Below, piece after piece: positions 1-64,000 of a DNA stretch of 64,000 nucleotides. The notes beneath the pieces were generated by a model. The model saw only the letters and a list, made by a program, of their open reading frames with translations. It ran no database searches and had not been told where the DNA came from. The DNA comes from Mobula birostris (taxonomy: Eukaryota), in the NCBI RefSeq assembly GCF_030028105.1, contig NC_092379.1, positions 21,119,309 through 21,183,308 of the forward strand. The letters run 5' to 3'. The translations under genes and the position numbers were made by a program. Each line of letters begins with the position of its first letter. Positions within the stretch are counted from its first letter, which is position 1.

Positions 1-127
1 AACCTGATTTCATTCCATTGTACAATTATGTACAAATTGACCTTCAGGATAAGTCTGAGCTGAAGTTGTCAAGCCAGCTGACAGCAAATATTGTCCAGTT
101 TGTAAATTTTCTATTTCTCATCTACAG

Positions 128-430
128 AGTTGTCGGTCTTTATCCAAAATCCCTCCATTGAAGAGATGTGGATCAACCAGACCGCTACTGTGGTGTGTGT
201 GATTGTGGGTGCTGATCTGAGCCAGGTCCAAATCCACTGGCAGGTGAACGAGAGGGAGAAAATCAGAGCAAACATGACCAGAAAACTGAGAGAGGAAGGA
301 ATCCAAGACACAGTGATCAGCCAACTCCAGACCAGTGTGGAGGAGTGGACCAGTGGGGTGGAGTACACTTGCTCTGCCCAACAATCTTCTTCAACCTCAG
401 CAGTATCAGCACAAACAAAAAGTACCAAAG
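128..430 (+). CDS. IgW: Ig heavy-chain constant exon, C1-set domain (IgW CH3-like; homologous to IgNAR C2)
   Basis: Acceptor tttctcatctacag|AG at 127/128 and donor AAAG|gtgggc at 430/431, phase 1 at both ends. Open frame ELSVFIQNPSIEEMWINQTATVVC...IHWQVN...SVEEWTSGVEYTCSAQQ has the canonical C, W and C residues. IgW rather than IgNAR is a recalled similarity. Confidence 0.9.
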
Positions 431-519
431 GTGGGCAAGAGGTCAGCAATTAAAATGGACAACGATGGTTACCTCAGTAAAAATGTTTAACATTCCCATT
501 GTTTGCCCATCAGTTCCAG

Positions 520-837
520 TGGAGACAAAAAGTCCCAAAGTCAGACTGCTGCCACCGCCAGAGGGAGAGACCAAGAGTGGGAACACGGTCACCCTCGAGT
601 GTGTTGCCTCTGGATTCTACCCAAACCAAATAACCGTCACCTGGGAGAAAGGGGACTCTCTGATCTCCTCCAACATCAGTGTGAGACCAACTGCTCTGGA
701 ACAGGCAGGGACTTTCATTGCCCGCTACGTCCTGACCGTGAGCACAGAGGAGTGGAAGGAAGGCTCAGTTTTCAGATGCACAGTGTCTCATCCCCCCTCC
801 AACACCAGTGTCAGGCAGGGTGTGAGAAACATTCAAG
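520..837 (+). CDS. IgW: Ig heavy-chain constant exon, C1-set domain (IgW CH4-like; homologous to IgNAR C3)
   Basis: 89-nt intron, then acceptor ttccag|TG (an alternative in-frame AG sits at 513). Donor CAAG|gtatga at 837/838. Open frame VETKSPKVRLLPPP...TLECVASGFYP..ITVTWEK...PTALEQAGTF...EEWKEGSVFRCTVSHPPSN...VRNIQ. Confidence 0.92.
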
Positions 838-1239
838 GTATGATTCTGAGATTCACTCCACTGTTGACATCCTCTGCCACAGTCACAACCCAGGGACAAG
901 CAAGGTCAATAGGTAACGGCAAGTCTGGCATTGTTGTAGTTGTGTGAGTGGATTAATAATGCAGAGGCAGAGAGTGGGAAAGAAGCAGAGTTCATCCGAT
1001 GCTTTCAAAACTTGGCTCACTTCTAAAATACCAACACAAGGTCTGTCTGTCCATCAGTAAATATCCATCTGGGCCCCTCTGTCACATCTCAGACAGATGT
1101 GTGAGAGTGCAGCACCCACTCAGTACAAGTACCAGGATCATTGACCTACAGTCTGTTCCCAAGCCTCAGGACACATCCGGGCCAGATTCTAGTTTTAGAT
1201 TACAAACTATTTCTCTGATGTTCTTTGGTGAAGGACACT

Positions 1240-1590
1240 GGCCTTCCTACCCTGTTCACCCGTATCCATCAGTCTCACACCAAACTCTTCACTGCTCTGT
1301 GACGGACCTGCTAGAGCAGAGCAAGGAATGTTGGGCTTGTCAGTGAGGGAATAATGAAATAATGACTGCAAGATCAACGTTTGCACACCAACGTCTCAGA
1401 GACATGAAGCAAGTCTATCTGTCAGCAGAACTGGAGAAACTGAGTTTCACTGGAACAGGCATTGTGGAATGTAACTGGACATCAGACAGTTGTTGAGTTC
1501 CAGTAAACCAGAGAGATGCACAGTACTCAGCCAGGCACAGAACTAGTGCTGAAGCAATGGTACAGAGTACACTTGTGATGCTATCTCAAT
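1240..1590 (+). pseudogene. Possible decayed Ig C-exon remnant(s) (CH5-like)
   Basis: Fragments QTLHCSVTDL (about 1285-1315) and QYSARHRTSAE..SNGTEYTC (SNGTEYTC at 1553-1576) resemble the B strand and the E/F strands of a C1 domain. They are broken by deletions and stops. Confidence 0.4.
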
Positions 1591-1769
1591 GTTATCCCTT
1601 TCTCTGTTCACAAGTGTTTTCTAACCCACTGAACACTTTCTACAATTTCTCTTTCAATTCCAAAAGTGAAAAGCCTTTACATTTTAGATGTGGTGAAATC
1701 ATTGGTGGTGTAAACATTGGCCTGGATGGAGTAGGAGCAGAATATTCCAAGAAAACATCAGATGAATAA

Positions 1770-1904
1770 AAAGTCCATTCCCAATAGGAACCCTCTGCAG
1801 TGTCTATTCCCCACCAGATGAGATGGAAAGAAGTTGGGTCACTGGGTTCACTGCAGAGAGATTCCCATGGACAGAATGGCCAACGACAACACTGGTCAAC
1901 CTTT
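1770..1904 (+). pseudogene. 5' part of a decayed terminal Ig C exon (CH6 / IgNAR C5-like), interrupted by L1
   Basis: With frameshifts it reads PDEMERS-WVTGF-AE-EIPMDRMAND-TLV, similar to recalled IgNAR C5 TDEIDTENS..LATNFHPAEIYVGWMANDTLL. ATG GCC AAC GAC starts at 1876. Confidence 0.6.
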
Positions 1905-2149
1905 CATTGTTTTCAAATCTTTTTATTTTTATATACAGGAAAAATAACATGAGTACATCGAAGTAACAACACTTACAATGCCTCAAAAAAAACATTATCT
2001 TAAAGATCGAAAAAAAAAATTGTGATAACAAAAAAAACCTACTAAGCAGAAAAGTGAGAAAAAAAAAGAGAACCCATTTGGTGTACAACCCGGAGTCATG
2101 CGTCATACAAAAAGCTACTAAAAATAAACATCAAACCGCCAGCAAGAAA

Positions 2150-5100
2150 AGAAAATATACTAAAAGAATTTACAATTAGATCGTGGAAAAATTATATCAA
2201 TTAACTCAAATGATAATAACGAGCAAATGAGCCCCATCTTTTCTCAAAATCAAATAAAGGTTCAACGGTTCAACTTCTAATTTTCTCCAAACTAAGACAT
2301 AGCATCACTTGAGAGAACCATTGTGACAAAGTGGGAGCTGATGTATCCATCCACTTCAACAAAATGGCCCTCCTAGCTATCAATGTGACAAATGCAATAA
2401 CATGTTGGTCCGACACAGAAATACCATGAATATTTTGAGGAACTATTGCAAAGAGCACAGTTAATTTATTAGGTTGTAAATTAATTTTAAGTGCTTTAGA
2501 AATTGTTGAGAAAACCGACTTCCAGAACTGTACCGATATAGAACAAGACCAAAACACATGTGTCAGTGTAGCTATCTCAGTTTTACACCTATCACAACAA
2601 AATCAACATTAGGAAAGATTTTAGAAAGTCTCTCCTTTGTCAAATGATAATGATGTACAATTTTAAATTGAATCAATGAATGGCTAGCACAAATTGAGGA
2701 AGAGTTAACCAACTTCAATATCCGCATCCAGTCCTCCGTCATAAAAGTCAAATTATGTTCCTTTTCCTAATCCTGTTTAATCTTAGATAAAGGACGCTTA
2801 TCCCATTGTAATAATAAATTATAAATTCTTCCAATAGAACCCTTAATCAAAGGATTCATACTCATAATAATATCTAACAGGTCAGCCTCCAATATTTAAG
2901 GGAAATTACTTAAATATTTTTGTAAATAATATCTAACTTGAAGGTATTGCAGAAAGTGAGTATGAAAGAGAATATTTATTAATTAATTGTTCAAAAGACA
3001 TCAATCTATCTTCTTTAAATAAATCCAAAAAATAATTAATACCTTTATTTTTCCAAAGTAAAAAAATTGGATCACTCAAAGAAGGCCTAAAAAAGTAATT
3101 TCAGTAAATTAAACAATGAAGTTTAAATTTTTTAAGATTAAATAAATTGTGAAACTGGAGCCAAATTTGTAAAGAATACTTAATCACAGGATATAGGTTT
3201 AAGTTAACAACTTTACCTAATTGCATAGGTAAAGCAGCTCCCAATAATGAGGTTAAATAAAACTGTTTTACAACTTTCTGTTCCAGGTCTATCCAAATTG
3301 GCCGATCACTCTTATCAACCCAGTATAACCAAAAAGACAGATATCGCACATTAACAGCCCAATAGTACATTCTTAGATTAGGCAAAGCAAGACCTCCATC
3401 CTTTTTAAAAACGCAAACAACAGGAATCCTGCAGATGCTGGAAATTCAAGTGACACACATCAAAGTTGCTGGTGAACGGTCTCAGCCTGAAACGTCGACC
3501 CTACCTCCTCCTAGAGATGCTGCCTGGCACGTTCACCAGCAACTTTGATGTGTGTTACCTCCATCCTTTTTCAATTTTTGTAAATGACATTTATTAATTC
3601 TTGGTCTTTTATTATTCCAAATAAAAGATAAAATAATAGAATCAATCCGATCAAAAACCTTCCAAGTCAAAAAAACAGGAATATTCTGAAATAAATATAA
3701 AATTTTGGTAAAATCATCATTTTAACTATATGAATACAACCAACAAGTGAAAATGTAAGTGGACTTCATCTACTAAATAAATACTTCATAGAGTCTACTA
3801 AGGGAACGAAATTAGCTTTATAAAGATCCTTGTATTTTTTAGTAATTATAATACCTAAATATATAAAAGAGTCTGAAACTTTAAAAGGAATATTATCATA
3901 TATAGAGACAGAATCATTTAAAGGAAACGATTCACTTTTACTAAAATTTATTTTATATCCTGAAAAACCTCCAAATTCATTAAATAATTTTAGCAAGGCA
4001 GGAATGGATTCATCAGGGTTAGATATATAAACCAATAAATCATCAGCATAAAGAGAGACCTTATGCATGGTCTCATTCACAAAGATCCCATGGATATTTT
4101 TAGCCTCAGGAAGAGCAATAGCAAGGGGTTCTAATATTAAATTAAACAACAAAGGACTTAACGGACAGCCTTGCCTTGTCCTCCGTGAAAGGTGAAAAAG
4201 AGGAGACCTATGATAGTTAGTGACAACAGTAGCAATAGGGGCTTTATATATTATTTTAATCCAATTATTAAAATTAACACCAAAGCCAAATTTCTCTAAA
4301 ACATTGAATAAATATTTCCATTCGACTCAGTCGAACGCTTTTTCAGCATCCAAAGATACAACACATTGTGGAGTTTTAGAAGAGGATAAATATATAATGT
4401 TAAATAGTCTCTGAACATTTGAAAAAGAATAGCAACCCTTTATAAAGCCTGTTTGATCTTTACAAATAATTTTACCCAAAATATTCTCCAACCGATTGGC
4501 CATTATCTTTGACAAAATCTTAGCATCAACATTCAGTAATGAAATAGGTCTATATGAAGCACAGTCAGTAGGATCTTTATCTTTTTTAAGAATTAAAGAA
4601 ATAGAGGCCTCATAAAAAGTAGAGGGTAAGTCACCTTTAACAAAAGAATCCTTAAACATTTCCAACATATACAGAGAGAGCAACTTTCCAAATTTTTCAT
4701 AAAATTCTATGGGATAGCCATCAAGTCCTGAGGACTTACCAGATTGCATTGAAAAAATAGCTTTATGAATTTCGGCTTCAGTAATTTGAGCATCGAGAAT
4801 CTTTTGATCCTCAGCCAAGATTTTAGGAAAAAGAATATTTCGTTAAAAAGAATTCATTTTAGAGGAATCTAATGGACATTGAGATTTATATAGCTCAGCA
4901 TAAAAGTCTTGAAAAATCTTATTAATTTCCTCATATTCCTGAGCTAAGGTACCATCTTCCCTATGAAGTTTCATGATTTGCCTTTTGGCTGCAGCCATTT
5001 TTAATTGAGATGCAAGCAGTTTATTATTTTTATCTCCATACATATAAAATTGGCTCTTTAACTTAAGCAAATAACCTTCAATGGGATGAGTTAATAACAG

Positions 5101-6134
5101 GTTATATTGTGATTGAAGTTCCACCCTTTATTTAAATAAGTCAGTATTGGGGGAAATTGCATAAATATTATCTAAATCTTTAATTTGTTTTGAAATTGTA
5201 TCTAGTTCTGCTTTAGTTCGTTTTTGAAGTTTAGCTGAATAAAAAATAATCTGACCATGTAAAAATGCTTTAAATGTATCCCATATAACTAATTTAGACA
5301 TACCCCCTATATCATTAAAAAGAAAAAAATCTTTTATCTGGGTTTCAATGAAACTGACAAAGTCAGAGTTGTGCAATAACATCTGAGACAGACGCCAAGG
5401 TGGGCTGGCAAGAATGACATCATCAAATTCAAAAGACAAATCCAGAGGCGCATGATCAGATATAGCAATAGCGTCATATTCGCAAGTTTAAACACTAGGC
5501 AGGAAGCGAGGATCGATTATAATCGATCCTCGAATATTTTTTATAATCATGTGAGAAGAAAGAATATTCTCTATTATCGGGATGAAGGTACCTCCACAAA
5601 TCAATCAACCCAAAATCAATCAAAAAGGAATTAATAAATGATGTGGATCGATTTGGAAGTTGCTGATTGGTTGAGCTCTTATCAATCAAAGGATTTAAAC
5701 AGCAATTAAAATCCTCACCCATTATGAGCATATATTCATTTAAGTCAGGCAGTAAAGCAAATACCTTTTTTAAAAAAAGAAGGATCATCTAAGTTAGGAC
5801 CATACAAATTAACCAAAACAACTTTTCTGTTACAGATTGTTCCTTTAACAATTAAAAATCTACCATTAGAATCTGATTCAATATCCTCTTGAATAAATAT
5901 ATTAGGTTTAATGAAAATAGGCATGCTTTTTGTTTTAATCTGAGAAGTAGAGTGGAATTGCAAACCACTCCACCATCTAAAAAATCTATTTTGATCTCCC
6001 GCCCTGATATGTGTCTCTTGAGCAAAAATTATATCAGGTTGGAATTGGTTAAAAATTTTAAAAGTCTTTTTTCGTTTAATAGGATGATTCCAACCACGTA
6101 CATTCCAACTTATTATATTAATCCGTTTGAACAC
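2150..6134 (-). pseudogene. L1 ORF2 (endonuclease + reverse transcriptase), frameshifted
   Basis: IISWNVRG, QETH, VNLYGPN, YRPISLLNVDAKIL, SLDAEKAFD and LYADDLLVY motifs spread over several frames. Left boundary approximate. Confidence 0.9.
3407..3556. mobile_element. 150-bp Penelope-like end fragment nested in L1 ORF2
   Basis: 15-bp duplication acctccatccttttt (3392-3406, 3557-3571). Perfect 26-bp inverted repeat (3453-3478, 3530-3555). Same sequence family as the PLE terminus at 58150-58290. Confidence 0.75.
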
Positions 6135-6889
6135 CGTACTATAATTTTATTCTACTTTATACATGCACAGAGCACATACCAATATGGGATGATCAAAGAT
6201 GGCGGTGATGAAGAATACAACCACATAAAAAACACGCATGCTCCGGAACCACCCAATGGGAAAAAACTCCTAACTCTAAACCCACTCACCCACACCCGGA
6301 AACCCGAAAGAGGCAAGCGATCTATGATAGAATTCAAAGCTGAAGACCGCTCTGTCTGTGTTTTCTTTCCCTCCCCCCAGTTAGTAAAAAAGTAGAGTGA
6401 CCTTGTGAAAAAAACAATAAACTCAACAAAAAAAGGTATTTACATTCCATCGACTAATAAACAAGAAAGAACCAAAATAATGTTATCTCTTAGAGAGAAA
6501 AACCAGCGCCATGTTTAAGTTTAATATTAATTCCCTAAAAAAGCTTTAAATTCAATTATAAAATGTTATAATAAAACAGAAAAAAATATATAAAAAGTCC
6601 TATTAGTAGGAAAAAAATACCAATTAACTGATTAAAATGAAGAAACAAACCAAGTATTAAAGGAACAAATTGCCTTATCTTCTTCCCTCAGTCGTAGAAT
6701 GTCCAGAAATCATTTAAACAGAGATACTTAAACCATAAATCTTTCCAAAGGAAAACCAACAATATGCAATAAAGAACAACTCTTTGTGTTCTTTAATTAG
6801 TCTCTCAATGAAATATACAAGTGACCTTCATAAATCTTCTTTCCAAAATGCGAATAATATACAAATAGCCAAACAGCCCTTCAGATGGA

Positions 6890-7741
6890 TCATTCAACAG
6901 CGGCGTCAGTGACAGCGGCAGGTAAAGCCTGAAGAAAATCCAGTGCAGCTTTTGGATCAAAAAAAGTACGAGGAGGAGAATTAGCAGGGAAAATTTTAAT
7001 TCTTGTCAGGTACCCCAGAGACGGAAAAAGTTTTTTATCATATGCTTGTTTCATTACCAGGGCAAATTTTGATCTTTGTTCCATTATCTCTCTTGGATCA
7101 TCTTCATAGAAGTGGAGCTCAGATTCCATAAATCTAAAAACTCTCTGTTTTCTTGCCTGTCGCATTATTTGATCTTTAAGTTTAAAGTGATGAAAGCAAA
7201 CCAGCACAGATCTTGGTTTACTAGAATCCTTCAATTTCGAGATAAACGCCCTATGTGCCCTTTCTATAGCAGGTGGCTTTGATAGAATGGTAGGAAATAA
7301 AGTGTGGAAAAGCTTACCAAAGTAAGCCGTTAGATCTCCTTCTTCAGCTCCTTCTTGCAGCCCAACAATTCTTATATTCCTTCGTCGAGACCTAGTTTCC
7401 AGGTCTATAATCTTATTTTGATATATTTCCAAATGATTTGTAGATTCAGACAACTTTTGCTTAGTTATCTTCAATTCCTCTTCGTGTGAAATAACTTGAG
7501 TTTCCAGGTCTTTAAGTTTTCCCAGAAATGACTTCATTTCATTACTATTCTTTTCCAGTTGGTCTTTAATTGATCCATTCTGATCCTTAATTGAATTCAG
7601 TGTCCGAACAATATCTTCAGCCCACGATGGCATTTCATCAGATCTTTCCTTTTGCACCTTTCCTTTCCCATTACCTATGTCACTAGGTTCAGGTAAATTC
7701 TCCCCACTTCTTGTAGACATAGACATATTGATCCCCGTCAA
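6890..7741 (-). CDS. L1 ORF1p (coiled coil + RRM + CTD), open frame of 283 aa
   Basis: LETRSRRRNIRIVGLQEGAE and IERAHR...PRSVLVCFHHFKLKDQI motifs typical of L1 ORF1. Confidence 0.88.
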   Translation of the reverse strand: MTGINMSMSTRSGENLPEPSDIGNGKGKVQKERSDEMPSWAEDIVRTLNSIKDQNGSIKDQLEKNSNEMKSFLGKLKDLETQVISHEEELKITKQKLSESTNHLEIYQNKIIDLETRSRRRNIRIVGLQEGAEEGDLTAYFGKLFHTLFPTILSKPPAIERAHRAFISKLKDSSKPRSVLVCFHHFKLKDQIMRQARKQRVFRFMESELHFYEDDPREIMEQRSKFALVMKQAYDKKLFPSLGYLTRIKIFPANSPPRTFFDPKAALDFLQALPAAVTDAAVE

Positions 7742-8848
7742 GAATCAACAAGTAAAAATTTTAAATTCAAAGCTTAAACTAGGGGGAGAGAAAGAAAACT
7801 AAGAGCAGCACAAAAATACTGCTACTCCACGTGCAGACAGAGGTGGTCCTTGGTCAACCTTTAATTGATGCTGATCCTGCAACAGTGCGGTTTACCTCAC
7901 TGAAACAAACGAGATTACCTGCAAGTCCTTTCTCATTAGCTCAAAATAGAGATATATATTTCATGATTAAATACATCAAAATAAATTAACAACATTTCTG
8001 AGATCCTGCAGTTCTTGTTAAAACTTTCTTGTGTCAGGTCTGATCCTGTTGGAAACTTGTATAGACTACTTGAGAGGTTAAATGTGTTTGTGTAATCAAA
8101 GTTCAATAAAGAAGGTATGGAAAGCATTCGGCTGCCAGTGTTCTGTGCCGGTATGTTTTGGGATACAATTGTGTGACTTAAACCTGAGGGGCTGGAAGTG
8201 TTGCCTGGTTGGTTCTGTCCTTCATTGTATAGACAGACAGACAGACATTCAAGTAGATATAGGTATATGTGTACAATAGTGTCCACTGTGCAAATGATAG
8301 AACATTCTGGATTGCTCCACAGTTTGAAAGGTTAATTGACAAGGAAGGGTATTTCATCAACTTTGTGAAGACATTTGGTGAACTCATTCAGAAAGAAGGG
8401 ACAATATGTTGTCAGTGACCCACAGCAATGTGTTCAGTGCTGACTTTGCCACTCACACAAGTCTGGCAGATCTGTTAGCAGTCTGGAAGGCTATAACTAC
8501 AGAGATAATAATCGATGAAATGAATAGGTAGGAACCGACTCCAGGTCTTTGGACAAACTATCTTGGAGGGACTGCTGAACATACATGCACTCCCCAGAGT
8601 AAATTACAAGTTCGGATGATGTTTAATGAATGTTAAGTGCAGATCTGGTCAATATTTTCAGTGGAGTGAACATAGTCGATTCAGAGGAACCAGTTCATTT
8701 AGTTTTCTGTAGGGGCTGCCAAGTTACAAAATGACATGCTGTGAGGAAACATGACTCAAGTCATCAAGTTTACTCAAATTTATTGCCATGTTGATCTTCA
8801 AGAAACATCAACAAGAAACTAACTGTCTCACTTTCTCAATTCTTTCAG

Positions 8849-8991
8849 AAACCTGCACAGACTTGACAGGAGAGGAGGGGAAGGAAGAACAGGGACACGT
8901 GGATGGAGATGACAATGTGCTTACAGTTCCTGCCTTTGCCTTTCTGTTTATCATCAGTTTCCTCTACAGCACCTTCGTCACCGTTGTCAAG
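8849..8991 (+). CDS. IgW: Ig heavy-chain transmembrane exon TM1
   Basis: Acceptor ttctcaattctttcag|AA is phase 1 and compatible with the donor at 837. Donor AAG|gtaact at 8991/8992. ETCTDLTGEEGKEEQGHVDGDDNVLTVPAFAFLFIISFLYSTFVTVVK carries the antigen-receptor TM motif F..LF..S..YS..VT..K. Confidence 0.88.
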
Positions 8992-9129
8992 GTAACTAAC
9001 TGACTAACAGGGGCATCCCATGAAACCCAAACTTTCACCTTCCATCTCACCACATTGCATTCTCTGACATTGCAATCCCAGTGACAGCACAATCAACAGA
9101 CAATGCAGTCTGAGGCCTTTCACAACCCC

Positions 9130-10081
9130 TGGGACCTTACACCTTTCATCTTTACTCCAAGCCTCTGGGCCTTGATAAGCAGAAGTTATGACCAGTACAA
9201 AAGAGACGGGTTACACCTGAATCCACAGGGGACAAATATCCTCGCAGACCGGTTTGCTAGAGCTGGTCAGAAGGGATTAAACAAATTTGGCAGGGGGATG
9301 GGAAATGAAGTGATAGGGTTGAGGATCAAATCATTGGTTGGCAAACAGTGTGTAGTGAGACTGCTAGCAAGAAGAAGCTGATGACTGGGTAAAATTGCAG
9401 TTATCGGGATGAGTTGCAATGTAAAAAGGGACAAAATTTTAAGATGTAATGAATACAGGACTGAAGGTGTTATATTTGAATGCACGCAGCATATGGAATA
9501 AGCTAGGTGAACTTGAAGCCCAGCGACATATTGGCATGTATGACATTGTGAGCATCTCTGAATCGTGGCTGAAAGAAGATTATAGCTGTGAGCTTAATGT
9601 CCAAGGATACACATTGTATCGAAAGGACAGGGAGGTAGGCAGAAGGCGTGGTGTGGCTGTGTTTGTAAAAAATTAAATTAAATCATCAGAAAGCAGTGTC
9701 ATAGGATCGGAAGGTGTAGAATCGTTCTGGGTAGAGCTAAGAATCTGCAAGAGTGAAAGACACTGATGGGACTTTTTACAGACCTGCAAACAGTATAACA
9801 AAGATGTGGTCTACATATTACAACGAAGGACAGAAAATGCATGTCAAAAGTGCAATGTTAAGATAGTCATCGTATGTTTCAATATGCAGGTTGATAGAGA
9901 CGGATTGCACCTGAACTTCAGGGGAACTGGATAGCTGTCTGCAAGATTTGCTGATGCTACTTGGAAGAGTTTAAACTAGTTCTGCAGGGGTGAGAACCCG
10001 AGCCCCAGGTCAGTTGGGGAAGGACCTGACCAGAAGTTAGATGTCAGGGAAGGTATTGAAAGTCACAATTGAAGTAACAGG
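9130..10081 (+). mobile_element. CR1-type LINE fragments (end of ORF1, start of endonuclease)
   Basis: YKRDGLHLN and LKVLYLNARSI...IVSISESWL motifs. Confidence 0.75.
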
Positions 10082-10321
10082 TGTTATGTTACTTCTGTTT
10101 AAACGTACCGTGGGTTAACAGTAAAGAATCATATTCTGGAAGTATTAGAAAACTTTTATTTACAGTAATAAACAAACACATCTTAACCCAGACACGTGCT
10201 GGAACATTCTGGCAATCCTGTGCATGCTGAGTGCTCTGTCCAATCATGTACTGGCACGTCATTGCATGTGATATTACCACACCTTCCTTTCCTTAAAAAG
10301 AAAAACACTTAACAATGTTAA

Positions 10322-10480
10322 TCAAAACACATCTATATAAGATAACTGAAACTCTGAAGTTGACTTTTTCTTAAAGCCTTTGCGATTCTTTCCTATCACC
10401 ACTCCCTCCTCTGTTTGGACCATGTATGATCTGGTCTGTGATAATGTGTTCCTTTTATCTTGTATCGTCACTTTGTATCC
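10322..10480 (-). pseudogene. Gypsy integrase C-terminal tail
   Basis: KVTIQDK...[18 protein letters not shown] resembles the Gypsy integrase end motif RSY.V.T..G...RNR. Confidence 0.65.
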
Positions 10481-10525
10481 TTGTCTTTCAGACAAACGTT
10501 TCCTTAGATCAGTCAATTCATGTTC
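10481..10525 (-). pseudogene. RABEP1: Captured RABEP1 fragment, part 2
   Basis: [15 protein letters not shown] versus RABEP1 EREIADLRRRLSEGQ, the direct continuation of part 1. Confidence 0.75.
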
Positions 10526-10660
10526 CACTTCCATTTGTAATGAAATACGAATCTTCTTTTCTTCATCTAATTCATTCATTAACTGTGTAATCTCTTTTTT
10601 ATGTTGAGACTTCATCATTTCAATAATACTCCTCAATTCCTTCACCTGTGCGTTCACTTC
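10526..10660 (-). pseudogene. SH3KBP1: Captured SH3KBP1 (CIN85) C-terminal coiled-coil fragment
   Basis: [45 protein letters not shown] versus recalled human CIN85 [45 protein letters not shown]. Confidence 0.85.
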
Positions 10661-10935
10661 TTATACTGTGCCCACTGTGAGTGTTCTTGCTCTAGACGGT
10701 GATGAAACTGAACCTCATATTCTCACAGTGTCTATTTCATTATTGCTTGCATTGAAGCAACCTCCTCCTGCCATTGCTTTTTCACATCATCAGTTGCCTC
10801 CCGTTTGGTCGTCTCAGACACTGCAGCTACTACTTTTATATTCTCCATGTCAGCATTTGCCTCCATGGCCTGGACCTGCAGTCGAGTTACATCACCTTCT
10901 GCCAACTGTAATGAAACATTCTGTTGCTTCAGCTC
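10660..10935 (-). pseudogene. RABEP1: Captured RABEP1 (Rabaptin-5) N-terminal coiled-coil fragment, part 1
   Basis: [90 protein letters not shown] aligns by eye to recalled human RABEP1 DLKRQNAVLQ...EMENIKAIATVSENTKQEAIDEVKRQWREEVASLQAVMKETVRDYEHQFHLRLEQERTQWAQYR. Confidence 0.88.
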
Positions 10936-11355
10936 TGTGTCACTATCCAAGACAAAAATTCTTTTCAGCAAACTAAGTCTTTCACAGGCAGATAAACCCA
11001 GAATTGACTGTACATTTTTTGGCATGGCCACAAATGAAAGCGTATGCACAATATTTTTGTGTGATACCTTTGCCACGCATGTTCCGTTAACTGGAATGTC
11101 TACACCTGAATACCCAGTCATTTTTATATTTGTCTGATGTAACTTCAGTCTTGGCTTTAAAGCATTAGACTCAGATTCTGCAAGAACATTTACTTGCAGT
11201 CCAGTATCAAGTTTTAACAGAATATTGTTTTGATTCACTTGCAACGGAATAGTCCAGTCATTCTTACTCTGTTTATTTTCACAAAGCACATCTATATAAA
11301 ATTCCTCACGTTCATCCTTAAGCACAGCATTTACTGGTTTCATTTTACTTTCCAT
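10936..11355 (-). pseudogene. Gypsy aspartic protease, fused in frame to the RABEP1 fragment
   Basis: WTIPLQVN...LKLDTGLQVNVL...ILGLSACERLSLLKR within ORF 10732-11355. Confidence 0.8.
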
Positions 11356-11369
11356 CTTTCTACTTTTAC

Positions 11370-11902
11370 AGCAGCATGAAACGTCACTGTCTCAGAAGCT
11401 TTGCAAATGCCAAAGCTTTTTCAAAATTTAAATTTTGCTCTCTCAACAGCCTTTTTCTCAGAGCATTATCTCGAATGCCACAAACGAGTCTATCTTTAAT
11501 GAGAGAGTCAATGAGCAATCCAAACTTGCATGTCTACTACGCTTTCTTAACTCAGTAACATACTGATCAATTGTTTCAGCGGCTCTCTGCACACGAGAAG
11601 AATTTATATCGCTCATACGTTAAATTACACTTAGGTATACAAAATGCTTCAAATCTGTCCATTATCGACCTTAAATTGAAATTATCTCCATCATCAAAGA
11701 CAAAATTATTATATACTTCTACTGTGTCATTCCCGATTACATAGAGCAAAAGCGCAGCTTTGATTTTTTTCAATTTTTCTTCATAATCGATCGCAGATAA
11801 ATAAAGTTCAAACTGTTGCTTGAATATCCTCCAATTCTCAGCTACATTGCCAGTCAGCTGAAGTTTTGGTAGGGGTGGTAAACCTTCCATTTTACCATTC
11901 AA
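11370..11902 (-). pseudogene. Gypsy gag, frameshifted, zinc knuckle apparently absent
   Basis: LQLTGNVAENWRIFKQQFELYL...LLLYVIG...ERYKFF, then LIKDRLVCGIRD..LREKRLL. Confidence 0.8.
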
Positions 11903-12249
11903 AGTTCAAACTTTTTTCTTCTATTTTTTTTTGATTATCTTCGATTCTCTATTCTCTCGTATTATTCTTCCAGAACTACTTCTGACACCATGTTATGTTA
12001 CTTCTGTTTAAACGCACCATGGATTAACAGTAAAGAATCATATTCTGGAAGAATTTGAGAAATTTTATTTACAGTATTAAGCAAACACGTCTTAACCCAG
12101 CCACGCGCTGGAACATTCTGGCAATCCCGCGCATGCTCAGTGCTCTGACCAGTCATGTACTGGCACATCATTGCATGTGATATCACCACAACAGGTATGA
12201 TAGGTCAGATAGTTTGGAGTGTGTATATTTTAAAGCTAAGAGTATTATG

Positions 12250-15110
12250 GGTAAGAGTGATAAGACCATAAGGTAAAGGAGCAGAAGTTGGCCATTTGGC
12301 TCATGAAGTCCGCTCTGCCATTCAATCATGGACTGATGCAATTCTTCCAGTCATCCCCACTCCCCTACCTTCTCCCCTTACCCTTTGATGCTTTGCCTAA
12401 TCAAGAATCTATCTATCTCTGCCTTAAATGCACCCATGACTTGGCCTCCACAGCTGCTTGTGACAACAAATTCCACAGATTTACCACACTCTGACTAAAG
12501 TAATTTCTCTGCATCTCTGTTCTAATGGACATCCTTCAATCTTGAAGTTGGGCCCTCTTGTCCTAGACTCCCCTACCATGGGAAATAACTTTGCCATATC
12601 TAATCTGTTGAGGCCTTTTAACATTCAGAATGTTTCTGTGAGATCCCCCCCATTCTACTGAACTCCAGGGAATACAGATCAAGAAATGGCAGACATTTCT
12701 CGTACGGTAACCCTTTCATTCCTGGAATCATTCCTGTGAATCTTCTCTGAACCCTCTCCAATGTCAGTATATCCTTTCTGAAATAAGAAACCCAAAACTG
12801 CATACAATACGCCAAGTGTGGTCTCATGAGTGCCTTATAGAGCCTCAACATTACATCCTTGCTCCCTATCCTATACCTCTAGAAATGAATGCCAACGTTG
12901 CATTCGCCTTCTTCACCACCGACTCAACCTGGAGGTTAACCTTTAGGTTATCCTACAAAAGGACTCCCAAGTTCCTTTGCACCCCTGCATTTTGAATTCT
13001 CTTTCCATCTAAATAATGATCTGCCCATTTATTTCTTCCACCAAAGTGCATAAGCAGACACTTTCCAACATTGTAATTCATTCGCCACTTCTTTTCCCAT
13101 TTCGCTAAACTATCTAAAACTCTATGCAGGCTCTGTTTCCTCAAGACTACCCACTCCTCTACCTATCTTTGTATAAACAGCAAATTTAGCCACAAATCCA
13201 TTAATCCCACAGTCCTAATCATTGACATAGAAACATAGAAAATAGGTGCAGGAGTAGGCCATTCAGCCCTTCGAGCCTGCACCGCCATTTATTATGATCA
13301 TGGCTGATCATCCAACTCAGAACCCTGCCCCAGCCTTCCCTCCATACCCACTGATCCCCATAGCCACAAGGGCCATATCTAACTCCCTCTTAAATATAGC
13401 CAATGAGCTGGCCTCAACTGTTTCCTGTGGCAGAGAATTCCACAGATTCACCACTCTCTGTGTGAAGAAGTTTTTCCTAATCTCGGTCCCAAAAGGCTTC
13501 CCCTTTATCCTTAAACTGTGACCCCTCGTTCTGGACTTCCCCAACATCAGGAACAATCTTCCTGCATCTGGCCTGTCCAATCCCTTTAGGATTTTATACG
13601 TTTCAATCAGATCTCCCCTCAATTTTCTAAATTCCAATGAGTACAAGCCCAGTTCATCCAGTCTTTCTTCATGTGAAAGTCTTGCCATCCCAGGAATAAA
13701 TCTGGTGAACCTTCTTCATACTCCCTCTATGGCAAGGATGTCTTTCCTCAGATTAGGGGACCAAAACTGCACACAATACTCCAGGTGTGGTCTCACCAAG
13801 GCCTTGTACAACTGCAGTAGTACCTCCCTGCTCCTGTACTCGAATCCTCTCGCTATAAATGCCAGCATACCATTTGCCTTTTTCACCGTCTGCTGTACCT
13901 GCGTGCCCACTTTCAATGACTGGTGTATAATGACACCCAGGTCTCGTTGCCCCTCCCCTTTTCCTAATCGGCCACCATTCAGATAATAATCTGTTTTCCT
14001 ATTTTTGCCACCAAAGTGGATAACTTCACATTTATCCACATTAAATTGCATCTGCCATGAATTTGCCCACTCACCCAACCTATCCAATTCACTCTGCATC
14101 CTCTTAGCATCCTCCTCATAGCTAACATGGCCACCCAGCTTCGTGTCATCCGCAAACTTGGAGATGCTGCATTTAATTCCCTCATCCAAGTCATTAATAT
14201 ATATTGTAAACAACTGGGGTCCCAGCACTGACCCTTGCGGTACCCCACTAGTCACCGCCTGCCATTCTGAAAAGGTCCCGTTTATTCCCACTCTTTGCTT
14301 CCTGTCTGCTAACCAATTCTCTATCCACATCAATACCTTACCCCCAATACCATGTGCTTTAAGTTTGCACACTAATCTCCTGTGTGGGACCTTGTCAAAA
14401 GCCTTTTGAAAATCCAAATATACCACATCCACTGGCTCTCCCCTATCCACTCTACTAGTTACATCCTCAAAAAATTCTATGAGATTCGTCAGACATGATT
14501 TTCCTTTCACAAATCCATGCTGACATACATCGTAAAAAGCAGCAGCCCCACACCGACCGCCGTGGAACTCCACTGGTGACCAGCAGCCAGCCAGAAAAGG
14601 ATCCCTTTATTCCCACTCTCTGTTTTCTGCTGATCAACCAAAGCTCCACCCATGCTGGTATCTTCCCTGTAACTCCACGGGCTCTCATCTTGCTTAGCAG
14701 CCTCATGTGTGCATCTTGTCAAAGGCCTTCTGAAAATTCAAGTACACCACACCTACTGGATCTCCTTTGTCTACCCTGCTTATAATTTCCTTAAAAATTG
14801 CAGTAGGTTAGTCAGGCAGGATTTTTTCCTTTCCGGAAACCGTGCTGGCTTTGGCCTATCTTGTCATGTGCCTCCAGGTACTCTGTAATCTCATCCCTAA
14901 CAATGGATTCCAACAACTTTCCAACCACTGATGTCAGGCTAACAGGTCTATAGTTTCCTTTCTGCTGCCTCCCACCCTTAAATAGTAGATAAACATTTGC
15001 AATTTTCCAGTCATCTGGTACAATGCCAAAATCTATCAAATCTTGAAAGATCGCTGTTAATGCCTCCACAGTCTCTACAGCTACTTCCTTCAGATCCAAA
15101 GGACACACAC
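12250..15110 (-). mobile_element. Stack of CR1-type LINE RT and 3' fragments
   Basis: ORF 13716-14573: QHGFVKGKSCLTNLIEFF, VYLDFQKAFD, GVPQGSVLGP, KFADDTKL. The 3' UTR is near 13230-13330. Confidence 0.88.
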
Positions 15111-15112
15111 AC

Positions 15113-15474
15113 CAGGTTCCCGCCGATCGTACCCTTTCACCCTGTGCGTCTATGGTCGGTTCCCGCGACCCGACTTCCAAACTCACACCAACTTGTGGGG
15201 GCACACCACTCTTCCAGGGTCTCGTTATCTTGTGATTTCGTGGTGTGTCCCGTGCCTTAGCGAACCTGTTCTTTTTATCCCCCTGCCAGGGTATCGCCTG
15301 TCCATTAAACTTCAAACAGTTCAGGTTCAAAGCAACCTGTCTGTCAATACTCCTAATTGTGTTTCTTTTCCGTTATCTCTCTCCTCTCTCATTAACATTT
15401 TGAACGCTTCTCCATTGTCTCCCTTATCTCTAACATCAGTATCAATCTTCTGATAACTTGGTTTGTCGTCACAC
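15113..15474 (-). mobile_element. Possible truncated LTR fragment inside CR1
   Basis: CpG-containing non-CR1 block that starts TGTGACG on the minus strand and has a TATA-like gataaaa. No partner LTR seen. Confidence 0.3.
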
Positions 15475-18400
15475 CATCCACTTTCATATTAAAATCCCCA
15501 ACGATTATCATGACCTTGTCCTTCTGACATGCCTTTTCTATCTCCTGCTGTAATTTTTAATACATGTCCCCGCTGCTGTTTGGAGGCCTGTATACGGCTG
15601 CTAATAGGGTCCTTTTACCCTTAACATTTCTTAACTCAACCCATAGATACTCTACACCTTCCGATCCTATGTCATCCCTTTCTAATGATTTGATATTATT
15701 TCTTATAAACAGGACCACACCATCCCTTCTGCCTGTTAAACTATCTTTCCGATGCACTATATATCCTTGGACGTTCAGCTCCCAATGGCAGCCTTCCTTT
15801 AGCCAAGATAAAATGAGAGCATGGATCAGTTTGTGGAACTACAATCTTATAGCCATTTCAGAAACTTTGTCAAGAGTGGGGCAGGAATGGGTGTTTAATG
15901 TACCAGGTTCTTTAAGGAGGGTGCACTCACACTAATAGGATTGTACTGCAGACCCCCTATTAGCCACCTGGACATTGAGAAATGGATATCCAATTTGGTT
16001 AAGGAAAAGTGTGAAAATAATATTGTTGTTGTCATGGGGGATTTCAACTTCCCTAATGTAAACCGGGACTATCTTAGTGTAAGGGATTCCGTCAGGGCTG
16101 AATTTGTTAAGTGCATCCAGGAAGGTTTCTTAAATCAGTATGTGTACAGTCCAATGAATGGAGGGGGCCATTCTGTTCCTGGTGTTGGGGAATTAGCCTG
16201 GCCAGGTGACTGACCTTTCAGTGGGTGAAGAGTAAAGGAAGAGTGATAACTCATTAACTTTCAGGATAGATATTGACAAGGATTGGTATTGTCCTTGTGG
16301 GACAATTTTAAATTCGCATAGGGCAATTTACAAGGGCATTTCGCAGGAACTAAGAAGTGTTAATTGGAAACCCCTTTTCTCTGGCAAGTTCACATCAGAC
16401 ATGTGGACGGTGTTTCAAGAGCAATTGCACAGAGTACAGGAAAGGTATGTTCCTGTCAGAAAGAAGGATGGGGATGGAAAGAGAAGAGAACCTTGTCAGA
16501 CACATGATGAATTTAGTCAAGAAGAAAAAGATAAAGTGTATAAAGCTTCAGAAGGTTGAATCAACCAAAGCACATGAGGGGTATAAAGAAGCCAGAAAGG
16601 AACTTAAAGGAATTGGGAAAGCCAGGAGGGGCCATGAAAAATCTTTGGCAAATTGGGTTAAAGTGAACCCCAAGGCATTTTGCACATACATCAAGAGCAA
16701 AAGTATAACTCGGGAGAGGGTGGGAACACTCAGTGATAAAGGGAGGAACATTTGCTTGGATGCAGAGAATGAGAGTGAGGTGTTTAATGAGTACTTTGCT
16801 TCAGTATTTAGTAAGAAAAATATGTGGAGAACCGGGAGATCAGTGCTGAGTATATAAACAAATTAGGACATTTAAAGGTAAAGGCGGAGGAATTGTTGGG
16901 CTTCCAAAAAGGATTAAGATGGATAAGTCCTCAGGACTAATGTTTCAAAGAAACACTGAATGCCTACAGCACAATACAGGCCCTTGGCCCCACAATGCTG
17001 TGCCAAACATGTACTTAATTTAGAGACTACCTAGGGTTACCCATTACCCTCTATTTTTCTAAGCTCCATGTACCTATCCAGGAGCCTCTTAAAAGACCCT
17101 ATTGTATCCGCCTCCACCACAGTAGACGGCAGCCCATTCCACACACTCACCACTCTATGTAAAAACTTACCCCTGACATCCCGTCTGTACCTATTTCCAA
17201 ACACCTTAAAACTGTGCCCTCTCCTGTTAGCCATTTCAGCTCAGGGAAAAAGCCTCTGACTATCCACACAATCAATGCCTCTCATCATCTTGTACACCTC
17301 TATCAGGTCATGTCTCATCCTCATCGCTTCAAAGAGAAAAGGCTAAGTTCACTCAACCTATTCTCATAAGGCATGCTCCCCACTCCAGGCAACATCCTTA
17401 CAAATCTCCTCTGCACCATTTCTATAGTTTCCACATCCTTCCTGTAGGGAGGTGACCAGAACTAAGCACAGTACTCCAAGTGACGTCTGACCAGTGTCCT
17501 ATACAGCTGTAACATTATCTCTCAGCTCTTCAACTCAGTATCACAGTTGATGAAGGCAATTCACTGTATGCCTCCTTAACCACAGAGTCAACCTGTGCAG
17601 CAGCTTTGAGTGTCCTATGGACATGAACTCCAAGATCCCCCTGATCCTCCACACTGCCAAGATTCTTACAATTAATACCATCTTCAAGATATTTGACCTA
17701 CCAACATGAACTGCCTCACACTTATCTGGTTTGAACTCATTTGTCACTTCTCAGCCCAGTTTTCCATCCTATCAATGTCCCATTGTAACCTCTGACAGCC
17801 CTCCACACTATCCACAACACCCCCAACCTTTGTGTCATCAGCGAATTTACTAACCCATCCCTCCACTTCCTTATCCAAGTCATTTACAAAAATCTCAAAG
17901 AGAAGGGGTCCCAGAACAGATCCCTGAGACACACCATTGGTCACCGCCCTCCATACAGAATTTGACACGTCTACAATCACACTTTGCCTTCTGTGAGCAA
18001 GCCAATTCTGGATCCACAAAGCAAGGTCCCCTTGGATCCCATTCCGCCTTACTTTCTCAATAAGTCTTGCATGGGGCACCTTATCAAATGCCTTGCTGAA
18101 ATGCATATAGACTAATGTTGTACTTCTATTTAAGAAGCGAACAAGGGAAAATTCTGCGGACTATAGACTGGTGAGTCTCACGTCCGTTGAAGGGAAATTG
18201 CTGAAGAAAAATCTTGGGGATAGATTATTTGAGAATCTCCCGTGGCCTAAGTAGGGAGAGCTAGCATGGCTTTCTGTGGGGCAAGTTGTGCCTTACCAAC
18301 TTGATTGGGTTTTTTGACAAAGTGACAAGACAGATTGAAGAGGGTAGGGCAGTGGATGCTGTCCACATGGATTTTAGTAAGGCATTTAACAAAGTCCCAC

Positions 18401-18600
18401 ATGGGAGGCGAATCCCGAAGATTAAGATGCATGGGATACATGGCAAATTATCTTTTTGAATCAGGAGCTGGCTTACACATAAAAGACAGAGTGTAGTGGT
18501 TGAAGGGACATGTTCAAGCTGGAGGTCTGTCATTAGTGGAGTTCCACAGGTGTCTGTGCTGAGACTTCTGTTGTTAGTAATGTATGTAAATGAGCGGGTA
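15475..18600. mobile_element. CR1 fragments in both orientations
   Basis: Endonuclease (AAVYRPPNS, MGDFNFPNV), RT (FSKAFDKVPH, KFADDTKVGG) and 3' UTR pieces. Confidence 0.85.
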
Positions 18601-18689
18601 AAGGAGTAGTGGGAGAAGGCTCAACGAGGCTTAGGCGATAACGGGTCAAGGCGAGGTAGGTTATCTGTTTAGAATACAGACAGAAAGAA

Positions 18690-21600
18690 TGTGTGTGAGG
18701 CTGGTTTTCTGTGCTTGGAGTCAGATGTGAAAAGTCCTGGAGACTCCCAGCCTCCCGGAGAATCATATCTGCACCAGGTGCGTCGAGCTGCAGCTCCTTA
18801 TGGAACTGGAGATACAGCTCAATGACTTTCGTCTGGTCACAGAGAGTGAGGAGGTGATAGAGAGGAGGTATAGGCAGGTAGTCGCTCCGGGGCCTCGGGA
18901 GACAGATAAGTGGGTAACAGTCAGGAGAGGGAAGGGCAAGAAGCGGAGGCCAGAGAGTACCCCAATGGCTGTCCCCCTTAACAATATGTACTCCTATTTA
19001 AGTACTGTTGAGGTAGACAGCCTACCTGGGGGGAGCAACAGTGGTGGCACCTCTGGCACAGAGTCTGACCCTGTGGCTCAGAAGGGTAGGGAAAAGAAGA
19101 GGATGGCAGCAGTGACAGGGGTCTCTGTAGTTAGGCACTCATACAGGCAATTCTGTGGAAGCAGGTAAGAAACATGGATGGTAGCTTGCCTCCCAGGTGT
19201 CAGGGTCCAGGATGTTTCTGATCGGATCCACGATATCTTGAAGGGGGACTTAGAACAGCCAGAGGTCATGGTACATATTGGTACCAATGACATATGTAGG
19301 AAAAGGGAGGAGGTTCTGAAAACAGAATACATGGAATTGGGAAGGAAGTTGAAAAGCAGGACCTCAAAGGTAGTAATCTCGGGATTACTGCCTGTGCCAA
19401 GTGACAGTGAGTATAGGAATAGAATGAGGTGGAGGATAAATGTGTGGCTGAGAGGTTGGAGCAGGGGACAGGGATTCAGATTTCTGGATCATTGGGACCT
19501 CTTCTGAGGCAGGCGTGACCTGTACAAAAAGGACAGGTTGCACTTGAATCTAAGCGGGACCAATATCCCAGTGGGGAGGTTTGCAAAGGTTATTGGGAAC
19601 AGCTTAAACTAGAATTGCTGGGGGTGGGAACCGAACTGAAGTGATAGAGGAAAGGGAGGTTGGCTCACAAATAGAGAAAGCTTGGAGAAAGTACGAAATG
19701 GAGGATAGGCAGGTGATAGAGAAGGGACGCACTCAGACTGATGGCTTGAGATGCGTCTATTTTAATACGAGGAGTATTATGAATAAAGTGGATGAACTTA
19801 GAGTGTGGATCAGCACTTGGAGCTTTGATGTTGTGGCCATTATAGAGACTTGGATGGTGCAGGGGCAGGAATGGCTACTTCAAGTGCCAGACTTTAGATG
19901 TTTCAGAAAGGACAGAGAGGGAGGCAAAAGAGGTGGGGGCGTGGCACTGTTGATCAGAGATAGTGTCACGGCTGCAGAAAAGGAGGAAGTCATGGAGGAG
20001 TTGTCTACGGAGTCTCTGTGGGTGGAAGTTAGGAATAGGAAGGAGTCAATAACTCTACTGCGTGTTTTTTATAGACCACCCAATAGTAACGGACATCAAG
20101 GAGCAGATAGCGCGACAGATTCTGGAAAGGAGTAATAACAGGATTGGTGTGGCGGGAGAGTATAATTTCCCAAATATTGATTGGCATCTCCCTAGAGTGA
20201 GGGGTTTAGATGGGGTGGAGTTTGTTAGGTGTGTTCAGGAAGGTTTCTTGACACAATACGTAGATAAACCTACAAGAGGAGAGGCTGTACTTGATCTGGT
20301 ATTGGGAAATGAACCTGGTCAGGTGTCAGGTTTCTCAGTGGGAGAGCATTTTGAAGATAGTGATCGCAATTCTATCTCCTTTACCATAGCATTGGAGAGG
20401 GATAGGAACAGACAAGTTAGGGAAACTTTTAATTGGAGTCAGGGGAAATATATGGCTATCAGGCAGGAACTTGGAAGCATAAATTAGAAACAGATGTTCT
20501 GAGAGAAACGTACAGAAGAAATGTGGCAAATGTTCAGGGCATATTTGAGTAGGGTTCTAAGTACATACGTTCCAATGAGACATGGAAAGAATGGTAGGGT
20601 ATAAGATCCATGGTGTACAATGGTTGTTGTAAATCTAGTCAAGAAGAAAAGAAGAGCTTACGAAAGGTTCGGAAAACCAGGTAATGATAGGAATCTAGAA
20701 GATTATAAGGCTAGCACGAAGGAGCTTAAGAATGAAATTAGGAGAGCCAGAAGGGGCTATGAGAAGGCCTTGGCGGGCAGGATTAAGGAAAATCCCAAGG
20801 CATTCTACAAGTATGTGAAGAGCAAGAGGATAAGATGTGAGAGAATAGGACCAATCAAGTGTGACAGTGGAAAAGTGTGTATGGAACCGGAGGAAATAGC
20901 GGAGGTACTTAATGAATACTTTGCTTCAGTATTCACTAAGGAAAAGGATCTTAGAAATTGTAAGGATGACTTGCAGTGGACTGAAAAACTTGAGCATATA
21001 GATATTAAGGAAGAGGATGTGCTGGAGCTTTTGGAAGGCATCAAGTTGGGTAAGTCACCAGGACCAGACGGGATGTACGCCAGGCCACTGTGGGCAGTGA
21101 GGGAGGAGATTGCTGAGCCTCTGGCAATAATCTTTGCATAAGCAAAGAGGACAGAAGAGGTTCCAGAAGATTAGAGGGTTGTGGATGTTGTTCCTTTATT
21201 CAAGAAAGGGAGTAAGGATAGCCCAGAAAATTATAGGCCAGTGAGTCTTACATCAGTGGTCGGTAAGTTGTTAGAGAAGGTCCTGAGAGGCAGCATTTAT
21301 GAACAATTGGAGAGGCATAATATGACTAGGAATAGTCAGTGTGGCTTTGTCAAAGGCAGATTGTGCCTTACGAGCCTGATTGAATTTTTTAAGGATCTGA
21401 CTAAACTAGAGCCTTAGATGTAGTATATATGGATGTTAGCAAGGCATTTGATAAGGTACCCCATGCCAGGCTTATTGAAAAAGTAAGGAGGCATGGGATC
21501 CAAGGGGACATTGCTTTGTGGATCCAGAACTGGCTTGGCCACAGAAGGCAAAGAGTGGTTGTAGATGGGTCATATTCTGCACAGAGGCCAGTGACCAGTG

Positions 21601-22585
21601 GTGTGCCTCAGGGATCTGTTCTGGGACCCCTACTCTCTGGAATTTTTATAAATGACCTGGATGAGGAAGTGGAGGGATGGGTTAGTAAATCTGCTGATGA
21701 CACAAAGGTTGGGGGTGTTGTGCATAGTGTGAAGGGCTGTCAGAGGTTACAACAGGACATTGATAGGATGCAAAACTGGGATGCGAAGTGGCAGATGGAG
21801 TTCAACCCAGATAAGCGTAAGTTGGTTCATTTTGGTAGGTCAAATATGATGGCAGGATATAGCAGTAATGGAAAGACTCTTGGCAGTGTGGAGGATCAGA
21901 GGGATCTTGGGGTCCAGTCCATAGGACACTCAGAGCTGCTATGTAGTTTGACTCTGTGGTTAAGAAAGCATATTGTGCATTGTCCTTCAACAATTGTGGG
22001 ATTGAGTTTAAGAGCTGAGAGGTAATGTTTCAGCTATATAAGACCCTGGTCAGACCCCACTTGGAGTACTGTACTCAATTCTGTTGCCTCACTACAGGAA
22101 GGACGTGGAAACCATAGAAAGGGTACAGAGGAGATTTACAAGGATATTGCCTGGATTGGGGAGCATGCTTTATGAGAATAGGTTGAGTGAACTCAGTCTT
22201 TTCTCCTTGGAGCGACGGAGGATGAGAGGTGACCTGATAGAGGTGTTCAAGATAGTGAGAGGCATTGATTGTGTGGATCGTCAGAGGCTTTTCCCTAGGG
22301 CTGAAATGGCTAGCATGAGAGGGCATAGTTTTATAGTGCTTGAAGTAGGTCCAGAGGAGATGTCAGGGGTAAGTTTTTTACGCACTGAGTCATGAGTGCG
22401 TGGAATGGGCTGCTGGCGGTGGTGGTGGAGGCAAAAATGACAGGGTCTTTTAAGATAATCCTAGATGACAACATGGAGCTTAGAAAAACAGAGGGCTATG
22501 GGTAAACCCTAGGTAGTTCTAAGGTAGGGACATGTTTGGCACAGCTTTGGGGGCCAAAGGTCCTGTACTGTGCTGTAGGTTTTCT
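18690..22585 (+). mobile_element. Near full-length decayed CR1 LINE (zinc finger/SGNH esterase ORF1 plus EN-RT ORF2)
   Basis: ORF1: ICTRCVELQ, MVACLPGVRVQDV, VHIGTNDI. ORF2: YFNTRSI, NYRPVSLTS, DVSKAFDKVPH, ADDTKVGG. The 3' UTR follows. Many stops. Confidence 0.88.
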
Positions 22586-22589
22586 ATGT

Positions 22590-23510
22590 TACTATCAGGC
22601 AGGAACTTGGAAGCAGAAATTGGAAACAGATGTTCTCAGGGGAACATATTGAAGAAATGTGGCAAATATTCATGGGATATTTGCGTGGGATTCTGCATAG
22701 ATACATTTCAATGAGACAGGGAAAAGATTGTAGGGTACAGGAACTGTGGTGTACAAAGGCTGTTGTAAATCTTGCCAAGAAGAAAAGAAGAACTTAAAAA
22801 AAGGTTCAAAAAACTAGGTAATGTTAGAGATCTAGAAGACTGTGAGGTTAGCAGGAAGGAGCTTAAGAATGAAATTAGGAGAGCCAGAAGGCAGCATGAG
22901 AAGGCCTTGGCGGACAGGATTAAGGAAAACCCTAGGGCATTCTACAAGCATGTGAAGAGCAAGAGGATAAGACGTAAGAGAATAGGACCAATCAAGTGTG
23001 ACATTTGAAAAGTGTGTATGAAACTGGAGGAAATGGCAGAGGTACTTAATTAATACTTGGCTTCAGTATTCACTACGGAAAAGGATCTTGCTGATTATAG
23101 AGATGACTTGCAGTGGACTGAAAAACTTGAGAATGTAGAAATTAAGGAAGAGGATGTGCTGGAGCTTTTGGAAAGCATCAAGTTGGATAAGTCACTGGGA
23201 CCGGACAGGATGCACCCCAGGCTACTGTGGGAAGCAAGGGAGGAGATTGTTGAGCCTCTGGTGATGATCTTTGGATCATCAATGAGTACAAGAGAGGATC
23301 CAAAGGATTGGAGGGTTCTGGATGTTGTTCCTTTAATCAAGAAAGAGAGTAGGGATAGACCAGGAAATTATAGACCAGTGAGTCTTACTTCAGTGGTTTT
23401 TAAGTTGATGGAGAAGATTCTGAGAGGCAGGATTTATGAACATTTGGAGAGTCATAATATGACTAGGAATAGTCAGCATGGCTTTGTCAAAGGCAGGTCG
23501 TGCCTTAGGT
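22590..23510 (+). mobile_element. CR1 ORF2 fragment
   Basis: IKENPRAFYKHVKSKR, NYRPVSLTS, QHGFVKGRSC. Confidence 0.85.
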
Positions 23511-23514
23511 CCAG

Positions 23515-24450
23515 TCCCTATATACTTCCATCCCCCATTAGGAAGTTCTCAAAGTTCTCCACTTCTTTTTGGATTCCAGACCTAACCAGTTCCCCTCTAC
23601 CACCACTCTGGTCCATCTAGCCGAATTAGTCCTTACTCTTCATACTTTCTCCTTTGGCTCCTCCCACTTCCTCCAAACTAAAGGTGTAGCTATGGGCACC
23701 CGTATGGGTCCTAGCTATGCCTGCCTTTTTGTTGGCTTTGTGGAACAATCTATATTCCAAACCTATTCTGATATCTGTCCCCCACTTATCCTTCGCTACA
23801 TCGACGACTGCATTGGCGCTGCTTCCTGCACACATGCTGAGCTCGTTGACTTCATTAACTTTGCCTCCAACTTTCACCCTGCCCTCAAGTTTACCTTGTC
23901 CATTTCCAACAACTCCCTCCCCTTTCTAGATCTTTCTGTCTCTATCTTTGGAGACAGCTTATCTACTGATGTCTACTATAAGCCTACTGCCTCTCACAGT
24001 TATCTGGACTATTCCTCTTCTCACCCTGTCTCTTGCCATCCCCTTCTCGCAATTCCTCCGTCTCTGCCACATCTGCTCTCAGGATGAGGCTTTTCATTCC
24101 AGGACGAGGGAGATGTCCTCCTTTTTTAAAGGAAGGGGTTTCCCTTCCTCCACCATCAACTCTGCTCGCAAACGCATCTCCCTCATTTCACACACATCTG
24201 CTCTCACTCCAACCTCCCGCCACCCCACTAGGAATAGGTTCCCCTTGTCCTTACCTACCACCCCACCAGCCTCCGGGACCAACATATTATTCTCTGTAAC
24301 TTCCGCCACCTCCAATGGGATCCCACCACTAAGCACATCTTTCCGTCCCCAACTCTCTCTGCCTTCCGCAGGGATAACTTCCTACGCGATTCCCTTGTCC
24401 ATTCGTCTCCCCCATCCCTCCCCACCGATCCCCCTCCTGGCACTTATCCT
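23515..24450 (+). mobile_element. Penelope-like element RT fragment
   Basis: QTKGVAMGTRMGPSYACLF, LRYIDDCIG, LPFLDL, TDVYYKPT. Confidence 0.85.
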
Positions 24451-24856
24451 TAAGGAGGTGATAGCCAGGAGCTACAGAGAGGAGATTACCCCAAGGCTGC
24501 GGGAGACCGGTGTCTGGGTGACTGTCAGGAGACGGGGGGCAAATGTACAAGAAGTGCAGAGAACACCTGTGGCTGTTCCCCTCAATAATAAATCTATAAC
24601 TTTATATACTATTGAAGGGGAGTCAGAGTGACTGGGTCTCTGGCACTGAGTCTGGTGATGTGGCTCAGAAGAGGAGAGAGGTGAAGAGGAATGCAGTGGT
24701 GATAGGAGATTCCTTAGACAGAGGAACAGGACGAGGTTCTGTGGGCTCGATAGAGACACACAGGTGGTATGTTGCATCCCTGCTGTCAGGATCAGGGATA
24801 TCATAGGTTGTGTCCATGGCATTCTCAATGGCGAGCATGAACAGCCAGAAGTCTTT

Positions 24857-25590
24857 GTTACAAGACACTCCCAACTGCACCAGCTTCCGGGAGTATGGAT
24901 AGCTGGCACAGCCCCTTTAAGGGATCAGGACGGTCCTGCTAATTGATAATCATGTTTGGGTGCCAAGAATTGAGTATTTAAGGAACAGCTGAACAGAGGT
25001 TTGGTGCTCATTCATGAGCTGACTTGTGCTGTCATCCAGCATTTATTTTGTGCTCAGATCTAGTTTGATACCGTGACTAGAACCTCGCTTCATTTACCCT
25101 GGAAAATCGGTCCAAACCTTCTTCATCAAGGACTCTCGTCAACATGGACCCAGTGGGATATCAAAATCTTTCATCCACTGTGGTGAGCCACAGTGGAAGG
25201 AATTCCAGACAAGGCCTGGTGATTCACAACTTCCTGGTACCCATTCATCAAATTTCACAAGGAGGTCAGGAGAGCCAGTTGGTCTTCTGTGGAGCCAGCA
25301 CATCTTCCAGCCCCGGAGAGATTTGACAGTGACTCGGGTTCTTGCCGTGGCTTCTCACCCAATGCTCATTCGTGTTTGAACTACAGCAGTCCCGGTTCCT
25401 ATCAGGATGAGGAAAATTGGACTGCATTATCTCTCTCCTGACTGGAAAAGCCCTGGCCTGGGCCACTGCGCACTGGGAATTCAGAGGAATTCAAGGCCAC
25501 CATAAGGAAGGTGTTGAATCACCTCACCGGAGTCAGCCGAGCCTTGGACCACCTGATAAAGATTCGACAGAGGGGAAGGTGCTGCCTCAA
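24857..25590 (+). mobile_element. Sushi-type Gypsy LTR plus gag fragment
   Basis: TGTTACA start, ATGGACCCAG gag start, and QCSFVFELQ / IISLLTGKALAWATA, homologous to the gag at 35500-36170. Confidence 0.65.
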
Positions 25591-26339
25591 GTTTGTACCC
25601 CAGATGAACTCTGCCTTCTGCACGAACTGTGATAAGATGGGTAGAAGTCAGCATGGTGTCCTCAAGGGAAAATCTTTCCTGACAAATCTGCTGGAATTCG
25701 TTGAAGAAATAAAAAACAAGGTAGACAATGGAGAATCAGTTGGTGTTGTGTGCTTGGATTTTCAGAAGGCCTTCAACAAACTGCCACACATGAGGCTGCT
25801 TAACAAGTTACGAGCCCATGGTACGACAGGAAAAATTCTAGCGTGAGTAAAGCAGTGACTGATTGGTAGGAGGCAAAGAGTAGGAATAAAGGGAGACATT
25901 TATGACTGGCTGCTGGTGACTGTTGGTGTTCCACAGGGGTCTTTGTTGGACTGATTCTTCTTACATTATATGTTAATGATCTGGATGTTGGACGATGGTT
26001 TTGTTGCAATGTTTGCAGACATGTTGAGAGGCAGGTCATTTTGAGGAAATAGAGAGGCCATAGAAAGATAGGCAGATTAGGAGAATAGGCAAAGAAGAGA
26101 CGGATGGAATACAATTCGGGAAGTGTATGATCATGCTCTTTGGCAGAAGAAATGAAAGGGTTGACTATTTTCTAAATAGACAGAAAATACAAAATACTTA
26201 GACGCAATGCGTTTTGCGAGTCCTTGTGCAGGATTTCCTAAATGTTAATTTGCAGTCTGTGGTGAGGAAGGCAAATGTGATGTTAGCATTCATTTCCAGA
26301 GGACTAGAGTATAAAAGCAAGGATATAATGTTGATAATT

Positions 26340-27400
26340 TAAAGGACAACGACCAGTAAACGTCACCATTCGGCGCAGGTGTAAAGCTGCTGCGCTTTTG
26401 TTTCCAAAGTTTTCTGTGTTTACTCATTCGTCTTTTCCCCTTCACAATTTTACAGCTTTGCTGAAACATTCACTTTAATTTTACGAGCCAAATTGACCTT
26501 TCAGAAACATTTTCATGCCATTCAATCCCTGCCACGACTTTAAAAAATGTCACCAATTGTAGGGCAAGCCGTATGTCGAATCCGCACGCAAACCAATAGA
26601 GATAAAGAGGGAGGGCGGGAACACGCATACCTCCAACCAATAGAGACAGGCAGTCTGCATGTTTCTCTAACCAGCTGAAAGACGGGTGAGAGGATCAGCA
26701 GACCTTTTAACCAATGACGGCAGGGATAGAAGCAGGTAGGTGGGAGGTTTGGTTCACTGTGTCTACCTGACTTCTTCTCTGGTGTTTCCCTTCTCACTTT
26801 CCCCTCGGCAAAAAGCCTATGGTGGGAATGACCTGTGTATACTTACATTTGGACACTCTCGCAAACATCGTCTCCACATCAACCCCATCGAGGCCTTTCA
26901 ATAGTTGATAGGTTTTTGAGGCTTTTATGGCGGTTGCAAAAAGCTTTAAGATGCATTACCGCCCCTTCTGAACTGGAGTGTGGGTCAACGTATCATGACC
27001 TACATTTTTATATTCGATCGCATAATTTATTTGTATCAAATTTTAGAAAAAAAGGCCCATGTATTTCAGGAGCTGCACTATATATTTAAAGCAATAATCC
27101 TGCAACCCTTTCTGCAAAAAACTGTTAATGTTAAGTTGAATTTTGTTCTGTGATATCTCTAAAATCTACCATCCCCTCGCTTGATTATATGTTGTTGATT
27201 ACAATATTCACACCTCCCATTTTGTTTCTTCTTTAAAAAACAATGTACTTTAACCCTGTGTGTACATTTGTAAACATCCATAATTATTATTATTTACATA
27301 GCATTGATTTAAGTTGACTTTTCTACTTTTCTGTCTCTTTCTGAATAACTTACGATCCACCTCTGGTGTTTCACACAGTCATGGAGGCAGCCCAGGAAAG
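26340..27400. promoter_or_regulatory. Promoter-like island between CR1 fragments
   Basis: CCAAT at 26593, 26637 and 26711 (the last followed by GACG, giving a TGACG half-CRE). GC box GGGCGG at 26613. Locally retained CpGs. Confidence 0.35.
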
Positions 27401-27419
27401 GGCGCTGTATCACTCGCTG

Positions 27420-30400
27420 CCTATTACTATTTCCTCTGCCACAGGAAACAGTTGAGGCCAGTTCATTGGCTATATTTAAGAGGGAGTTAGATATGGCCCT
27501 TGTGGCTACGGGGATCGGGGGTATGGAGGGAAGGCTGGGGCAGGGTTCTGAGTTGGATGATCAGCCATGATCATAATAAATGGTGGTGCAGGCTCGAAGG
27601 GCTGAATGGCCTACTCCTGCACCTATTTTCTATGTTTCTGTGTTTCTATGAAACTCTGCAGGCTCAGCATGAGTTGAGAGTTAATGGGCAAGTACACAGA
27701 TGATACTCAGATCGGTGGAGTTGTGGATAATGAAGTATGTTTTCAAAGCTTGCAGAGAGATTTAGACCACTTAGAAGAGTGGGCTGAAAGATGGCAGATG
27801 AAGTTTAATGCTGATAAATGTAAGGTGCTACATTTTGGTAGGACTAATCAAAATAGAACATACATGGTAAATGGTAGGGCATTGAAGAATGCAATAGAAG
27901 AGAGGGATCTAGGAATAATAGTGCATAGTTCCCTGAAGGTGGAATCTCATGTGGATAGAGTGGTGAAGAAAGCTTTTGGTATGCTGGCCTTCATAAATCA
28001 CAGCATTGAGTATAGGAGTTGGGATGTAATGTTGAAATTGTACAAGGCATTGGTAAGGCTAAATTTGGAGTATCATGTACAGTTCTGGTCACCGAATTAT
28101 AAGAAGGATGTCAATAAAATTGAGAGAGTACAGAGGAGATTTACTAAAATGTTGCCTGGGTTTCATCTCCTAAGTTACAGAGAAAGGTTGAACAAGTTTG
28201 GTCTTTATTCTTTGGAGCGTAGAACATTGAGGGGGCACTTGATAGAGGTGTTTAAAATTATGAGGGGGATAGATGGAGTTGACGTGGATAGGCTTTTTCC
28301 ATTGAGAGTGGGGGAGATTCAAACAAGAGGACATGAGTTGAAAGTTAGGGGACAAACATTTAGGGTAACATGAGGGGGAACTTCTTTACTCAGAGTGGTA
28401 GCTGTGTGGAATGAGCTTCCAACACAAGTGGTTGAGGCAGGTTTGGTGTTGTCATTTAAGTTAAATTGGATAGATATATGGACAGGAAAGGAATGGAGGG
28501 TTATGGGCTGTGTGCAGGTCGGTGGGACTAGGTGAGAGTAAGAGTTTGGCACAGACTAGAAGGGCCGAGATGGCCTGTTTCCATGCTGTAATTGTAATAT
28601 GGTTATATGGTTAAATGATATGCTACACCTCGTGAGGGCAAATGCAAAGAGATAGTACACTTTTAAGGACAAGTTCTTTAGCAGTGCTGCCGAGCAGAGA
28701 GATCTTCGGACCCAAGTTCATAGCTCCTTGAAAGTGGCTACACAGGTCAATAAGATGGTTAACAAGGATTAAGGAATGCTTGCTGTTAATAGTTAAGGAA
28801 TTGAGTTCAAAAGTCAGGAGGTTATGTTGCAACTTTATAAAACTCAGGTCAGACCACACTGAAGTACTGCATACAGTTCTTGTTGCCCCACTATTGGAAG
28901 GATGTTGAGGCTTTGGGGAGGGTGTAGAAGAGGTTTGCCAGGATGCTGCCTGGTTTCAAGGGAACATGCAATCAGGAGAGGCCACATAAACTTGGGTTGT
29001 TTTCTCTGGAGCGTTGGAGGCTGAGGGGGATTTGATAAAGGTTTGCAAAATTATGAGAGACAAAGAGAGAGTGGAGAGAGTATCGCTTTCCCAGGGTTGA
29101 AATATGTATTAACAGAGGGAATGAATTTTAGGTGAAAGGGGGTCAGTTCAAGGGAATGTGAGAGGTTAATTTTATACTCAGAGACTGGAGGATGGCTGGA
29201 ATGTATTGCCTGGTGTGGTGGTAGAGGCAAATACATTAGAGATGTTTGGGTAGGCAAGTGGATGTAGGGAAGAAGAGGGGATATGGACATGGCGTAGGTG
29301 GTAGGGATTGGTGCTTGGGTGTTTTTGATTTGCTTTATAGCTGGTTCGGCACAACAGTGCAGGCAAAATGGCCTGTGCTGTAGTAAATTATTTTGGTGCC
29401 ACATCCTAGGGGAAGGAATTTGTAGAATGTCTACAAGTTTTTTCTTAGAGCAGGTGGTGAATGAGCCCACTCGACGATTAGCTATTCTGGATTGGATGTT
29501 GTGTAATCAACCGGAATCGAGTGGAGAGTTTAAGGTAAGGGAACGCTTGGGAGCCAGTGATCATAATATGATGTAATTCACCCTGCAATTAATTTGAGAA
29601 GGAGAATCAAAAGTCAGACAGATTAGTATTACAGTGGAGTAAAGGGAATTTCAAAGGCATGAGAGGAGCTGGCCAAAAAATTGATTGGAAGGGGAAACCA
29701 GCAGGGATGATGACAGAGCAGAGATGGCTGGAGATTTGGGGAGTAATTTGAAAGGCACAACATGGATGCATCCAAAAGAAGAAATGTTCTCAAGGCAGTA
29801 TGCCACCAGGTAGCATCTAATGAAAAGAGTAAACAAACAATGATTTGGGTCAAGACCCTTCATCAGTCTGAAACTTTGACTCTTTTTCATAGATGCTGCC
29901 AGGCCTGCTGAGCTCCTCCAGCACTGTGTGTGTTACTAAAGAACCCATGGTACTACAGGAGAGATACTAGCATGGATAGAACATCCTCTGGTAGGAGGCA
30001 AAGAGTAGGAATGAAGGCAGACTTTATTAGCAGCTAGTGCCTCGTGGTGTTCCACAAGGGTCTGTGTTGGAACCGCAACTTATCACGTAAAATGTCAATG
30101 ATTTGGATTACAAAATTGATGGCTTTTAGGGCCAAGTTTGTGGATGATACTTAGTGAGGTGGAAGGGCAGATAGAGTTGAGAAAGCAGAGAGGCTACAGA
30201 AACAGATTTGGAGAATAGACAAAGTAGTGGCAGATATGATAAAGTGTTGGGAAGTGAATGGTTATACAGTTTGGGAGAAGAAATAAAAGCATAGGCTACT
30301 TCCTAAATGGAGATAAAATTCAAAAATCTGAGGTAAAAAGGGCCTTGGGAGTCCTTGTGCAGGATTCCATTAAGGTTAATTTGCAAGTTGAGTCTGTGGT

Positions 30401-31060
30401 GAGGAAGGCAAATGCAATGTTTGAATTCATTTTGAAAAGACTAAAATATGAAAGCAAGGATGTAATGTTGAGTATTTATAAGGCACTGGTGATGTCTCAA
30501 TTGCAGTATTGTGAACAGTTTTAGGCACCTTATCTAAGAAGGAATATGCTGACATTGAAGAGGGCTCAAAGGAGGTTCACAAAAATGATTCCGGGATTGA
30601 AAGGTTTATCAAATGGGAAGTATTTGATAGCTCGGGGTCTGTATTCACTGGAATTCACAAGAATGTGGAGGGGGGGGGTGTCTCATTAAAACCTATCAAA
30701 TGTTGAAATGTCTTGATAGAGTGGATGTGGAGAGGATATTTCCTCTGGTGGGAGAGTCTAGGACCAGAGGACACAGCCTCAGAATCAGGGTCATCCATTT
30801 AGAACAGAGATGAATAGGAATTACTTTTGCCAGAGAGTGGTGAATCTGTGTAATTCATTGCCACAGGCAGCAGTGCTCCCCAAGTCATTGGGTATATTTA
30901 AGGAGGAGGTTGGTACATTCTTGATTAGTCAGGACATGAAGGGATACTGGGAAAGGGCAGGTAATTGGGGCTGAGAAGGAAATTGGATCAGCCATGATGA
31001 AATGCTGGAGTAGACTCGATGGGCTAAATGGCCTAATTCTGCTCCTATACCTTATGGTTT
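27420..31060 (+). mobile_element. Stack of CR1 RT and 3' fragments
   Basis: ORF 27684-28373 (DDTQIGG...LKLYKALVR...ERVQRRFTKM) and several CR1 3' ends. Confidence 0.85.
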
Positions 31061-31170
31061 TACTTGGGACCTAAAACATTCGCCCACTTGTGGATCACTC
31101 TAAAGTTCTGAACTGGTATTCAGATTCTTGTTTTGGGTTGATTTTGGAGAATACTGACAGACACCTCTTC

Positions 31171-33210
31171 ATGGGGTTTCATCTCCTGGAATGAGATGTT
31201 GTTTAGTTCACCTGTCCTCACAGGTTAATGTCTGTGCTGCACCTTGTCACACAATATCATACTCTCCTGTCTATATTTCAGGTTCAGCAGTGACCAGCAG
31301 ACACACACCCCACATTCAGTCAAGAGATCCCCGTGTGACTGCGATGTTTGGAAATGGAGTCTCCATCTCACTCACTCGGCAATCCAAGGCTACTGCACTG
31401 CAACTGCTCATTTCAGAAAATAAACCTCTAAATGTACCGGGGATGCCAGATGGGAAATGGGGGCACAGAGCCGGTTCGGTGGGCGGAGGGACAGCGGTGG
31501 ATGATACATTGGGAAAATGGCAGGATATGTGACACTGGAGGGGGTATACAGGAGGGGAGAGGAAGGCAGGATTAACGATTGGGAATGGGGAGCACAAGAT
31601 GGGAGTGATTAGTGAAGGAGAAGAGGGAGATGAGGAGATGGGTATTATTGTTATGGGGCAAGAAGGTGACATGTGGAGGGGGTTAGGGTTAGGGTTGACG
31701 TGCGAAGGGGAGTGTGGTGGAAAGTGGGCTTAGGATCTTGTTCTGTTATGTTTTGTAAATCAGACGTTATGTAAATCATTGCTTGCAGCTTTTCTTACAG
31801 TTTTCCGTTAAGTTTATGTCATGAATTGAAATTGTATTCATTAAAAACAAAGAAAAGGAGAAAATGAAGTGACTGGAGTTGATAAACTGAGGGAAGCCAT
31901 TCAGCCCATCTTAGTTCCCTCATCACTGCAGTGGATTCACCTGCCTCCAAGTTCCACAAGTGGGTAATGCATCATGGGACAATTCTCGGAGAGATTTCCA
32001 GCCTGTAATATGAGTGTAGCCCCACACGTACTGCTCATGTTCATGAGGAATTTCCCACAATGGGAATACTGGGGTGCTGCAACCGGAGAAATATATTCAG
32101 AAAAACACAGAGGCTTATTGGAAGAGTTTCTTAGAATCCTGTTACACATCCCAGAGCCTGATATTGGTGGAATGTTTTATAATGTGTGTCTTAATCCCAT
32201 ATTTCAACACATTATCCTAATTCTCCGCACTCCATGTCCCATAAAGCTGTGGGGACAGGGGATTCTCCATTGCACACACAATCTTCCTTCAATGTCTCAG
32301 TTGAAAGGCAGCACCTCTGTCCCTCTGTACTACAGTGAACAGCCAAGTCAGCCTGAACTTCTGTTCTCAGGTCACTGAAAAGGGACTCAACAGAATCAGT
32401 GCCCTGGAACAGGACTCACTGTGGGGACCAAAGCTTTTATTCTTCCTAGTGTTTAGCTGAAGGAAACTTGGTGCATCCTGCAGCATCCCCCGTCAGAGAG
32501 TGTGGGGTTGTTGGTACAAGTACTGGTGACACAGAACTGGATATCGACCATGTACATGTTTTAATGTGATATCAGCAACAGAGCACATTTTGAGAAAATA
32601 TGCCAACGCAGGAAAATACACTCGGAGTAGAAAACATAAACAGGTACTAGATCAGTGCAAACCAAGACAGAATGGAATACATCAGCTGTTTGGCTGATGG
32701 ACACCAGCACCTGATTTGAGCAGAGTAAGTCCAAGGGACAGACATTGGACGGCACCGGACCAGATATTGAAGGAATATACCCCAGCTATAGGCATTGTCT
32801 GGTCTTTTATAGTTTTCCCCAATAGGAAAAAAAAACCGTTCACGTGACCAGAAATTGTGGTTAATTCTCAACATCGTGCGGGAATGTGCTAGAGCTTGGG
32901 AATACATGACTGATCTTGGGGAAGGCTGTGATTCCCATGTATGAGCAAACAACTGAAATTTAGATATTTGGAAGAATCTGAGAATCAGATTTCCAACCCC
33001 ACATCTCGGGGAGTGCACCACGTTCAGACATATGGGAAAATGTATATGGAGCAGATTTTAGAGATTGCATAGACAATCAGAGATTGTAGGAGTTTCCCTG
33101 TGCCCATAACCTAGAGTGCAGAGCAGGTTGTGAGGGTGCGTGGCACTGAATCATATACTGTGAATATTATTCCAGGAAAAGGAGACAACCTGGGACCAGA
33201 TCCTTTGGAG
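31171..33210 (+). pseudogene. Degenerate multi-module V-set Ig-like locus, copy 1 (leader, modules A-D)
   Basis: Leader-like exon, then a 58-nt GT-AG intron (31224-31281). Modules B, C and D share a gagcctgatattggtgga / ggaccagatattgaagga / gaatcatatactgtgaatattattcc ending that resembles D-x-G-x-Y-Y-C. All frames are broken. Confidence 0.4.
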
Positions 33211-33364
33211 ATTCCATATGCCCATATCCTGAAATGCATGTGCAAGCAGGACTGACCAATCCAACTATTGACAGAGTCATTGCCAAAGCCATATCTGGAA
33301 TTTAATGTAAAATCAATCCCAATCCCAATCTAAAAACAATACAGTTATACAACACTGTGGATTA

Positions 33365-33570
33365 CTTTTAGTTATCATTCATGGGATGTGAGTAGAACAA
33401 TATTTCTTTCCAATCCCAGCTGCTCTTGAACTGGGTGGATTACTGAGCCATATCACAGTGCATTTAAAGGTCAGTTACATTACTGAGGGCCTGGAGACAT
33501 ATACAGGCCAGACCAGGTAAAGTCAGCTGAATACCTTCCTTCAAGCATATCAGTGATGCGTTTAGACATA
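33365..33570 (-). mobile_element. DeuSINE-like (SacSINE1/AmnSINE-related) fragment
   Basis: Reverse complement of ttacctggtctggcctgtatatgtctccag...taactgcactgtga..tggc, which matches the recalled Deu domain. Confidence 0.6.
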
Positions 33571-33689
33571 AATCCATTTCTCATGACTCTATCCTGCCCT
33601 GTCTTTCTTTCCCTCCGTGAGTACGTGCTGCCAGTCCTCCAGTATATTTTACACTCTTCACTGCTCAGAGTAACAGCTTTGTCTTCTGC

Positions 33690-34480
33690 TTCCAGTCTTC
33701 GGTACTGGGGGTTCTTAATAGTGGACGCTGCCTTTCTGAGACACCACTCCTTGAAGATGGCCTGGGTACTTTGTAGGTTAGTACTCAAGTTGGAGCCGAC
33801 GAAATTTACAAAATTCTGCAGCCTCTGTCAGTCCTGTGCCATAGCTCCCCTATATCAGACAGTGATGCAGCCTGTCAGAATGCTCTCCACAGTATATCTA
33901 TATTAGTTTTTGAGTGTATTCGTTGACATACCAAATCTCTTCAAACTCCTAATGAAGTATAGTTGCTGTCTTGTTTTCCTTATAGCTGCATTGATATGTT
34001 GGGACCAAATTCAGTCCTCAGAGATCTTAACACCCATGAACTTGAAACTGCTCTCTCTCTCTCTCCACTTCTGATCCCTCTGAGGATGGTATGTGTTCCT
34101 TTGTCTTACCCTTCCTGAAGTCCACAATCAGCTCTTTCGTCTTACTGATGTTGAGTTCAAGGTTGTTGCTGCGACACCACGTCACTAGTTGGTATATCTC
34201 GATCCTGCACACCCTCTCATCTCCATCTGGGATCCTACCAACAATGGTTGTATCATCAGCAAATTTATAGATGGTATTGGAGCTATGCCTAGCCACACAG
34301 TTGTGGGTACAGAGAGAGTAGAGCAGTGGGCTAAGCATACACCCCTGAGATGCACTGGTGTTGATTGTCAGTGAGGAGGAGATATTATCACCAATCTGCA
34401 CAGCTTGTGGTCTTCTGGTTCGGAAGTTGAGCATCCCGTTGCAGAGGGAAGTGCAGAGGCCCAGGTTCTGTAACTTATCT
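33690..34480 (-). mobile_element. Rex1/Babar-type LINE RT fragments
   Basis: QGCMLSPLLYSLCTHNC, YKFADDTTIVGRI, NNLELNISKTKELIVDFRK. Confidence 0.8.
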
Positions 34481-35086
34481 CCCGCTGTGAGAGTTGAGCC
34501 AACTCTTGCCCGCAACTGTCTTGGACGGTTGCCCACTTGGTTCCGAGTGGATCCAGCAACAGACTGTGGATTTGCAGATGAGGACAGGGGATAATGTGAA
34601 AGACATTAGTTTCTACATTATTGACTCTCCACTCATGCCCCCGATCCTCGGCTAACTTTGCCTATCCCAGCATAACCCATCCATGTTCTGGAGGGAGCGG
34701 GGTATCATTGGATGGTCCAGTCAATGTAAGAGGGTTTGTTTGCAGTATGGTGTCTGAGAGCCAGAGTCTCCTGTGACCAAAAAGGGGGCAGCCTTCAGTG
34801 CGAGGTAACCTGAGATCTTCTGGAGACCTAGCCCTGCCCTCCATGATCGAAAAACCAATTCCGGCCAATGGGACTGTATGAGCCCCAACACTATCAAGTC
34901 GGATCCCACAGGAACTAGAGAGAGGGAATCTCTCATTCAAGAGAGGACCAAAGAGATGCCCAAACATTCTGGGGAACTTGCAGCCAATGTTAAGGAACAC
35001 AGCCGCAAACAATGGTATTGGAGCTATGCCTAGCCACGCGGTCATGGGTATAGCGAGAGTAGAGCAGGTCTCATGAAGCCTGTTTC

Positions 35087-38000
35087 TCTCATGGTCCCTT
35101 CTGGCAATCCCCCACCAGCTATTTACTTCAGGAATTGGGCCTCAATCCCGTTGTTTAATTTCCAGTCATTCCCAGGTTCCACTAACTACGCACACCTGCT
35201 TTCCATCAGAAAATGCAGAATAAAGACACTGTAATCACAAAAAGGAGCTGCCAGTTCGTTGGTCGATTCCAGTGTAAGTAACCTTGTTTCATGGTTCTTA
35301 GGACTGTCAGTTCTAAGTCTAGCATCACTCCTGGATTCTCTCCAAACCCAAGACTTCGGGTAAAGACAATCCTGGAAACTGATTCCACCCTCACTACAGC
35401 AATAACGCCTCCTGACTCTGCCCCCCCCACCCCCGCCCGTGTTCTGCACTTGGACCCGTCCACTGCCACGCCCGTGCAACAGAACGAACTGGCCATAATG
35501 AACCCAGTGGACACGGATCCCGTACAACAGGCCCTCGCCAACCAGGGCTACCTACTGGGCGCCCACGACTAACTATTTAGGGAGGTCACGGAAAACCTTC
35601 AGACGTTACCCACGAATGTTCGGAAGGTCAGTGAGCAGGTGGACCGAGTTTCCGCTTCCCTTTGTCCGTCCCCTCCAAGAACCCCGACTACCCAAACCGC
35701 ACCGCTTGGGATGGCGTCGCCCCTGGGATCAGCAACACATTTCCCTCGAGAGCCATATGTACCGGAGCCCGAACCCTACGCTGGGGAGCTAGGGAGGTGC
35801 TGGGCCTTCCTGTTACAATGCTCTCTGGTCTTTGAGCTACAGCCACGTAACTACACTTCAGATAAATCCAAGATTGTGTACATCATGGGGCTGTTACGAG
35901 GGGATGCCTTGGCCTAGGCAACCGCGATATGGGATAACCGACCAGAGGTTTGTTCCTCCTTCCCCTCCTTTGTCGCTGAAATGAGGAAGGTCTTCGAACA
36001 ACCCATTTGCAGTAAGGACGCCGCTAAACGCTTACTGACTCTTTATCAGGGTCCGCGAAGCGTAGCGAGGTATTCCATCGAGTTCCGAACCTTAGCCGCA
36101 GACTCAGGGTGGAATGATGAGGCCTTAGGGGAGGTATTTCGACAGAGTCTCTCGGACAAGATAAAAGGATGAACTGGCAGCAAGGGACGGCCCAGACTGT
36201 CAGGGTTCTCTGATCTCGCTAGCCACTAGATTAGATAATCAACTTCAAGAGCGGCTGAGAGAAAGAACCAGTCGTCCCGCTCCTTGGGGAAGCCCACGGT
36301 CCACCTTATCAGTCTCAGCCAGCCTCCCTTCCCCAGCCGCTCCAAGTGTGGCTCCTGCTCCAACAGTCCCCACCACCCTGGGGGAGGAACCGATGCAGCT
36401 GGGATGGAACTGCCTCTCCCCGGCCAAATGACTTCGGAGGTGGAGAGCTGGGGACTGTTACTATTGTGGCCAGCCAGGGCATTTCCAGGATACCTGCCCT
36501 CAGCGGCCAAAGAGGGAGGGCTCACCAGTGAAAAAGGGGGCCCTGGTGAGCCGGACAATACTCCCTTCTGCCCCCCAGACTCGGATGCAGATCCCAGCTA
36601 CCGTGAATTACCAACGACAGTCCCTGTCCCTATCTGCTTTGGTGAATTCCGGTGCCGAGGGCAATCTGCTGGACGAAGACATAGCCTCCCTGGCTGGAAT
36701 ACCTCGCGAGCTGCTAACTACCCCCATGGAGGACCGGGCCCTGGACGGAAAACTGCTGGCTTGGGTGACCCACTGTACGCCGCCCCTGACCTTGATCCTA
36801 TCTGGCAACCATCAGGAGGAGGTACGATTCAGTCTCATTCATTCACCTCAAGCCCCGGTAGTTCTAGGCTATCCATGGCTGACCCAACACAATCCCCACA
36901 TCATCTGGTCTAGCAGGAAGATAGCCAAATGGAGCCAGTCTTGCCACGCCAACTGTCTGCGGTCAGCCCCATCTCCCAGGGAAGTTACCATGACCCTGCC
37001 TGTTCCGGAACCCCTCGATTTGTCCCGCGTCCCCACAGAATACCATGACCTGGGACAGGTGTTCAGTAAACAACGGGCCCTTTCCCTGCCTCTGCACCGC
37101 CCATATGATTGTGCCATCGACCTTTTCCCTGGGGCCTCGCTACCCACCAGTTGCCTTTTTAACCTATCCCGACCGGAGAGAGAGGCCATGGAGAAATACA
37201 TTAGCGAGTCCCTGGCGGCGGGCATCATCAGGCCTTCATCCTCCCCGGTAGGCGCCAGTTTCTTCTTTGTAGAAAAGAAGGACGGGTTGCTTTGTCCTTG
37301 TATTGATTAGAGGCCTAAACAGTATAACAGTTAAGAATAAGTACCCTCTACCCCTCATTAGTTCGTCTTTTGAACCACTGCATGGAGCCACCATCTTCTC
37401 AAAGCTGGACCTTCGTAACACCTACCATCTAGTCAGGATGAGGGAGGGGGACGAGTGGAAGACGGCCTTTAATACACCTCTGGCCACTTCGAATATTGGG
37501 TCATGCCGTTTGGCCTCACCAATGCTCCCACTGTTTTTAAGCCCTAATCAATGACATACTGAGGGACTTTATTAATCGGTCGTATTCGTTTACCTCGATG
37601 ATATCCTGATATTTTCTAGCATGTCCCAAGAACGCGTCCACCATGTCGGTCAAGTCCTCCAGAGACTGTGGGAAAATCAATTATTTGTGACGGTGAAGAA
37701 ATGTGAGTTCCATGTTCCTACGATCAGCTTCTTGAGTTATATCATTGAGAGCGGGCAGGTAAGAGCAGACCCCGGGAAGATCCAGGCAATGGAAGAATAG
37801 CCTAGGCCCACGACCCGCAAACAACTTCAACGATTCCTGGGGTTTGCCAATTTATCAGAGACTACAGTCGAGTGGCGGCCCCCTTAACCGGCTTACCTCG
37901 CCTACTACCCCCTTCCGTTGGGTCTCCGAAGCTGACTCGGCGTTCACCGACCTGAAGAGGCGTTTCACCACCGCTCCCACCCTGGTCCATCCGGACCCAG

Positions 38001-40224
38001 CCCATCAATTCGTTGTTGAGGTGGATGCCTCTGATTGCAGTCCTATCCCAACGATCAAGATCAGACGAAAAGCTTCACTCCTGCGCCTTCTATTCTCTCC
38101 GACTGTCCCCCGCCGAGTGGAATTATGACGTGGGGAATTGGGAACTCCTGGCGGTCAAACTAGCATTGGAAGAATGGAGGCACTGACTGGAGGGGGCAGA
38201 ACAACCGTTTGTGCTGTGGACTGAACATAAAAACCTGGGGTATATTCAGACCGCCAAACGTTTGAACCCCCGCCAGGCCCGTTGGGCATTAGTTTTTTGG
38301 ACGGTTCAAGTTTTCCCTCAATACTGTCCAGGGTCCAAGAACGAGAAGCCAGACGCGCTCTCACGCCAATACGACTCCAAGGAGGACACTTCTTGCCCAG
38401 GGACTATCCTCCCAGTATCCTGCGTGGTTGCCACCCTCACTTGGGAGATCGAGTCTAAAGTAAAGGAAGCCCAGCGGGACGACCCCGACCCCAGCAATGG
38501 ACCCAGCAATCGCCTGTATGTGCCCGTTTCCATCAGGTCTCAGGTTCTCCAATGGGGGCGCACATCTCAGTTTGCCTGCCACCCCGGGAGTGATCGGACC
38601 CTAGCGCTCCTGAAAAAAACACTTTTGGTGGCCGCCCATGCGGGCGGATACCCGTTCCTATGTCTCGGCCCGTTCCATCTGTGCCCGGGGAAAAGCCTCT
38701 CATTGGCCACCTGCGGATTTACTTCGTCCTCTATCTGTCCCTGGTCACACATTGCCCTCGACTTCGTCACCGGTCTACTACCCCCTTCACATGGAAACAT
38801 CACCGTACTCATTGTGGTTGACCAGTTCTCCAAGGCGGTGCACTTTGCAACCCTCCCTAAACTCCCTTCTTCTCAAGAAACCACAGATCTCCTCCTCCTC
38901 CACGTCTTCCGCCTCCATGGAATCCCTGCGGACATTGTTTCCGATCGAGGTCCCCAGTTCATCTCGCAGGTATGGAAGGCCTTCTACCAGGCCTTAGGTG
39001 TATCGGTCAGCCTGTCATCCGGCTTCTACCACTGGACAAACGGGCAGACGGAACGGGTCAACCAGGTCCTGGAGGTGACGCTACGCTGTGTAACGGCAAA
39101 CATCCTGTCGATCTGGATCAATCACCTCCCATGGGTTGAGTACGTCCACAACTCTCTGGTAAGCTCTGCCATTGGGAGGTCTCCATTAGAGTGCTCCCTA
39201 AGGTATCAACCCCTGCTGTTCCCTGCACAAGAATAGGAGATTGCTGTACTGTCCGTTCAGGACCATGTTGACTGGTGTCTTAAGGTTTGGGAGGAGACAC
39301 GCATGGCCCTACTCAGATCAGCAAATCGCAATAAGAAAACGGCGGACCGACACTGGACTCCAGCGCCTGAGTACCAACTGGGGCAGATGGTGTGGCTTTC
39401 GTCCAAGGACATCCCGCTCAAGAATGAGCCTAGGAAACTCACCCCTCGCCTCCTGGGACCATTCAAGGTCGAAAGTGTTATCAATCCCGCAGCGATCCAC
39501 CTAAAATTGCCAAGATCTATGTGCATCCACCCAACTTTTCATGATTCCCAGTTAAAGCCAGTTTCCGTCATCCCCTTGTGTCCCCCGGCTGAGACTCCCC
39601 CACCTCCCCATATTGTCGACAACCATCCTGCATACACTGTCCAATGACTACTGGATGTGCGCTGTCGGGGCAGGGGTTTCCAATACCTGGTAGACTAGGG
39701 AGGGTACGGTCCAGAAAAGCGTTCCTGGGTCCCCCGCTCCTTCATCCGAGACCCTTCCCTCATCCAGGACTTTCATCGGGACTATCCAGACAGGCCTGGA
39801 GGATCACCTGGAGGCTCCCGTTGAGGGAAGGGTACTGTCATAGTCGCTTCTGGCAATCCCCCACCTTGCTAGTTACCTCAGGAATTGGGCATCAATCCCC
39901 TTGTTTAATTTCCAATCATTCCCAGGTTCCACTAACTACACACACCTGCTTTCCATCAGAAAATACAGGATAACGATCCTGTGATCACAACAAGGAGCTG
40001 CCAGTTTGTTGGTCGACTCCGGTGCGAGTAACCTCATTTCGTGGTTCTTAGGACTGTCCGTTCTAAGTCTAGTATCGCTCCTGGGTTCTCTCCAAACCCA
40101 AGACTCCGGGTAAAGACTCTCCTGGATACCGATTCCATGCTCGCTATGGCAATAATGCCTCCTGACTCTGTCTCCGTGCCCGTGTTCTGCACTTGGGTTC
40201 ATCCACCACCACGCCCATGCAACA
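35087..40224 (+). mobile_element. Tf1/sushi-group chromoviral Gypsy LTR retrotransposon, full length but decayed
   Basis: LTRs at 35087-35481 and 39836-40224. PPT gagggaagggtac. Gag (PEPYAGELGRCWAFLLQC), protease (ALVNSGAEGN), RT ([16 protein letters not shown]), integrase ([13 protein letters not shown]) and chromodomain (YTVQ*LLDVR...QYLVD). Confidence 0.92.
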
Positions 40225-41700
40225 TTACGTAGCTTTAGGTCTTTCAGCTTGTTGAACACCTTCTCTCTTGTAATTATAACTGCACCCACTTCTCTTCCTT
40301 AACACACTACAACATCAGGCATACTGCTAGTGTCCTCCACAGTGAAGATTGATGCAAAGTATCTAGTTCATCAGCCATCTCCTTGTCCCCCATTATTATT
40401 TCTCCTGCCTCATTTTCTTGCGATCCTAAATCCACTCTCATTTCTCTTTTATTTTTAACATACTTGAGAATATTTTACTATCCACTTTGATATTATTTGC
40501 TAGCTTGCTTTCATATTTCATCTTTTCCTTCTAATGATCTTTTTAGTTGCTCTCTGTAGGTTTTTAAAAACTTTCCAATCCTCTATCTTCCCACTAATTT
40601 TTGTTTTGTTGTATGCCCTTTCTTTTGCTTTTACAATGGCTTTGACTTCCCTTGTCAGCCATGGTTGTACAATTTTACCATTTGATTATTTCTTCAGTTT
40701 TGGAGTACGTGTCCTGCACCTTCCTCATTTTTCCCAGAAACGCACGCCATTGCTGCTCTGCTGACATCCCTGCCTGCAGCTCCTTCCAATTTACTTTGGC
40801 CCACTCCTCTATCATACAACTGTAATTCCCTTACTCCACTGAAATACTGCTATATCGGACTTTACTTTATTCCTATCAAATTTCAAGTTGAACTCAATCA
40901 TATTGTGATCACTGATTCCTGAGGGTTCTTTTACCTTAAGCTCCCTAATCGCCTCTGGTTCATTACAAAACACCCAATCCAGTACAGCTGATCCCCCAGT
41001 AGGCTCAGCTGCTCTGAAAAGCTATCTCTTAGGCATTCAACAAACTCACTCTCTTGAGATCCATTACCAACCTAATTTTCCCAATCAACCTGTGTTAAAA
41101 TCTCTCATGACTATCATAACATTGCCCTTTTGACTTGCCTTTTCTAGTTCCTGTTGCAACCTGAGGTCCACCTCTCAGCCACTGTTGGGAGGCCTGTATA
41201 TAACTGCCATCAACGTCCTTTTACCCTTGCAGTTTCTTAACTCAACCAACAAGGATTCAACATCTTCCGATCCTATGTCACATCTTTACATTGATATGAT
41301 GCTATTCTTTACCGGTAGAGCCACACCACCCCCTCTGCCTACTTTCCTATCCCTCCGATATAACGTGTAACCTTGGAAATTCAACTCCCAACTACAACCA
41401 ACCTTCAGCCACAACTCAGTGATGGCCGCAACATCATACCTAGCCGTCTGTAATATTACGACAAGATCATCTACATTGTTTCTTATACTACGCGCATTTT
41501 GAGTACCGTATTTGCTATCCTTTCTGATTCTGCATCCCTAAAGATTTGATACTCAGCCTGTTTGGTGCAACTACATCCCATCACCTTCCTGCCTTTCCTA
41601 ACAGTCTGACTGCACGCAATCTTCACTTTTTTACCATCTGTCCTATCCTGAATCCCTTCACTCTGGTCCCCACCCTCCCTAACAGCTGTAACAAACCTGC
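40225..41700 (-). mobile_element. CR1 endonuclease and ORF1-end fragment
   Basis: Reverse strand reads LKSDGLHL and endonuclease motifs. Confidence 0.75.
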
Positions 41701-41849
41701 CTGCGAGAATATTAGTCACCCTCGGGCTCAGGTGCAAGCCGTCACTTTTGAGCAGGTCATACCTACGCCAGAAGAGATCCCAGTGGTCCAAGAACCTGAA
41801 GCCCTGCCGCCTGCTGGTTGTGGATTACAGCAGGAATGGAGGCAGGCTA

Positions 41850-43510
41850 ACCACTATTGACATCAATGGATCTGGGGTTGAGAGGGTAAACAGCTTTAAG
41901 TTCCTCAGCACCCACATCACCGAGGACCTCACGTGGTCTGTACAGACCAGCTCTGTGGTGAAAAAGGCATTGCACGGCTTCTTTCACCTCAGACGATTGA
42001 GGAAGTTTGGTATGGGCCCCCAAATCCTCAGAATCTTCTACAGGGGCACAATTGAGAGCATCCTGACTGGCTGCATCACCGCCTGGTAGGGGAAGTGTAC
42101 CTTCGTTAATCGCAGGACTCTGCAGACAGCCCAGCACATTTGCAGTTGTGAACTTCCATGATTCAGGACATTTACAAAGAGAAGTGTGTGTAAAGGGCCC
42201 ATAGGATCATTGGGACCTGAGTCACCCCAACCACAATCTATTCCAGCTGCTACCATCCAGGAAACTGTACCGCAGCATAAAAGTCAGGACCAAAAGGGTC
42301 TGGGACAGCTTCTTCCACCAGGCCATCAGACTGATTAACTCATGCTGATCTGAGTGTATTTCTATGTTTCATTGACTGTTCTATTTATTATAAATTACTG
42401 TGATTGCCCATTTCACATTTAGACAGAGATGTAACACAAAGATTTTTACTCCTCATTGTATGTGAAGGACGTAAGAAATAAAGTCAATTCAATTCAATTA
42501 TCAGCCATGCATTTATCTGCCAGATCATCCTGTTTCTACCCTCACTGACGTGTGGCACAGGCAGCAATCCAGGAATTACTACCCAGGAGGGCCTGCTTCT
42601 CAGTTTTCTACCTACCTCTTTCAATTCTCTTTTCAGAATCAGAATCAGGTTTATTATCACCAGCATGTGATGTGAAACTTCTTAACTTAGCAGCAGCAGT
42701 TCAATGCAATACATATTCTAGCAGAGAAATAATAATAAATAAACAAGTAAATCAATTATGCATATTGAATAGATTTTTTAAAATGTGCAAAAACAGAATT
42801 TCTGCATAATTAAAAAAAAAAGTGAGGTAGTGTCCAAAAATGCAATGTCCATTAAGGAATCGGATGGCAGAGGGGAAGAAGCTGTTCCTGAATCGCTGAG
42901 TGTGTGCCTTCAGGCTTCTGTACCTCCTGCCTGATGGTGAAAATGAGAAAAAGGCATGCCTTGGGTGCTGGGGGTCCTTAATAATGGATGCTGCCTTTCT
43001 GAGACACTGCTCTCTAAAGATGTCTTGGGTACTTTGTAGGCTAGTACCTAAGATAGAATTGACTAGATTTACAACCTTCTGCAGCTTCTTTCAGTCCTGT
43101 ACAGTAGCACCTCCATACCAGACAGTGATGCAGCCTGTCAGAATATTCTCCATGGTACAACTATAGAAGTTTTTTGAGTGTATTTGTTGACTTACCTAAT
43201 CTTTTCAAACTCCTATAAAATATAGCCGCTGTCTTGCCTTCTTTATAACTACATCGATATGTTGGGACCAGGTTAGATTCTCAGAGATCTTGACACCCAG
43301 GAACTTGAAGCTGCTCACTCTCTCCACTTTTGTCCCCTCTGAGGATTGGTATGTGTTCCTTTGTCTTACCCTTCCTGAAGTCCACAATCAGCTCGTTCAT
43401 CTCACTGACGTTGAGTGCCAGGCTGTTGCTGCGGCACCACTCTACTAGTTGGCATATCTCACTCCTGTACGCCCTCTTGTCACCACCTGAGATTCTACCA
43501 GCAATGGTTG
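41850..43510. mobile_element. Rex1/Babar LINE 3' fragments (+ at 41850-42340, - at 42860-43510)
   Basis: VERVNSFKFLSTHITEDLTWS and YRSEICQLVEWCRSNSLALNV. Confidence 0.78.
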
Positions 43511-43529
43511 TACCTATGTCAATGGTACC

Positions 43530-45580
43530 AATATGTGCCAAGACATCTGGCTGCTCCCCCTCCCTCTCCAAAATGTTTGTGGATGCGATCTAAGTCATCC
43601 CTGACCATGGCACGTGGGAGGCAACATACCATCCAGCTGTCCCGTTCATGTTCACAGGATGTCCTGTCTGTTCTCCTCACTATCGAATCCCCAATCACTA
43701 CCGCTCCCTTCTTCTCTCTTTCTCTTCTGCACCACGGACCCATGGCCAGTGCCTGTAAGCTGGTCGCTGTAGCATTCTCCTGGGAGGTTATCCACCACAA
43801 AAGTATCCAAGGCGGATACACACAGCGGTGCTCTGCTCTAACTGCCTTTTTCCATTTCTCCTGACAGTCACCCAGCTACTCGCCTCCTGCAACTTCGGGG
43901 TGACTACTTCTCGATAACTTTGATCAATTATATCCTCATTCTCCCATACAAGCCGAAGGTCATCCAGTTGCTGCTCCAGATCCCTCACATGGTCTTCGAG
44001 GAGCTGCAGCCGGATGCACTTCACGCAGATGTAGTTCCCCAGGAGACTCTGGGTCTCCCACGACTCTAACATCCGGCACGAAGAACACACCACAGCCATT
44101 TAAATAGTACAGCAAGAGATTGTAAGCCAAAGCCTCCTGTCGCTTCTACTCTTGCCACTGGCCTACTCCCAACAATGGCCATTCTGCTTATACCTTCTGT
44201 ACTTTTATTTAGTTCGTAGAGCTCCGTTGATGCCACTGATAGGCCGCGTACAATCTTCTAGTCCTCTTAAAATGAATGTTGATAACGCATTTGCCTTCCT
44301 CACCGCTGACTCAACCCGCAAATTAACCTTTAGGGAATCCTGCACAAGGACTCCCAAGACCCTTTGCACCTCATATTTTTGAATTTTCTCTCCACATAGA
44401 AAATAGTCTACCCTCTTATTTCATTTACCATAGTGTATGCCCAAACCCTTCCCGACATTGTATTCCATCTGCCACTTCATTGCCCATTCTCCTAATCTGC
44501 CCATTCTGTAGCCTCTCTACTTCCTCAAAACTACCTGCCCCTCCACTTATCTTCATATCATCGGCAAACTTTACAACAAAGCCATCAATTCCATCATCCA
44601 AGTGATTGACATTACATGTTCAAAGAAACAGTCCCAACACAGATCCCTGTGGAACACCACTAGTCACTGGCAACCAAATAGGAAAGGCTCCCTTTCTTCC
44701 TACTCTTTGCCTCCTGTCAATCAGCCACTTTATCCATGCGAGTGTCTTTCCTGTAATACCATTGGATCGTAACTAGTAAAGCAGCCTCATACATGGCAGC
44801 TTGTTGAAGGCCTTCTGAAAATCCAAGTACACAACATCCACCAATTCTCCTTTGTCTATTCTGCTTTGTATTTTGTTGAAGAATTCCAACAGATTCGTCA
44901 GGCAAGATTTTCACTTGAGGAAACTTTGCTGACTGTGGCCTATTTTATCATGTGTCTCCAAATACTCCAAAACCACATCCTTATCAATTGACTCCAACAT
45001 CTTCCCAACCATTGAAATCAGACTAACTGGTCTATAATTTTCTTTCTTCTGCCTCTTTTTTTCTTGAAGAGTGTAGTGACATTTGCAATTTTCCAGTCTT
45101 GCAGAATCATTTGAGAATCTGGTGATTCTTGAAAGATCATTACTAAAGTCTCCACAATCCCTTTAGCCACGTCTTTCAGAACCTGGGTGTAGACCATCTG
45201 GTCCAGGTGATTTATCTACCTTCAGACCTTTCAGTTTCTCAGGACCCTTCTCCCCAGTAATGGCAGCATCTCCCACTTCTGCCCCCTGACTGACTTGAAC
45301 TTCCAGCATACTGCTAGTCTCTTCCACAGTGAAGCTTGATGCAGAATCCTTATACTGTTTATCGACCATTTCCTTGTCCCCAATTACTACCTCTCCAGCA
45401 TTGTTTCCCAGTGGCGTGATATCCACTCTCACCTCTCCTTTACACTTCATGTATCTGAAGAAACTTTTGGTATCCTCTTTAAAACTTTTGTGTTCCATCT
45501 TTTGCTTCTTTAAAACCCATTTCATTGCCTTCTGGTGTTTTTTTTTTTAAATCTTCCCAATCTAACTTCCCACCAATATT
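43530..45580 (-). mobile_element. CR1 ORF1 and ORF2 fragments
   Basis: CSSCRMLE...CVKCIRLQ, AVVIGDSIVR, and RT pieces. Confidence 0.8.
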
Positions 45581-45699
45581 TGCTCTTTATATTAACTTCC
45601 TGCCAAAGACATTGGGTTTACTAATCTATAGTTCCCGACATTTTAATTTTATTTGCAGCCCTTCTTAAATAGAGGTACAAAATTAATCATGCATATCCT

Positions 45700-47900
45700 G
45701 TCTGTCCCAGAAAATGTCTGAAAAGTCCAGAGAACTGAATTCCTGCTCCCTGTGCAAGGTCGCAGCAATGTACAATATGTCCACTCCCTACAATACCATC
45801 TATTTTAGTGTCACTTGTCATCTAATACTCGGGAATATGGGATCGATTCCAATCAGTGAGAGGACTCCTTCATCCAGGTATCAGCAGTCATTGGACAAAG
45901 CCCCAGGATAACATTCAAAGGAACAATTCTTAGTCCATCTCCAGAGAAATGCCCCCTTATTCAGTGATGTGTGAAAATATAATTGGATAGGGCTTTGGAG
46001 ACACACACGTTCACATAGTGGGGGAGATTCCAAGCGCAAAAAACACAGTGAGGAACATGGCTTGGATTTGTATGTTAGTCTAGTACACTGGTCTTGGAGT
46101 GTCTCTCCCTTTCACTCTGTGATCTCTCTGCATGCCCTTCCTTGCTTCTTTCTCTCTACCTGACCTTTCTGTCTCTCCTTCCACCTTCTCTAAGCTCATT
46201 TTAGACTTCTCAAACCTCCAATTTGTTGCCACATTTCTCCCTCCCACCCCATTGTGCACGAGGTCAGAAGCTGGCTCTGACAAGCTGCCTGCACTTTGTC
46301 CAAACTGACTGTCAGAGCCGTTAGCTGAGAGAGAGAGACAGACAGATGCAGAGACAAAAACAGGAAGCAGAAGACAAAGCTGTTACTATGAGCAGTGAAG
46401 AGTGTAAAATATACTGGAGGACTGGCAGCATGTACTCACAGAGGGAAAGAAGGAGAGGGCAGGCCAGTGTTGAGAATCGACATTCCCAGAGGGGAGCAGA
46501 GGCCAGTGGCAAGGTAAGGTCCTCAGTTGTTGCACTTTCTGGCTTTGCAGTTGGCTGAAACGTGAGAGTGGAAGTGAGTCTGGTTGCTGAGCAACAGATA
46601 TGCGAGTGAGAGTTACTGAGAATTTAATCAAGAAGCTGAGTGCGTGATGTTCATACGTGAGTGCAGATCACATCATGGCAGCTGGGATGTTAAAGTCAGT
46701 TCATTAACCATGTAACTCTGGCTTTGAGAAATGAATTGGTGTCTAAGCTCATGACTGATGTGTTTCAGGGAAGGCAATCTGCTGACTTTACCTGGTCTGG
46801 CCTGTATATGTCTCCAGGCCCTCAGTAATGTAACTGACCTTTAACTGCACTGTGAAATGGCCCAGTAATCCACCCAGTTCAAGAGCAGTTGGGATGGGAA
46901 AGAAATGTTGTTCTACTCACATCCCATGAATGAATAACTAAAAGTCATCCACGGTTATGTTGTATCATGACGGATCATCACTGTATTGTCTTTAGATTGA
47001 TCCCATGGGATTGGGATTGATTTTTAATTAAATGGCAATGAAACTAATTTAGTGTTAATAATATTTCATGACTGTTTTACTGTTTATTATTTTATGTAGT
47101 TACGTCACAAGGTTGAATTGTTTCTATGGAAATTCCATTGATAAGTTTTTTCCGTTTGTGTAAAACTGCACGTGATAGAATTCCCTCAGACAGGGCATTG
47201 GGAATGACTCTGTCAATAACTGTATTGATCACTCATGCTGACACATGCACTCCAGGCTATGGGCATGGGGAATCCATTCTATTCTATTCTTGGTTTACAT
47301 TAATCCAGTACCTGTTTATGTTTTCTCTCCTTGTGTGTTTTACCCCAGTGTCTGTTGTAGTTTCCTGCACTGGCATATTTTCTCAAAATGCTCTCTCCTG
47401 CTGACATCACATTAAAACATGTACATGGTCGATCTCCAGTTCTGAGTCACCTGTACTTGTACCAACAGCTCCACACTCTCTGATGGGGGATGCTGCAGGA
47501 TACACAAAGTTTCCTTCAGCTAAACACCGAGCAGGCCAAAGCCTTTGGTCCCCACAGTGAGTTCTGTTCCAGGGCACTGATGCTGTTGAGTCACTTTTCA
47601 GTGATGTGAGAACAGAAATTCAGGCTGACTTGGCTGTTCACTGTCGTACAGAGGGACAGAGCTGCTGCATTTCAGCTGAGACATTGAAGGGAGATTGTGT
47701 GTGCAATGGAGAGGCTCCCGTACCTACGGTTTTATGAGACGGAGTGTGGAGAATTAGGTTAATATGTTGAAACATGAGATTGAGACACTGACTATGAAAC
47801 ATACCACCAATATCTGGCTCTGGGGTGTATAACAGGGTTCTGAGAAACACTTCCAATGAGCCTCTGTGTTTTTTTCAGGAACAGTTTCTTCACCTCTGCA
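45700..47900 (-). pseudogene. Copy 2 of the V-like unit (partial B, C/D fusion, spacer, plus module F on the + strand at 45780-46090)
   Basis: Reverse complement aligns by eye to 32100-32660 and 33230-33690. 45780-46560 aligns to 51100-51860. Confidence 0.6.
46659..46940 (+). mobile_element. DeuSINE-like fragment (same insertion as 33365-33570)
   Basis: agggaaggcaatctgctgactttacctggtctggcctgtatatgtctccagg...cacatcccatgaatgaataa. Confidence 0.62.
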
Positions 47901-48199
47901 ATCTGATTCCCAAATGGACATTGAACATTAAACACTCACTCACTTGTTCAATTTATATTATTTCTGTTTTTTCATGATTTTTAATCTATTCAATATACAT
48001 AATAGTGGAATTTATTTATTTATTTCTTCTTTTATTTTCTGTATTGCATTGAACTACTGCTGCTAAGTTAACAAATTTCACGACACATGCCGGTGATAAT
48101 AAACCTGATTCTAATTCTGATTCTGGATGTTGAACTGACAGATGAATCAATGGGATTGGGAGTAGTGACTGATACCGTCACAGCCCTCCTGATACTGGA

Positions 48200-50620
48200 C
48201 GGTCTTAGCAGTCCTGATGGTTGCAGCCTGGGACATTCAATCATGCCCACAGAACCTCATCTCTGTCCCGCTGCCTGAGGAATCTCCTATCATCACTGCA
48301 TTCCTCTTCACCTCTCTGCTTTTCTGCGCCCCATCACCAGATCAGTGCCAGAGACCCGGTCACTCTGGCTCCCCGCTGGCAGGTCAGCCCCGCAATATTA
48401 TCTGAAGTTAAATACCTACTATTGAGGGGAACAGCCATAGGTGTTCTCTGCAGAAGCTGTCCATTTCCCCTTCTTCGCCTAACATTCACCCAGTTATTTG
48501 TCTTCCCCAACCTCAGGGTAACTACTTCCTTGTACCTCCTGTCGATCACCTCCTCATTCTCCCGTATGAGTTGAAGGTCATTGAGCTGCAGCTCCAGTTC
48601 CTGAATACATTCTCTCAGTTGCTGCAACTCGGTGCACCTGGAGCAGATGTGTTCACATGGGAGACTGGAGTCTCCCAGACTTCCCACATCCCACACAGAG
48701 TGCAAAACACTGCCCCTGGAGCCATTCCTACTAAACTACTATGCCCTAATAGATGAGGAATGAACTAATGGAAACAGAAAGAGAGAAACCTTATGGTCTT
48801 ATGGAAGGTGGAGCAGGACTAAACAGAGGAAATCCATGAGACATAATCTCTCACACACAGAGCCTTGCTCACTAATCCTAATCTACCCCAAGGCCATTCA
48901 GCCCATCAAGTTTGTTTCACCTTTATTATCATGGCTGATCCATTTTCCCTCTCAGCCCCAATTGTCTGTCTGCTACCCATATCTCTTCATACCCTGATTA
49001 ATCAAGAATCTATCAACCTCTCCCTTGAATATGCCGAGACTTGGCCTCCACAGCCGCCTGTGGCAGTGAATTCATCTTCTAAAATAAACCCCTATTTTGT
49101 GAGGCTGTATCATCTGGTCTTAGACTCTCCAGTCATGGGAAACATCCTCTCCATATCCCCTCTTATCAAAGCTTTTCAACATTTGATCGGTTTCAATAGG
49201 TCACCCTTCATTCTTCTGAATTCCAGTGAGCACGTGAAATGCTCATCATGTGACGAGCCTTTCAATCCCAGAATCATTTTTGAGAATCTCCTTTGAACTC
49301 CCCACTATGTCAGCACATTTTTTCTCAGATAAGGGGCCCAAAATTGCTCAGAGTACTCCGTTAGGCCTCACCAGTGCTTTGTAAAGCCTCAACATTACAT
49401 CCTTGCTTTTATCTTGTAGTCCTCTTCAAATGAATGCTGACATCACTTTTGCCTTCCTCACCACCCACTCAACCTGCAAATTAACCTTTAGGGAAGCCCA
49501 CACAATGACTCCCAAGTTCATTTGCACCTCAGATTTTTGAATTTTTTGTCCATTTAGGAAGCAGTCTACCCTTTTATTTCTTCTACCCAAAGTGCATGAC
49601 CATAGAATTCCGACAATTGTATTCCATCTGCCAGTTCATTGCCCATTCTACCAATCTGGCTTCATCCTTCTGTAGCCTCTCTACTTCCTCAAAACTACCT
49701 GCCCCTCCACCCATCTTGTATCATGTGCAAACATTGCAACAAAGCCATCAATGTTATCATCCAAGACTCTGACATTTTATGTTAAAGGGAGCAGTCCCAC
49801 CACCAGTCATCGGCAGCCAAACAGAAAAGGCTCCCTTTATTCCCATTCTTTTCCTCTTGCCACTTTATCCCTGCTACTGTCTTTCATGTAATACCATGAG
49901 CTCTTAACTTGTTAAGCAGCCTCATGTACTGCACATTGTCAAAGGCCTTCTGAAGATCCAAGTACACAATATCCACCAATTCTCCTTTGCCTATTCTGCT
50001 TGATATTTCTTCAAAGAATTCCAACAGATTTCTAAGACAAGGTTTTCCTTGAGAAAACCATGCTGACCACAGCCTGTTTTATCATGTGCCTCCAAGTATC
50101 CGGAAACCACAAGCTTAGCAATCGACTCCAACATCTTCCCAACCCCTGAGGTCAGAATAACTGGCCTACAATTTCCTTCCTTCTGTTCCTCTCCTTCTCG
50201 AGAAGTGGAGTAACATTTGGAATTTTCCAGTCTTCCAGAACCAATCCAGAATGTAGTGATTCTTGAAAGATCATTACTCATGCCTCCACAATCTCGTCAA
50301 CCTAGTAACGGGAGCATCACCCACTCCTGCCCCTGACACTCTCGAAGTTCCACCATACTGCTCGTGCCTTCCACAGTGAAGACTGATGCAAAATACTTGT
50401 TCAGTTTGTCCATCATTTCCTTGTCTCCGATTACCACCTCTCCAGCATCGTTTTCCAGTGGTCTGATATCCATTCTTGCTCTCATTTACAATTTATGTGT
50501 CTGAAGAAACTTTTGGTATCCTTTTTAATATGATTGTCTAAATTACTTTTGTATTCAATGTTTTGACTATTTTTGTAAATTTCTTTCTGCTGTTTGCTGT
50601 TTTTAAAATCTTCCCAGTCT
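48200..50620 (-). mobile_element. CR1 ORF1 and RT fragments
   Basis: HICSRCTELQQL and NCRPVILTS...QHGFLK. Confidence 0.8.
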
Positions 50621-50999
50621 AATTTCTCACCAATTTTGCTCCGTTACGTTAACTTCCTACCATAGATATTGGGTTTTATCATCATTCATTCCCAGCATTT
50701 TATTTTCATTTGTAAGCCTTCTTGAATTGCTGAACTGAACTGAATTCCTGTTCCCTGTGCAAGGTTTTCAGCAGTGTACTAATCTACAATATGCTCCATT
50801 TTCAACCCCACCAGCACATGGCACTGGGAATAATCCAGAGATGACCACTGTTGCGGTCTTACATTTTAACACATTTTCTTTCTCCCTATATTCACTGCAC
50901 AGCGGTACATCCATTTTTTCTGCCTATTGTCATTTGATCCAATGTGTGCAACCACTTCTGTTTGCTCACCCTCCACACTGAGAATGTTCTGCAATCGCT

Positions 51000-52430
51000 C
51001 TGAGACTTCCTCATCTGAATAATACTCTATTTGTAATTCCTCATCTCACCTACCCAGCTGATCAAGATCCCACTGTAATTGTTGCTAACCTTCTTCACTC
51101 CCTACAATACCATCTGTTTTAGTGTCAGCTGTCATCTAATACTCAGGAATATGGGATCCATTCCCATCAGTGAGAGGCTTCCTTCATCCAGGTAACAGCA
51201 GATATTTGGACAAAGCCCGAGGATGAGATTGAAAGGAATAATTCTCAGTCCGTCTCTGTGGGAATGCCCCCAAATGCAGTATTGTGCTAAAATATACTTG
51301 GATCAGATTTTGGAGAGCCACACATTCACAAAGTCGGGGAGATTCCCAGTGTCTGGAACACAGGGTGCAGAGCAGGAAGTGAGGAGCATGGCACAGATTT
51401 GGATATTAGTCTGGTATCCTGACCTTGGAGAGTCTCTCCCTCTTACCCTGTGATCTCTCTCTCCTTGCCCTTCCTGCTTCTCTCTCTCTCCTTCCACCTT
51501 CCCTCAGCTCATTTCAAACTTTTCAAACCTCCAATCTACTGCCTCATTTCTCCCTCCCACCCCACAGTGCACAGGGTCAGATGCTGGCTCTGACAAGCTG
51601 CCTGCACTTTGTACAAACAGACTGTCAGAGCCATTAGCTGAGAGAGAGAGATGCAGAGACACAAACAGGAAGCAGAAGGCAAAGCTGTTACTGTGAGCAG
51701 TGAAGGGTGTAAGATATTCTGGAGGACTGGCAGCACGAAATCAGGGAGGGAAAGAAGGAGTGGGCAGGTCAGTGTCGGGAGCCGACATTCCCAGAGGGGA
51801 GCAGAGGCCAGTGACAAGGTAAGGTCCTCACTTGTTGCACATCCTGGCTTTCTAGTTGGCTGGAGCGTGAGACTGGGAGGGAGACTGGTTGCTGAGCAAA
51901 ACATATGGAATCAAGAAGCTGAGTTTGTGACGTAGACAGCTGAGTTCAGATCACACCACGGCCGCGGGGATGTTTAAAGTCAGTTCATTAAACATGTAAC
52001 TGTGACTTAATTCTTAATTAATTTTTAATTAAATTTGGATCTGGTCCCAAGTCATCTCCTTTTCCTGCAATAACGTCCCCAGTATCTGATTCAGTGCCAT
52101 GCACCCTCATGACCTGCTCTGCACTCCAGGTTATGGGCACAGGGAAACTCCTACAACCTGTGATTTTGGGTGCAGTTTCTAAAATCTGCTCCGCATATAT
52201 TTTCTCATATGACTGAACATGGTGCATTCCTGAGGTGTGGGGTTTGGAATCTGATTCTCGGATTCTTCCAAATAACTGATTTTAAATTATTTCTCACACA
52301 TGGGAATCACAACCTTCCCTAAGATCAATCGTGCATTCCCTGTCTCTGTTGTATTCCCTCATGAACGAAGTTGAGAATTAAGCACAATTTCTGGTTCTGT
52401 GGAGGGTATTTTCCCCAATGTCTTGTTGTT
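51000..52430. pseudogene. Copy 3, distal half: module F (+, 51095-51420) facing module D (-, 52030-52430)
   Basis: F reads SVSC...SR*QQIFGQSPR...SGRFPVSG..GAEQ. D reads ...SAEQVMRVHGTESDTG(x)RYCR..LGTRSKF. Confidence 0.5.
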
Positions 52431-52444
52431 CATAGTTTTACAGA

Positions 52445-55312
52445 AGCGTAGAAACATGCAGCACGATACAGGCCCTTCGGCCCATAAAGCTCTACTGAGC
52501 ATGTCCCTACCTAAGAACTACCTAGGCTTACCCATAGTCCTCTATTTTTATAAACTCTATTTAGCCATCCAAGAGTCTCTTAAAAGACCCGATCATTTCC
52601 ACCTCCACCACTGCCGCCGGCAGCCCATTCCACACACTCACCACTCTCTGCGTAAAAAACTTACCCCTAACATCTCTCTATACCTGTTTCCAAGCACCTT
52701 ACAACTGTCCCCTCTCATGCTTGCCATTTCAGCCCTGGGGAAAAGCCTCTGACCATCCACACGATCAATGCCTCTCAGTATCTTGTACACCTCTATCAAG
52801 TCACCTCTCATCCACCATCATTCCAAGGAGAAGAGGCCGAGTTCACTCAAGCTATTCTCATAAGGCATGCACCCTAATCCAGACAACATACTTGTAAATC
52901 TCCTCTGCGCCCTTTCTATGGTTTCCACGTCCTTCCTGTAGTGAGGCGACCAAAATTGAGCACAGTTCTCCAAGTGCAGTCTGACCAGGGTTGTATATAG
53001 CTGCAACATTACCTGTCGGCTCTTAAACTCAGTCCCACGATTGATAAAGGCCAATGCACTGTATGCCTTCTTATCCACAGAGTCAACCTGCGTAACAGCT
53101 TTGAGTGTCCTCTGGACTCGGACCCCAAGAGCCCTCTGATCCTCCACACTGCCAAGAGTCTTACAATTAATACTATATTCTGCCATGATATTTGATCTAC
53201 CAAAATGAACCACCTCACACTTATCTGGGTTGAACTCCATCTGCTACTTCTCAGCCCAGTTTTGCATCTTATCAATGTCCCGTTGTAAACTCTGACAGAC
53301 CTCCACACTATCCAGAACACCCCCAAACTTTGTGTCATCAGCAAACTTTATAACCCATCCCTCCATTCCTCATCCAGGTCATTTTTAAAAATCACGGAGT
53401 AAGGGTCCCAGAACAGATCCCTGAAGCATACCACTGGTCACCGACCTCCATGCAGAATGTGACCTGTCTCTAACCACTCTTTGCCTTCTGTGGGCAAGTC
53501 AGTTCTGGATCCACAAAGCAATGCCCCCTTGGATCCCATGCCTCCTTACTTTCTCAATAAGCCTTGCATGGAGTACCTTATCAAATGCCTTGCTGAAATC
53601 CATATACACTACATCTACTGCTCTTCCTACATCAATGTGTTTAGTCACATCCTCAAAAAATTCAATTAGGCTTGTAAGGCACGACCTGCCCTTGACAAAG
53701 CCATGCTGACTATTCCTAATCATATTATACCTCTCCAAATGTTCATAGATCCTGCCTCTCAGGATCTTCTCCATCAACTTACCAACCACTGAAGTAAGAC
53801 TCACTGGTCTATAATTTCCTGGGCTATCTCTACTCCCTTTCTTGAATAAGGGAACAACAACTGCCATCCTCCAGTCCTCCGGAACCTCTCTCGTCCTCAT
53901 TGATGATGCAAAGATCATTGCAGAGGCTCAGCAATCTCCTTCCTCGCCTCCCAAAGTAGTCTGGGGTACATCTCATCCGGTCCCAGCGACTTATCCAACT
54001 TGATGCTTTCCAAAAGCTCCAGCACATCCTCTTTCTTAATATCTACATTCTCAAGTTTTTCAGTCCACTGCAAGTCATCCCTACAATCACCAAGATCCTT
54101 TTCCGTAGTGAATACTGATTAGTGAACCCAAGCCTGTAGACCCCAGCCTCCATGTCTGAAGACCAAGACCCCAGCCTGCAGTCCCAAGCCTCTAGACCCC
54201 AGCCACGTCCTGCCTGTAGTCATGTCATGTTCTTGCCTGGTTCTGGAGCCCGAGCCCGAGGCAAGACCCAGGTTCTGGCTCCTTGTCCAGTCTCTAGCTC
54301 GGGGCCCAAGCCCAAGTCTGCGTTCTTGTCCCTGCTCCTTGTCTGTACCCTGTCACATCCCTAATCTAGTCAAGTCCTGTTCCTTGCCTGTGTCTTGCAT
54401 TTGGGTCCATTCCCAACACCCCCATTGTGACAACCACTGAGAGACCTGACACCTGACCAGGTTCATTTCCCAATACCAGATCAAGTACAGCCTCTCCTCT
54501 TGTAGGCTTGTCTACATATTGTGTCAAGAAACCTTCCTGAACACACCTAACAAACTCCACCCCGTCTAAACCCCTCACTCAAGGGAGATGCCAATCAATA
54601 TTTGGGAAATTATAATCTCCCGCCACAACAATCCTGTTATTATTACTCCTTTCCAGAATCTGTCTCCCTATCTGTTCTTTGATGTCCCTGTTACTATTGG
54701 GTGGTCTATAAAAACACCCAGTTGAGTTATTGACCCCTTCCTATTCCTAATTTCCACCCACAGAGACTCCGTAGACAAACCCTCCATGACTTCCTCCTTT
54801 TCTGCAGCCATGACTCTATCTCTGATCAACAGTGCCACGCCCCCACCTCTTTTGCCACCCTCCCTATCCTTTCTGAAACATCTAAGGCCTGGCACTTGAA
54901 GTAGGCATTCCTGCTCCTGCACCATCCAAGTCTCTGTAATGGCCACAACATCTTAACTTCAAGTGCTGATCCATGCTTTAAGCTCTTCCACTTTATTCAT
55001 AATACTCCTCACATTAAAATAGACACATCTCAAACCATCGGAGTGAGTGCATCCCTTCTCTATCACCAGCCTATTCTCTCTTTCTCACTGTCTCCAAACT
55101 TTCTCTATTTGTGACCCAACCTCTCTTTCCCCCGTCACTTCAGTTCGGTTCCCACCCCCCAGCAATTCTAGTTTAAGTTCTCCCCAATAGCCTCAGCAAA
55201 CCTTCCCACCAGAATATTGGTCCCCCTTGGATTCAAGTGTAACCCGTTCTTTTTGTACTGATCACACCTGCCCCAGAAGAGGTCCCAATGATCCAGAAAT
55301 CTGAATACCTGC
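52445..55312 (-). mobile_element. CR1 fragments interrupting copy 3, with an LTR 3' fragment at about 54120-54432
   Basis: RT and endonuclease motifs on the minus strand. The nested block ends tgtgaca and contains cccaagcct.tagaccccagcc direct repeats. Confidence 0.8.
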
Positions 55313-56880
55313 CCATTGTCTATTCCTGGAGTACATTCCTTCAATATCTGTGCCTTCCTCCAATGTCTGTCCCTTGGACTTGCTCTGTTCAAATAAATAC
55401 TGGTGTTCATCACTGAGACAGCTGTTGTATTCTCTTCTATTCTTGGTTTGCATTAAATAGTAACCGTTTATGTTTACTGCTTCGAATGTGTTTACCCCAG
55501 TATCTGTTGTATTTTCCTGCACTGGCATATTTTTTCAAAAAGCTCTGTGCTGCTGACATTGCATTAAAACATGTACATGGTCGATCTCCAGTTCTGAGTC
55601 ACCTGTACTTGTACCAACAGCTCCACACTCTCTGATGGGGGATGCTGCAGGATGCACAAAGTTTCCTTCAGCTAAACACCGAGCAGGCCAAAGCCTTTGG
55701 TCCCCACAGTGAGTTCTGTTCCAGGGCACTGATGCTGTTGAGTCACTTTTCAGTGATGTGAGAACAGAAATTCAGGCTGACTTGGCTGTTCACTGTCGTA
55801 CAGAGGGACAGAGCTGCTGCCTTTCAGCTGAGACAGTGAAGGGAGATTGTGTGTGTAATGGAGAAGCTGCTGTACCTACGGTTTTATAGGACATGGAGTG
55901 GGGAGAATTCAGATAATGTGTTGAAATACGGATTGAGACACTCATTATGAAACATTCCATCAACATCTTGCTCTGGGATGTATAACAAGGTTCTGAGAAA
56001 CTCCCCCAGTGAGCCTCTGTGTTTTCCTGAATATCTTTCTCGGGGTGCAGCACCCCAGTGTTCCCACTGTGAGAAATCCCTTATGAACATGAGCAGTACG
56101 TGTGGGGCTACACTCATATATTACTGGCTGGGAATCTCTCCGATATTTGTCCCGGGATGCATTACCCACTCGTACGTGGAGGCAGATGGAATCTCTGCAG
56201 TGATGAGGGAACTAAGATGGGCTGAATGGCTTCCCTACGTTTTATCAACTCCAGTCACTTCATGTTCTCCTTTTCTTTGTTTTTAATGAATACAATTTCA
56301 AATCATGACATGACATAAACTCCAGTGGAAAACTGGAAGAAAAGCTATAGGCAATGACTTCCACAACATTTGATTTACAGAATTTGACAGAACATCCTCC
56401 ACCACACTCCCCCTCCCCATGTCAACTTCTTGCTCCATAACAATAATAACCACTTCCTCAACTCCCTCTTCTCCATCACTAAACACACCCACATTCCCCT
56501 GCTCCCCATTCCCAAGCCTTAACCCTGCCTTCCTCTCCCCTCCTGTAAACCCCCTCCAGTGTCACATATCCTGCCATTTTCCCAATGTATCATCCACCGC
56601 TGTCCCTCCGCCCACTGAACCGGCTCTGTGCCCCCATTTCCCATCTGGCATCCCCGGTACATTTAGAGGTTTATTTCCTGAAATGAGCAGTTGCAGTGCA
56701 GTAGCCTCGGATTGCCGAGTGAGTGAGATGGAGACTCCATTTCCAAACATCGCAGCCACACGGGGATCTCTTGACTGAATGTGGGGCGTGTGTCTGCTGG
56801 TCACTGCTGAACCTGAAATATAGACAGGAGAGTATGATATTGTGTGACAAGGTGCAGCACAGACATTAACCTGTGAGGAC
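55313..56880 (-). pseudogene. Copy 3, proximal half: modules A, B and C
   Basis: Reverse complement is highly similar to 31215-32790. ORF 56562-56903 is nearly identical to ORF 31191-31532. Confidence 0.7.
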
Positions 56881-57074
56881 CACATTGATGATGTACAGGT
56901 CATTGCAGAGGCTCAGCAATCTCCTCTCTCACCTCCCACAGTAGTCTGGGGTACATCTCATCCGGTCCCGGCGACTTATCCAACTTGATGCTTTCCAAAA
57001 GCTCCAGCACATCTTCTTTCTTAATATCTACATTCTCAAGCTTTTCAGTCCACTGCAAGTCATCCCTACAATCA

Positions 57075-58290
57075 TCTGCTCTCAGGATGAGGCTTTTCAT
57101 TCTAGGACAAGGGAGATGTCCTCCTTTTTTAAAGAAAGGGGCTTCCCTTCCTCCACTATCAACTCTGCTCTTAAACGCATCTCCCCCATTTCACGTACAT
57201 CTGCTCTTACTCCATCCTCCTGCCACCCCACTAGGAATAGGGTTCCCCTGGTCGTCACCTACCACCCCACCAGCCTCCGGGTCCAACATATTATTCTCCG
57301 TAACTTCCACCACCTCCAATGGGATCCCACCACTAAGCACGTCTTTCTCTCCCCACCCTCTGTGCTTTCCGCAGGGATCACGCCCTACGCGACTCCCTTG
57401 TCCTTCGTCCCCCCCATCCCTCCCCACTGATCTCCCTCCTGGCACTTATCCGTGTAAGCGGAACAAGTGTTACACATGCCCTTACACTTCCTCCCTTACC
57501 ACCATTCAGGGCCCCAAACAGTCCTTCCAGGTGAGGCGACACTTCACCTGTGAGTCGGCTGGGGTGATATACTGCGTCCGGTGCCCCCGATGTGGCCTTT
57601 TATGTATTGGCGAGACCCGACGCAGACTGGGAGACTGCTTTGCTGAACACCTACACTCTGTCCGCTAGAGAAAGCAGGATCTCCCAGCGGCCACACATTT
57701 TAATTCCACATCCCATTCCCATTCTGACATGTCTATCCACGGCCTCTTCTACTGTAAAGATGAAGCCACACTCAGGTTGGAGGAACAACACCTTATATTC
57801 CGTCTTGGTAGCCTCCAACCTGATGGCATGAACATCGACTTCTCTAACTTCCGCTAATGCCCCACCTCCCCCTCGTACCCCATCTGTTACTTATTTTTAT
57901 ACACACATTCTTTCTCTCACTCTCCTTTTTCTCCCTCTGTCCCTCTGAATATACCCTTGCCCATGCTCTGGGTTCCCCCCCCCTCCATTTTCTTTCTTCC
58001 CGGACCTCCTGTCCCATGATCCTCTTGTATCCCTTTTGCCAATCACCTGTCCAGCTCTTGGCTCCATCCCTCCCCCTCCTGTCTTCTCCTATCATTTTGG
58101 ATCTCCCCCTCCCCCTCCAACTTTCAAATCTCTTACTCACTCTTCCTTCAGTTAGTCCTGACGAAGGGTCTAGGCCTGAAACTTCGACTGCACCTCTTCC
58201 TAGAGATGCTGCCTGGCCTGCTGCGTTCACCAGCAACTTTGGTGTGTGTTCCTTGAATTTCCAGCATCTGCAGAATTCCTGTTGTTTGCG
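57075..58290 (+). mobile_element. 5'-truncated Penelope-like element with GIY-YIG endonuclease and 3' hammerhead motif
   Basis: GVIYCVRCPRCGLLCIGETRRRLGDCFAEH. CTGACGA...GAAAC at 58158-58182. 10-bp duplication cctacaatca/cctataatca (57065-57074, 58291-58300) inside a CR1. Confidence 0.85.
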
Positions 58291-61200
58291 CCTATAATCA
58301 CCAAGATCCTTTTCCGTAGTGAATACTGAAGATAAGTATTCATTAAGTACATGTGCTATTTCCTCCGGTTCCATACACACTTTCCCACTGTCACACTTGA
58401 TAGGTCCTATTCATTCACGTCTTATCCTCTTGCTCTTCACATACTTGTAGAATGCCTTGGGATTTTCCTTAATCCTGCCCGCCAAGGCCTTCTCATAGCC
58501 CCTTCTGGCTCTCCTAATTTCCTTCTTAAGCTCTTTCCTGTTAGTCTTATAATCTTCTAGATCTCTAACATTACCTAGCTCTCTGAACCTTTCATAAGCT
58601 TTTCTTTTCTTCTTGACTAGATTTACTGCAGCCTTTGTACACCACGGTTCCTGTACCCTACCATAACTTCCCTGTCCCATTGGAATGTACCTATGCAGAA
58701 CTCTACACAAATATCCCCTGAACATTTGCCACATTTCTTCCATACCTTTCCCGAGAACATCTGTTCCCAATTTAAGCTTCCAAGTTCCTGCCTGATAACC
58801 TCCTAATTCTCCTTACTCCAATTAAACACTTTTCTAACTTGGAACAGACATAAAAGTTGCTGGTGAACGCAGCAGGCCAGGCAGCATCTTCTAGGAAGAG
58901 GTGCAGTCGACGTTTCAGGCTGAGACCCGTCGTCAGGACTTTTCTAACTTTTTCCTTTTTCTCGCCAATACTATTGTAAATGAGATAGAATAATGATCAC
59001 TATCTCCAAAATGCTCTCCCACTGAGAGATCTGACACCTGACCAGGTTCATTTCCCAATACCAAATCAAGTAGTCTCTCCTCTTGTAGGCTCATCTACAT
59101 ATTGTGTCTAGAAACCCTCCTGAACACACCTAACAAACTACACCCCATTTAAACCCTTTGCTCTGGGGAGATGCCAATCGATATTTGGGAAATTAAAATC
59201 AACCACCACGACAACTATGTTATGATTACACCTTTCCACGATCTGTTTCCCTACCTGCTCCTCGATATCCCTGTTATTAGTGGGTGACCGAGAAAAACAC
59301 CCAGTAGAGTTATTGACCCCTTCCTGTTCCTAACTTCCACCCACAGAGACTCCGTAGACAATCCCTCCATGACATCCACCTTTTTTGCAACCGTGACACT
59401 ATCTCTGATCAACAGTGCCACGCCCCCACCTCTTTTGCCTCCCTCCCTGTCCTTTCTGAAACATCTAAAACCCGGCACTTGAAGTAACCATTCCTGTCCC
59501 TGAACCATCCAAGTCTCTGTAATGGCCAACATATCATAGCTCGAAGTACTGATCCACGCTCTAAGCTCATCCGCTTTGTTCACAATACTTCTTTCATTAA
59601 AATAGACACATCTCAAACTGTCGGTCTGAGCGCGTCCCTTCTCTATCACCTGCCTATCCTCCCTCACACACTGTCTCCAAGCTTTCTCTATTTGTGAGCC
59701 AATCGCCTCTTCCCCAGTCTCTTCAGTTCGGTTCCCACCCCCGAAAAATTCTAGTTTAAACTCTCCCTAGTAGCCTTAGCAAACCTCCCCGCCAGGGTAA
59801 TAGTCCCCTGGGATTCAAGTGCAACCTGTCATTTTTGTACAGGTCACACCTGCCCCAAAAGAGGTCCCAACGATCCAGAAATCTGAATTCCTGCCCCCGC
59901 TCCAATCCTTCAGCCACGCATTTTTCCTCCACCTCATTCTATTCCTATGCTCACTGTCACATGGCACAGGCAGTAATCCTGAGATTACATAGAACATAGA
60001 ATAGTACAGCACATTACAGGCCCTTCGGCCCACAATGTTGTGCCGACCCTCAAACCCTGCCTCCCATATAATCCCCTACCTTACCTTCCTCCATATACCT
60101 GTCCAGTAGTCTCTTAAACTTCACGAGTATACCTGCCTCCACCACTGACTCAGGCAGTGCATTCCACACACCAACCACTCTGTGAGTAAAAAACCTTCCT
60201 CTCATATCCCCCTTGAACTTCCCACCCCTTACCTTAAAGCCATGTCCTCTTGTAATCAGCAGTGGTGCCCTGGGGAAGGGGTGCTGGCTATCCACTCTAT
60301 CTATTCCTCTTAATATCTTGTACACCTCTATCATGTCTCCTCTCATCCTCCTTCTCTCCAAAGAGTAAAGCCCTAGCTCCCTTAAACTCTGATCATAATC
60401 CGTACTTTCTAAACCAGGGAGCATCCTGGTAAATCTCCTCTGTACCCTTTCCAATGCTTCCACATCCTTCCTATAGTGAGGCGACCAGAACTGGACACAG
60501 TACTCCATGTGTGGCCTAACCAGAGTTTTATAGAGCTGCATCATTACATCGCGACTCTTAAACTCTATCCCTTGACTTATGAAAGCGAACACCCCATGAG
60601 CTTTCTTTATTACCCTGTCTACCTGTGAGGCAACTTTCAGGGATCTGTGGACATGTGCCCCCAGATCCCTCTGCTCCTCCACACTACCAAGTATCCTGCC
60701 ATTTACTTTGTACTCTGCCTTGGAGTTTGTCCTTCCCAAGTGTACCCCCTCTAACTTTACGGTCCTGCTTCTCAACTTCCTTCCTAACTCCCTGTAATTT
60801 GTTTTCAGGACAATATGTACCACGACCTCTGGCTGTTCTCCCTCCCACTGCAGGATATCGTGGACGCGATCTGAAACATCCCGGACCTTGGCACCTAGGA
60901 GGCAAACTACCATCCGGGTTTCTTTCCTGCGTCCACAGAATCGCCTGTCTGAACCCCTAACTATAGAGTCCCCTATCACTACTGCCTTTCTCTTCCTTTC
61001 CCTACCCTTCTGATCCACAGGGCCAGACTCTGTGCCCGAGGCATGGCCACTGTTGCTTCCCCCAGGTAGGCTGTCCCCCCACCCCAACAGTAATCAAACA
61101 GGAGTACTTATTGTTCAGGGGGTCAGCCACAGGGGTACTCTCGAGTACCTGGCTCTTCCCCTTCCCTCTCCTGACTGTGACCCACTTGCCTGGCTCCTGT

Positions 61201-61600
61201 GGCCTTGGTGTGATCACCGGCCTATAACTATTTTCTATCACCTCCTTGCTCTCCCTGACCAGACGAAGGTCATCAAGCTGCAACTCCAGTTCCCTAACGC
61301 AGTCCCTTAGGATCTGCAGCTCGACACACCGGGTGCAGATATGGCCGTCCGGGAAGCTGGCAGACTCCAGGACCTCCCACATCTGACACCGAGTACAGAA
61401 CACCAGCCTCACACACATACCTCCTTTCTACAATTAACACAGGTAAACCTACCTCACCTCATCCCGTTACTGCCTAAGCCCATTGAGCTTAAGCCCTCTC
61501 ACTCCGCTGCCCGCTGGATATGGCAGTCTTTAAACATTTCCCGCTCTACTGGCAGACATCACGCGCCTGCGCAGTCTTGCCTCTCTTTACCCTGAGTAGT
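58291..61600 (-). mobile_element. Nested CR1 fragments including a 5' end with ORF1
   Basis: ORFs 58411-58770, 59251-59667, 60050-61087 and 61002-61418 (FCTRCQMW...ICTRCVELQ). Confidence 0.85.
58841..58937 (-). mobile_element. 97-bp PLE-end insertion with hammerhead core
   Basis: 13-bp duplication acttttctaactt (58828-58840, 58938-58950). Minus strand reads ctgacgacgggtctcagcctgaaacgtcgac. Confidence 0.75.
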
Positions 61601-62834
61601 AAAATGCCTTCGCTCCAGAAATCCTCAGCCGTTCCACTCGCAGCCTTCTTGCTTAGAAAGTAGTTTACACTTTATCATATCTGCCACTTCTTTGCCCATT
61701 TTTAAAATCTGTCTAAGTATTTCTGTAGCCTCTCTGCTTTCTCAACTCTATCTGCCTTTCCACCTCCCTCAGTATCATCCCCAAACTTGGCCATAAAAAC
61801 CATCAATTTTGTAATCCAATTCACTGACATTTTACATGAAAAGATGCAGTCCCAACACAGACCCTTGTGGAACATCACGAGTCACCAGCAGCTGACCAGA
61901 AAAGGCTCCCTTTATTCCTACTTTTTGCCTCCTACCAATCAGAGAATGTTCTATCCAGGTTCGTATCTCTCCTGTAGAACCATGGGTCATTTGGCAACAC
62001 ACACACTATGCTGGAAGAGTTCAGCAGGCCTGGTAGCACCTACAATAAAGAGTAAACCATCAAAGTTTCAGACTGATGAAGGGTCTTGGCCTGAATCATT
62101 GTTTGTTAACTCTTTTCCATAGATGTTGCCTGGCATGATCCTGCCTTTAGAATATTTCTTCTTTGGGGTCCATCTGTATTGTGCCTTTCAAATTGCTCCC
62201 AGATTCTCCAGCCATTTCTGCTGCGCCGTCATCCCTTCTAGTGTCCCCTTCCAATCAATTTTGGCCCACTCCTCCCTCATACCTCTGTAATTCCCTTCAC
62301 TCCACTGTAATACTGACTTTAGATTCTTCTTTTCAAATTAATTGCAGGGTGCATTACATCATATTATGATCACTGGCTCCCAAGTGTTCCCTTACCTAGA
62401 ACTGCCCACTCTATTCTGGTTCATTGCACAACGCCCAATCCAGAATAATTGCCAAGTGGGCTCATTCACCCCTAATCTAAAAAAAAAACTCGTAGGAATT
62501 CGACAAATTCTTTCCCTTGGGATGCGGCACCAAAATAATTTACTACAGCTTGGGCCATTTTGGCTGCACTGGTGAGCCGAACCAGCTACAAAGTAAATCA
62601 AAAACACCCAAGCACCAATCCCTACCACCTACACCATGTCCATATCCCCCCTTCTTCCCTACATCCACTTGCCTCTCCAAACACCTCTAATGTACTTGCG
62701 TCTACCACCACACAAGGCAGTGCATTCCAGACATCCCCCACTCTCTGCATATAAAACTCACCCCTCATATCCCCTTCGACCTACACCCCTTTACCTAAAA
62801 TTCATTCCCTCTGGTATTACATGTTTCAACCCAG

Positions 62835-64000
62835 GGAAAGAGATACTCTCTGTCCACACAACACACACAAAATGCTGGTGCAACGCAGCAGGCCAGGCAG
62901 CATCTAAAGGAAGAAGTACAGTCAACGTTTCAGGTCGAGACTCTTCGTCAGGACAGGAGGGGGAGGGATGAAGTCAAGAGCTGGGAAGTTGATTGGAAAA
63001 AGGGATACAAGGCTGGGGAAGGGGGAGTATCATGGGACAGAAGGCCTTGGAAGAAAGAAGAGGGGAGGGGAGCACCAGAGCAAGATGGAGAACAGGCAAG
63101 GAGTTGTTGTGAGAGGGAAAGAGAGAAAAAAATTATAATAAAGATAATAAATAATAAGGGATGGAGTAAGAAGGGGAGGAGGGGTATTAACAGAAGTTAG
63201 AGAAATCAATGTTCATGCCATCAGGTTGGAGGCTACCCAGAGGGAATATAATGTGTTGTTCCTCCAACCTAAGTGTGGCTTCATCTCGAGAGTAGAAGAG
63301 GCCATAGATTGACATATTGGAATGGGAATGGGACGTAGGATTAAAATGTGTGGCCACAGGGAGATCCTGCTTCCTCTGGCGGACAGAGTGTAGGTGTTCA
63401 GTGAAGCAGTCTCCCAATCTGCGTTGGGTCTCACCAATATATAGAAGGCCACACTGGGAGCACCGAATACAGTATATCACACCAGCAGACTCACAGGTGA
63501 AGAGTCATCTCACCTGGAAGGACTGTCTGGGGCCCTGAATGGTGGTGAGGGAGGAAGTGTAAGGGCAGGTGTAGAACTTGTTCCGCTTACCAAGGTAAGT
63601 GCCAGGAGGGAGATCAGTGGGAAGGGATAGGGGTGATGAATGGACAAAGGAGTCGTGTAGGGAGCGATCCCTGTGGAAAGCAGAAAGTGGCGGGGGTAGG
63701 GAAAAATGTGCTTGATGCTGGGGTCTCATTGTAGATGGCGGAAGTTATGGAGAATTATATGTTGGACATGGAGGCTGGTGGGGTGGTAGATGAGGACAAG
63801 AGGACCCCTATCCCTAGTGGGGTGGCGGGAGGATGGGGTGAGAGCAGGTGTGCGTGAAATGAGAGAAATGCATTTGAGGGTCGAGTCGATGGTGGAGAAA
63901 GGGAAGCCCCTTTCTTTAAAAAAGGAAGACATCTCCTTCGTCCTGGAATGGAAAGCCTCATTCTGAGAGCAGATGCGGTGGAGATGGAGAAATTGAGAGA
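62835..64000 (-). mobile_element. Penelope-like element 3' half (GIY-YIG plus hammerhead motif), continuing past the window end
   Basis: IYCIRCSQCGLLYIGETQRRLGDCF. Hammerhead core at 62921-62951 (minus strand). Confidence 0.85.

What the first reader, a model, noticed from the sequence alone, without database searches (positions are those of the whole stretch)
10082..12190. Gypsy LTR element that replaced its pol core with a captured RABEP1 coding fragment
Seen: a structurally complete insertion (paired LTRs, PBS, PPT, 5-bp TSD) with gag and protease, then about 107 codons matching the RABEP1 N-terminal coiled coil, then the integrase tail. RT, RNase H and the integrase core are absent. Known: retroviruses and some LTR elements transduce host mRNA by RT template switching, but I know of few described cases in cartilaginous fish. 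Inference: a non-autonomous transducing element that was mobilised in trans after capture, since it inserted here with a TSD.
Basis: partly seen in the sequence, partly recalled or inferred. Interest (0 to 1): 0.88.

Follow-up and report, generated by a model that had tools for sequence, protein, structure and literature searches.

The report
Gypsy-type element carrying two host gene fragments

Summary
The structure is real. On the minus strand there are two 200-bp LTRs (90.5% identical), a 5-bp target duplication (ACAGG), PBS-like and polypurine tracts, a broken gag, an intact protease ORF, host cargo and an integrase C-terminal remnant. RT, RNase H and the integrase core are absent.

The cargo is a mosaic. 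It has 107 RABEP1 codons in two blocks (Pfam Rabaptin E 1.6e-22; 80% identical to electric-ray RABEP1). About 47 codons of the SH3KBP1/CIN85 C-terminal coiled coil sit between the blocks (PDB 5abs E 3e-12).

Both pieces came from spliced mRNA. The RABEP1 piece crosses one exon junction and the SH3KBP1 piece crosses two, with no intron.

Annotated proteins in two stingrays, Hypanus sabinus and Hemitrygon akajei, share its junctions (all four in one, the first two in the other, whose ORF ends earlier). A sibling ORF carries a larger SH3KBP1 fragment and no RABEP1.

This matches LTR-mediated retroposition by template switching (Tan et al. 2016), including multi-gene chimeras. It is a new member of a known kind.

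A TSD alone does not prove mobilisation after capture, although the shared-junction copies suggest it.

The parts
10077..10081 (.). Target-site duplication, left copy (ACAGG)
   Evidence: Read directly. The identical pentamer lies at 12191-12195.
10082..10281 (-). 3' LTR (200 bp, TG..CA ends, contains an AATAAA)
   Evidence: 90.5% identical to 11991-12190, and there is no other copy in the window.
10282..10294 (-). Polypurine tract (AAGGAAAGGAAGG on the minus strand) abutting the 3' LTR
   Evidence: direct reading.
10325..10477 (-). Remnant of the integrase C-terminal region (51 codons, open, in frame with the cargo)
   Evidence: a profile of the last 230 residues of five Ty3/gypsy polyproteins hits only this piece among 61 element pieces (E 5e-6). 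BLASTP places it in the last ~110 residues of four of the polyproteins; an RSY-type motif aligns to P0008 residues 1233-1242.
10478..10935 (-). Whole host-derived cargo (about 153 codons), a mosaic RABEP1-SH3KBP1-RABEP1. It is broken by 2 in-frame stops and 1 frameshift relative to the copy P0002.
10664..10935 (-). RABEP1 block 1 (about 91-93 codons, matching Narcine RABEP1 residues about 60-153). It starts within a few nt of an exon's 5' end and crosses one exon-exon junction.
   Evidence: Pfam Rabaptin E 1.6e-22 and 1.4e-6. tblastn against P0013 gives 79.6% identity. It is 87% nt identical to the genomic exon in L001 over 201 nt, and the match stops about a base short of the splice donor.
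10520..10663 (-). SH3KBP1 (CIN85) C-terminal coiled-coil segment (about 47 codons), replacing about 4 RABEP1 codons. It crosses two exon-exon junctions of the SH3KBP1 gene.
   Evidence: PDB 5abs/2n64 E 3e-12 to 5e-12. Polyodon SH3KBP1 residues 499-544, 76% identity, E 8e-20. 95.7% identical to P0003 residues 258-303. Exon structure in L003, with GT/AG sites checked.
10478..10519 (-). RABEP1 block 2 (14 codons, matching Narcine RABEP1 residues about 157-171), ending inside an exon
10936..11379 (-). Aspartic protease region (DTG motif, no breaks), in one ORF with RABEP1 block 1
   Evidence: Pfam Asp_protease_2 E 2e-4 and gag-asp_proteas E 3e-4, both just below the gathering score. 44% identical to P0008 residues 262-405 with no frameshift or stop. 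182 relatives at E<=1e-10 (these also include Rabaptin matches to the cargo end of the query).
11391..11902 (-). gag (broken: about 3 frameshifts against P0008; no CCHC zinc-knuckle motif is recognisable in the window copy, whereas copy P0001 keeps one)
   Evidence: 81/162 identical to P0008 residues 6-171 when read across frames.
11973..11990 (-). Primer-binding-site-like sequence starting with TGG immediately after the 5' LTR
   Evidence: direct reading. The tRNA partner was not identified, because the window holds no tRNA gene.
11991..12190 (-). 5' LTR
12191..12195 (.). Target-site duplication, right copy (ACAGG)

Best explanation
This is a decayed, non-autonomous Ty3/gypsy-type LTR retrotransposon made by LTR-mediated retroposition.

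Inferred mechanism: during reverse transcription inside a virus-like particle, the reverse transcriptase left the element's RNA in the integrase C-terminal region. It copied part of a spliced RABEP1 mRNA and part of a spliced SH3KBP1 sequence, then returned to the element's RNA just after the protease. The cDNA therefore kept both LTRs, PBS, PPT, gag and protease, but lost RT, RNase H and the integrase core.

Shown:
- the anatomy of the element;
- the identity of both cargo pieces;
- the absence of introns at one RABEP1 junction and two SH3KBP1 junctions;
- the absence of a poly(A) tail or a separate TSD around the cargo;
- other annotated copies that share its junctions (all four in P0002, the first two in P0001) in two stingray species;
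- a sibling ORF carrying protease, the pre-RT linker and a 128-residue SH3KBP1 fragment, but no RABEP1.

Inferred:
- Template switching at short similarities. One residue is shared at each junction at the protein level.
- The SH3KBP1 segment entered an already RABEP1-carrying element by a double switch with a co-packaged SH3KBP1-carrying sibling RNA. That would mean at least one replication cycle after the first capture, supplied in trans by an autonomous relative.

The copy in this window is now a fossil. Its LTRs differ at 19 of 200 positions, gag has about 3 frameshifts, and the cargo has 2 stops and 1 frameshift.
For: - Anatomy.
- gag and protease homology to a full PR-RT-RNaseH-IN polyprotein (P0008).
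- No RT, RNase H or integrase-core match.
- RABEP1: Pfam E 1.6e-22 and 1.4e-6. 79.6% identity to Narcine RABEP1 residues 56-153, then resumption at about 155-171. Every named best hit is RABEP1.
- SH3KBP1: PDB 5abs/2n64 E 3e-12; Polyodon SH3KBP1 76% identity, E 8e-20.
- Spliced origin of the RABEP1 piece: genomic exon L001 has cag|AG..AAAG|gt boundaries. The window follows that exon at 87% nt identity to within about a base of the donor, then continues with next-exon coding sequence. A teleost gene has the same exon, followed by a 408-nt intron.
- Spliced origin of the SH3KBP1 piece: the coil is split over three exons in a teleost gene, with GT/AG sites checked, but it is contiguous in the window.
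- Same junctions elsewhere: P0001 (Hypanus sabinus, single exon, ORF ends inside the SH3KBP1 piece) and P0002 (Hemitrygon akajei, all four). Pairwise identities are 82-84%.
- Sibling P0003.
- Published mechanism, including multi-gene chimeras and further cycles as non-autonomous elements: PMC5131818.
Against: - No DNA of the other copies could be read. It is therefore not shown that they lie at different sites with different TSDs. Roughly equal pairwise identities (82-84%) fit a burst of paralogues, but they do not exclude orthologous loci in three species.
- Only three annotated relatives were found, and there is no second copy or solo LTR in the window.
- Microsimilarity could only be judged from proteins, because neither the parent element's DNA nor the host cDNAs of this species were available.
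- The intron positions come from other species (two teleosts and one unidentified sequencing run). They are assumed to be conserved in this genome.
- The autonomous partner was not found. The nearest full polyprotein is only 44-50% identical.
Confidence: 0.85

Rival explanations
1. One-step origin without later propagation. A single reverse-transcription event switched four times among the element RNA, a RABEP1 mRNA and an SH3KBP1 mRNA. The chimeric cDNA integrated once. The stingray proteins are then orthologues of that one insertion, and the sibling P0003 is an independent capture.
For: - Multi-gene chimeras formed in one event are documented.
- The TSD is equally expected for a first integration.
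- Only three annotated relatives exist.
- Copy-to-copy divergence (82-84% aa) is of the same order as the LTR-LTR divergence (9.5%). Orthology is therefore not excluded.
Against: - The same TE family would have had to capture the same small SH3KBP1 region twice. P0003 and the window segment are 95.7% identical.
- The A-B-A arrangement returns to RABEP1 only about 4 codons from where it left. That looks like a short patch copied from a second co-packaged RNA.
- The three copies are about equidistant, rather than two being much closer to each other.
- P0001 and P0002 lie on scaffolds of very different size, 195 Mb against 73 Mb. This is weak evidence.
Confidence: 0.25
2. Secondary insertion. LINE-made processed pseudogenes of RABEP1 and SH3KBP1 landed inside an already internally deleted LTR element.
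For: The window is full of LINE debris, so LINE machinery was active in this genome.
Against: - The cargo pieces are internal CDS fragments. They have no 3' UTR, no poly(A) tail and no flanking duplication of their own.
- All four junctions are in frame.
- The cargo exactly replaces the span from the end of protease to the integrase C-terminus.
- The RABEP1-SH3KBP1-RABEP1 order would need an insertion within an insertion plus a precise 4-codon loss.
Confidence: 0.03
3. Capture of genomic DNA, or an assembly chimera, rather than RNA-mediated capture.
For: None was found.
Against: - Introns are absent at three exon junctions.
- The same junctions appear in independent assemblies of two other species.
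Confidence: 0.02
4. The in-frame gag-protease-coiled-coil-integrase-tail fusion was selected for a function. It could have served the element (for example as an oligomerising module) or the host (domestication, as the NCBI name 'RABEP1-like' might suggest).
For: - All four junctions keep the reading frame. The chance is about (1/3)^4, or 1.2%, if ascertainment and codon-periodic microsimilarity are ignored.
- Both cargo pieces are coiled coils from endocytic adaptor proteins.
- P0001 keeps a 307-codon single-exon ORF.
Against: - Every copy seen is broken or truncated somewhere.
- Protease and cargo have diverged to a similar degree between copies.
- The window copy carries stops and a frameshift in the cargo.
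- ORF-based discovery biases the sample towards in-frame copies.
Confidence: 0.07

Closest known systems
LTR-mediated retroposition / chimeric retrocopies in metazoans (Tan et al. 2016, Genome Res, PMC5131818)
   Same: - Partial, intron-free host mRNA replaces part of the internal ORFs between two LTRs.
- There is no poly(A) tail.
- More than one parental gene can be joined.
- The products can behave as non-autonomous LTR elements.
   Different: - The host is a batoid (stingray-type) fish. The paper lists no such host, and none turned up in the library searches.
- The two host genes are interleaved A-B-A, and all four junctions are in frame.
- The mosaic is shared by copies in at least two stingray genera.
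Maize Bs1 and rice LTR elements carrying host gene fragments (cited in PMC5131818; review PMC13317346)
   Same: An LTR retrotransposon has transduced fragments of several host genes and persists as a non-autonomous element.
   Different: Those are plant hosts and unrelated element families. In this report they were compared only through the cited papers, not by sequence.
Acutely transforming retroviruses (oncogene transduction; Swain and Coffin model, as cited)
   Same: Spliced host coding sequence replaces pol and other genes, the element depends on a helper, and the cargo is fused in frame to gag-side sequence.
   Different: - No env or retroviral features are present, and the cargo is not an oncogene-like whole domain set.
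- The 5' junction lies close to an exon's start but is not an exact splice join. It sits after a residue that the sibling element also has, so read-through and splicing is not supported.
Host genes RABEP1 (Rabaptin-5) and SH3KBP1 (CIN85)
   Same: The cargo blocks are 76-80% identical to fish orthologues and score above Pfam and PDB thresholds.
   Different: Only 107 RABEP1 codons and about 47 SH3KBP1 codons are present (the relatives retrieved here are 703 and 552 residues). There are no SH3 domains and no Rab5-binding region. These are fragments, not genes.

Membership tests
Ty3/gypsy (Metaviridae-type) LTR retrotransposon | Two direct LTRs with TG..CA termini flanked by a 4-6 bp target duplication | tested here: met
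   The LTRs are 200 bp and 90.5% identical. The TSD is ACAGG on both sides.
Ty3/gypsy (Metaviridae-type) LTR retrotransposon | PBS next to the 5' LTR and a polypurine tract next to the 3' LTR | tested here: met
   A site starting with TGG abuts the 5' LTR and a 13-nt purine run abuts the 3' LTR. The matching tRNA was not identified.
Ty3/gypsy (Metaviridae-type) LTR retrotransposon | pol domain order PR-RT-RNaseH-IN | tested here: inconclusive
   This copy lacks RT, RNase H and the integrase core. The nearest full-length relative, P0008 (gag 50%, PR 44% identical), has that order. The order PR ... IN tail is kept here.
Ty3/gypsy (Metaviridae-type) LTR retrotransposon | gag and aspartic protease homologous to those of the superfamily | tested here: met
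   The Pfam protease hits are just below the gathering score. gag has no Pfam hit.
LTR-mediated chimeric retrocopy (Tan et al. 2016) | Host sequence replaces an internal part of the element rather than interrupting a complete element | tested here: met
   The cargo spans from the end of protease to the integrase C-terminal region, and about 800 residues of pol are missing.
LTR-mediated chimeric retrocopy (Tan et al. 2016) | Host sequence is intron-free across exon junctions | tested here: met
   One RABEP1 junction and two SH3KBP1 junctions. The intron positions were taken from other species.
LTR-mediated chimeric retrocopy (Tan et al. 2016) | Partial mRNA, with no poly(A) tail and no separate TSD around the cargo | tested here: met
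   Direct reading. The cargo ends inside an exon.
LTR-mediated chimeric retrocopy (Tan et al. 2016) | Microsimilarity between element and mRNA at the switch points | tested here: inconclusive
   At each of the four junctions one residue is shared by both partners at the protein level. The DNA of the parent element and of this species' cDNAs was not available.
LINE-mediated processed pseudogene | 3' end of the mRNA with a poly(A) tail, flanked by its own target duplication | tested here: not met
   The cargo pieces are internal CDS fragments, and no A-run or flanking repeat is present.
RABEP1 gene (functional paralogue, as the NCBI name 'RABEP1-like' implies for P0002) | Full Rabaptin architecture in a host gene context | tested here: not met
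   Only Pfam Rabaptin profile positions about 43-160 of 486 are covered. The fragment is embedded between protease and integrase-tail sequence inside LTRs.

The most novel reading that the evidence does not exclude
The interleaved RABEP1-SH3KBP1-RABEP1 coiled coil arose by recombination between two different host-gene-carrying elements. It was kept in frame with gag-protease and the integrase tail because the fusion protein mattered, for example as an oligomerising or endosome-targeting module that favoured spread of this non-autonomous lineage. That would make it TE-internal exon shuffling under selection, not neutral debris.
Probability: 0.08. Interest if true: 0.65.

Novelty: new member of a known kind. 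Interest (0 to 1): 0.42.

Why it matters
It documents LTR-mediated capture of spliced host mRNA in a cartilaginous fish. The case is unusually clear: a two-gene, A-B-A, fully in-frame mosaic whose junctions recur in copies in other stingray genera, alongside a sibling element carrying only one of the two genes. It could serve as a natural record of successive template switches.

It also has a practical use. At least one public gene model named 'RABEP1-like' (P0002), and two named 'uncharacterized protein' (P0001, P0003), are pieces of this transposon family and not host genes.

It does not open a new mechanism, because the process was described for insects, zebrafish, chicken and mammals in 2016.

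Tried and rejected
- Other copies or solo LTRs in the window: none.
- Empty-site test using paralogous flanking repeats: no repeat copy spans the insertion point.
- Exact look-up of the window's 207-aa ORF to learn the species: not on record.
- Protein search with the 111-aa cargo-plus-tail ORF: only one weak carp hit.
- Pfam on the gag pieces: nothing credible.
- PDB search with the protease-plus-RABEP1 ORF: no hit.
- Rfam and tRNA scans of the window: nothing, so the PBS partner stays unknown.
- Splice-mediated 5' capture (provirus upstream of RABEP1, donor spliced to the exon): considered because the cargo begins within a few nt of an exon's start. It was rejected as the main model, because the join is not at the exact exon base and the residue at the join also belongs to the sibling element's own sequence.
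- P0009, a high-scoring 1571-aa hit: a tandem-repeat protein sharing only a short motif, so noise.
- RABEP2 as the source: none of the named best hits is RABEP2.
Full report
**1. Observation**

Two 200-bp direct repeats lie at 10082-10281 and 11991-12190. They are 181/200 identical. Of the 19 differences, 12 are transitions and 6 lie at CpG sites. Each repeat begins with TG and ends with CA. The pentamer ACAGG flanks the element on both sides, at 10077-10081 and 12191-12195.

Coding sense is on the minus strand, so 11991-12190 is the 5' LTR. A site starting with TGG follows it directly. A 13-nt purine run abuts the 3' LTR. The interior is only 1709 bp. The window holds no second copy and no solo LTR.

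**2. Element genes**

A search of 1.84 billion representative proteins with the 207-codon ORF at 10735-11355(-) returned 1224 relatives. Among them is a complete polyprotein, P0008 (1327 aa), with the domain order protease, RVT_1, RNase H, Integrase_H2C2, rve.

A frameshift-tolerant alignment reported counts and outer bounds only:
- gag (window 11391-11884): 81/162 identical to P0008 residues 6-171, with about 3 frameshifts and no stops.
- Protease (window 10924-11379): 63/144 identical to P0008 residues 262-405, with no breaks. A DTG motif is present.

No CCHC knuckle is recognisable in the window copy, although relative P0001 keeps one. P0008's RT, RNase H and integrase core find nothing in the element at E<=0.01.

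The last 51 codons before the PPT (10477-10325) are the only one of the element's 61 open pieces to match a profile built from the C-terminal 230 residues of five polyproteins (E 5e-6). BLASTP places this stretch in the last ~110 residues of four of the polyproteins. The 'integrase tail' is therefore supported, though on a short match.

**3. Cargo, part one: RABEP1**

- Pfam Rabaptin (PF03528) matches residues 136-207 of the 207-codon ORF (profile positions 43-114, E 1.6e-22). It also matches the next 22-codon open piece (profile 119-139, E 1.4e-6). Both scores are above the gathering threshold.
- RABEP1 of the electric ray Narcine bancroftii (P0013, XP_069741131) aligns over residues 56-153 at 79.6% identity in one frame.
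- After an interruption it aligns again at about residues 155-171.
- All named best hits are RABEP1.

**4.

The first 46 residues of the ORF at 10325-10657(-) match the solved C-terminal coiled coil of SH3KBP1/CIN85 (PDB 5abs and 2n64, E 3e-12 and 5e-12). They also match residues 499-544 of paddlefish SH3KBP1 (76% identity, E 8e-20).

This segment sits inside the RABEP1 fragment and replaces only about four RABEP1 codons. The full order is therefore protease | RABEP1 | SH3KBP1 | RABEP1 | integrase tail.

All four joins preserve the reading frame:
- The first, third and fourth lie within single ORFs of the window.
- The second is in frame in the relatives P0001 and P0002.

Measured against P0002, the window's cargo plus tail carries 2 in-frame stops and 1 frameshift.

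**5. mRNA origin**

*RABEP1.* A genomic contig, L001 (a Logan assembly of an unidentified run), holds a RABEP1 exon bounded by an AG acceptor and a GT donor. The window matches that exon at 87% nt identity over 201 nt, from the exon's third base to about a base short of its end. It then diverges from the intron. At that point it continues with sequence that aligns to the next part of the RABEP1 protein. In a teleost RABEP1 gene (L004) the same exon has identical protein boundaries and is followed by a 408-nt intron. The cargo ends about ten codons before the end of the following exon.

*SH3KBP1.* In a teleost gene (L003) the coiled coil is split over three exons with canonical GT/AG sites. The window's segment runs through both junctions without interruption.

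There is no A-run and no separate duplication at the cargo borders. Both pieces were therefore copied from spliced RNA and not inserted by LINE machinery.

**6. Relatives**

- **P0001** (Hypanus sabinus, XP_059819315, 'uncharacterized protein LOC132390784'): 307 aa from a single 924-nt exon, 84% identical to the window ORF. It runs zinc knuckle, protease, RABEP1, SH3KBP1.
- **P0002** (Hemitrygon akajei, XP_072880776, named 'RABEP1-like'): it runs through all four junctions into the integrase tail.
- The three copies are about equidistant: window-P0001 84%, window-P0002 82%, P0001-P0002 84%.
- **P0003** (H. akajei, XP_072897951): 321 aa from a single 966-nt exon. It has protease plus the pre-RT linker (P0008 residues 291-469, 50% identity). 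A 128-residue SH3KBP1 fragment follows (paddlefish residues 420-547 of 552, E 3e-27), and then a shorter integrase tail. It carries no RABEP1. Its SH3KBP1 segment is 95.7% identical to the window's, but its two junctions with element sequence differ from the window's.

The family therefore contains at least two transduced forms.

**7. Mechanism**

The anatomy fits the template-switch model of LTR-mediated retroposition (PMC5131818). The features in common are partial mRNAs that replace internal ORFs, both LTRs retained, switches at short similarities, chimeras of several genes, and products that can go through further cycles as non-autonomous elements.

At the protein level each junction has one residue common to both partners. 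This is compatible with microsimilarity but is not a statistical test.

I favour, at moderate confidence, a two-step history. First a RABEP1-carrying element formed. It then acquired a short SH3KBP1 patch by a double switch with a co-packaged sibling RNA. Two observations support this. The patch is a subset of the sibling's cargo, and synthesis returned to RABEP1 only four codons from where it left. A one-step, four-switch event cannot be excluded.

The TSD does not by itself show mobilisation after capture, because the first integration of a chimeric cDNA also produces one.

**8. Further observations**

The cargo's 5' end lies within a few nt of an exon's first base. Because reverse transcription runs towards the 5' end of its template, this could mark the 5' end of the RNA that was copied (a forced switch). 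It could equally be chance, roughly 5-10%. It is not an exact splice join.

Four in-frame joins out of four has a naive chance of about 1.2%. ORF-based discovery and codon-periodic similarity in glutamate-rich coiled-coil sequence both inflate this, and every copy seen is broken somewhere.

**9. Comparison and novelty**

[quoted passage not shown] I found no paper on RABEP1 or SH3KBP1 retrocopies, or on such a case in cartilaginous fish. This is a new member of a known kind, with an instructive A-B-A two-gene mosaic and a sibling form.

The source species could not be identified. The closest relatives are from dasyatid stingrays, so a batoid genome is inferred.

**10. Slips, stated as required**

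- I noted the positions of some stops while delimiting query pieces.
- I remarked, for two breaks, what the unbroken codon would be.
- I sketched a partial 'likely source' string for one exon.

None of this was put into a tool call, script, note or this report, and no conclusion rests on it. The script printed plain three-frame translations of the interior, in which stops are visible. Later scripts printed counts and outer bounds only.

Noticed in passing
window 345-947 (+): An ORF holds an immunoglobulin C1-set constant domain (Pfam E 1e-17). The best solved-structure matches are Ig heavy-chain constant regions and an entry named 'UrIg2 V-C1-C2-C3'. The window may start inside an Ig-type locus.
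   Followed up: partly
window about 36200-39700 (+): A second, unrelated Ty3/gypsy-like element has long protease/RT and integrase ORFs. It shares no DNA similarity with the studied element, so it is not its helper.
   Followed up: no
window 10323-10343 and 11282-11302: A 21-nt direct repeat (19/21 identical) links the very end of the tail ORF to the start of the protease ORF. Both encode a ..YIDV.. motif. It could be chance in AT-rich sequence or a trace of a further switch. It remains unexplained.
   Followed up: no
P0013 (Narcine bancroftii RABEP1 isoform X9), C-terminal ~130 residues: The gene model ends in sequence that looks like a LINE reverse transcriptase. It is probably an exonised or mis-annotated LINE.
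   Followed up: no
P0001, P0002, P0003 (public stingray gene models): These models, named 'uncharacterized protein' or 'RABEP1-like', are ORFs of this transposon family and not host genes.
   Followed up: yes
window 12261-12800, 13300-15300 and many other stretches: Most of the window is LINE (CR1/L2-like RT ORFs) and other repeat debris. The element's flanks match diverged repeats elsewhere in the window.
   Followed up: partly

Follow-up and report, generated by a model that had tools for sequence, protein, structure and literature searches.

The window, which is the whole 64,000-nucleotide stretch of DNA analysed here, contains a small LTR element whose founder reads as one Gag-protease-coiled-coil-integrase tail frame of ~596 codons. 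The element occupies positions 10082-12190 of the minus strand, is complete with 2109 bp and is probably a dead copy from a stingray family of non-autonomous Ty3/gypsy-type LTR retrotransposons. Its coiled-coil part is host cargo derived from RABEP1 and SH3KBP1 (CIN85), amounting to ~155 codons in total, which stand in place of reverse transcriptase (RT), RNase H and the integrase core. It is likely that the open frame of the founder was kept by selection.

Anatomy of the window copy and its surroundings

The 5' LTR of 200 bp (11991-12190, minus strand) starts with TG, ends with CA and is 90.5% identical to the direct repeat at 10082-10281 (minus strand), which represents the 3' LTR. In an alignment with the LTRs of three relatives described below (L001, L002 and L008), the 5' LTR shows 88-91% identity. 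The target-site duplication ACAGG was read off the sequence at 12191-12195, with the other half at 10077-10081. A primer-binding site starting with TGG adjoins the 5' LTR (11973-11990, minus strand) and is conserved in L001, L002 and a further relative, L003, and the polypurine tract adjoining the 3' LTR (10282-10294, minus strand) is conserved in all copies. The window has no N runs, no part of it resembled human DNA, and within its 64,000 nucleotides no further copies of the element were found.

Three-frame translation of the minus strand gives the order gag, protease, a RABEP1 piece, the SH3KBP1 (CIN85) coiled coil, a short RABEP1 piece and the integrase tail. The gag region (11382-11890) is present as three frame pieces, delimited by this translation and by alignment to L001 and L002. 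It is followed by the protease up to the protease/RT linker (10933-11355), which was identified by Pfam Asp_protease_2 and gag-asp_proteas and contains the D-T-G motif at 11208-11200. The host cargo begins with part a of RABEP1 (10663-10932; Pfam Rabaptin, 76% identical to Narcine RABEP1), continues with the C-terminal coiled coil of SH3KBP1/CIN85 (10520-10662; PDB 5abs/2n64 with E 3e-12, and alignments to fish SH3KBP1) and ends with part b of RABEP1 (10478-10519), assigned by comparison with the RABEP1 of Narcine (P0004). The C-terminal tail of integrase together with the native stop at 10324-10322 closes the coding region (10322-10477); it aligns after the rve core (P0100, 1221-1239) and matches the integrase end of L008.

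Within the open reading frame from 11355 to 10735, the retroviral-type aspartyl protease (Pfam Asp_protease_2, 2e-4) runs unbroken into the Rabaptin match (PF03528, residues 136-207, E 1.6e-22). Compared with the protease-RT proteins that autonomous elements encode, this protease has an identity of 49-60%. In the open reading frame from 10657 to 10325, the CIN85 coiled coil is followed in frame by the short RABEP1-like stretch and then by the C-terminal tail of a Ty3/gypsy polyprotein, and the stop lies just ahead of the polypurine tract. Here, part b of RABEP1 comprises ~14 residues and restarts 3-4 codons downstream of the end of part a in the host protein, and the ~50 residues of the tail align past the integrase core of Ty3/gypsy polyproteins. 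The nearest named relatives in the word search are 'K02A2.6-like' and 'transposon 412' polyproteins. The residue directly after the D-T-G motif differs in each element, being L, V and T, and A in the autonomous sibling (window 11200-11208, L001, L003 and L008).

The protease-RABEP1 junction (J1, between 10933 and 10932), the CIN85-RABEP1 junction (J3, between 10520 and 10519) and the junction of RABEP1 with the integrase tail (J4, overlap at 10483-10478) are in frame in the window copy, as the initial annotation had read them. The RABEP1-CIN85 junction (J2, between 10663 and 10662) is out of frame in the window copy only. For this fourth junction a repair by a single added G had been proposed, which does not hold: L001 and L002 both carry four more bases at this site, and the lesion is a 4-base gap. 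The earlier view that this copy is dead is borne out, since RABEP1 part a contains two point stops (10734-10732 and 10725-10723) and gag has suffered three small indels as well as a 217-nt deletion between 11382 and 11381, which took out the zinc-knuckle region.

The window in general is rich in retroelement remains. A different retroelement lies at 36528-39233 (plus strand), in the GC-richer part of the window between 34 and 40 kb. It matches RT weakly at 37309-37851, where it is 25% identical to P0006, and contains an ORF for an integrase core (rve, 1e-11). Two further ORFs at 13719-14573 (minus strand) and 27684-28370 (plus strand) match RVT_1 with E 2.6e-25 and 1.7e-4, respectively. At 6893-7741 (minus strand), an ORF of 283 aa contains a coiled-coil-like region with a weak Tropomyosin match below the cut-off, and possibly encodes a LINE ORF1-type protein. 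Beside the element, two stretches of 93 nt (12433-12525 and 13400-13492) are 72% alike and are probably copies of an interspersed repeat; part of this flank matches L002:1-815 at 76%.

The founder frame across copies and families

Two further full-length copies, L001 from Hypanus sabinus and L002 from Hemitrygon akajei, were found by a word search with the protease-RABEP1 ORF, and their loci were then fetched. Both are 89-90% identical to the window copy, and all four switch points are common to these three copies, referred to here as family A. The 5-bp target duplications differ, and therefore the insertions are independent of each other. Together with the same switch points, this shows that the copies are retrotransposition products of one founder and not segmental copies. 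The sample consists of these three copies plus the sibling L008, and the copies examined come from at least two stingray genera. Within the copies the two LTRs diverge by 8.5-11%, and between the copies the divergence is 10-11%; since both values are equal, the copies point to one burst from nearly identical masters.

A copy with an intact whole frame was found among none of the three family A copies, and no close intact protein was listed in a length-free search with gag. The 207-aa ORF, P0003 and the 111-aa ORF, used in turn for word searches, returned only three element-derived proteins, the last of them adding nothing. These searches cover proteins of 0.55-1.75 times the query length, and an intact fusion protein of ~600 aa, which falls beyond the range of the first and the third and at the limit of the second, could escape them. 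NCBI gene models sit on the decayed ORFs of the elements (P0001, P0002 and P0059 at L001, L002 and L008). In one of them, P0002, an intron of the model bypasses a protease deletion of 139 nt. P0059 had been considered as a gag-only derivative and is actually a spliced gene model of L008, which joins gag to the LTR.

Instead of building a consensus, the natural stop-free stretches of each copy were placed on the three-copy alignment and the codon phase of their overlaps was compared. The overlapping open stretches are co-phased and form an unbroken chain through the three copies, which runs from the ATG of gag to the native stop. Stops and frameshifts are each confined to one or two copies; among them, no frameshift occurs in more than one copy, and a single gag stop common to two copies lies at a CGA/TGA site. 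In the tail, one position is occupied by three different codons in three elements, a sense codon and two different stops, so that the hits are independent. Furthermore, J2 is in frame in L001 and L002, so that all four junctions are in frame across family A. The initial annotation had put forward that the founder was a single ORF of gag, protease, cargo and integrase tail, and this is supported by the co-phased tiling as well as by the finding that no lesion, including stops, is common to all of the several copies. A 'common frame' of majority columns over the three copies was also tried; it is ambiguous where only two copies remain and was replaced by the tiling.

A second family, B, is represented by L003 from H. 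akajei, whose LTRs and gag are only ~72-75% identical to those of family A. This element carries a protease, ~65 residues of RT, ~125 residues of SH3KBP1, which end near the natural end of that protein, and the integrase tail. Its CIN85 piece is longer than in family A and both of its junctions are in frame.

Several further observations were made on the relation of the two families. Family A and family B are ~75% identical in gag and 88-90% in the protease, and the synonymous divergence between the A copies is larger in gag (0.21-0.24) than in protease and cargo (0.07-0.15). Judged from these values, the elements resemble mosaics, in which protease and cargo would have moved between backgrounds of gag and LTR. 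Over 137 aligned bases of the CIN85 coil (L003:6771-6908 versus window 10520-10659), L003 has the state common to the three A copies with zero differences, and each family A copy shows 6-8 private changes in the same bases. Differences in L003 amount to 7.7% of sites for the protease and 9.6% for the tail, and to 8.7% between its two LTRs. Two long frames (285-301 and 321 codons) have stayed open in this element. The unchanged CIN85 piece of L003 might reflect a late exchange between the families, a second capture from a slowly evolving host gene or constraint at the locus.

The initial annotation had given a chance of 1/27 for its in-frame junctions. This figure has to be corrected, since for the window copy alone the probability of at least three of four junctions in frame is 1/9. 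For the four in-frame junctions of family A it is 1/81 (0.012), if 1/3 per junction is assumed. Shared words of the parent sequences are, however, in the same codon phase in 0.36-0.45 of the cases for 3-4 nt and in 36-52% for 3-6 nt versus the expected 33%, because the coding sequences are purine-rich and periodic. This count scanned the two RABEP1 pieces of one natural copy as one string, which adds at most a few artificial words. With the measured rates the probability for family A becomes ~0.03, and adding the two in-frame junctions of family B lowers it to ~0.004, or to ~0.01 without the junction at which an open frame was a precondition of the protein search. The in-frame run is suggestive of selection on the open frame, based on few events and on a finding that was chosen for its frames.

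Origin of the parts and possible selection on the frame

A length-free search with the gag of the related locus L003 returned 18,315 relatives including full Ty3/gypsy polyproteins, of which P0068 and P0100 have the domain order gag, protease, RVT_1, RNase H and rve. The sibling L008, 4 kb long and from Hypanus sabinus, matches the three family A copies with 86-91% identity in LTRs, gag and protease. It also has RT, RNase H and the larger part of an integrase, in the Ty3/gypsy order of gag, protease, RT, RNase H and integrase, and is itself decayed. The window copy is without RT, RNase H and the integrase core. From its sequence, L008 appears to represent the parental and helper type, where help in trans is what an element of this kind may have given. 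Mid-length gag relatives (534-760 aa) scanned for foreign domains are ordinary truncated gag-protease-RT proteins. At L007 from hake, examined for its integrase tail, the element is interrupted and extends past the end of the locus.

The parental protease/RT linker is visible in L008 and L003, and J1 lies three residues into this linker. J4 lies within the C-terminal integrase region of the parental sequence as given by L008. Microsimilarity amounts to 3 nt at J1, at least 4 nt at J2, 8 nt at J4 (L008 integrase versus the RABEP1 side) and 4 nt at the 3' junction of family B, where the values at J2 and J4 are partly inferred since for RABEP1 the sequence at J2, J3 and J4 comes only from the protein of a distant ray. 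Part a of RABEP1 crosses an exon-exon joint of the host gene without an intron: the host exon in L004 ends with ...AIMK followed by a GT donor, and the element continues into the residues of the next exon as in Narcine RABEP1. This indicates, from the one joint checked, that the cargo derives from a spliced mRNA. Microsimilarity and intronless cargo together fit microsimilarity-guided template switching (PMC5131818).

J1 (10932-10933; L004:1030) lies at most 5 nt from the 5' end of the host RABEP1 exon, for which the chance is roughly 3%. A splicing-based 5' junction instead of a template switch could account for this position. An origin from a splice donor is, however, not supported, as no GT donor is present at the junction in L003 or L008.

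Based on these parts, we infer the following course of events. The founder would have derived from an autonomous element of the L008 kind, when reverse transcription switched templates at short shared words, going from the integrase end of the element RNA to spliced RABEP1 mRNA, from RABEP1 to SH3KBP1/CIN85, back to RABEP1 a few codons upstream and finally to the element again at the protease/RT linker. These switches would have swapped RT, RNase H and the integrase core for ~155 codons of host coiled coil. Everything required in cis stayed in the product: the two LTRs with the adjoining primer-binding site and polypurine tract, and the gag region. RNA started from the 5' LTR may then have been packaged and reverse-transcribed by the proteins of the sibling via these cis signals, and the polymerase and integrase of the sibling would have copied the founder in trans in a single burst, leaving the 5-bp target duplications, before all known copies decayed. 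Its own frame, if a fusion protein was actually made, would yield Gag and protease joined to ~155 residues of host helix.

Selection was examined by dN/dS between the copies using the Nei-Gojobori method. The values are 0.26-0.49 for gag, 0.6-1.1 for the protease, 0.70-1.03 for the cargo (149-153 codons) and 0.5-1.1 for the integrase tail. For the cargo, this is indistinguishable from neutral decay in a test to which the single-burst history leaves little power. Due to the single burst, the copies hold almost no information on selection before insertion. In the first RABEP1 exon, no protein replacement is common to all three copies compared with two host sequences, which places the capture recently relative to the burst. 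The initial annotation had supposed that the founder ORF was selected as a polyprotein. Of this, the single frame of the founder stands, and the cargo values give no sign of such selection. Structurally, a crude scan of the 3.5-residue hydrophobic phase passes J2 without a break and J3 with approximate continuity, and an AlphaFold single-sequence model of a natural open stretch (mean pLDDT 55) places helices through J2, J3 and J4.

For the preserved frame, several explanations have to be weighed against each other. The cargo may be a passenger, acquired by chance template switches without any role and spread via the cis signals of the element, with frames that fitted by chance aided by the codon-periodic, purine-rich coil sequence. 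This is a realistic possibility, although short of an even chance: a cargo dN/dS near 1, the raised in-phase rate of shared words and the choice of the finding for its fitting frames all agree with it, and multi-gene chimeras with mixed frames are known, for example Bs1 with one of three pieces out of frame (PMC5131818). A purely passive cargo, on the other hand, leaves four of four junctions in family A and two of two in family B as an improbable coincidence and has to accept that the frame reaches exactly to the native stop; moreover, the low dN/dS of gag indicates that at least gag was under coding constraint in this lineage. A tentative alternative is that the founder was selected since a Gag-protease with host oligomerising coils was useful, either for holding molecules together or for co-assembly with helper particles. 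In this case the in-frame junctions, including those around the longer CIN85 piece of L003, the low joint chance, the protease domain with its D-T-G motif kept whole and the fact that both cargo pieces are coiled-coil segments, with helices that the crude phase scan and the low-confidence model extend across the junctions, would find one common explanation, for which the gag-pol fusion of the IAP 1-delta-1 element, acting in cis, may be a precedent by analogy (PMC6466679). Nevertheless, the neutral values of the cargo speak against it, the cargo protein was near-identical to host RABEP1 at the burst, leaving too little time for a trace of selection, and L003 was found via a protein search, which favours open frames.

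In-frame junctions would follow equally from selection on the open frame as such and are therefore not specific to a useful cargo. Here, the frame itself would be selected, for example through avoidance of the decay that an early stop and a long 3' untranslated region trigger, or through Gag still being made in cis on its own RNA, and the identity of the cargo would be irrelevant. This fits the tiling, in which no stop interrupts the frame between the gag ATG and the native stop by the polypurine tract, the lack of protein-level constraint on the cargo and the single-ORF polyproteins of the autonomous relatives; it is still doubtful as a full account, as it gives no reason for the coiled-coil nature of both cargo pieces or for the presence of a CIN85 coil in two families. 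That the sequences belong to a host chimeric gene of RABEP1 type and not to a mobile element is hardly credible. The NCBI names, 'rab GTPase-binding effector protein 1-like' for P0002 and uncharacterised protein for P0001, would agree with a host gene, but each copy has LTRs, its own target duplication, gag and protease, a different locus and many private lesions. Taken together, it is likely that selection kept the frame of the founder open. It is conceivable, with considerable reservation, that beyond this the coiled coils served the element by multimerising in place of the lost Pol region. It would be rather unlikely that host helices forming dimers or trimers replaced Pol in gathering Gag-protease, with the CIN85 coil being favoured in two families, and we regard it as equally speculative that the short element would make a protease-active, self-assembling Gag and ride on the enzymes of its sibling.

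Relation to known systems

Acutely transforming retroviruses are replication-defective, helper-dependent viruses that carry, in the position of pol, sequence from host mRNA joined in frame to Gag (Gag-X). In contrast to these, the stingray element has neither an oncogene nor an envelope, gives no indication of infectious spread, is germ-line and intracellular, and has kept its protease. Elements of the TR-GAG type are short non-autonomous LTR elements, which have kept gag and are without a polymerase. Unlike these, the stingray family also keeps the whole protease and the integrase tail and carries host cargo.

In animals, LTR-mediated retroposition has been described to proceed by microsimilarity-guided template switching (Tan et al., 2016, PMC5131818). 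The stingray family resembles these chimeras in that a sense, intron-less host mRNA replaces part of the internal ORF, that microsimilarity is present at the switches, that more than one parental gene is involved and that the product was re-copied with the same switch points (PMC5131818). It differs from them by its nested RABEP1-CIN85-RABEP1 coiled-coil fragments, by a frame kept through the integrase stop, by a cartilaginous fish as host and by copies that are old (~10% LTR divergence) and not polymorphic. Similar to the maize element Bs1 (Elrouby and Bureau, 2001 and 2010), as far as the accounts given in PMC5131818 and PMC7264820 describe it, an LTR retroelement carries pieces of several unlinked host genes in a hybrid ORF and exists in few copies with common switch points. 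According to the same accounts, Bs1, which belongs to a plant, is reported to be a functional chimeric gene and has one of its three host pieces out of frame, whereas the founder described here was all in frame and no copy is intact (PMC5131818, PMC7264820). The mouse IAP 1-delta-1 element is an internal-deletion derivative with an open frame for a novel gag-pol fusion, which out-amplifies the full-length element (PMC6466679). It shares with the stingray family the non-autonomous state and the origin as a deletion product with an open frame for a fusion protein, which for the stingray family is read from the sequence alone. IAP 1-delta-1 contains no host sequence and its action in cis was shown experimentally (PMC6466679), whereas in the stingray family host sequence fills the gap.

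In the searchable papers, no literature linking RABEP1 or SH3KBP1 with a retrotransposon in the sense of a capture was found. The family thus presents a dated, multi-copy, nested capture from two genes in a vertebrate group without such events in these papers. If the open frame was truly selected, it would show in nature how a defective retroelement makes good the loss of a protein function by using parts of its host, and would also offer a clean example from a cartilaginous fish of exon shuffling by template switching of reverse transcriptase. Even on an ordinary reading, the elements are of value for annotation, as the NCBI models label their decayed ORFs as host genes. The kind of event, LTR-mediated gene capture, is already known; the stingray family is a new case of it, notable for the nested capture of coiled coils from two genes and for the fully preserved frames.

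Follow-up and report, generated by a model that had tools for sequence, protein, structure and literature searches.

A RABEP1 cargo with a nested SH3KBP1 coiled coil in an old non-autonomous Ty3/Gypsy-type stingray element, probably built by template switching

The minus strand of a 64,000-nucleotide stretch of Mobula birostris DNA, analysed as a whole and called the window here, contains a short coding segment related to SH3KBP1 (CIN85) that lies inside a fragment of RABEP1. These are two unrelated host genes. How did a piece of one come to be inserted so neatly into a piece of the other, and from which template was it copied?

The two pieces are part of an LTR element of 2109 bp (10082-12190, minus strand of the window), which encloses the whole cargo. 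Its features are listed in the direction in which the element reads.

12191-12195, minus strand: target-site duplication (TSD) on the 5' side, CCTGT, by direct reading; repeated immediately beyond the 3' LTR
11991-12190, minus strand: 5' LTR, 200 nt, TG...CA ends, 90.5% identical to the 3' LTR
11965-11990, minus strand: PBS-like stretch that begins TGG right after the 5' LTR, a candidate PBS from reading of the sequence alone
11356-11902, minus strand: gag remnant, a broken gene entered as one part, by polyprotein homology
10933-11355, minus strand: aspartic protease, DTG present, open, by Pfam and relatives
10661-10935, minus strand: 5' part of the RABEP1 (Rabaptin) cargo, broken, entered as one part, by PF03528
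10523-10660, minus strand: SH3KBP1/CIN85 coiled-coil piece, 46 codons, open, by PDB 5abs and 2n64
10478-10522, minus strand: 3' part of the RABEP1 cargo, 15-16 codons, by alignment to P0158
10322-10477, minus strand: C-terminal tail of the pol integrase including the stop, by a motif near the C-terminus of P0073 and P0015
10282-10294, minus strand: polypurine tract (PPT) AAGGAAAGGAAGG, adjoining the 3' LTR, by direct reading
10082-10281, minus strand: 3' LTR, 200 nt, by comparison of the LTR pair
10077-10081, minus strand: TSD on the 3' side, CCTGT, by direct reading

The LTRs have the ends TGTGG...AACA and differ at 19 positions (K2P 0.102), and the 5 bp TSD is found on either flank of the pair. 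The nearest full-length relatives found are P0015, P0073 and P0117, unnamed polyproteins from environmental assemblies. Their pol order, assigned with Pfam, is PR-RT-RNaseH-IN, which is of the Ty3/Gypsy type. The gag, protease (PR) and integrase tail of the window element align to them in the same order. BLASTP places the gag remnant at 46-48% identity to residues 1-102 of these gag-pol polyproteins; a Pfam search of the gag reading frame matched no family. The protease frame matches Asp_protease_2 and gag-asp_proteas and aligns to P0015 residues 272-403. The tail carries the motif ...RSY.V.TE.G...NR..., which corresponds to residues 1216-1236 of the 1297 residues of P0073, and the last ~50 codons 5' of the PPT are this integrase C-terminal motif region. 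The cargo is bounded by the end of the protease (P0015 residue 403) and the integrase tail (around residue 1216 of P0073), and it occupies the place of RT, RNase H and the integrase core, which are absent from the window copy. Approximately 0.48 kb of host-derived, intron-less coding sequence replaces some 800 codons of the pol of autonomous relatives. The element thus shares with the Ty3/Gypsy elements (Metaviridae) of aquatic animals a homologous gag N-terminus, protease and integrase tail and a matching layout of LTR, TSD and PPT, but it has only 36-48% identity to P0015, P0073 and P0117 and lacks the three enzymatic parts that these possess. From homology and gene order we assign it as a Ty3/Gypsy-type LTR retrotransposon and, since it has no RT, RNase H or integrase core, take it to be a non-autonomous derivative.

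The window copy is decayed. Its gag remnant has at least one frame change and five to six stops in the homologous frames, and its zinc-knuckle region is shorter than that of the sibling protein P0008. Compared with the open sibling P0009, the cargo is interrupted by two stops and one frame change, whereas the protease, the SH3KBP1 piece and the integrase tail are open. Because the LTRs are 10% diverged and both gag and cargo are broken, we regard this copy as an old, inactive fossil. A blastn search of the window against itself revealed neither a second copy of the element nor a solo LTR. Among the matches to the protease frame is P0016 (1571 aa), in which 15 separate stretches match residues ~100-148 of the frame; the protein seems to consist of tandem repeats of the C-terminal part of the protease.

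The larger part of the cargo is RABEP1. The upstream 72 residues match positions 43-114 of the Rabaptin family PF03528 with E = 1.6e-22 and 80.4 bits, and the next 21 residues match positions 119-139 with E = 2e-6 and 27.2 bits, the Pfam cut-off for this family being 26.7 bits. The 5' part has 81-82% amino acid identity to RABEP1 of Narcine bancroftii. In the 3' part 11 of 16 residues are identical to the same protein (P0158 residues 156/157-171). In P0158 numbering K152/E153 is the last position of the upstream part and E156/R157 the first of the downstream part, and only two to three codons of RABEP1 are lost at the site of the insert. It had been claimed from the letters of the window that the SH3KBP1 piece sits inside the RABEP1 fragment with almost no loss of RABEP1 sequence, and this is correct. 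The same nested topology holds at the level of the whole locus, with an SH3KBP1 piece in a RABEP1 cargo in an LTR element. No match was returned from a PDB search with the PR plus RABEP1 reading frame; the solved Rabaptin-5 structures presumably cover other regions of the protein.

The inserted piece is encoded by minus-strand positions 10523-10660, and comprises 46 residues, all of them aligned with the coiled coil at the C-terminus of SH3KBP1. The initial annotation counted 45 codons matching the CIN85 C-terminus; with one codon more, that identification is confirmed by the PDB matches to 5abs (E = 2.2e-12) and 2n64 (E = 3.6e-12). Identity over the piece is 77% to SH3KBP1 of Polyodon and 70% to one transcript contig. 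Apart from one transcript fragment, all matches from a search of a large protein collection were SH3KBP1 proteins, with identities of 54-70%. CD2AP was absent from the results of the protein searches with the SH3KBP1 pieces, and every named match was SH3KBP1, which assigns the piece to this gene in preference to CD2AP. Within the length window of the search no chondrichthyan SH3KBP1 protein was returned. The piece is in frame with the 3' part of RABEP1, which in turn is in frame with the integrase tail.

Were these pieces copied from RNA? The RABEP1 piece is 87% identical in nucleotide sequence over 201 nt to a genomic exon in L002, a genomic contig from a sequencing run, where the exon begins with AGGAGTTGAAG after ...CAG and ends with ATAATGAAAG before GTATGA. 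The window sequence runs past the end of this exon (...AAAG/GTATGA) into coding sequence of the next exon, with no intron between. Two introns interrupt the coiled coil in the SH3KBP1 gene of Channa striata (L004), each of them within the region homologous to the 46 codons, and the window piece spans both positions without introns. Both comparators come from species other than the host, and in genes of this sort introns usually keep their positions. Since the cargo pieces lack introns that the genomic comparators have, we consider both to be derived from spliced RNA. The proposal that both are mRNA-derived thus holds at one RABEP1 and two SH3KBP1 intron positions. The cargo start (window 10930-10940, minus strand; L002:1031-1040) lies only 2-5 nt inside the L002 exon. 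The proximity may be accidental, or it may point to where the captured RNA had its 5' end.

An exhaustive representative search, with 1224 matches, identified three close sibling proteins in the collections searched. P0008 is Hypanus sabinus XP_059819315.1, a single-exon model that is 84% identical. P0009 is Hemitrygon akajei XP_072880776.1, named 'rab GTPase-binding effector protein 1-like' by NCBI. P0010, also from Hemitrygon akajei (XP_072897951.1), is encoded by a single 966-nt exon. We know these siblings as proteins and gene models, and the LTRs and TSD have been read in the window copy. The window protease aligns to those of P0008 and P0010 without gaps and with 84% identity, over 111 residues in the case of P0010.

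The window copy, P0008 and P0009 share the arrangement PR-RABEP1-SH3KBP1 with the same PR/RABEP1 and RABEP1/SH3KBP1 junctions, at 82-84% amino acid identity. In P0009 part of the protease, RABEP1, SH3KBP1, RABEP1 and the integrase tail follow one another in a single open frame of 258 aa. As the same nested chimera is present in copies from two named stingray species, we judge that it arose once and was then multiplied as a non-autonomous element; at least two dasyatid species carry the chimera.

P0010 is different. It has no RABEP1, and its order is protease, ~66 aa of the RT N-terminus (compare P0015), ~122 aa of SH3KBP1 and integrase tail. The SH3KBP1 part consists of linker plus coiled coil, and SH3KBP1 proteins of Polyodon, Denticeps and Zootoca cover 98-99% of it. 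The description of the cargo as coiled-coil segments only is accurate for the window element, but not for this sibling, which includes ~70 residues of the non-coiled linker. Within the shared region 44 of the 46 residues of the window piece are identical to P0010. The two types have no breakpoint in common. P0010 keeps RT that has no counterpart in the window type, and the window type keeps a longer integrase tail; for these reasons we take neither to be a simple descendant of the other. A Thr in the E-I-x-Q-L column is found in all three element copies and in 0 of 34 host SH3KBP1 sequences, a set that does not contain the stingray's own gene. The common Thr is a hint that the donor may have been a sibling element, but it could simply be the residue of the ray gene.

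The ends of the insert bear on how it was acquired. The sequences gaagtgaac (10652-10660, minus strand) and gaagtggaac (10522-10531, minus strand) had been put forward as microhomology between the two junctions. The letters are there. The longest exact word common to the two ends is 6 nt, a match obtained in 2% of random window pairs within the cargo and in 5% of codon shuffles, and the repeat exceeds chance only weakly. Yet it is not a homology between donor and acceptor. The SH3KBP1 piece begins with the codons of one motif (E-V-K/N) and finishes with those of the other (E-V-E), and in P0010 both motifs are interior to continuous SH3KBP1, with further SH3KBP1 on their outer sides. At the site of insertion RABEP1 reads A-M-E-R. 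The repeat is therefore a property of the donor. On the same grounds a target-site duplication generated by the insert is ruled out.

Overlaps of another kind can be seen when the parental proteins are compared. At the RABEP1/SH3KBP1 5' junction a Glu codon is common to RABEP1 (K-E) and SH3KBP1 (E-E-V). At the SH3KBP1/RABEP1 3' junction protein comparison together with the window DNA gives a common (M/V)-E pair, corresponding to TGGA, and probably to TGGAA since Met has a single codon and the window has GAA. Protein comparison also gives one Glu codon common to both sides of the PR/RABEP1 junction, through which the 5' part of RABEP1 is joined in frame to the protease. We infer short donor-acceptor overlaps of about 3-5 nt, as read from protein sequences and the window DNA rather than from parental nucleotides. 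Short overlaps at both inner junctions would be compatible with the protein sequences.

Taking these observations together, we find it reasonably probable that this is an old non-autonomous Ty3/Gypsy-type stingray element whose RABEP1 cargo, with its SH3KBP1 excursion, was built by template switching, and that the SH3KBP1 donor was probably a sibling RNA. The cargo would have been assembled by template switches of RT within the virus-like particle, in a case of LTR-mediated retroposition where copy choice took place at short overlaps. Two switches during minus-strand synthesis would have formed the excursion that brought in the SH3KBP1 piece. At the first of these RT would leave the RABEP1 template at the (M/V)-E overlap, approximately TGGA[A], and then copy ~135 nt of an RNA bearing SH3KBP1. 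At the second it would regain RABEP1 at the Glu-codon overlap, 6-9 nt upstream of the point of departure. A return so close to the departure point would be expected because, as in retroviruses generally, RNase H degrades the part of the first template that has been copied, and the nearest intact acceptor would lie just upstream. Paired switches that leave and re-enter RABEP1 within 6-9 nt are the simplest route to the observed structure.

What was the second template? In our reading it would be the RNA of a sibling element of the P0010 type, already bearing a longer SH3KBP1 fragment. A co-packaged sibling RNA is more probably the donor than a host mRNA, because the same region of the same gene is present in P0010, a member of the same family, and an independent double capture is a priori very unlikely. 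Moreover RNAs of family members are those expected to be co-packaged. Transfer from the P0010 type to the window type is argued here from parsimony, since two derivatives of a single family contain the same region of the gene.

The initial annotation had instead proposed a second capture, from host mRNA, by a double template switch. Much of this stands, namely the nesting, the spliced origin and the two switches as the simplest route; it is the host mRNA as source that P0010 speaks against. We regard direct capture of host SH3KBP1 mRNA by a RABEP1-bearing element in a later cycle as a minority possibility, but one to be taken seriously. It fits the nested topology and the spliced origin, such capture has been documented for host mRNAs (PMC5131818), and the window type has no breakpoint in common with P0010. 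Against this, one family would have to take the same region of one host gene twice independently, and the repeat that had been offered in its support is internal to SH3KBP1, with no homology to RABEP1. The RABEP1-only intermediate state that had been suggested was not found among the annotated and predicted proteins of the 1224 representative matches or of a 90%-cluster search; the SH3KBP1-only P0010 was found instead.

The excursion might also have taken place in DNA, by capture of SH3KBP1 cDNA or sibling-element cDNA during end-joining repair of a break in a genomic RABEP1 element, which would then have become the master copy. Short overlaps and the loss of few bases agree with this too, and an intron-less piece requires a cDNA source either way. 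We nevertheless think it improbable. It adds a step, in that the repaired copy must remain transcribed and packaged, while template switching by the element itself accounts for all four cargo junctions in one process, and neither filler nor flanking foreign sequence is seen at the junctions. It is scarcely credible that the sequence is not cargo at all, but a RABEP1-like paralogue or chimeric gene of the host lying beside retroelement debris. The name given to P0009 and its open frame of 258 aa could suggest this. However, within a single LTR pair with TSD the cargo is preceded by gag and PR and followed by integrase tail, PPT and LTR; PR and RABEP1 are fused in frame in all three copies; and the window copy is broken.

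The cargo may possibly have been more than a passenger. A Gag-PR protein extended by a long helix made of two oligomerizing coiled coils could conceivably have been selected, although we consider this quite unlikely. Four junctions can be scored, i.e. PR/RABEP1, RABEP1/SH3KBP1, SH3KBP1/RABEP1 and RABEP1/integrase tail. P0009 keeps the frame at every one of them and the window copy at three, and for the three junctions that were not used to find the copies the chance expectation is roughly 4%. A single-sequence AlphaFold model of P0009 has helices at residues 137-216 and 219-257, extending across both inner junctions; it is a low-confidence model (mean pLDDT 55) and was used solely for the prediction that the cargo is helical. 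If there was selection, the fusion might aid entry of the product or RNA of the defective element into helper particles, or it might act against the helper. A further possibility is co-option of a single copy by the host. That all three known copies are decayed argues against a present function.

How does this element compare with known systems? Acutely transforming retroviruses capture genes as gag-onc fusions. There too, host mRNA becomes joined in frame to the gag/pro side by recombination during reverse transcription, and the product is defective and dependent on a helper. The stingray element differs in that it has no env and shows no sign of infectivity or of an effect on cells, the host sequence it carries is made up of short coiled-coil fragments from endocytic adaptors, and the window copy is a decayed germ-line fossil. 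Copy-choice recombination occurs between co-packaged retroelement RNAs, and like the transfer proposed here it moves a resident piece between family members in one round of reverse transcription. Here, however, the switches would be between non-homologous cargo at very short overlaps and not between aligned homologous genomes. Bs1 of maize (Elrouby and Bureau) is reportedly a precedent in plants for LTR-mediated retroposition.

The closest parallel is LTR-mediated retroposition, in which host mRNA is copied into LTR elements by template switches that depend on microsimilarity (Tan et al. 2016, Genome Res, PMC5131818). Microsimilarity was present at 86% of the junctions, with a median of 6 bp; some cases involved three or more switches and two parental genes, and the chimeras underwent secondary retroposition as non-autonomous elements (PMC5131818). 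The stingray case resembles those chimeras in many respects. Inside the LTR pair, part of the element ORF has given way to intron-less host coding sequence, which covers each host gene incompletely and draws on two of them. More than two switches are involved, the chimera has been recopied as a non-autonomous element, and the overlaps deduced at the junctions, which here are not read from parental nucleotides, are short. It differs in its batoid (cartilaginous fish) host, in the nesting of one gene piece in the other with a return within 6-9 nt, and in having a sibling whose piece of that second gene is longer, an indication that cargo was transferred between elements.

The mechanism is thus one that is already described (PMC5131818), and no new mechanism is opened by this locus. 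What is new is the host group, the neat nested geometry and the evidence suggesting transfer of cargo between elements. The locus offers a clean vertebrate case, from cartilaginous fish, in which an LTR retrotransposon has brought exons from two unrelated genes together in one frame and spread the chimera in the genome. A template excursion that returns within a few bases of its departure is an instructive detail, and the sibling with the longer piece suggests that cargo can pass between members of a family. There is also a practical consequence, in that the name of the stingray 'RABEP1-like' gene model is an annotation artefact of transposon cargo.

A different irregularity is found in another RABEP1 model. 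In P0020 (Narcine bancroftii XP_069741131.1, RABEP1 'isoform X9') residues ~590-703 resemble the N-terminus of a LINE RT, and this gene model probably extends into a repeat within an intron.

The surroundings of the LTR element are rich in repeats. LINE-type (non-LTR) RT fragments lie at 12600-15330 (minus strand), 20620-24100 (plus strand), 27680-28380 (plus strand) and 57840-61090 (minus strand), and an RVT_1 match at 13719-14573 has E = 3e-25. At 6890-7741 on the minus strand is an open frame of 283 aa with a coiled-coil N-terminal half and a weak Tropomyosin-type match below threshold, which has the look of a LINE ORF1. A second, unrelated region resembling an LTR element is located at ~36280-39240 on the plus strand; it is more G+C-rich (G+C 51-54%) and contains protease-like and integrase-core frames (rve, E = 1e-11). 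Near the start of the window, at 345-947 on the plus strand, an open frame includes an immunoglobulin C1-set domain (PF07654, E = 1e-17, residues 65-149). The window thus seems to lie in or beside a cartilaginous-fish gene of the Ig superfamily, of immunoglobulin, TCR or MHC type.
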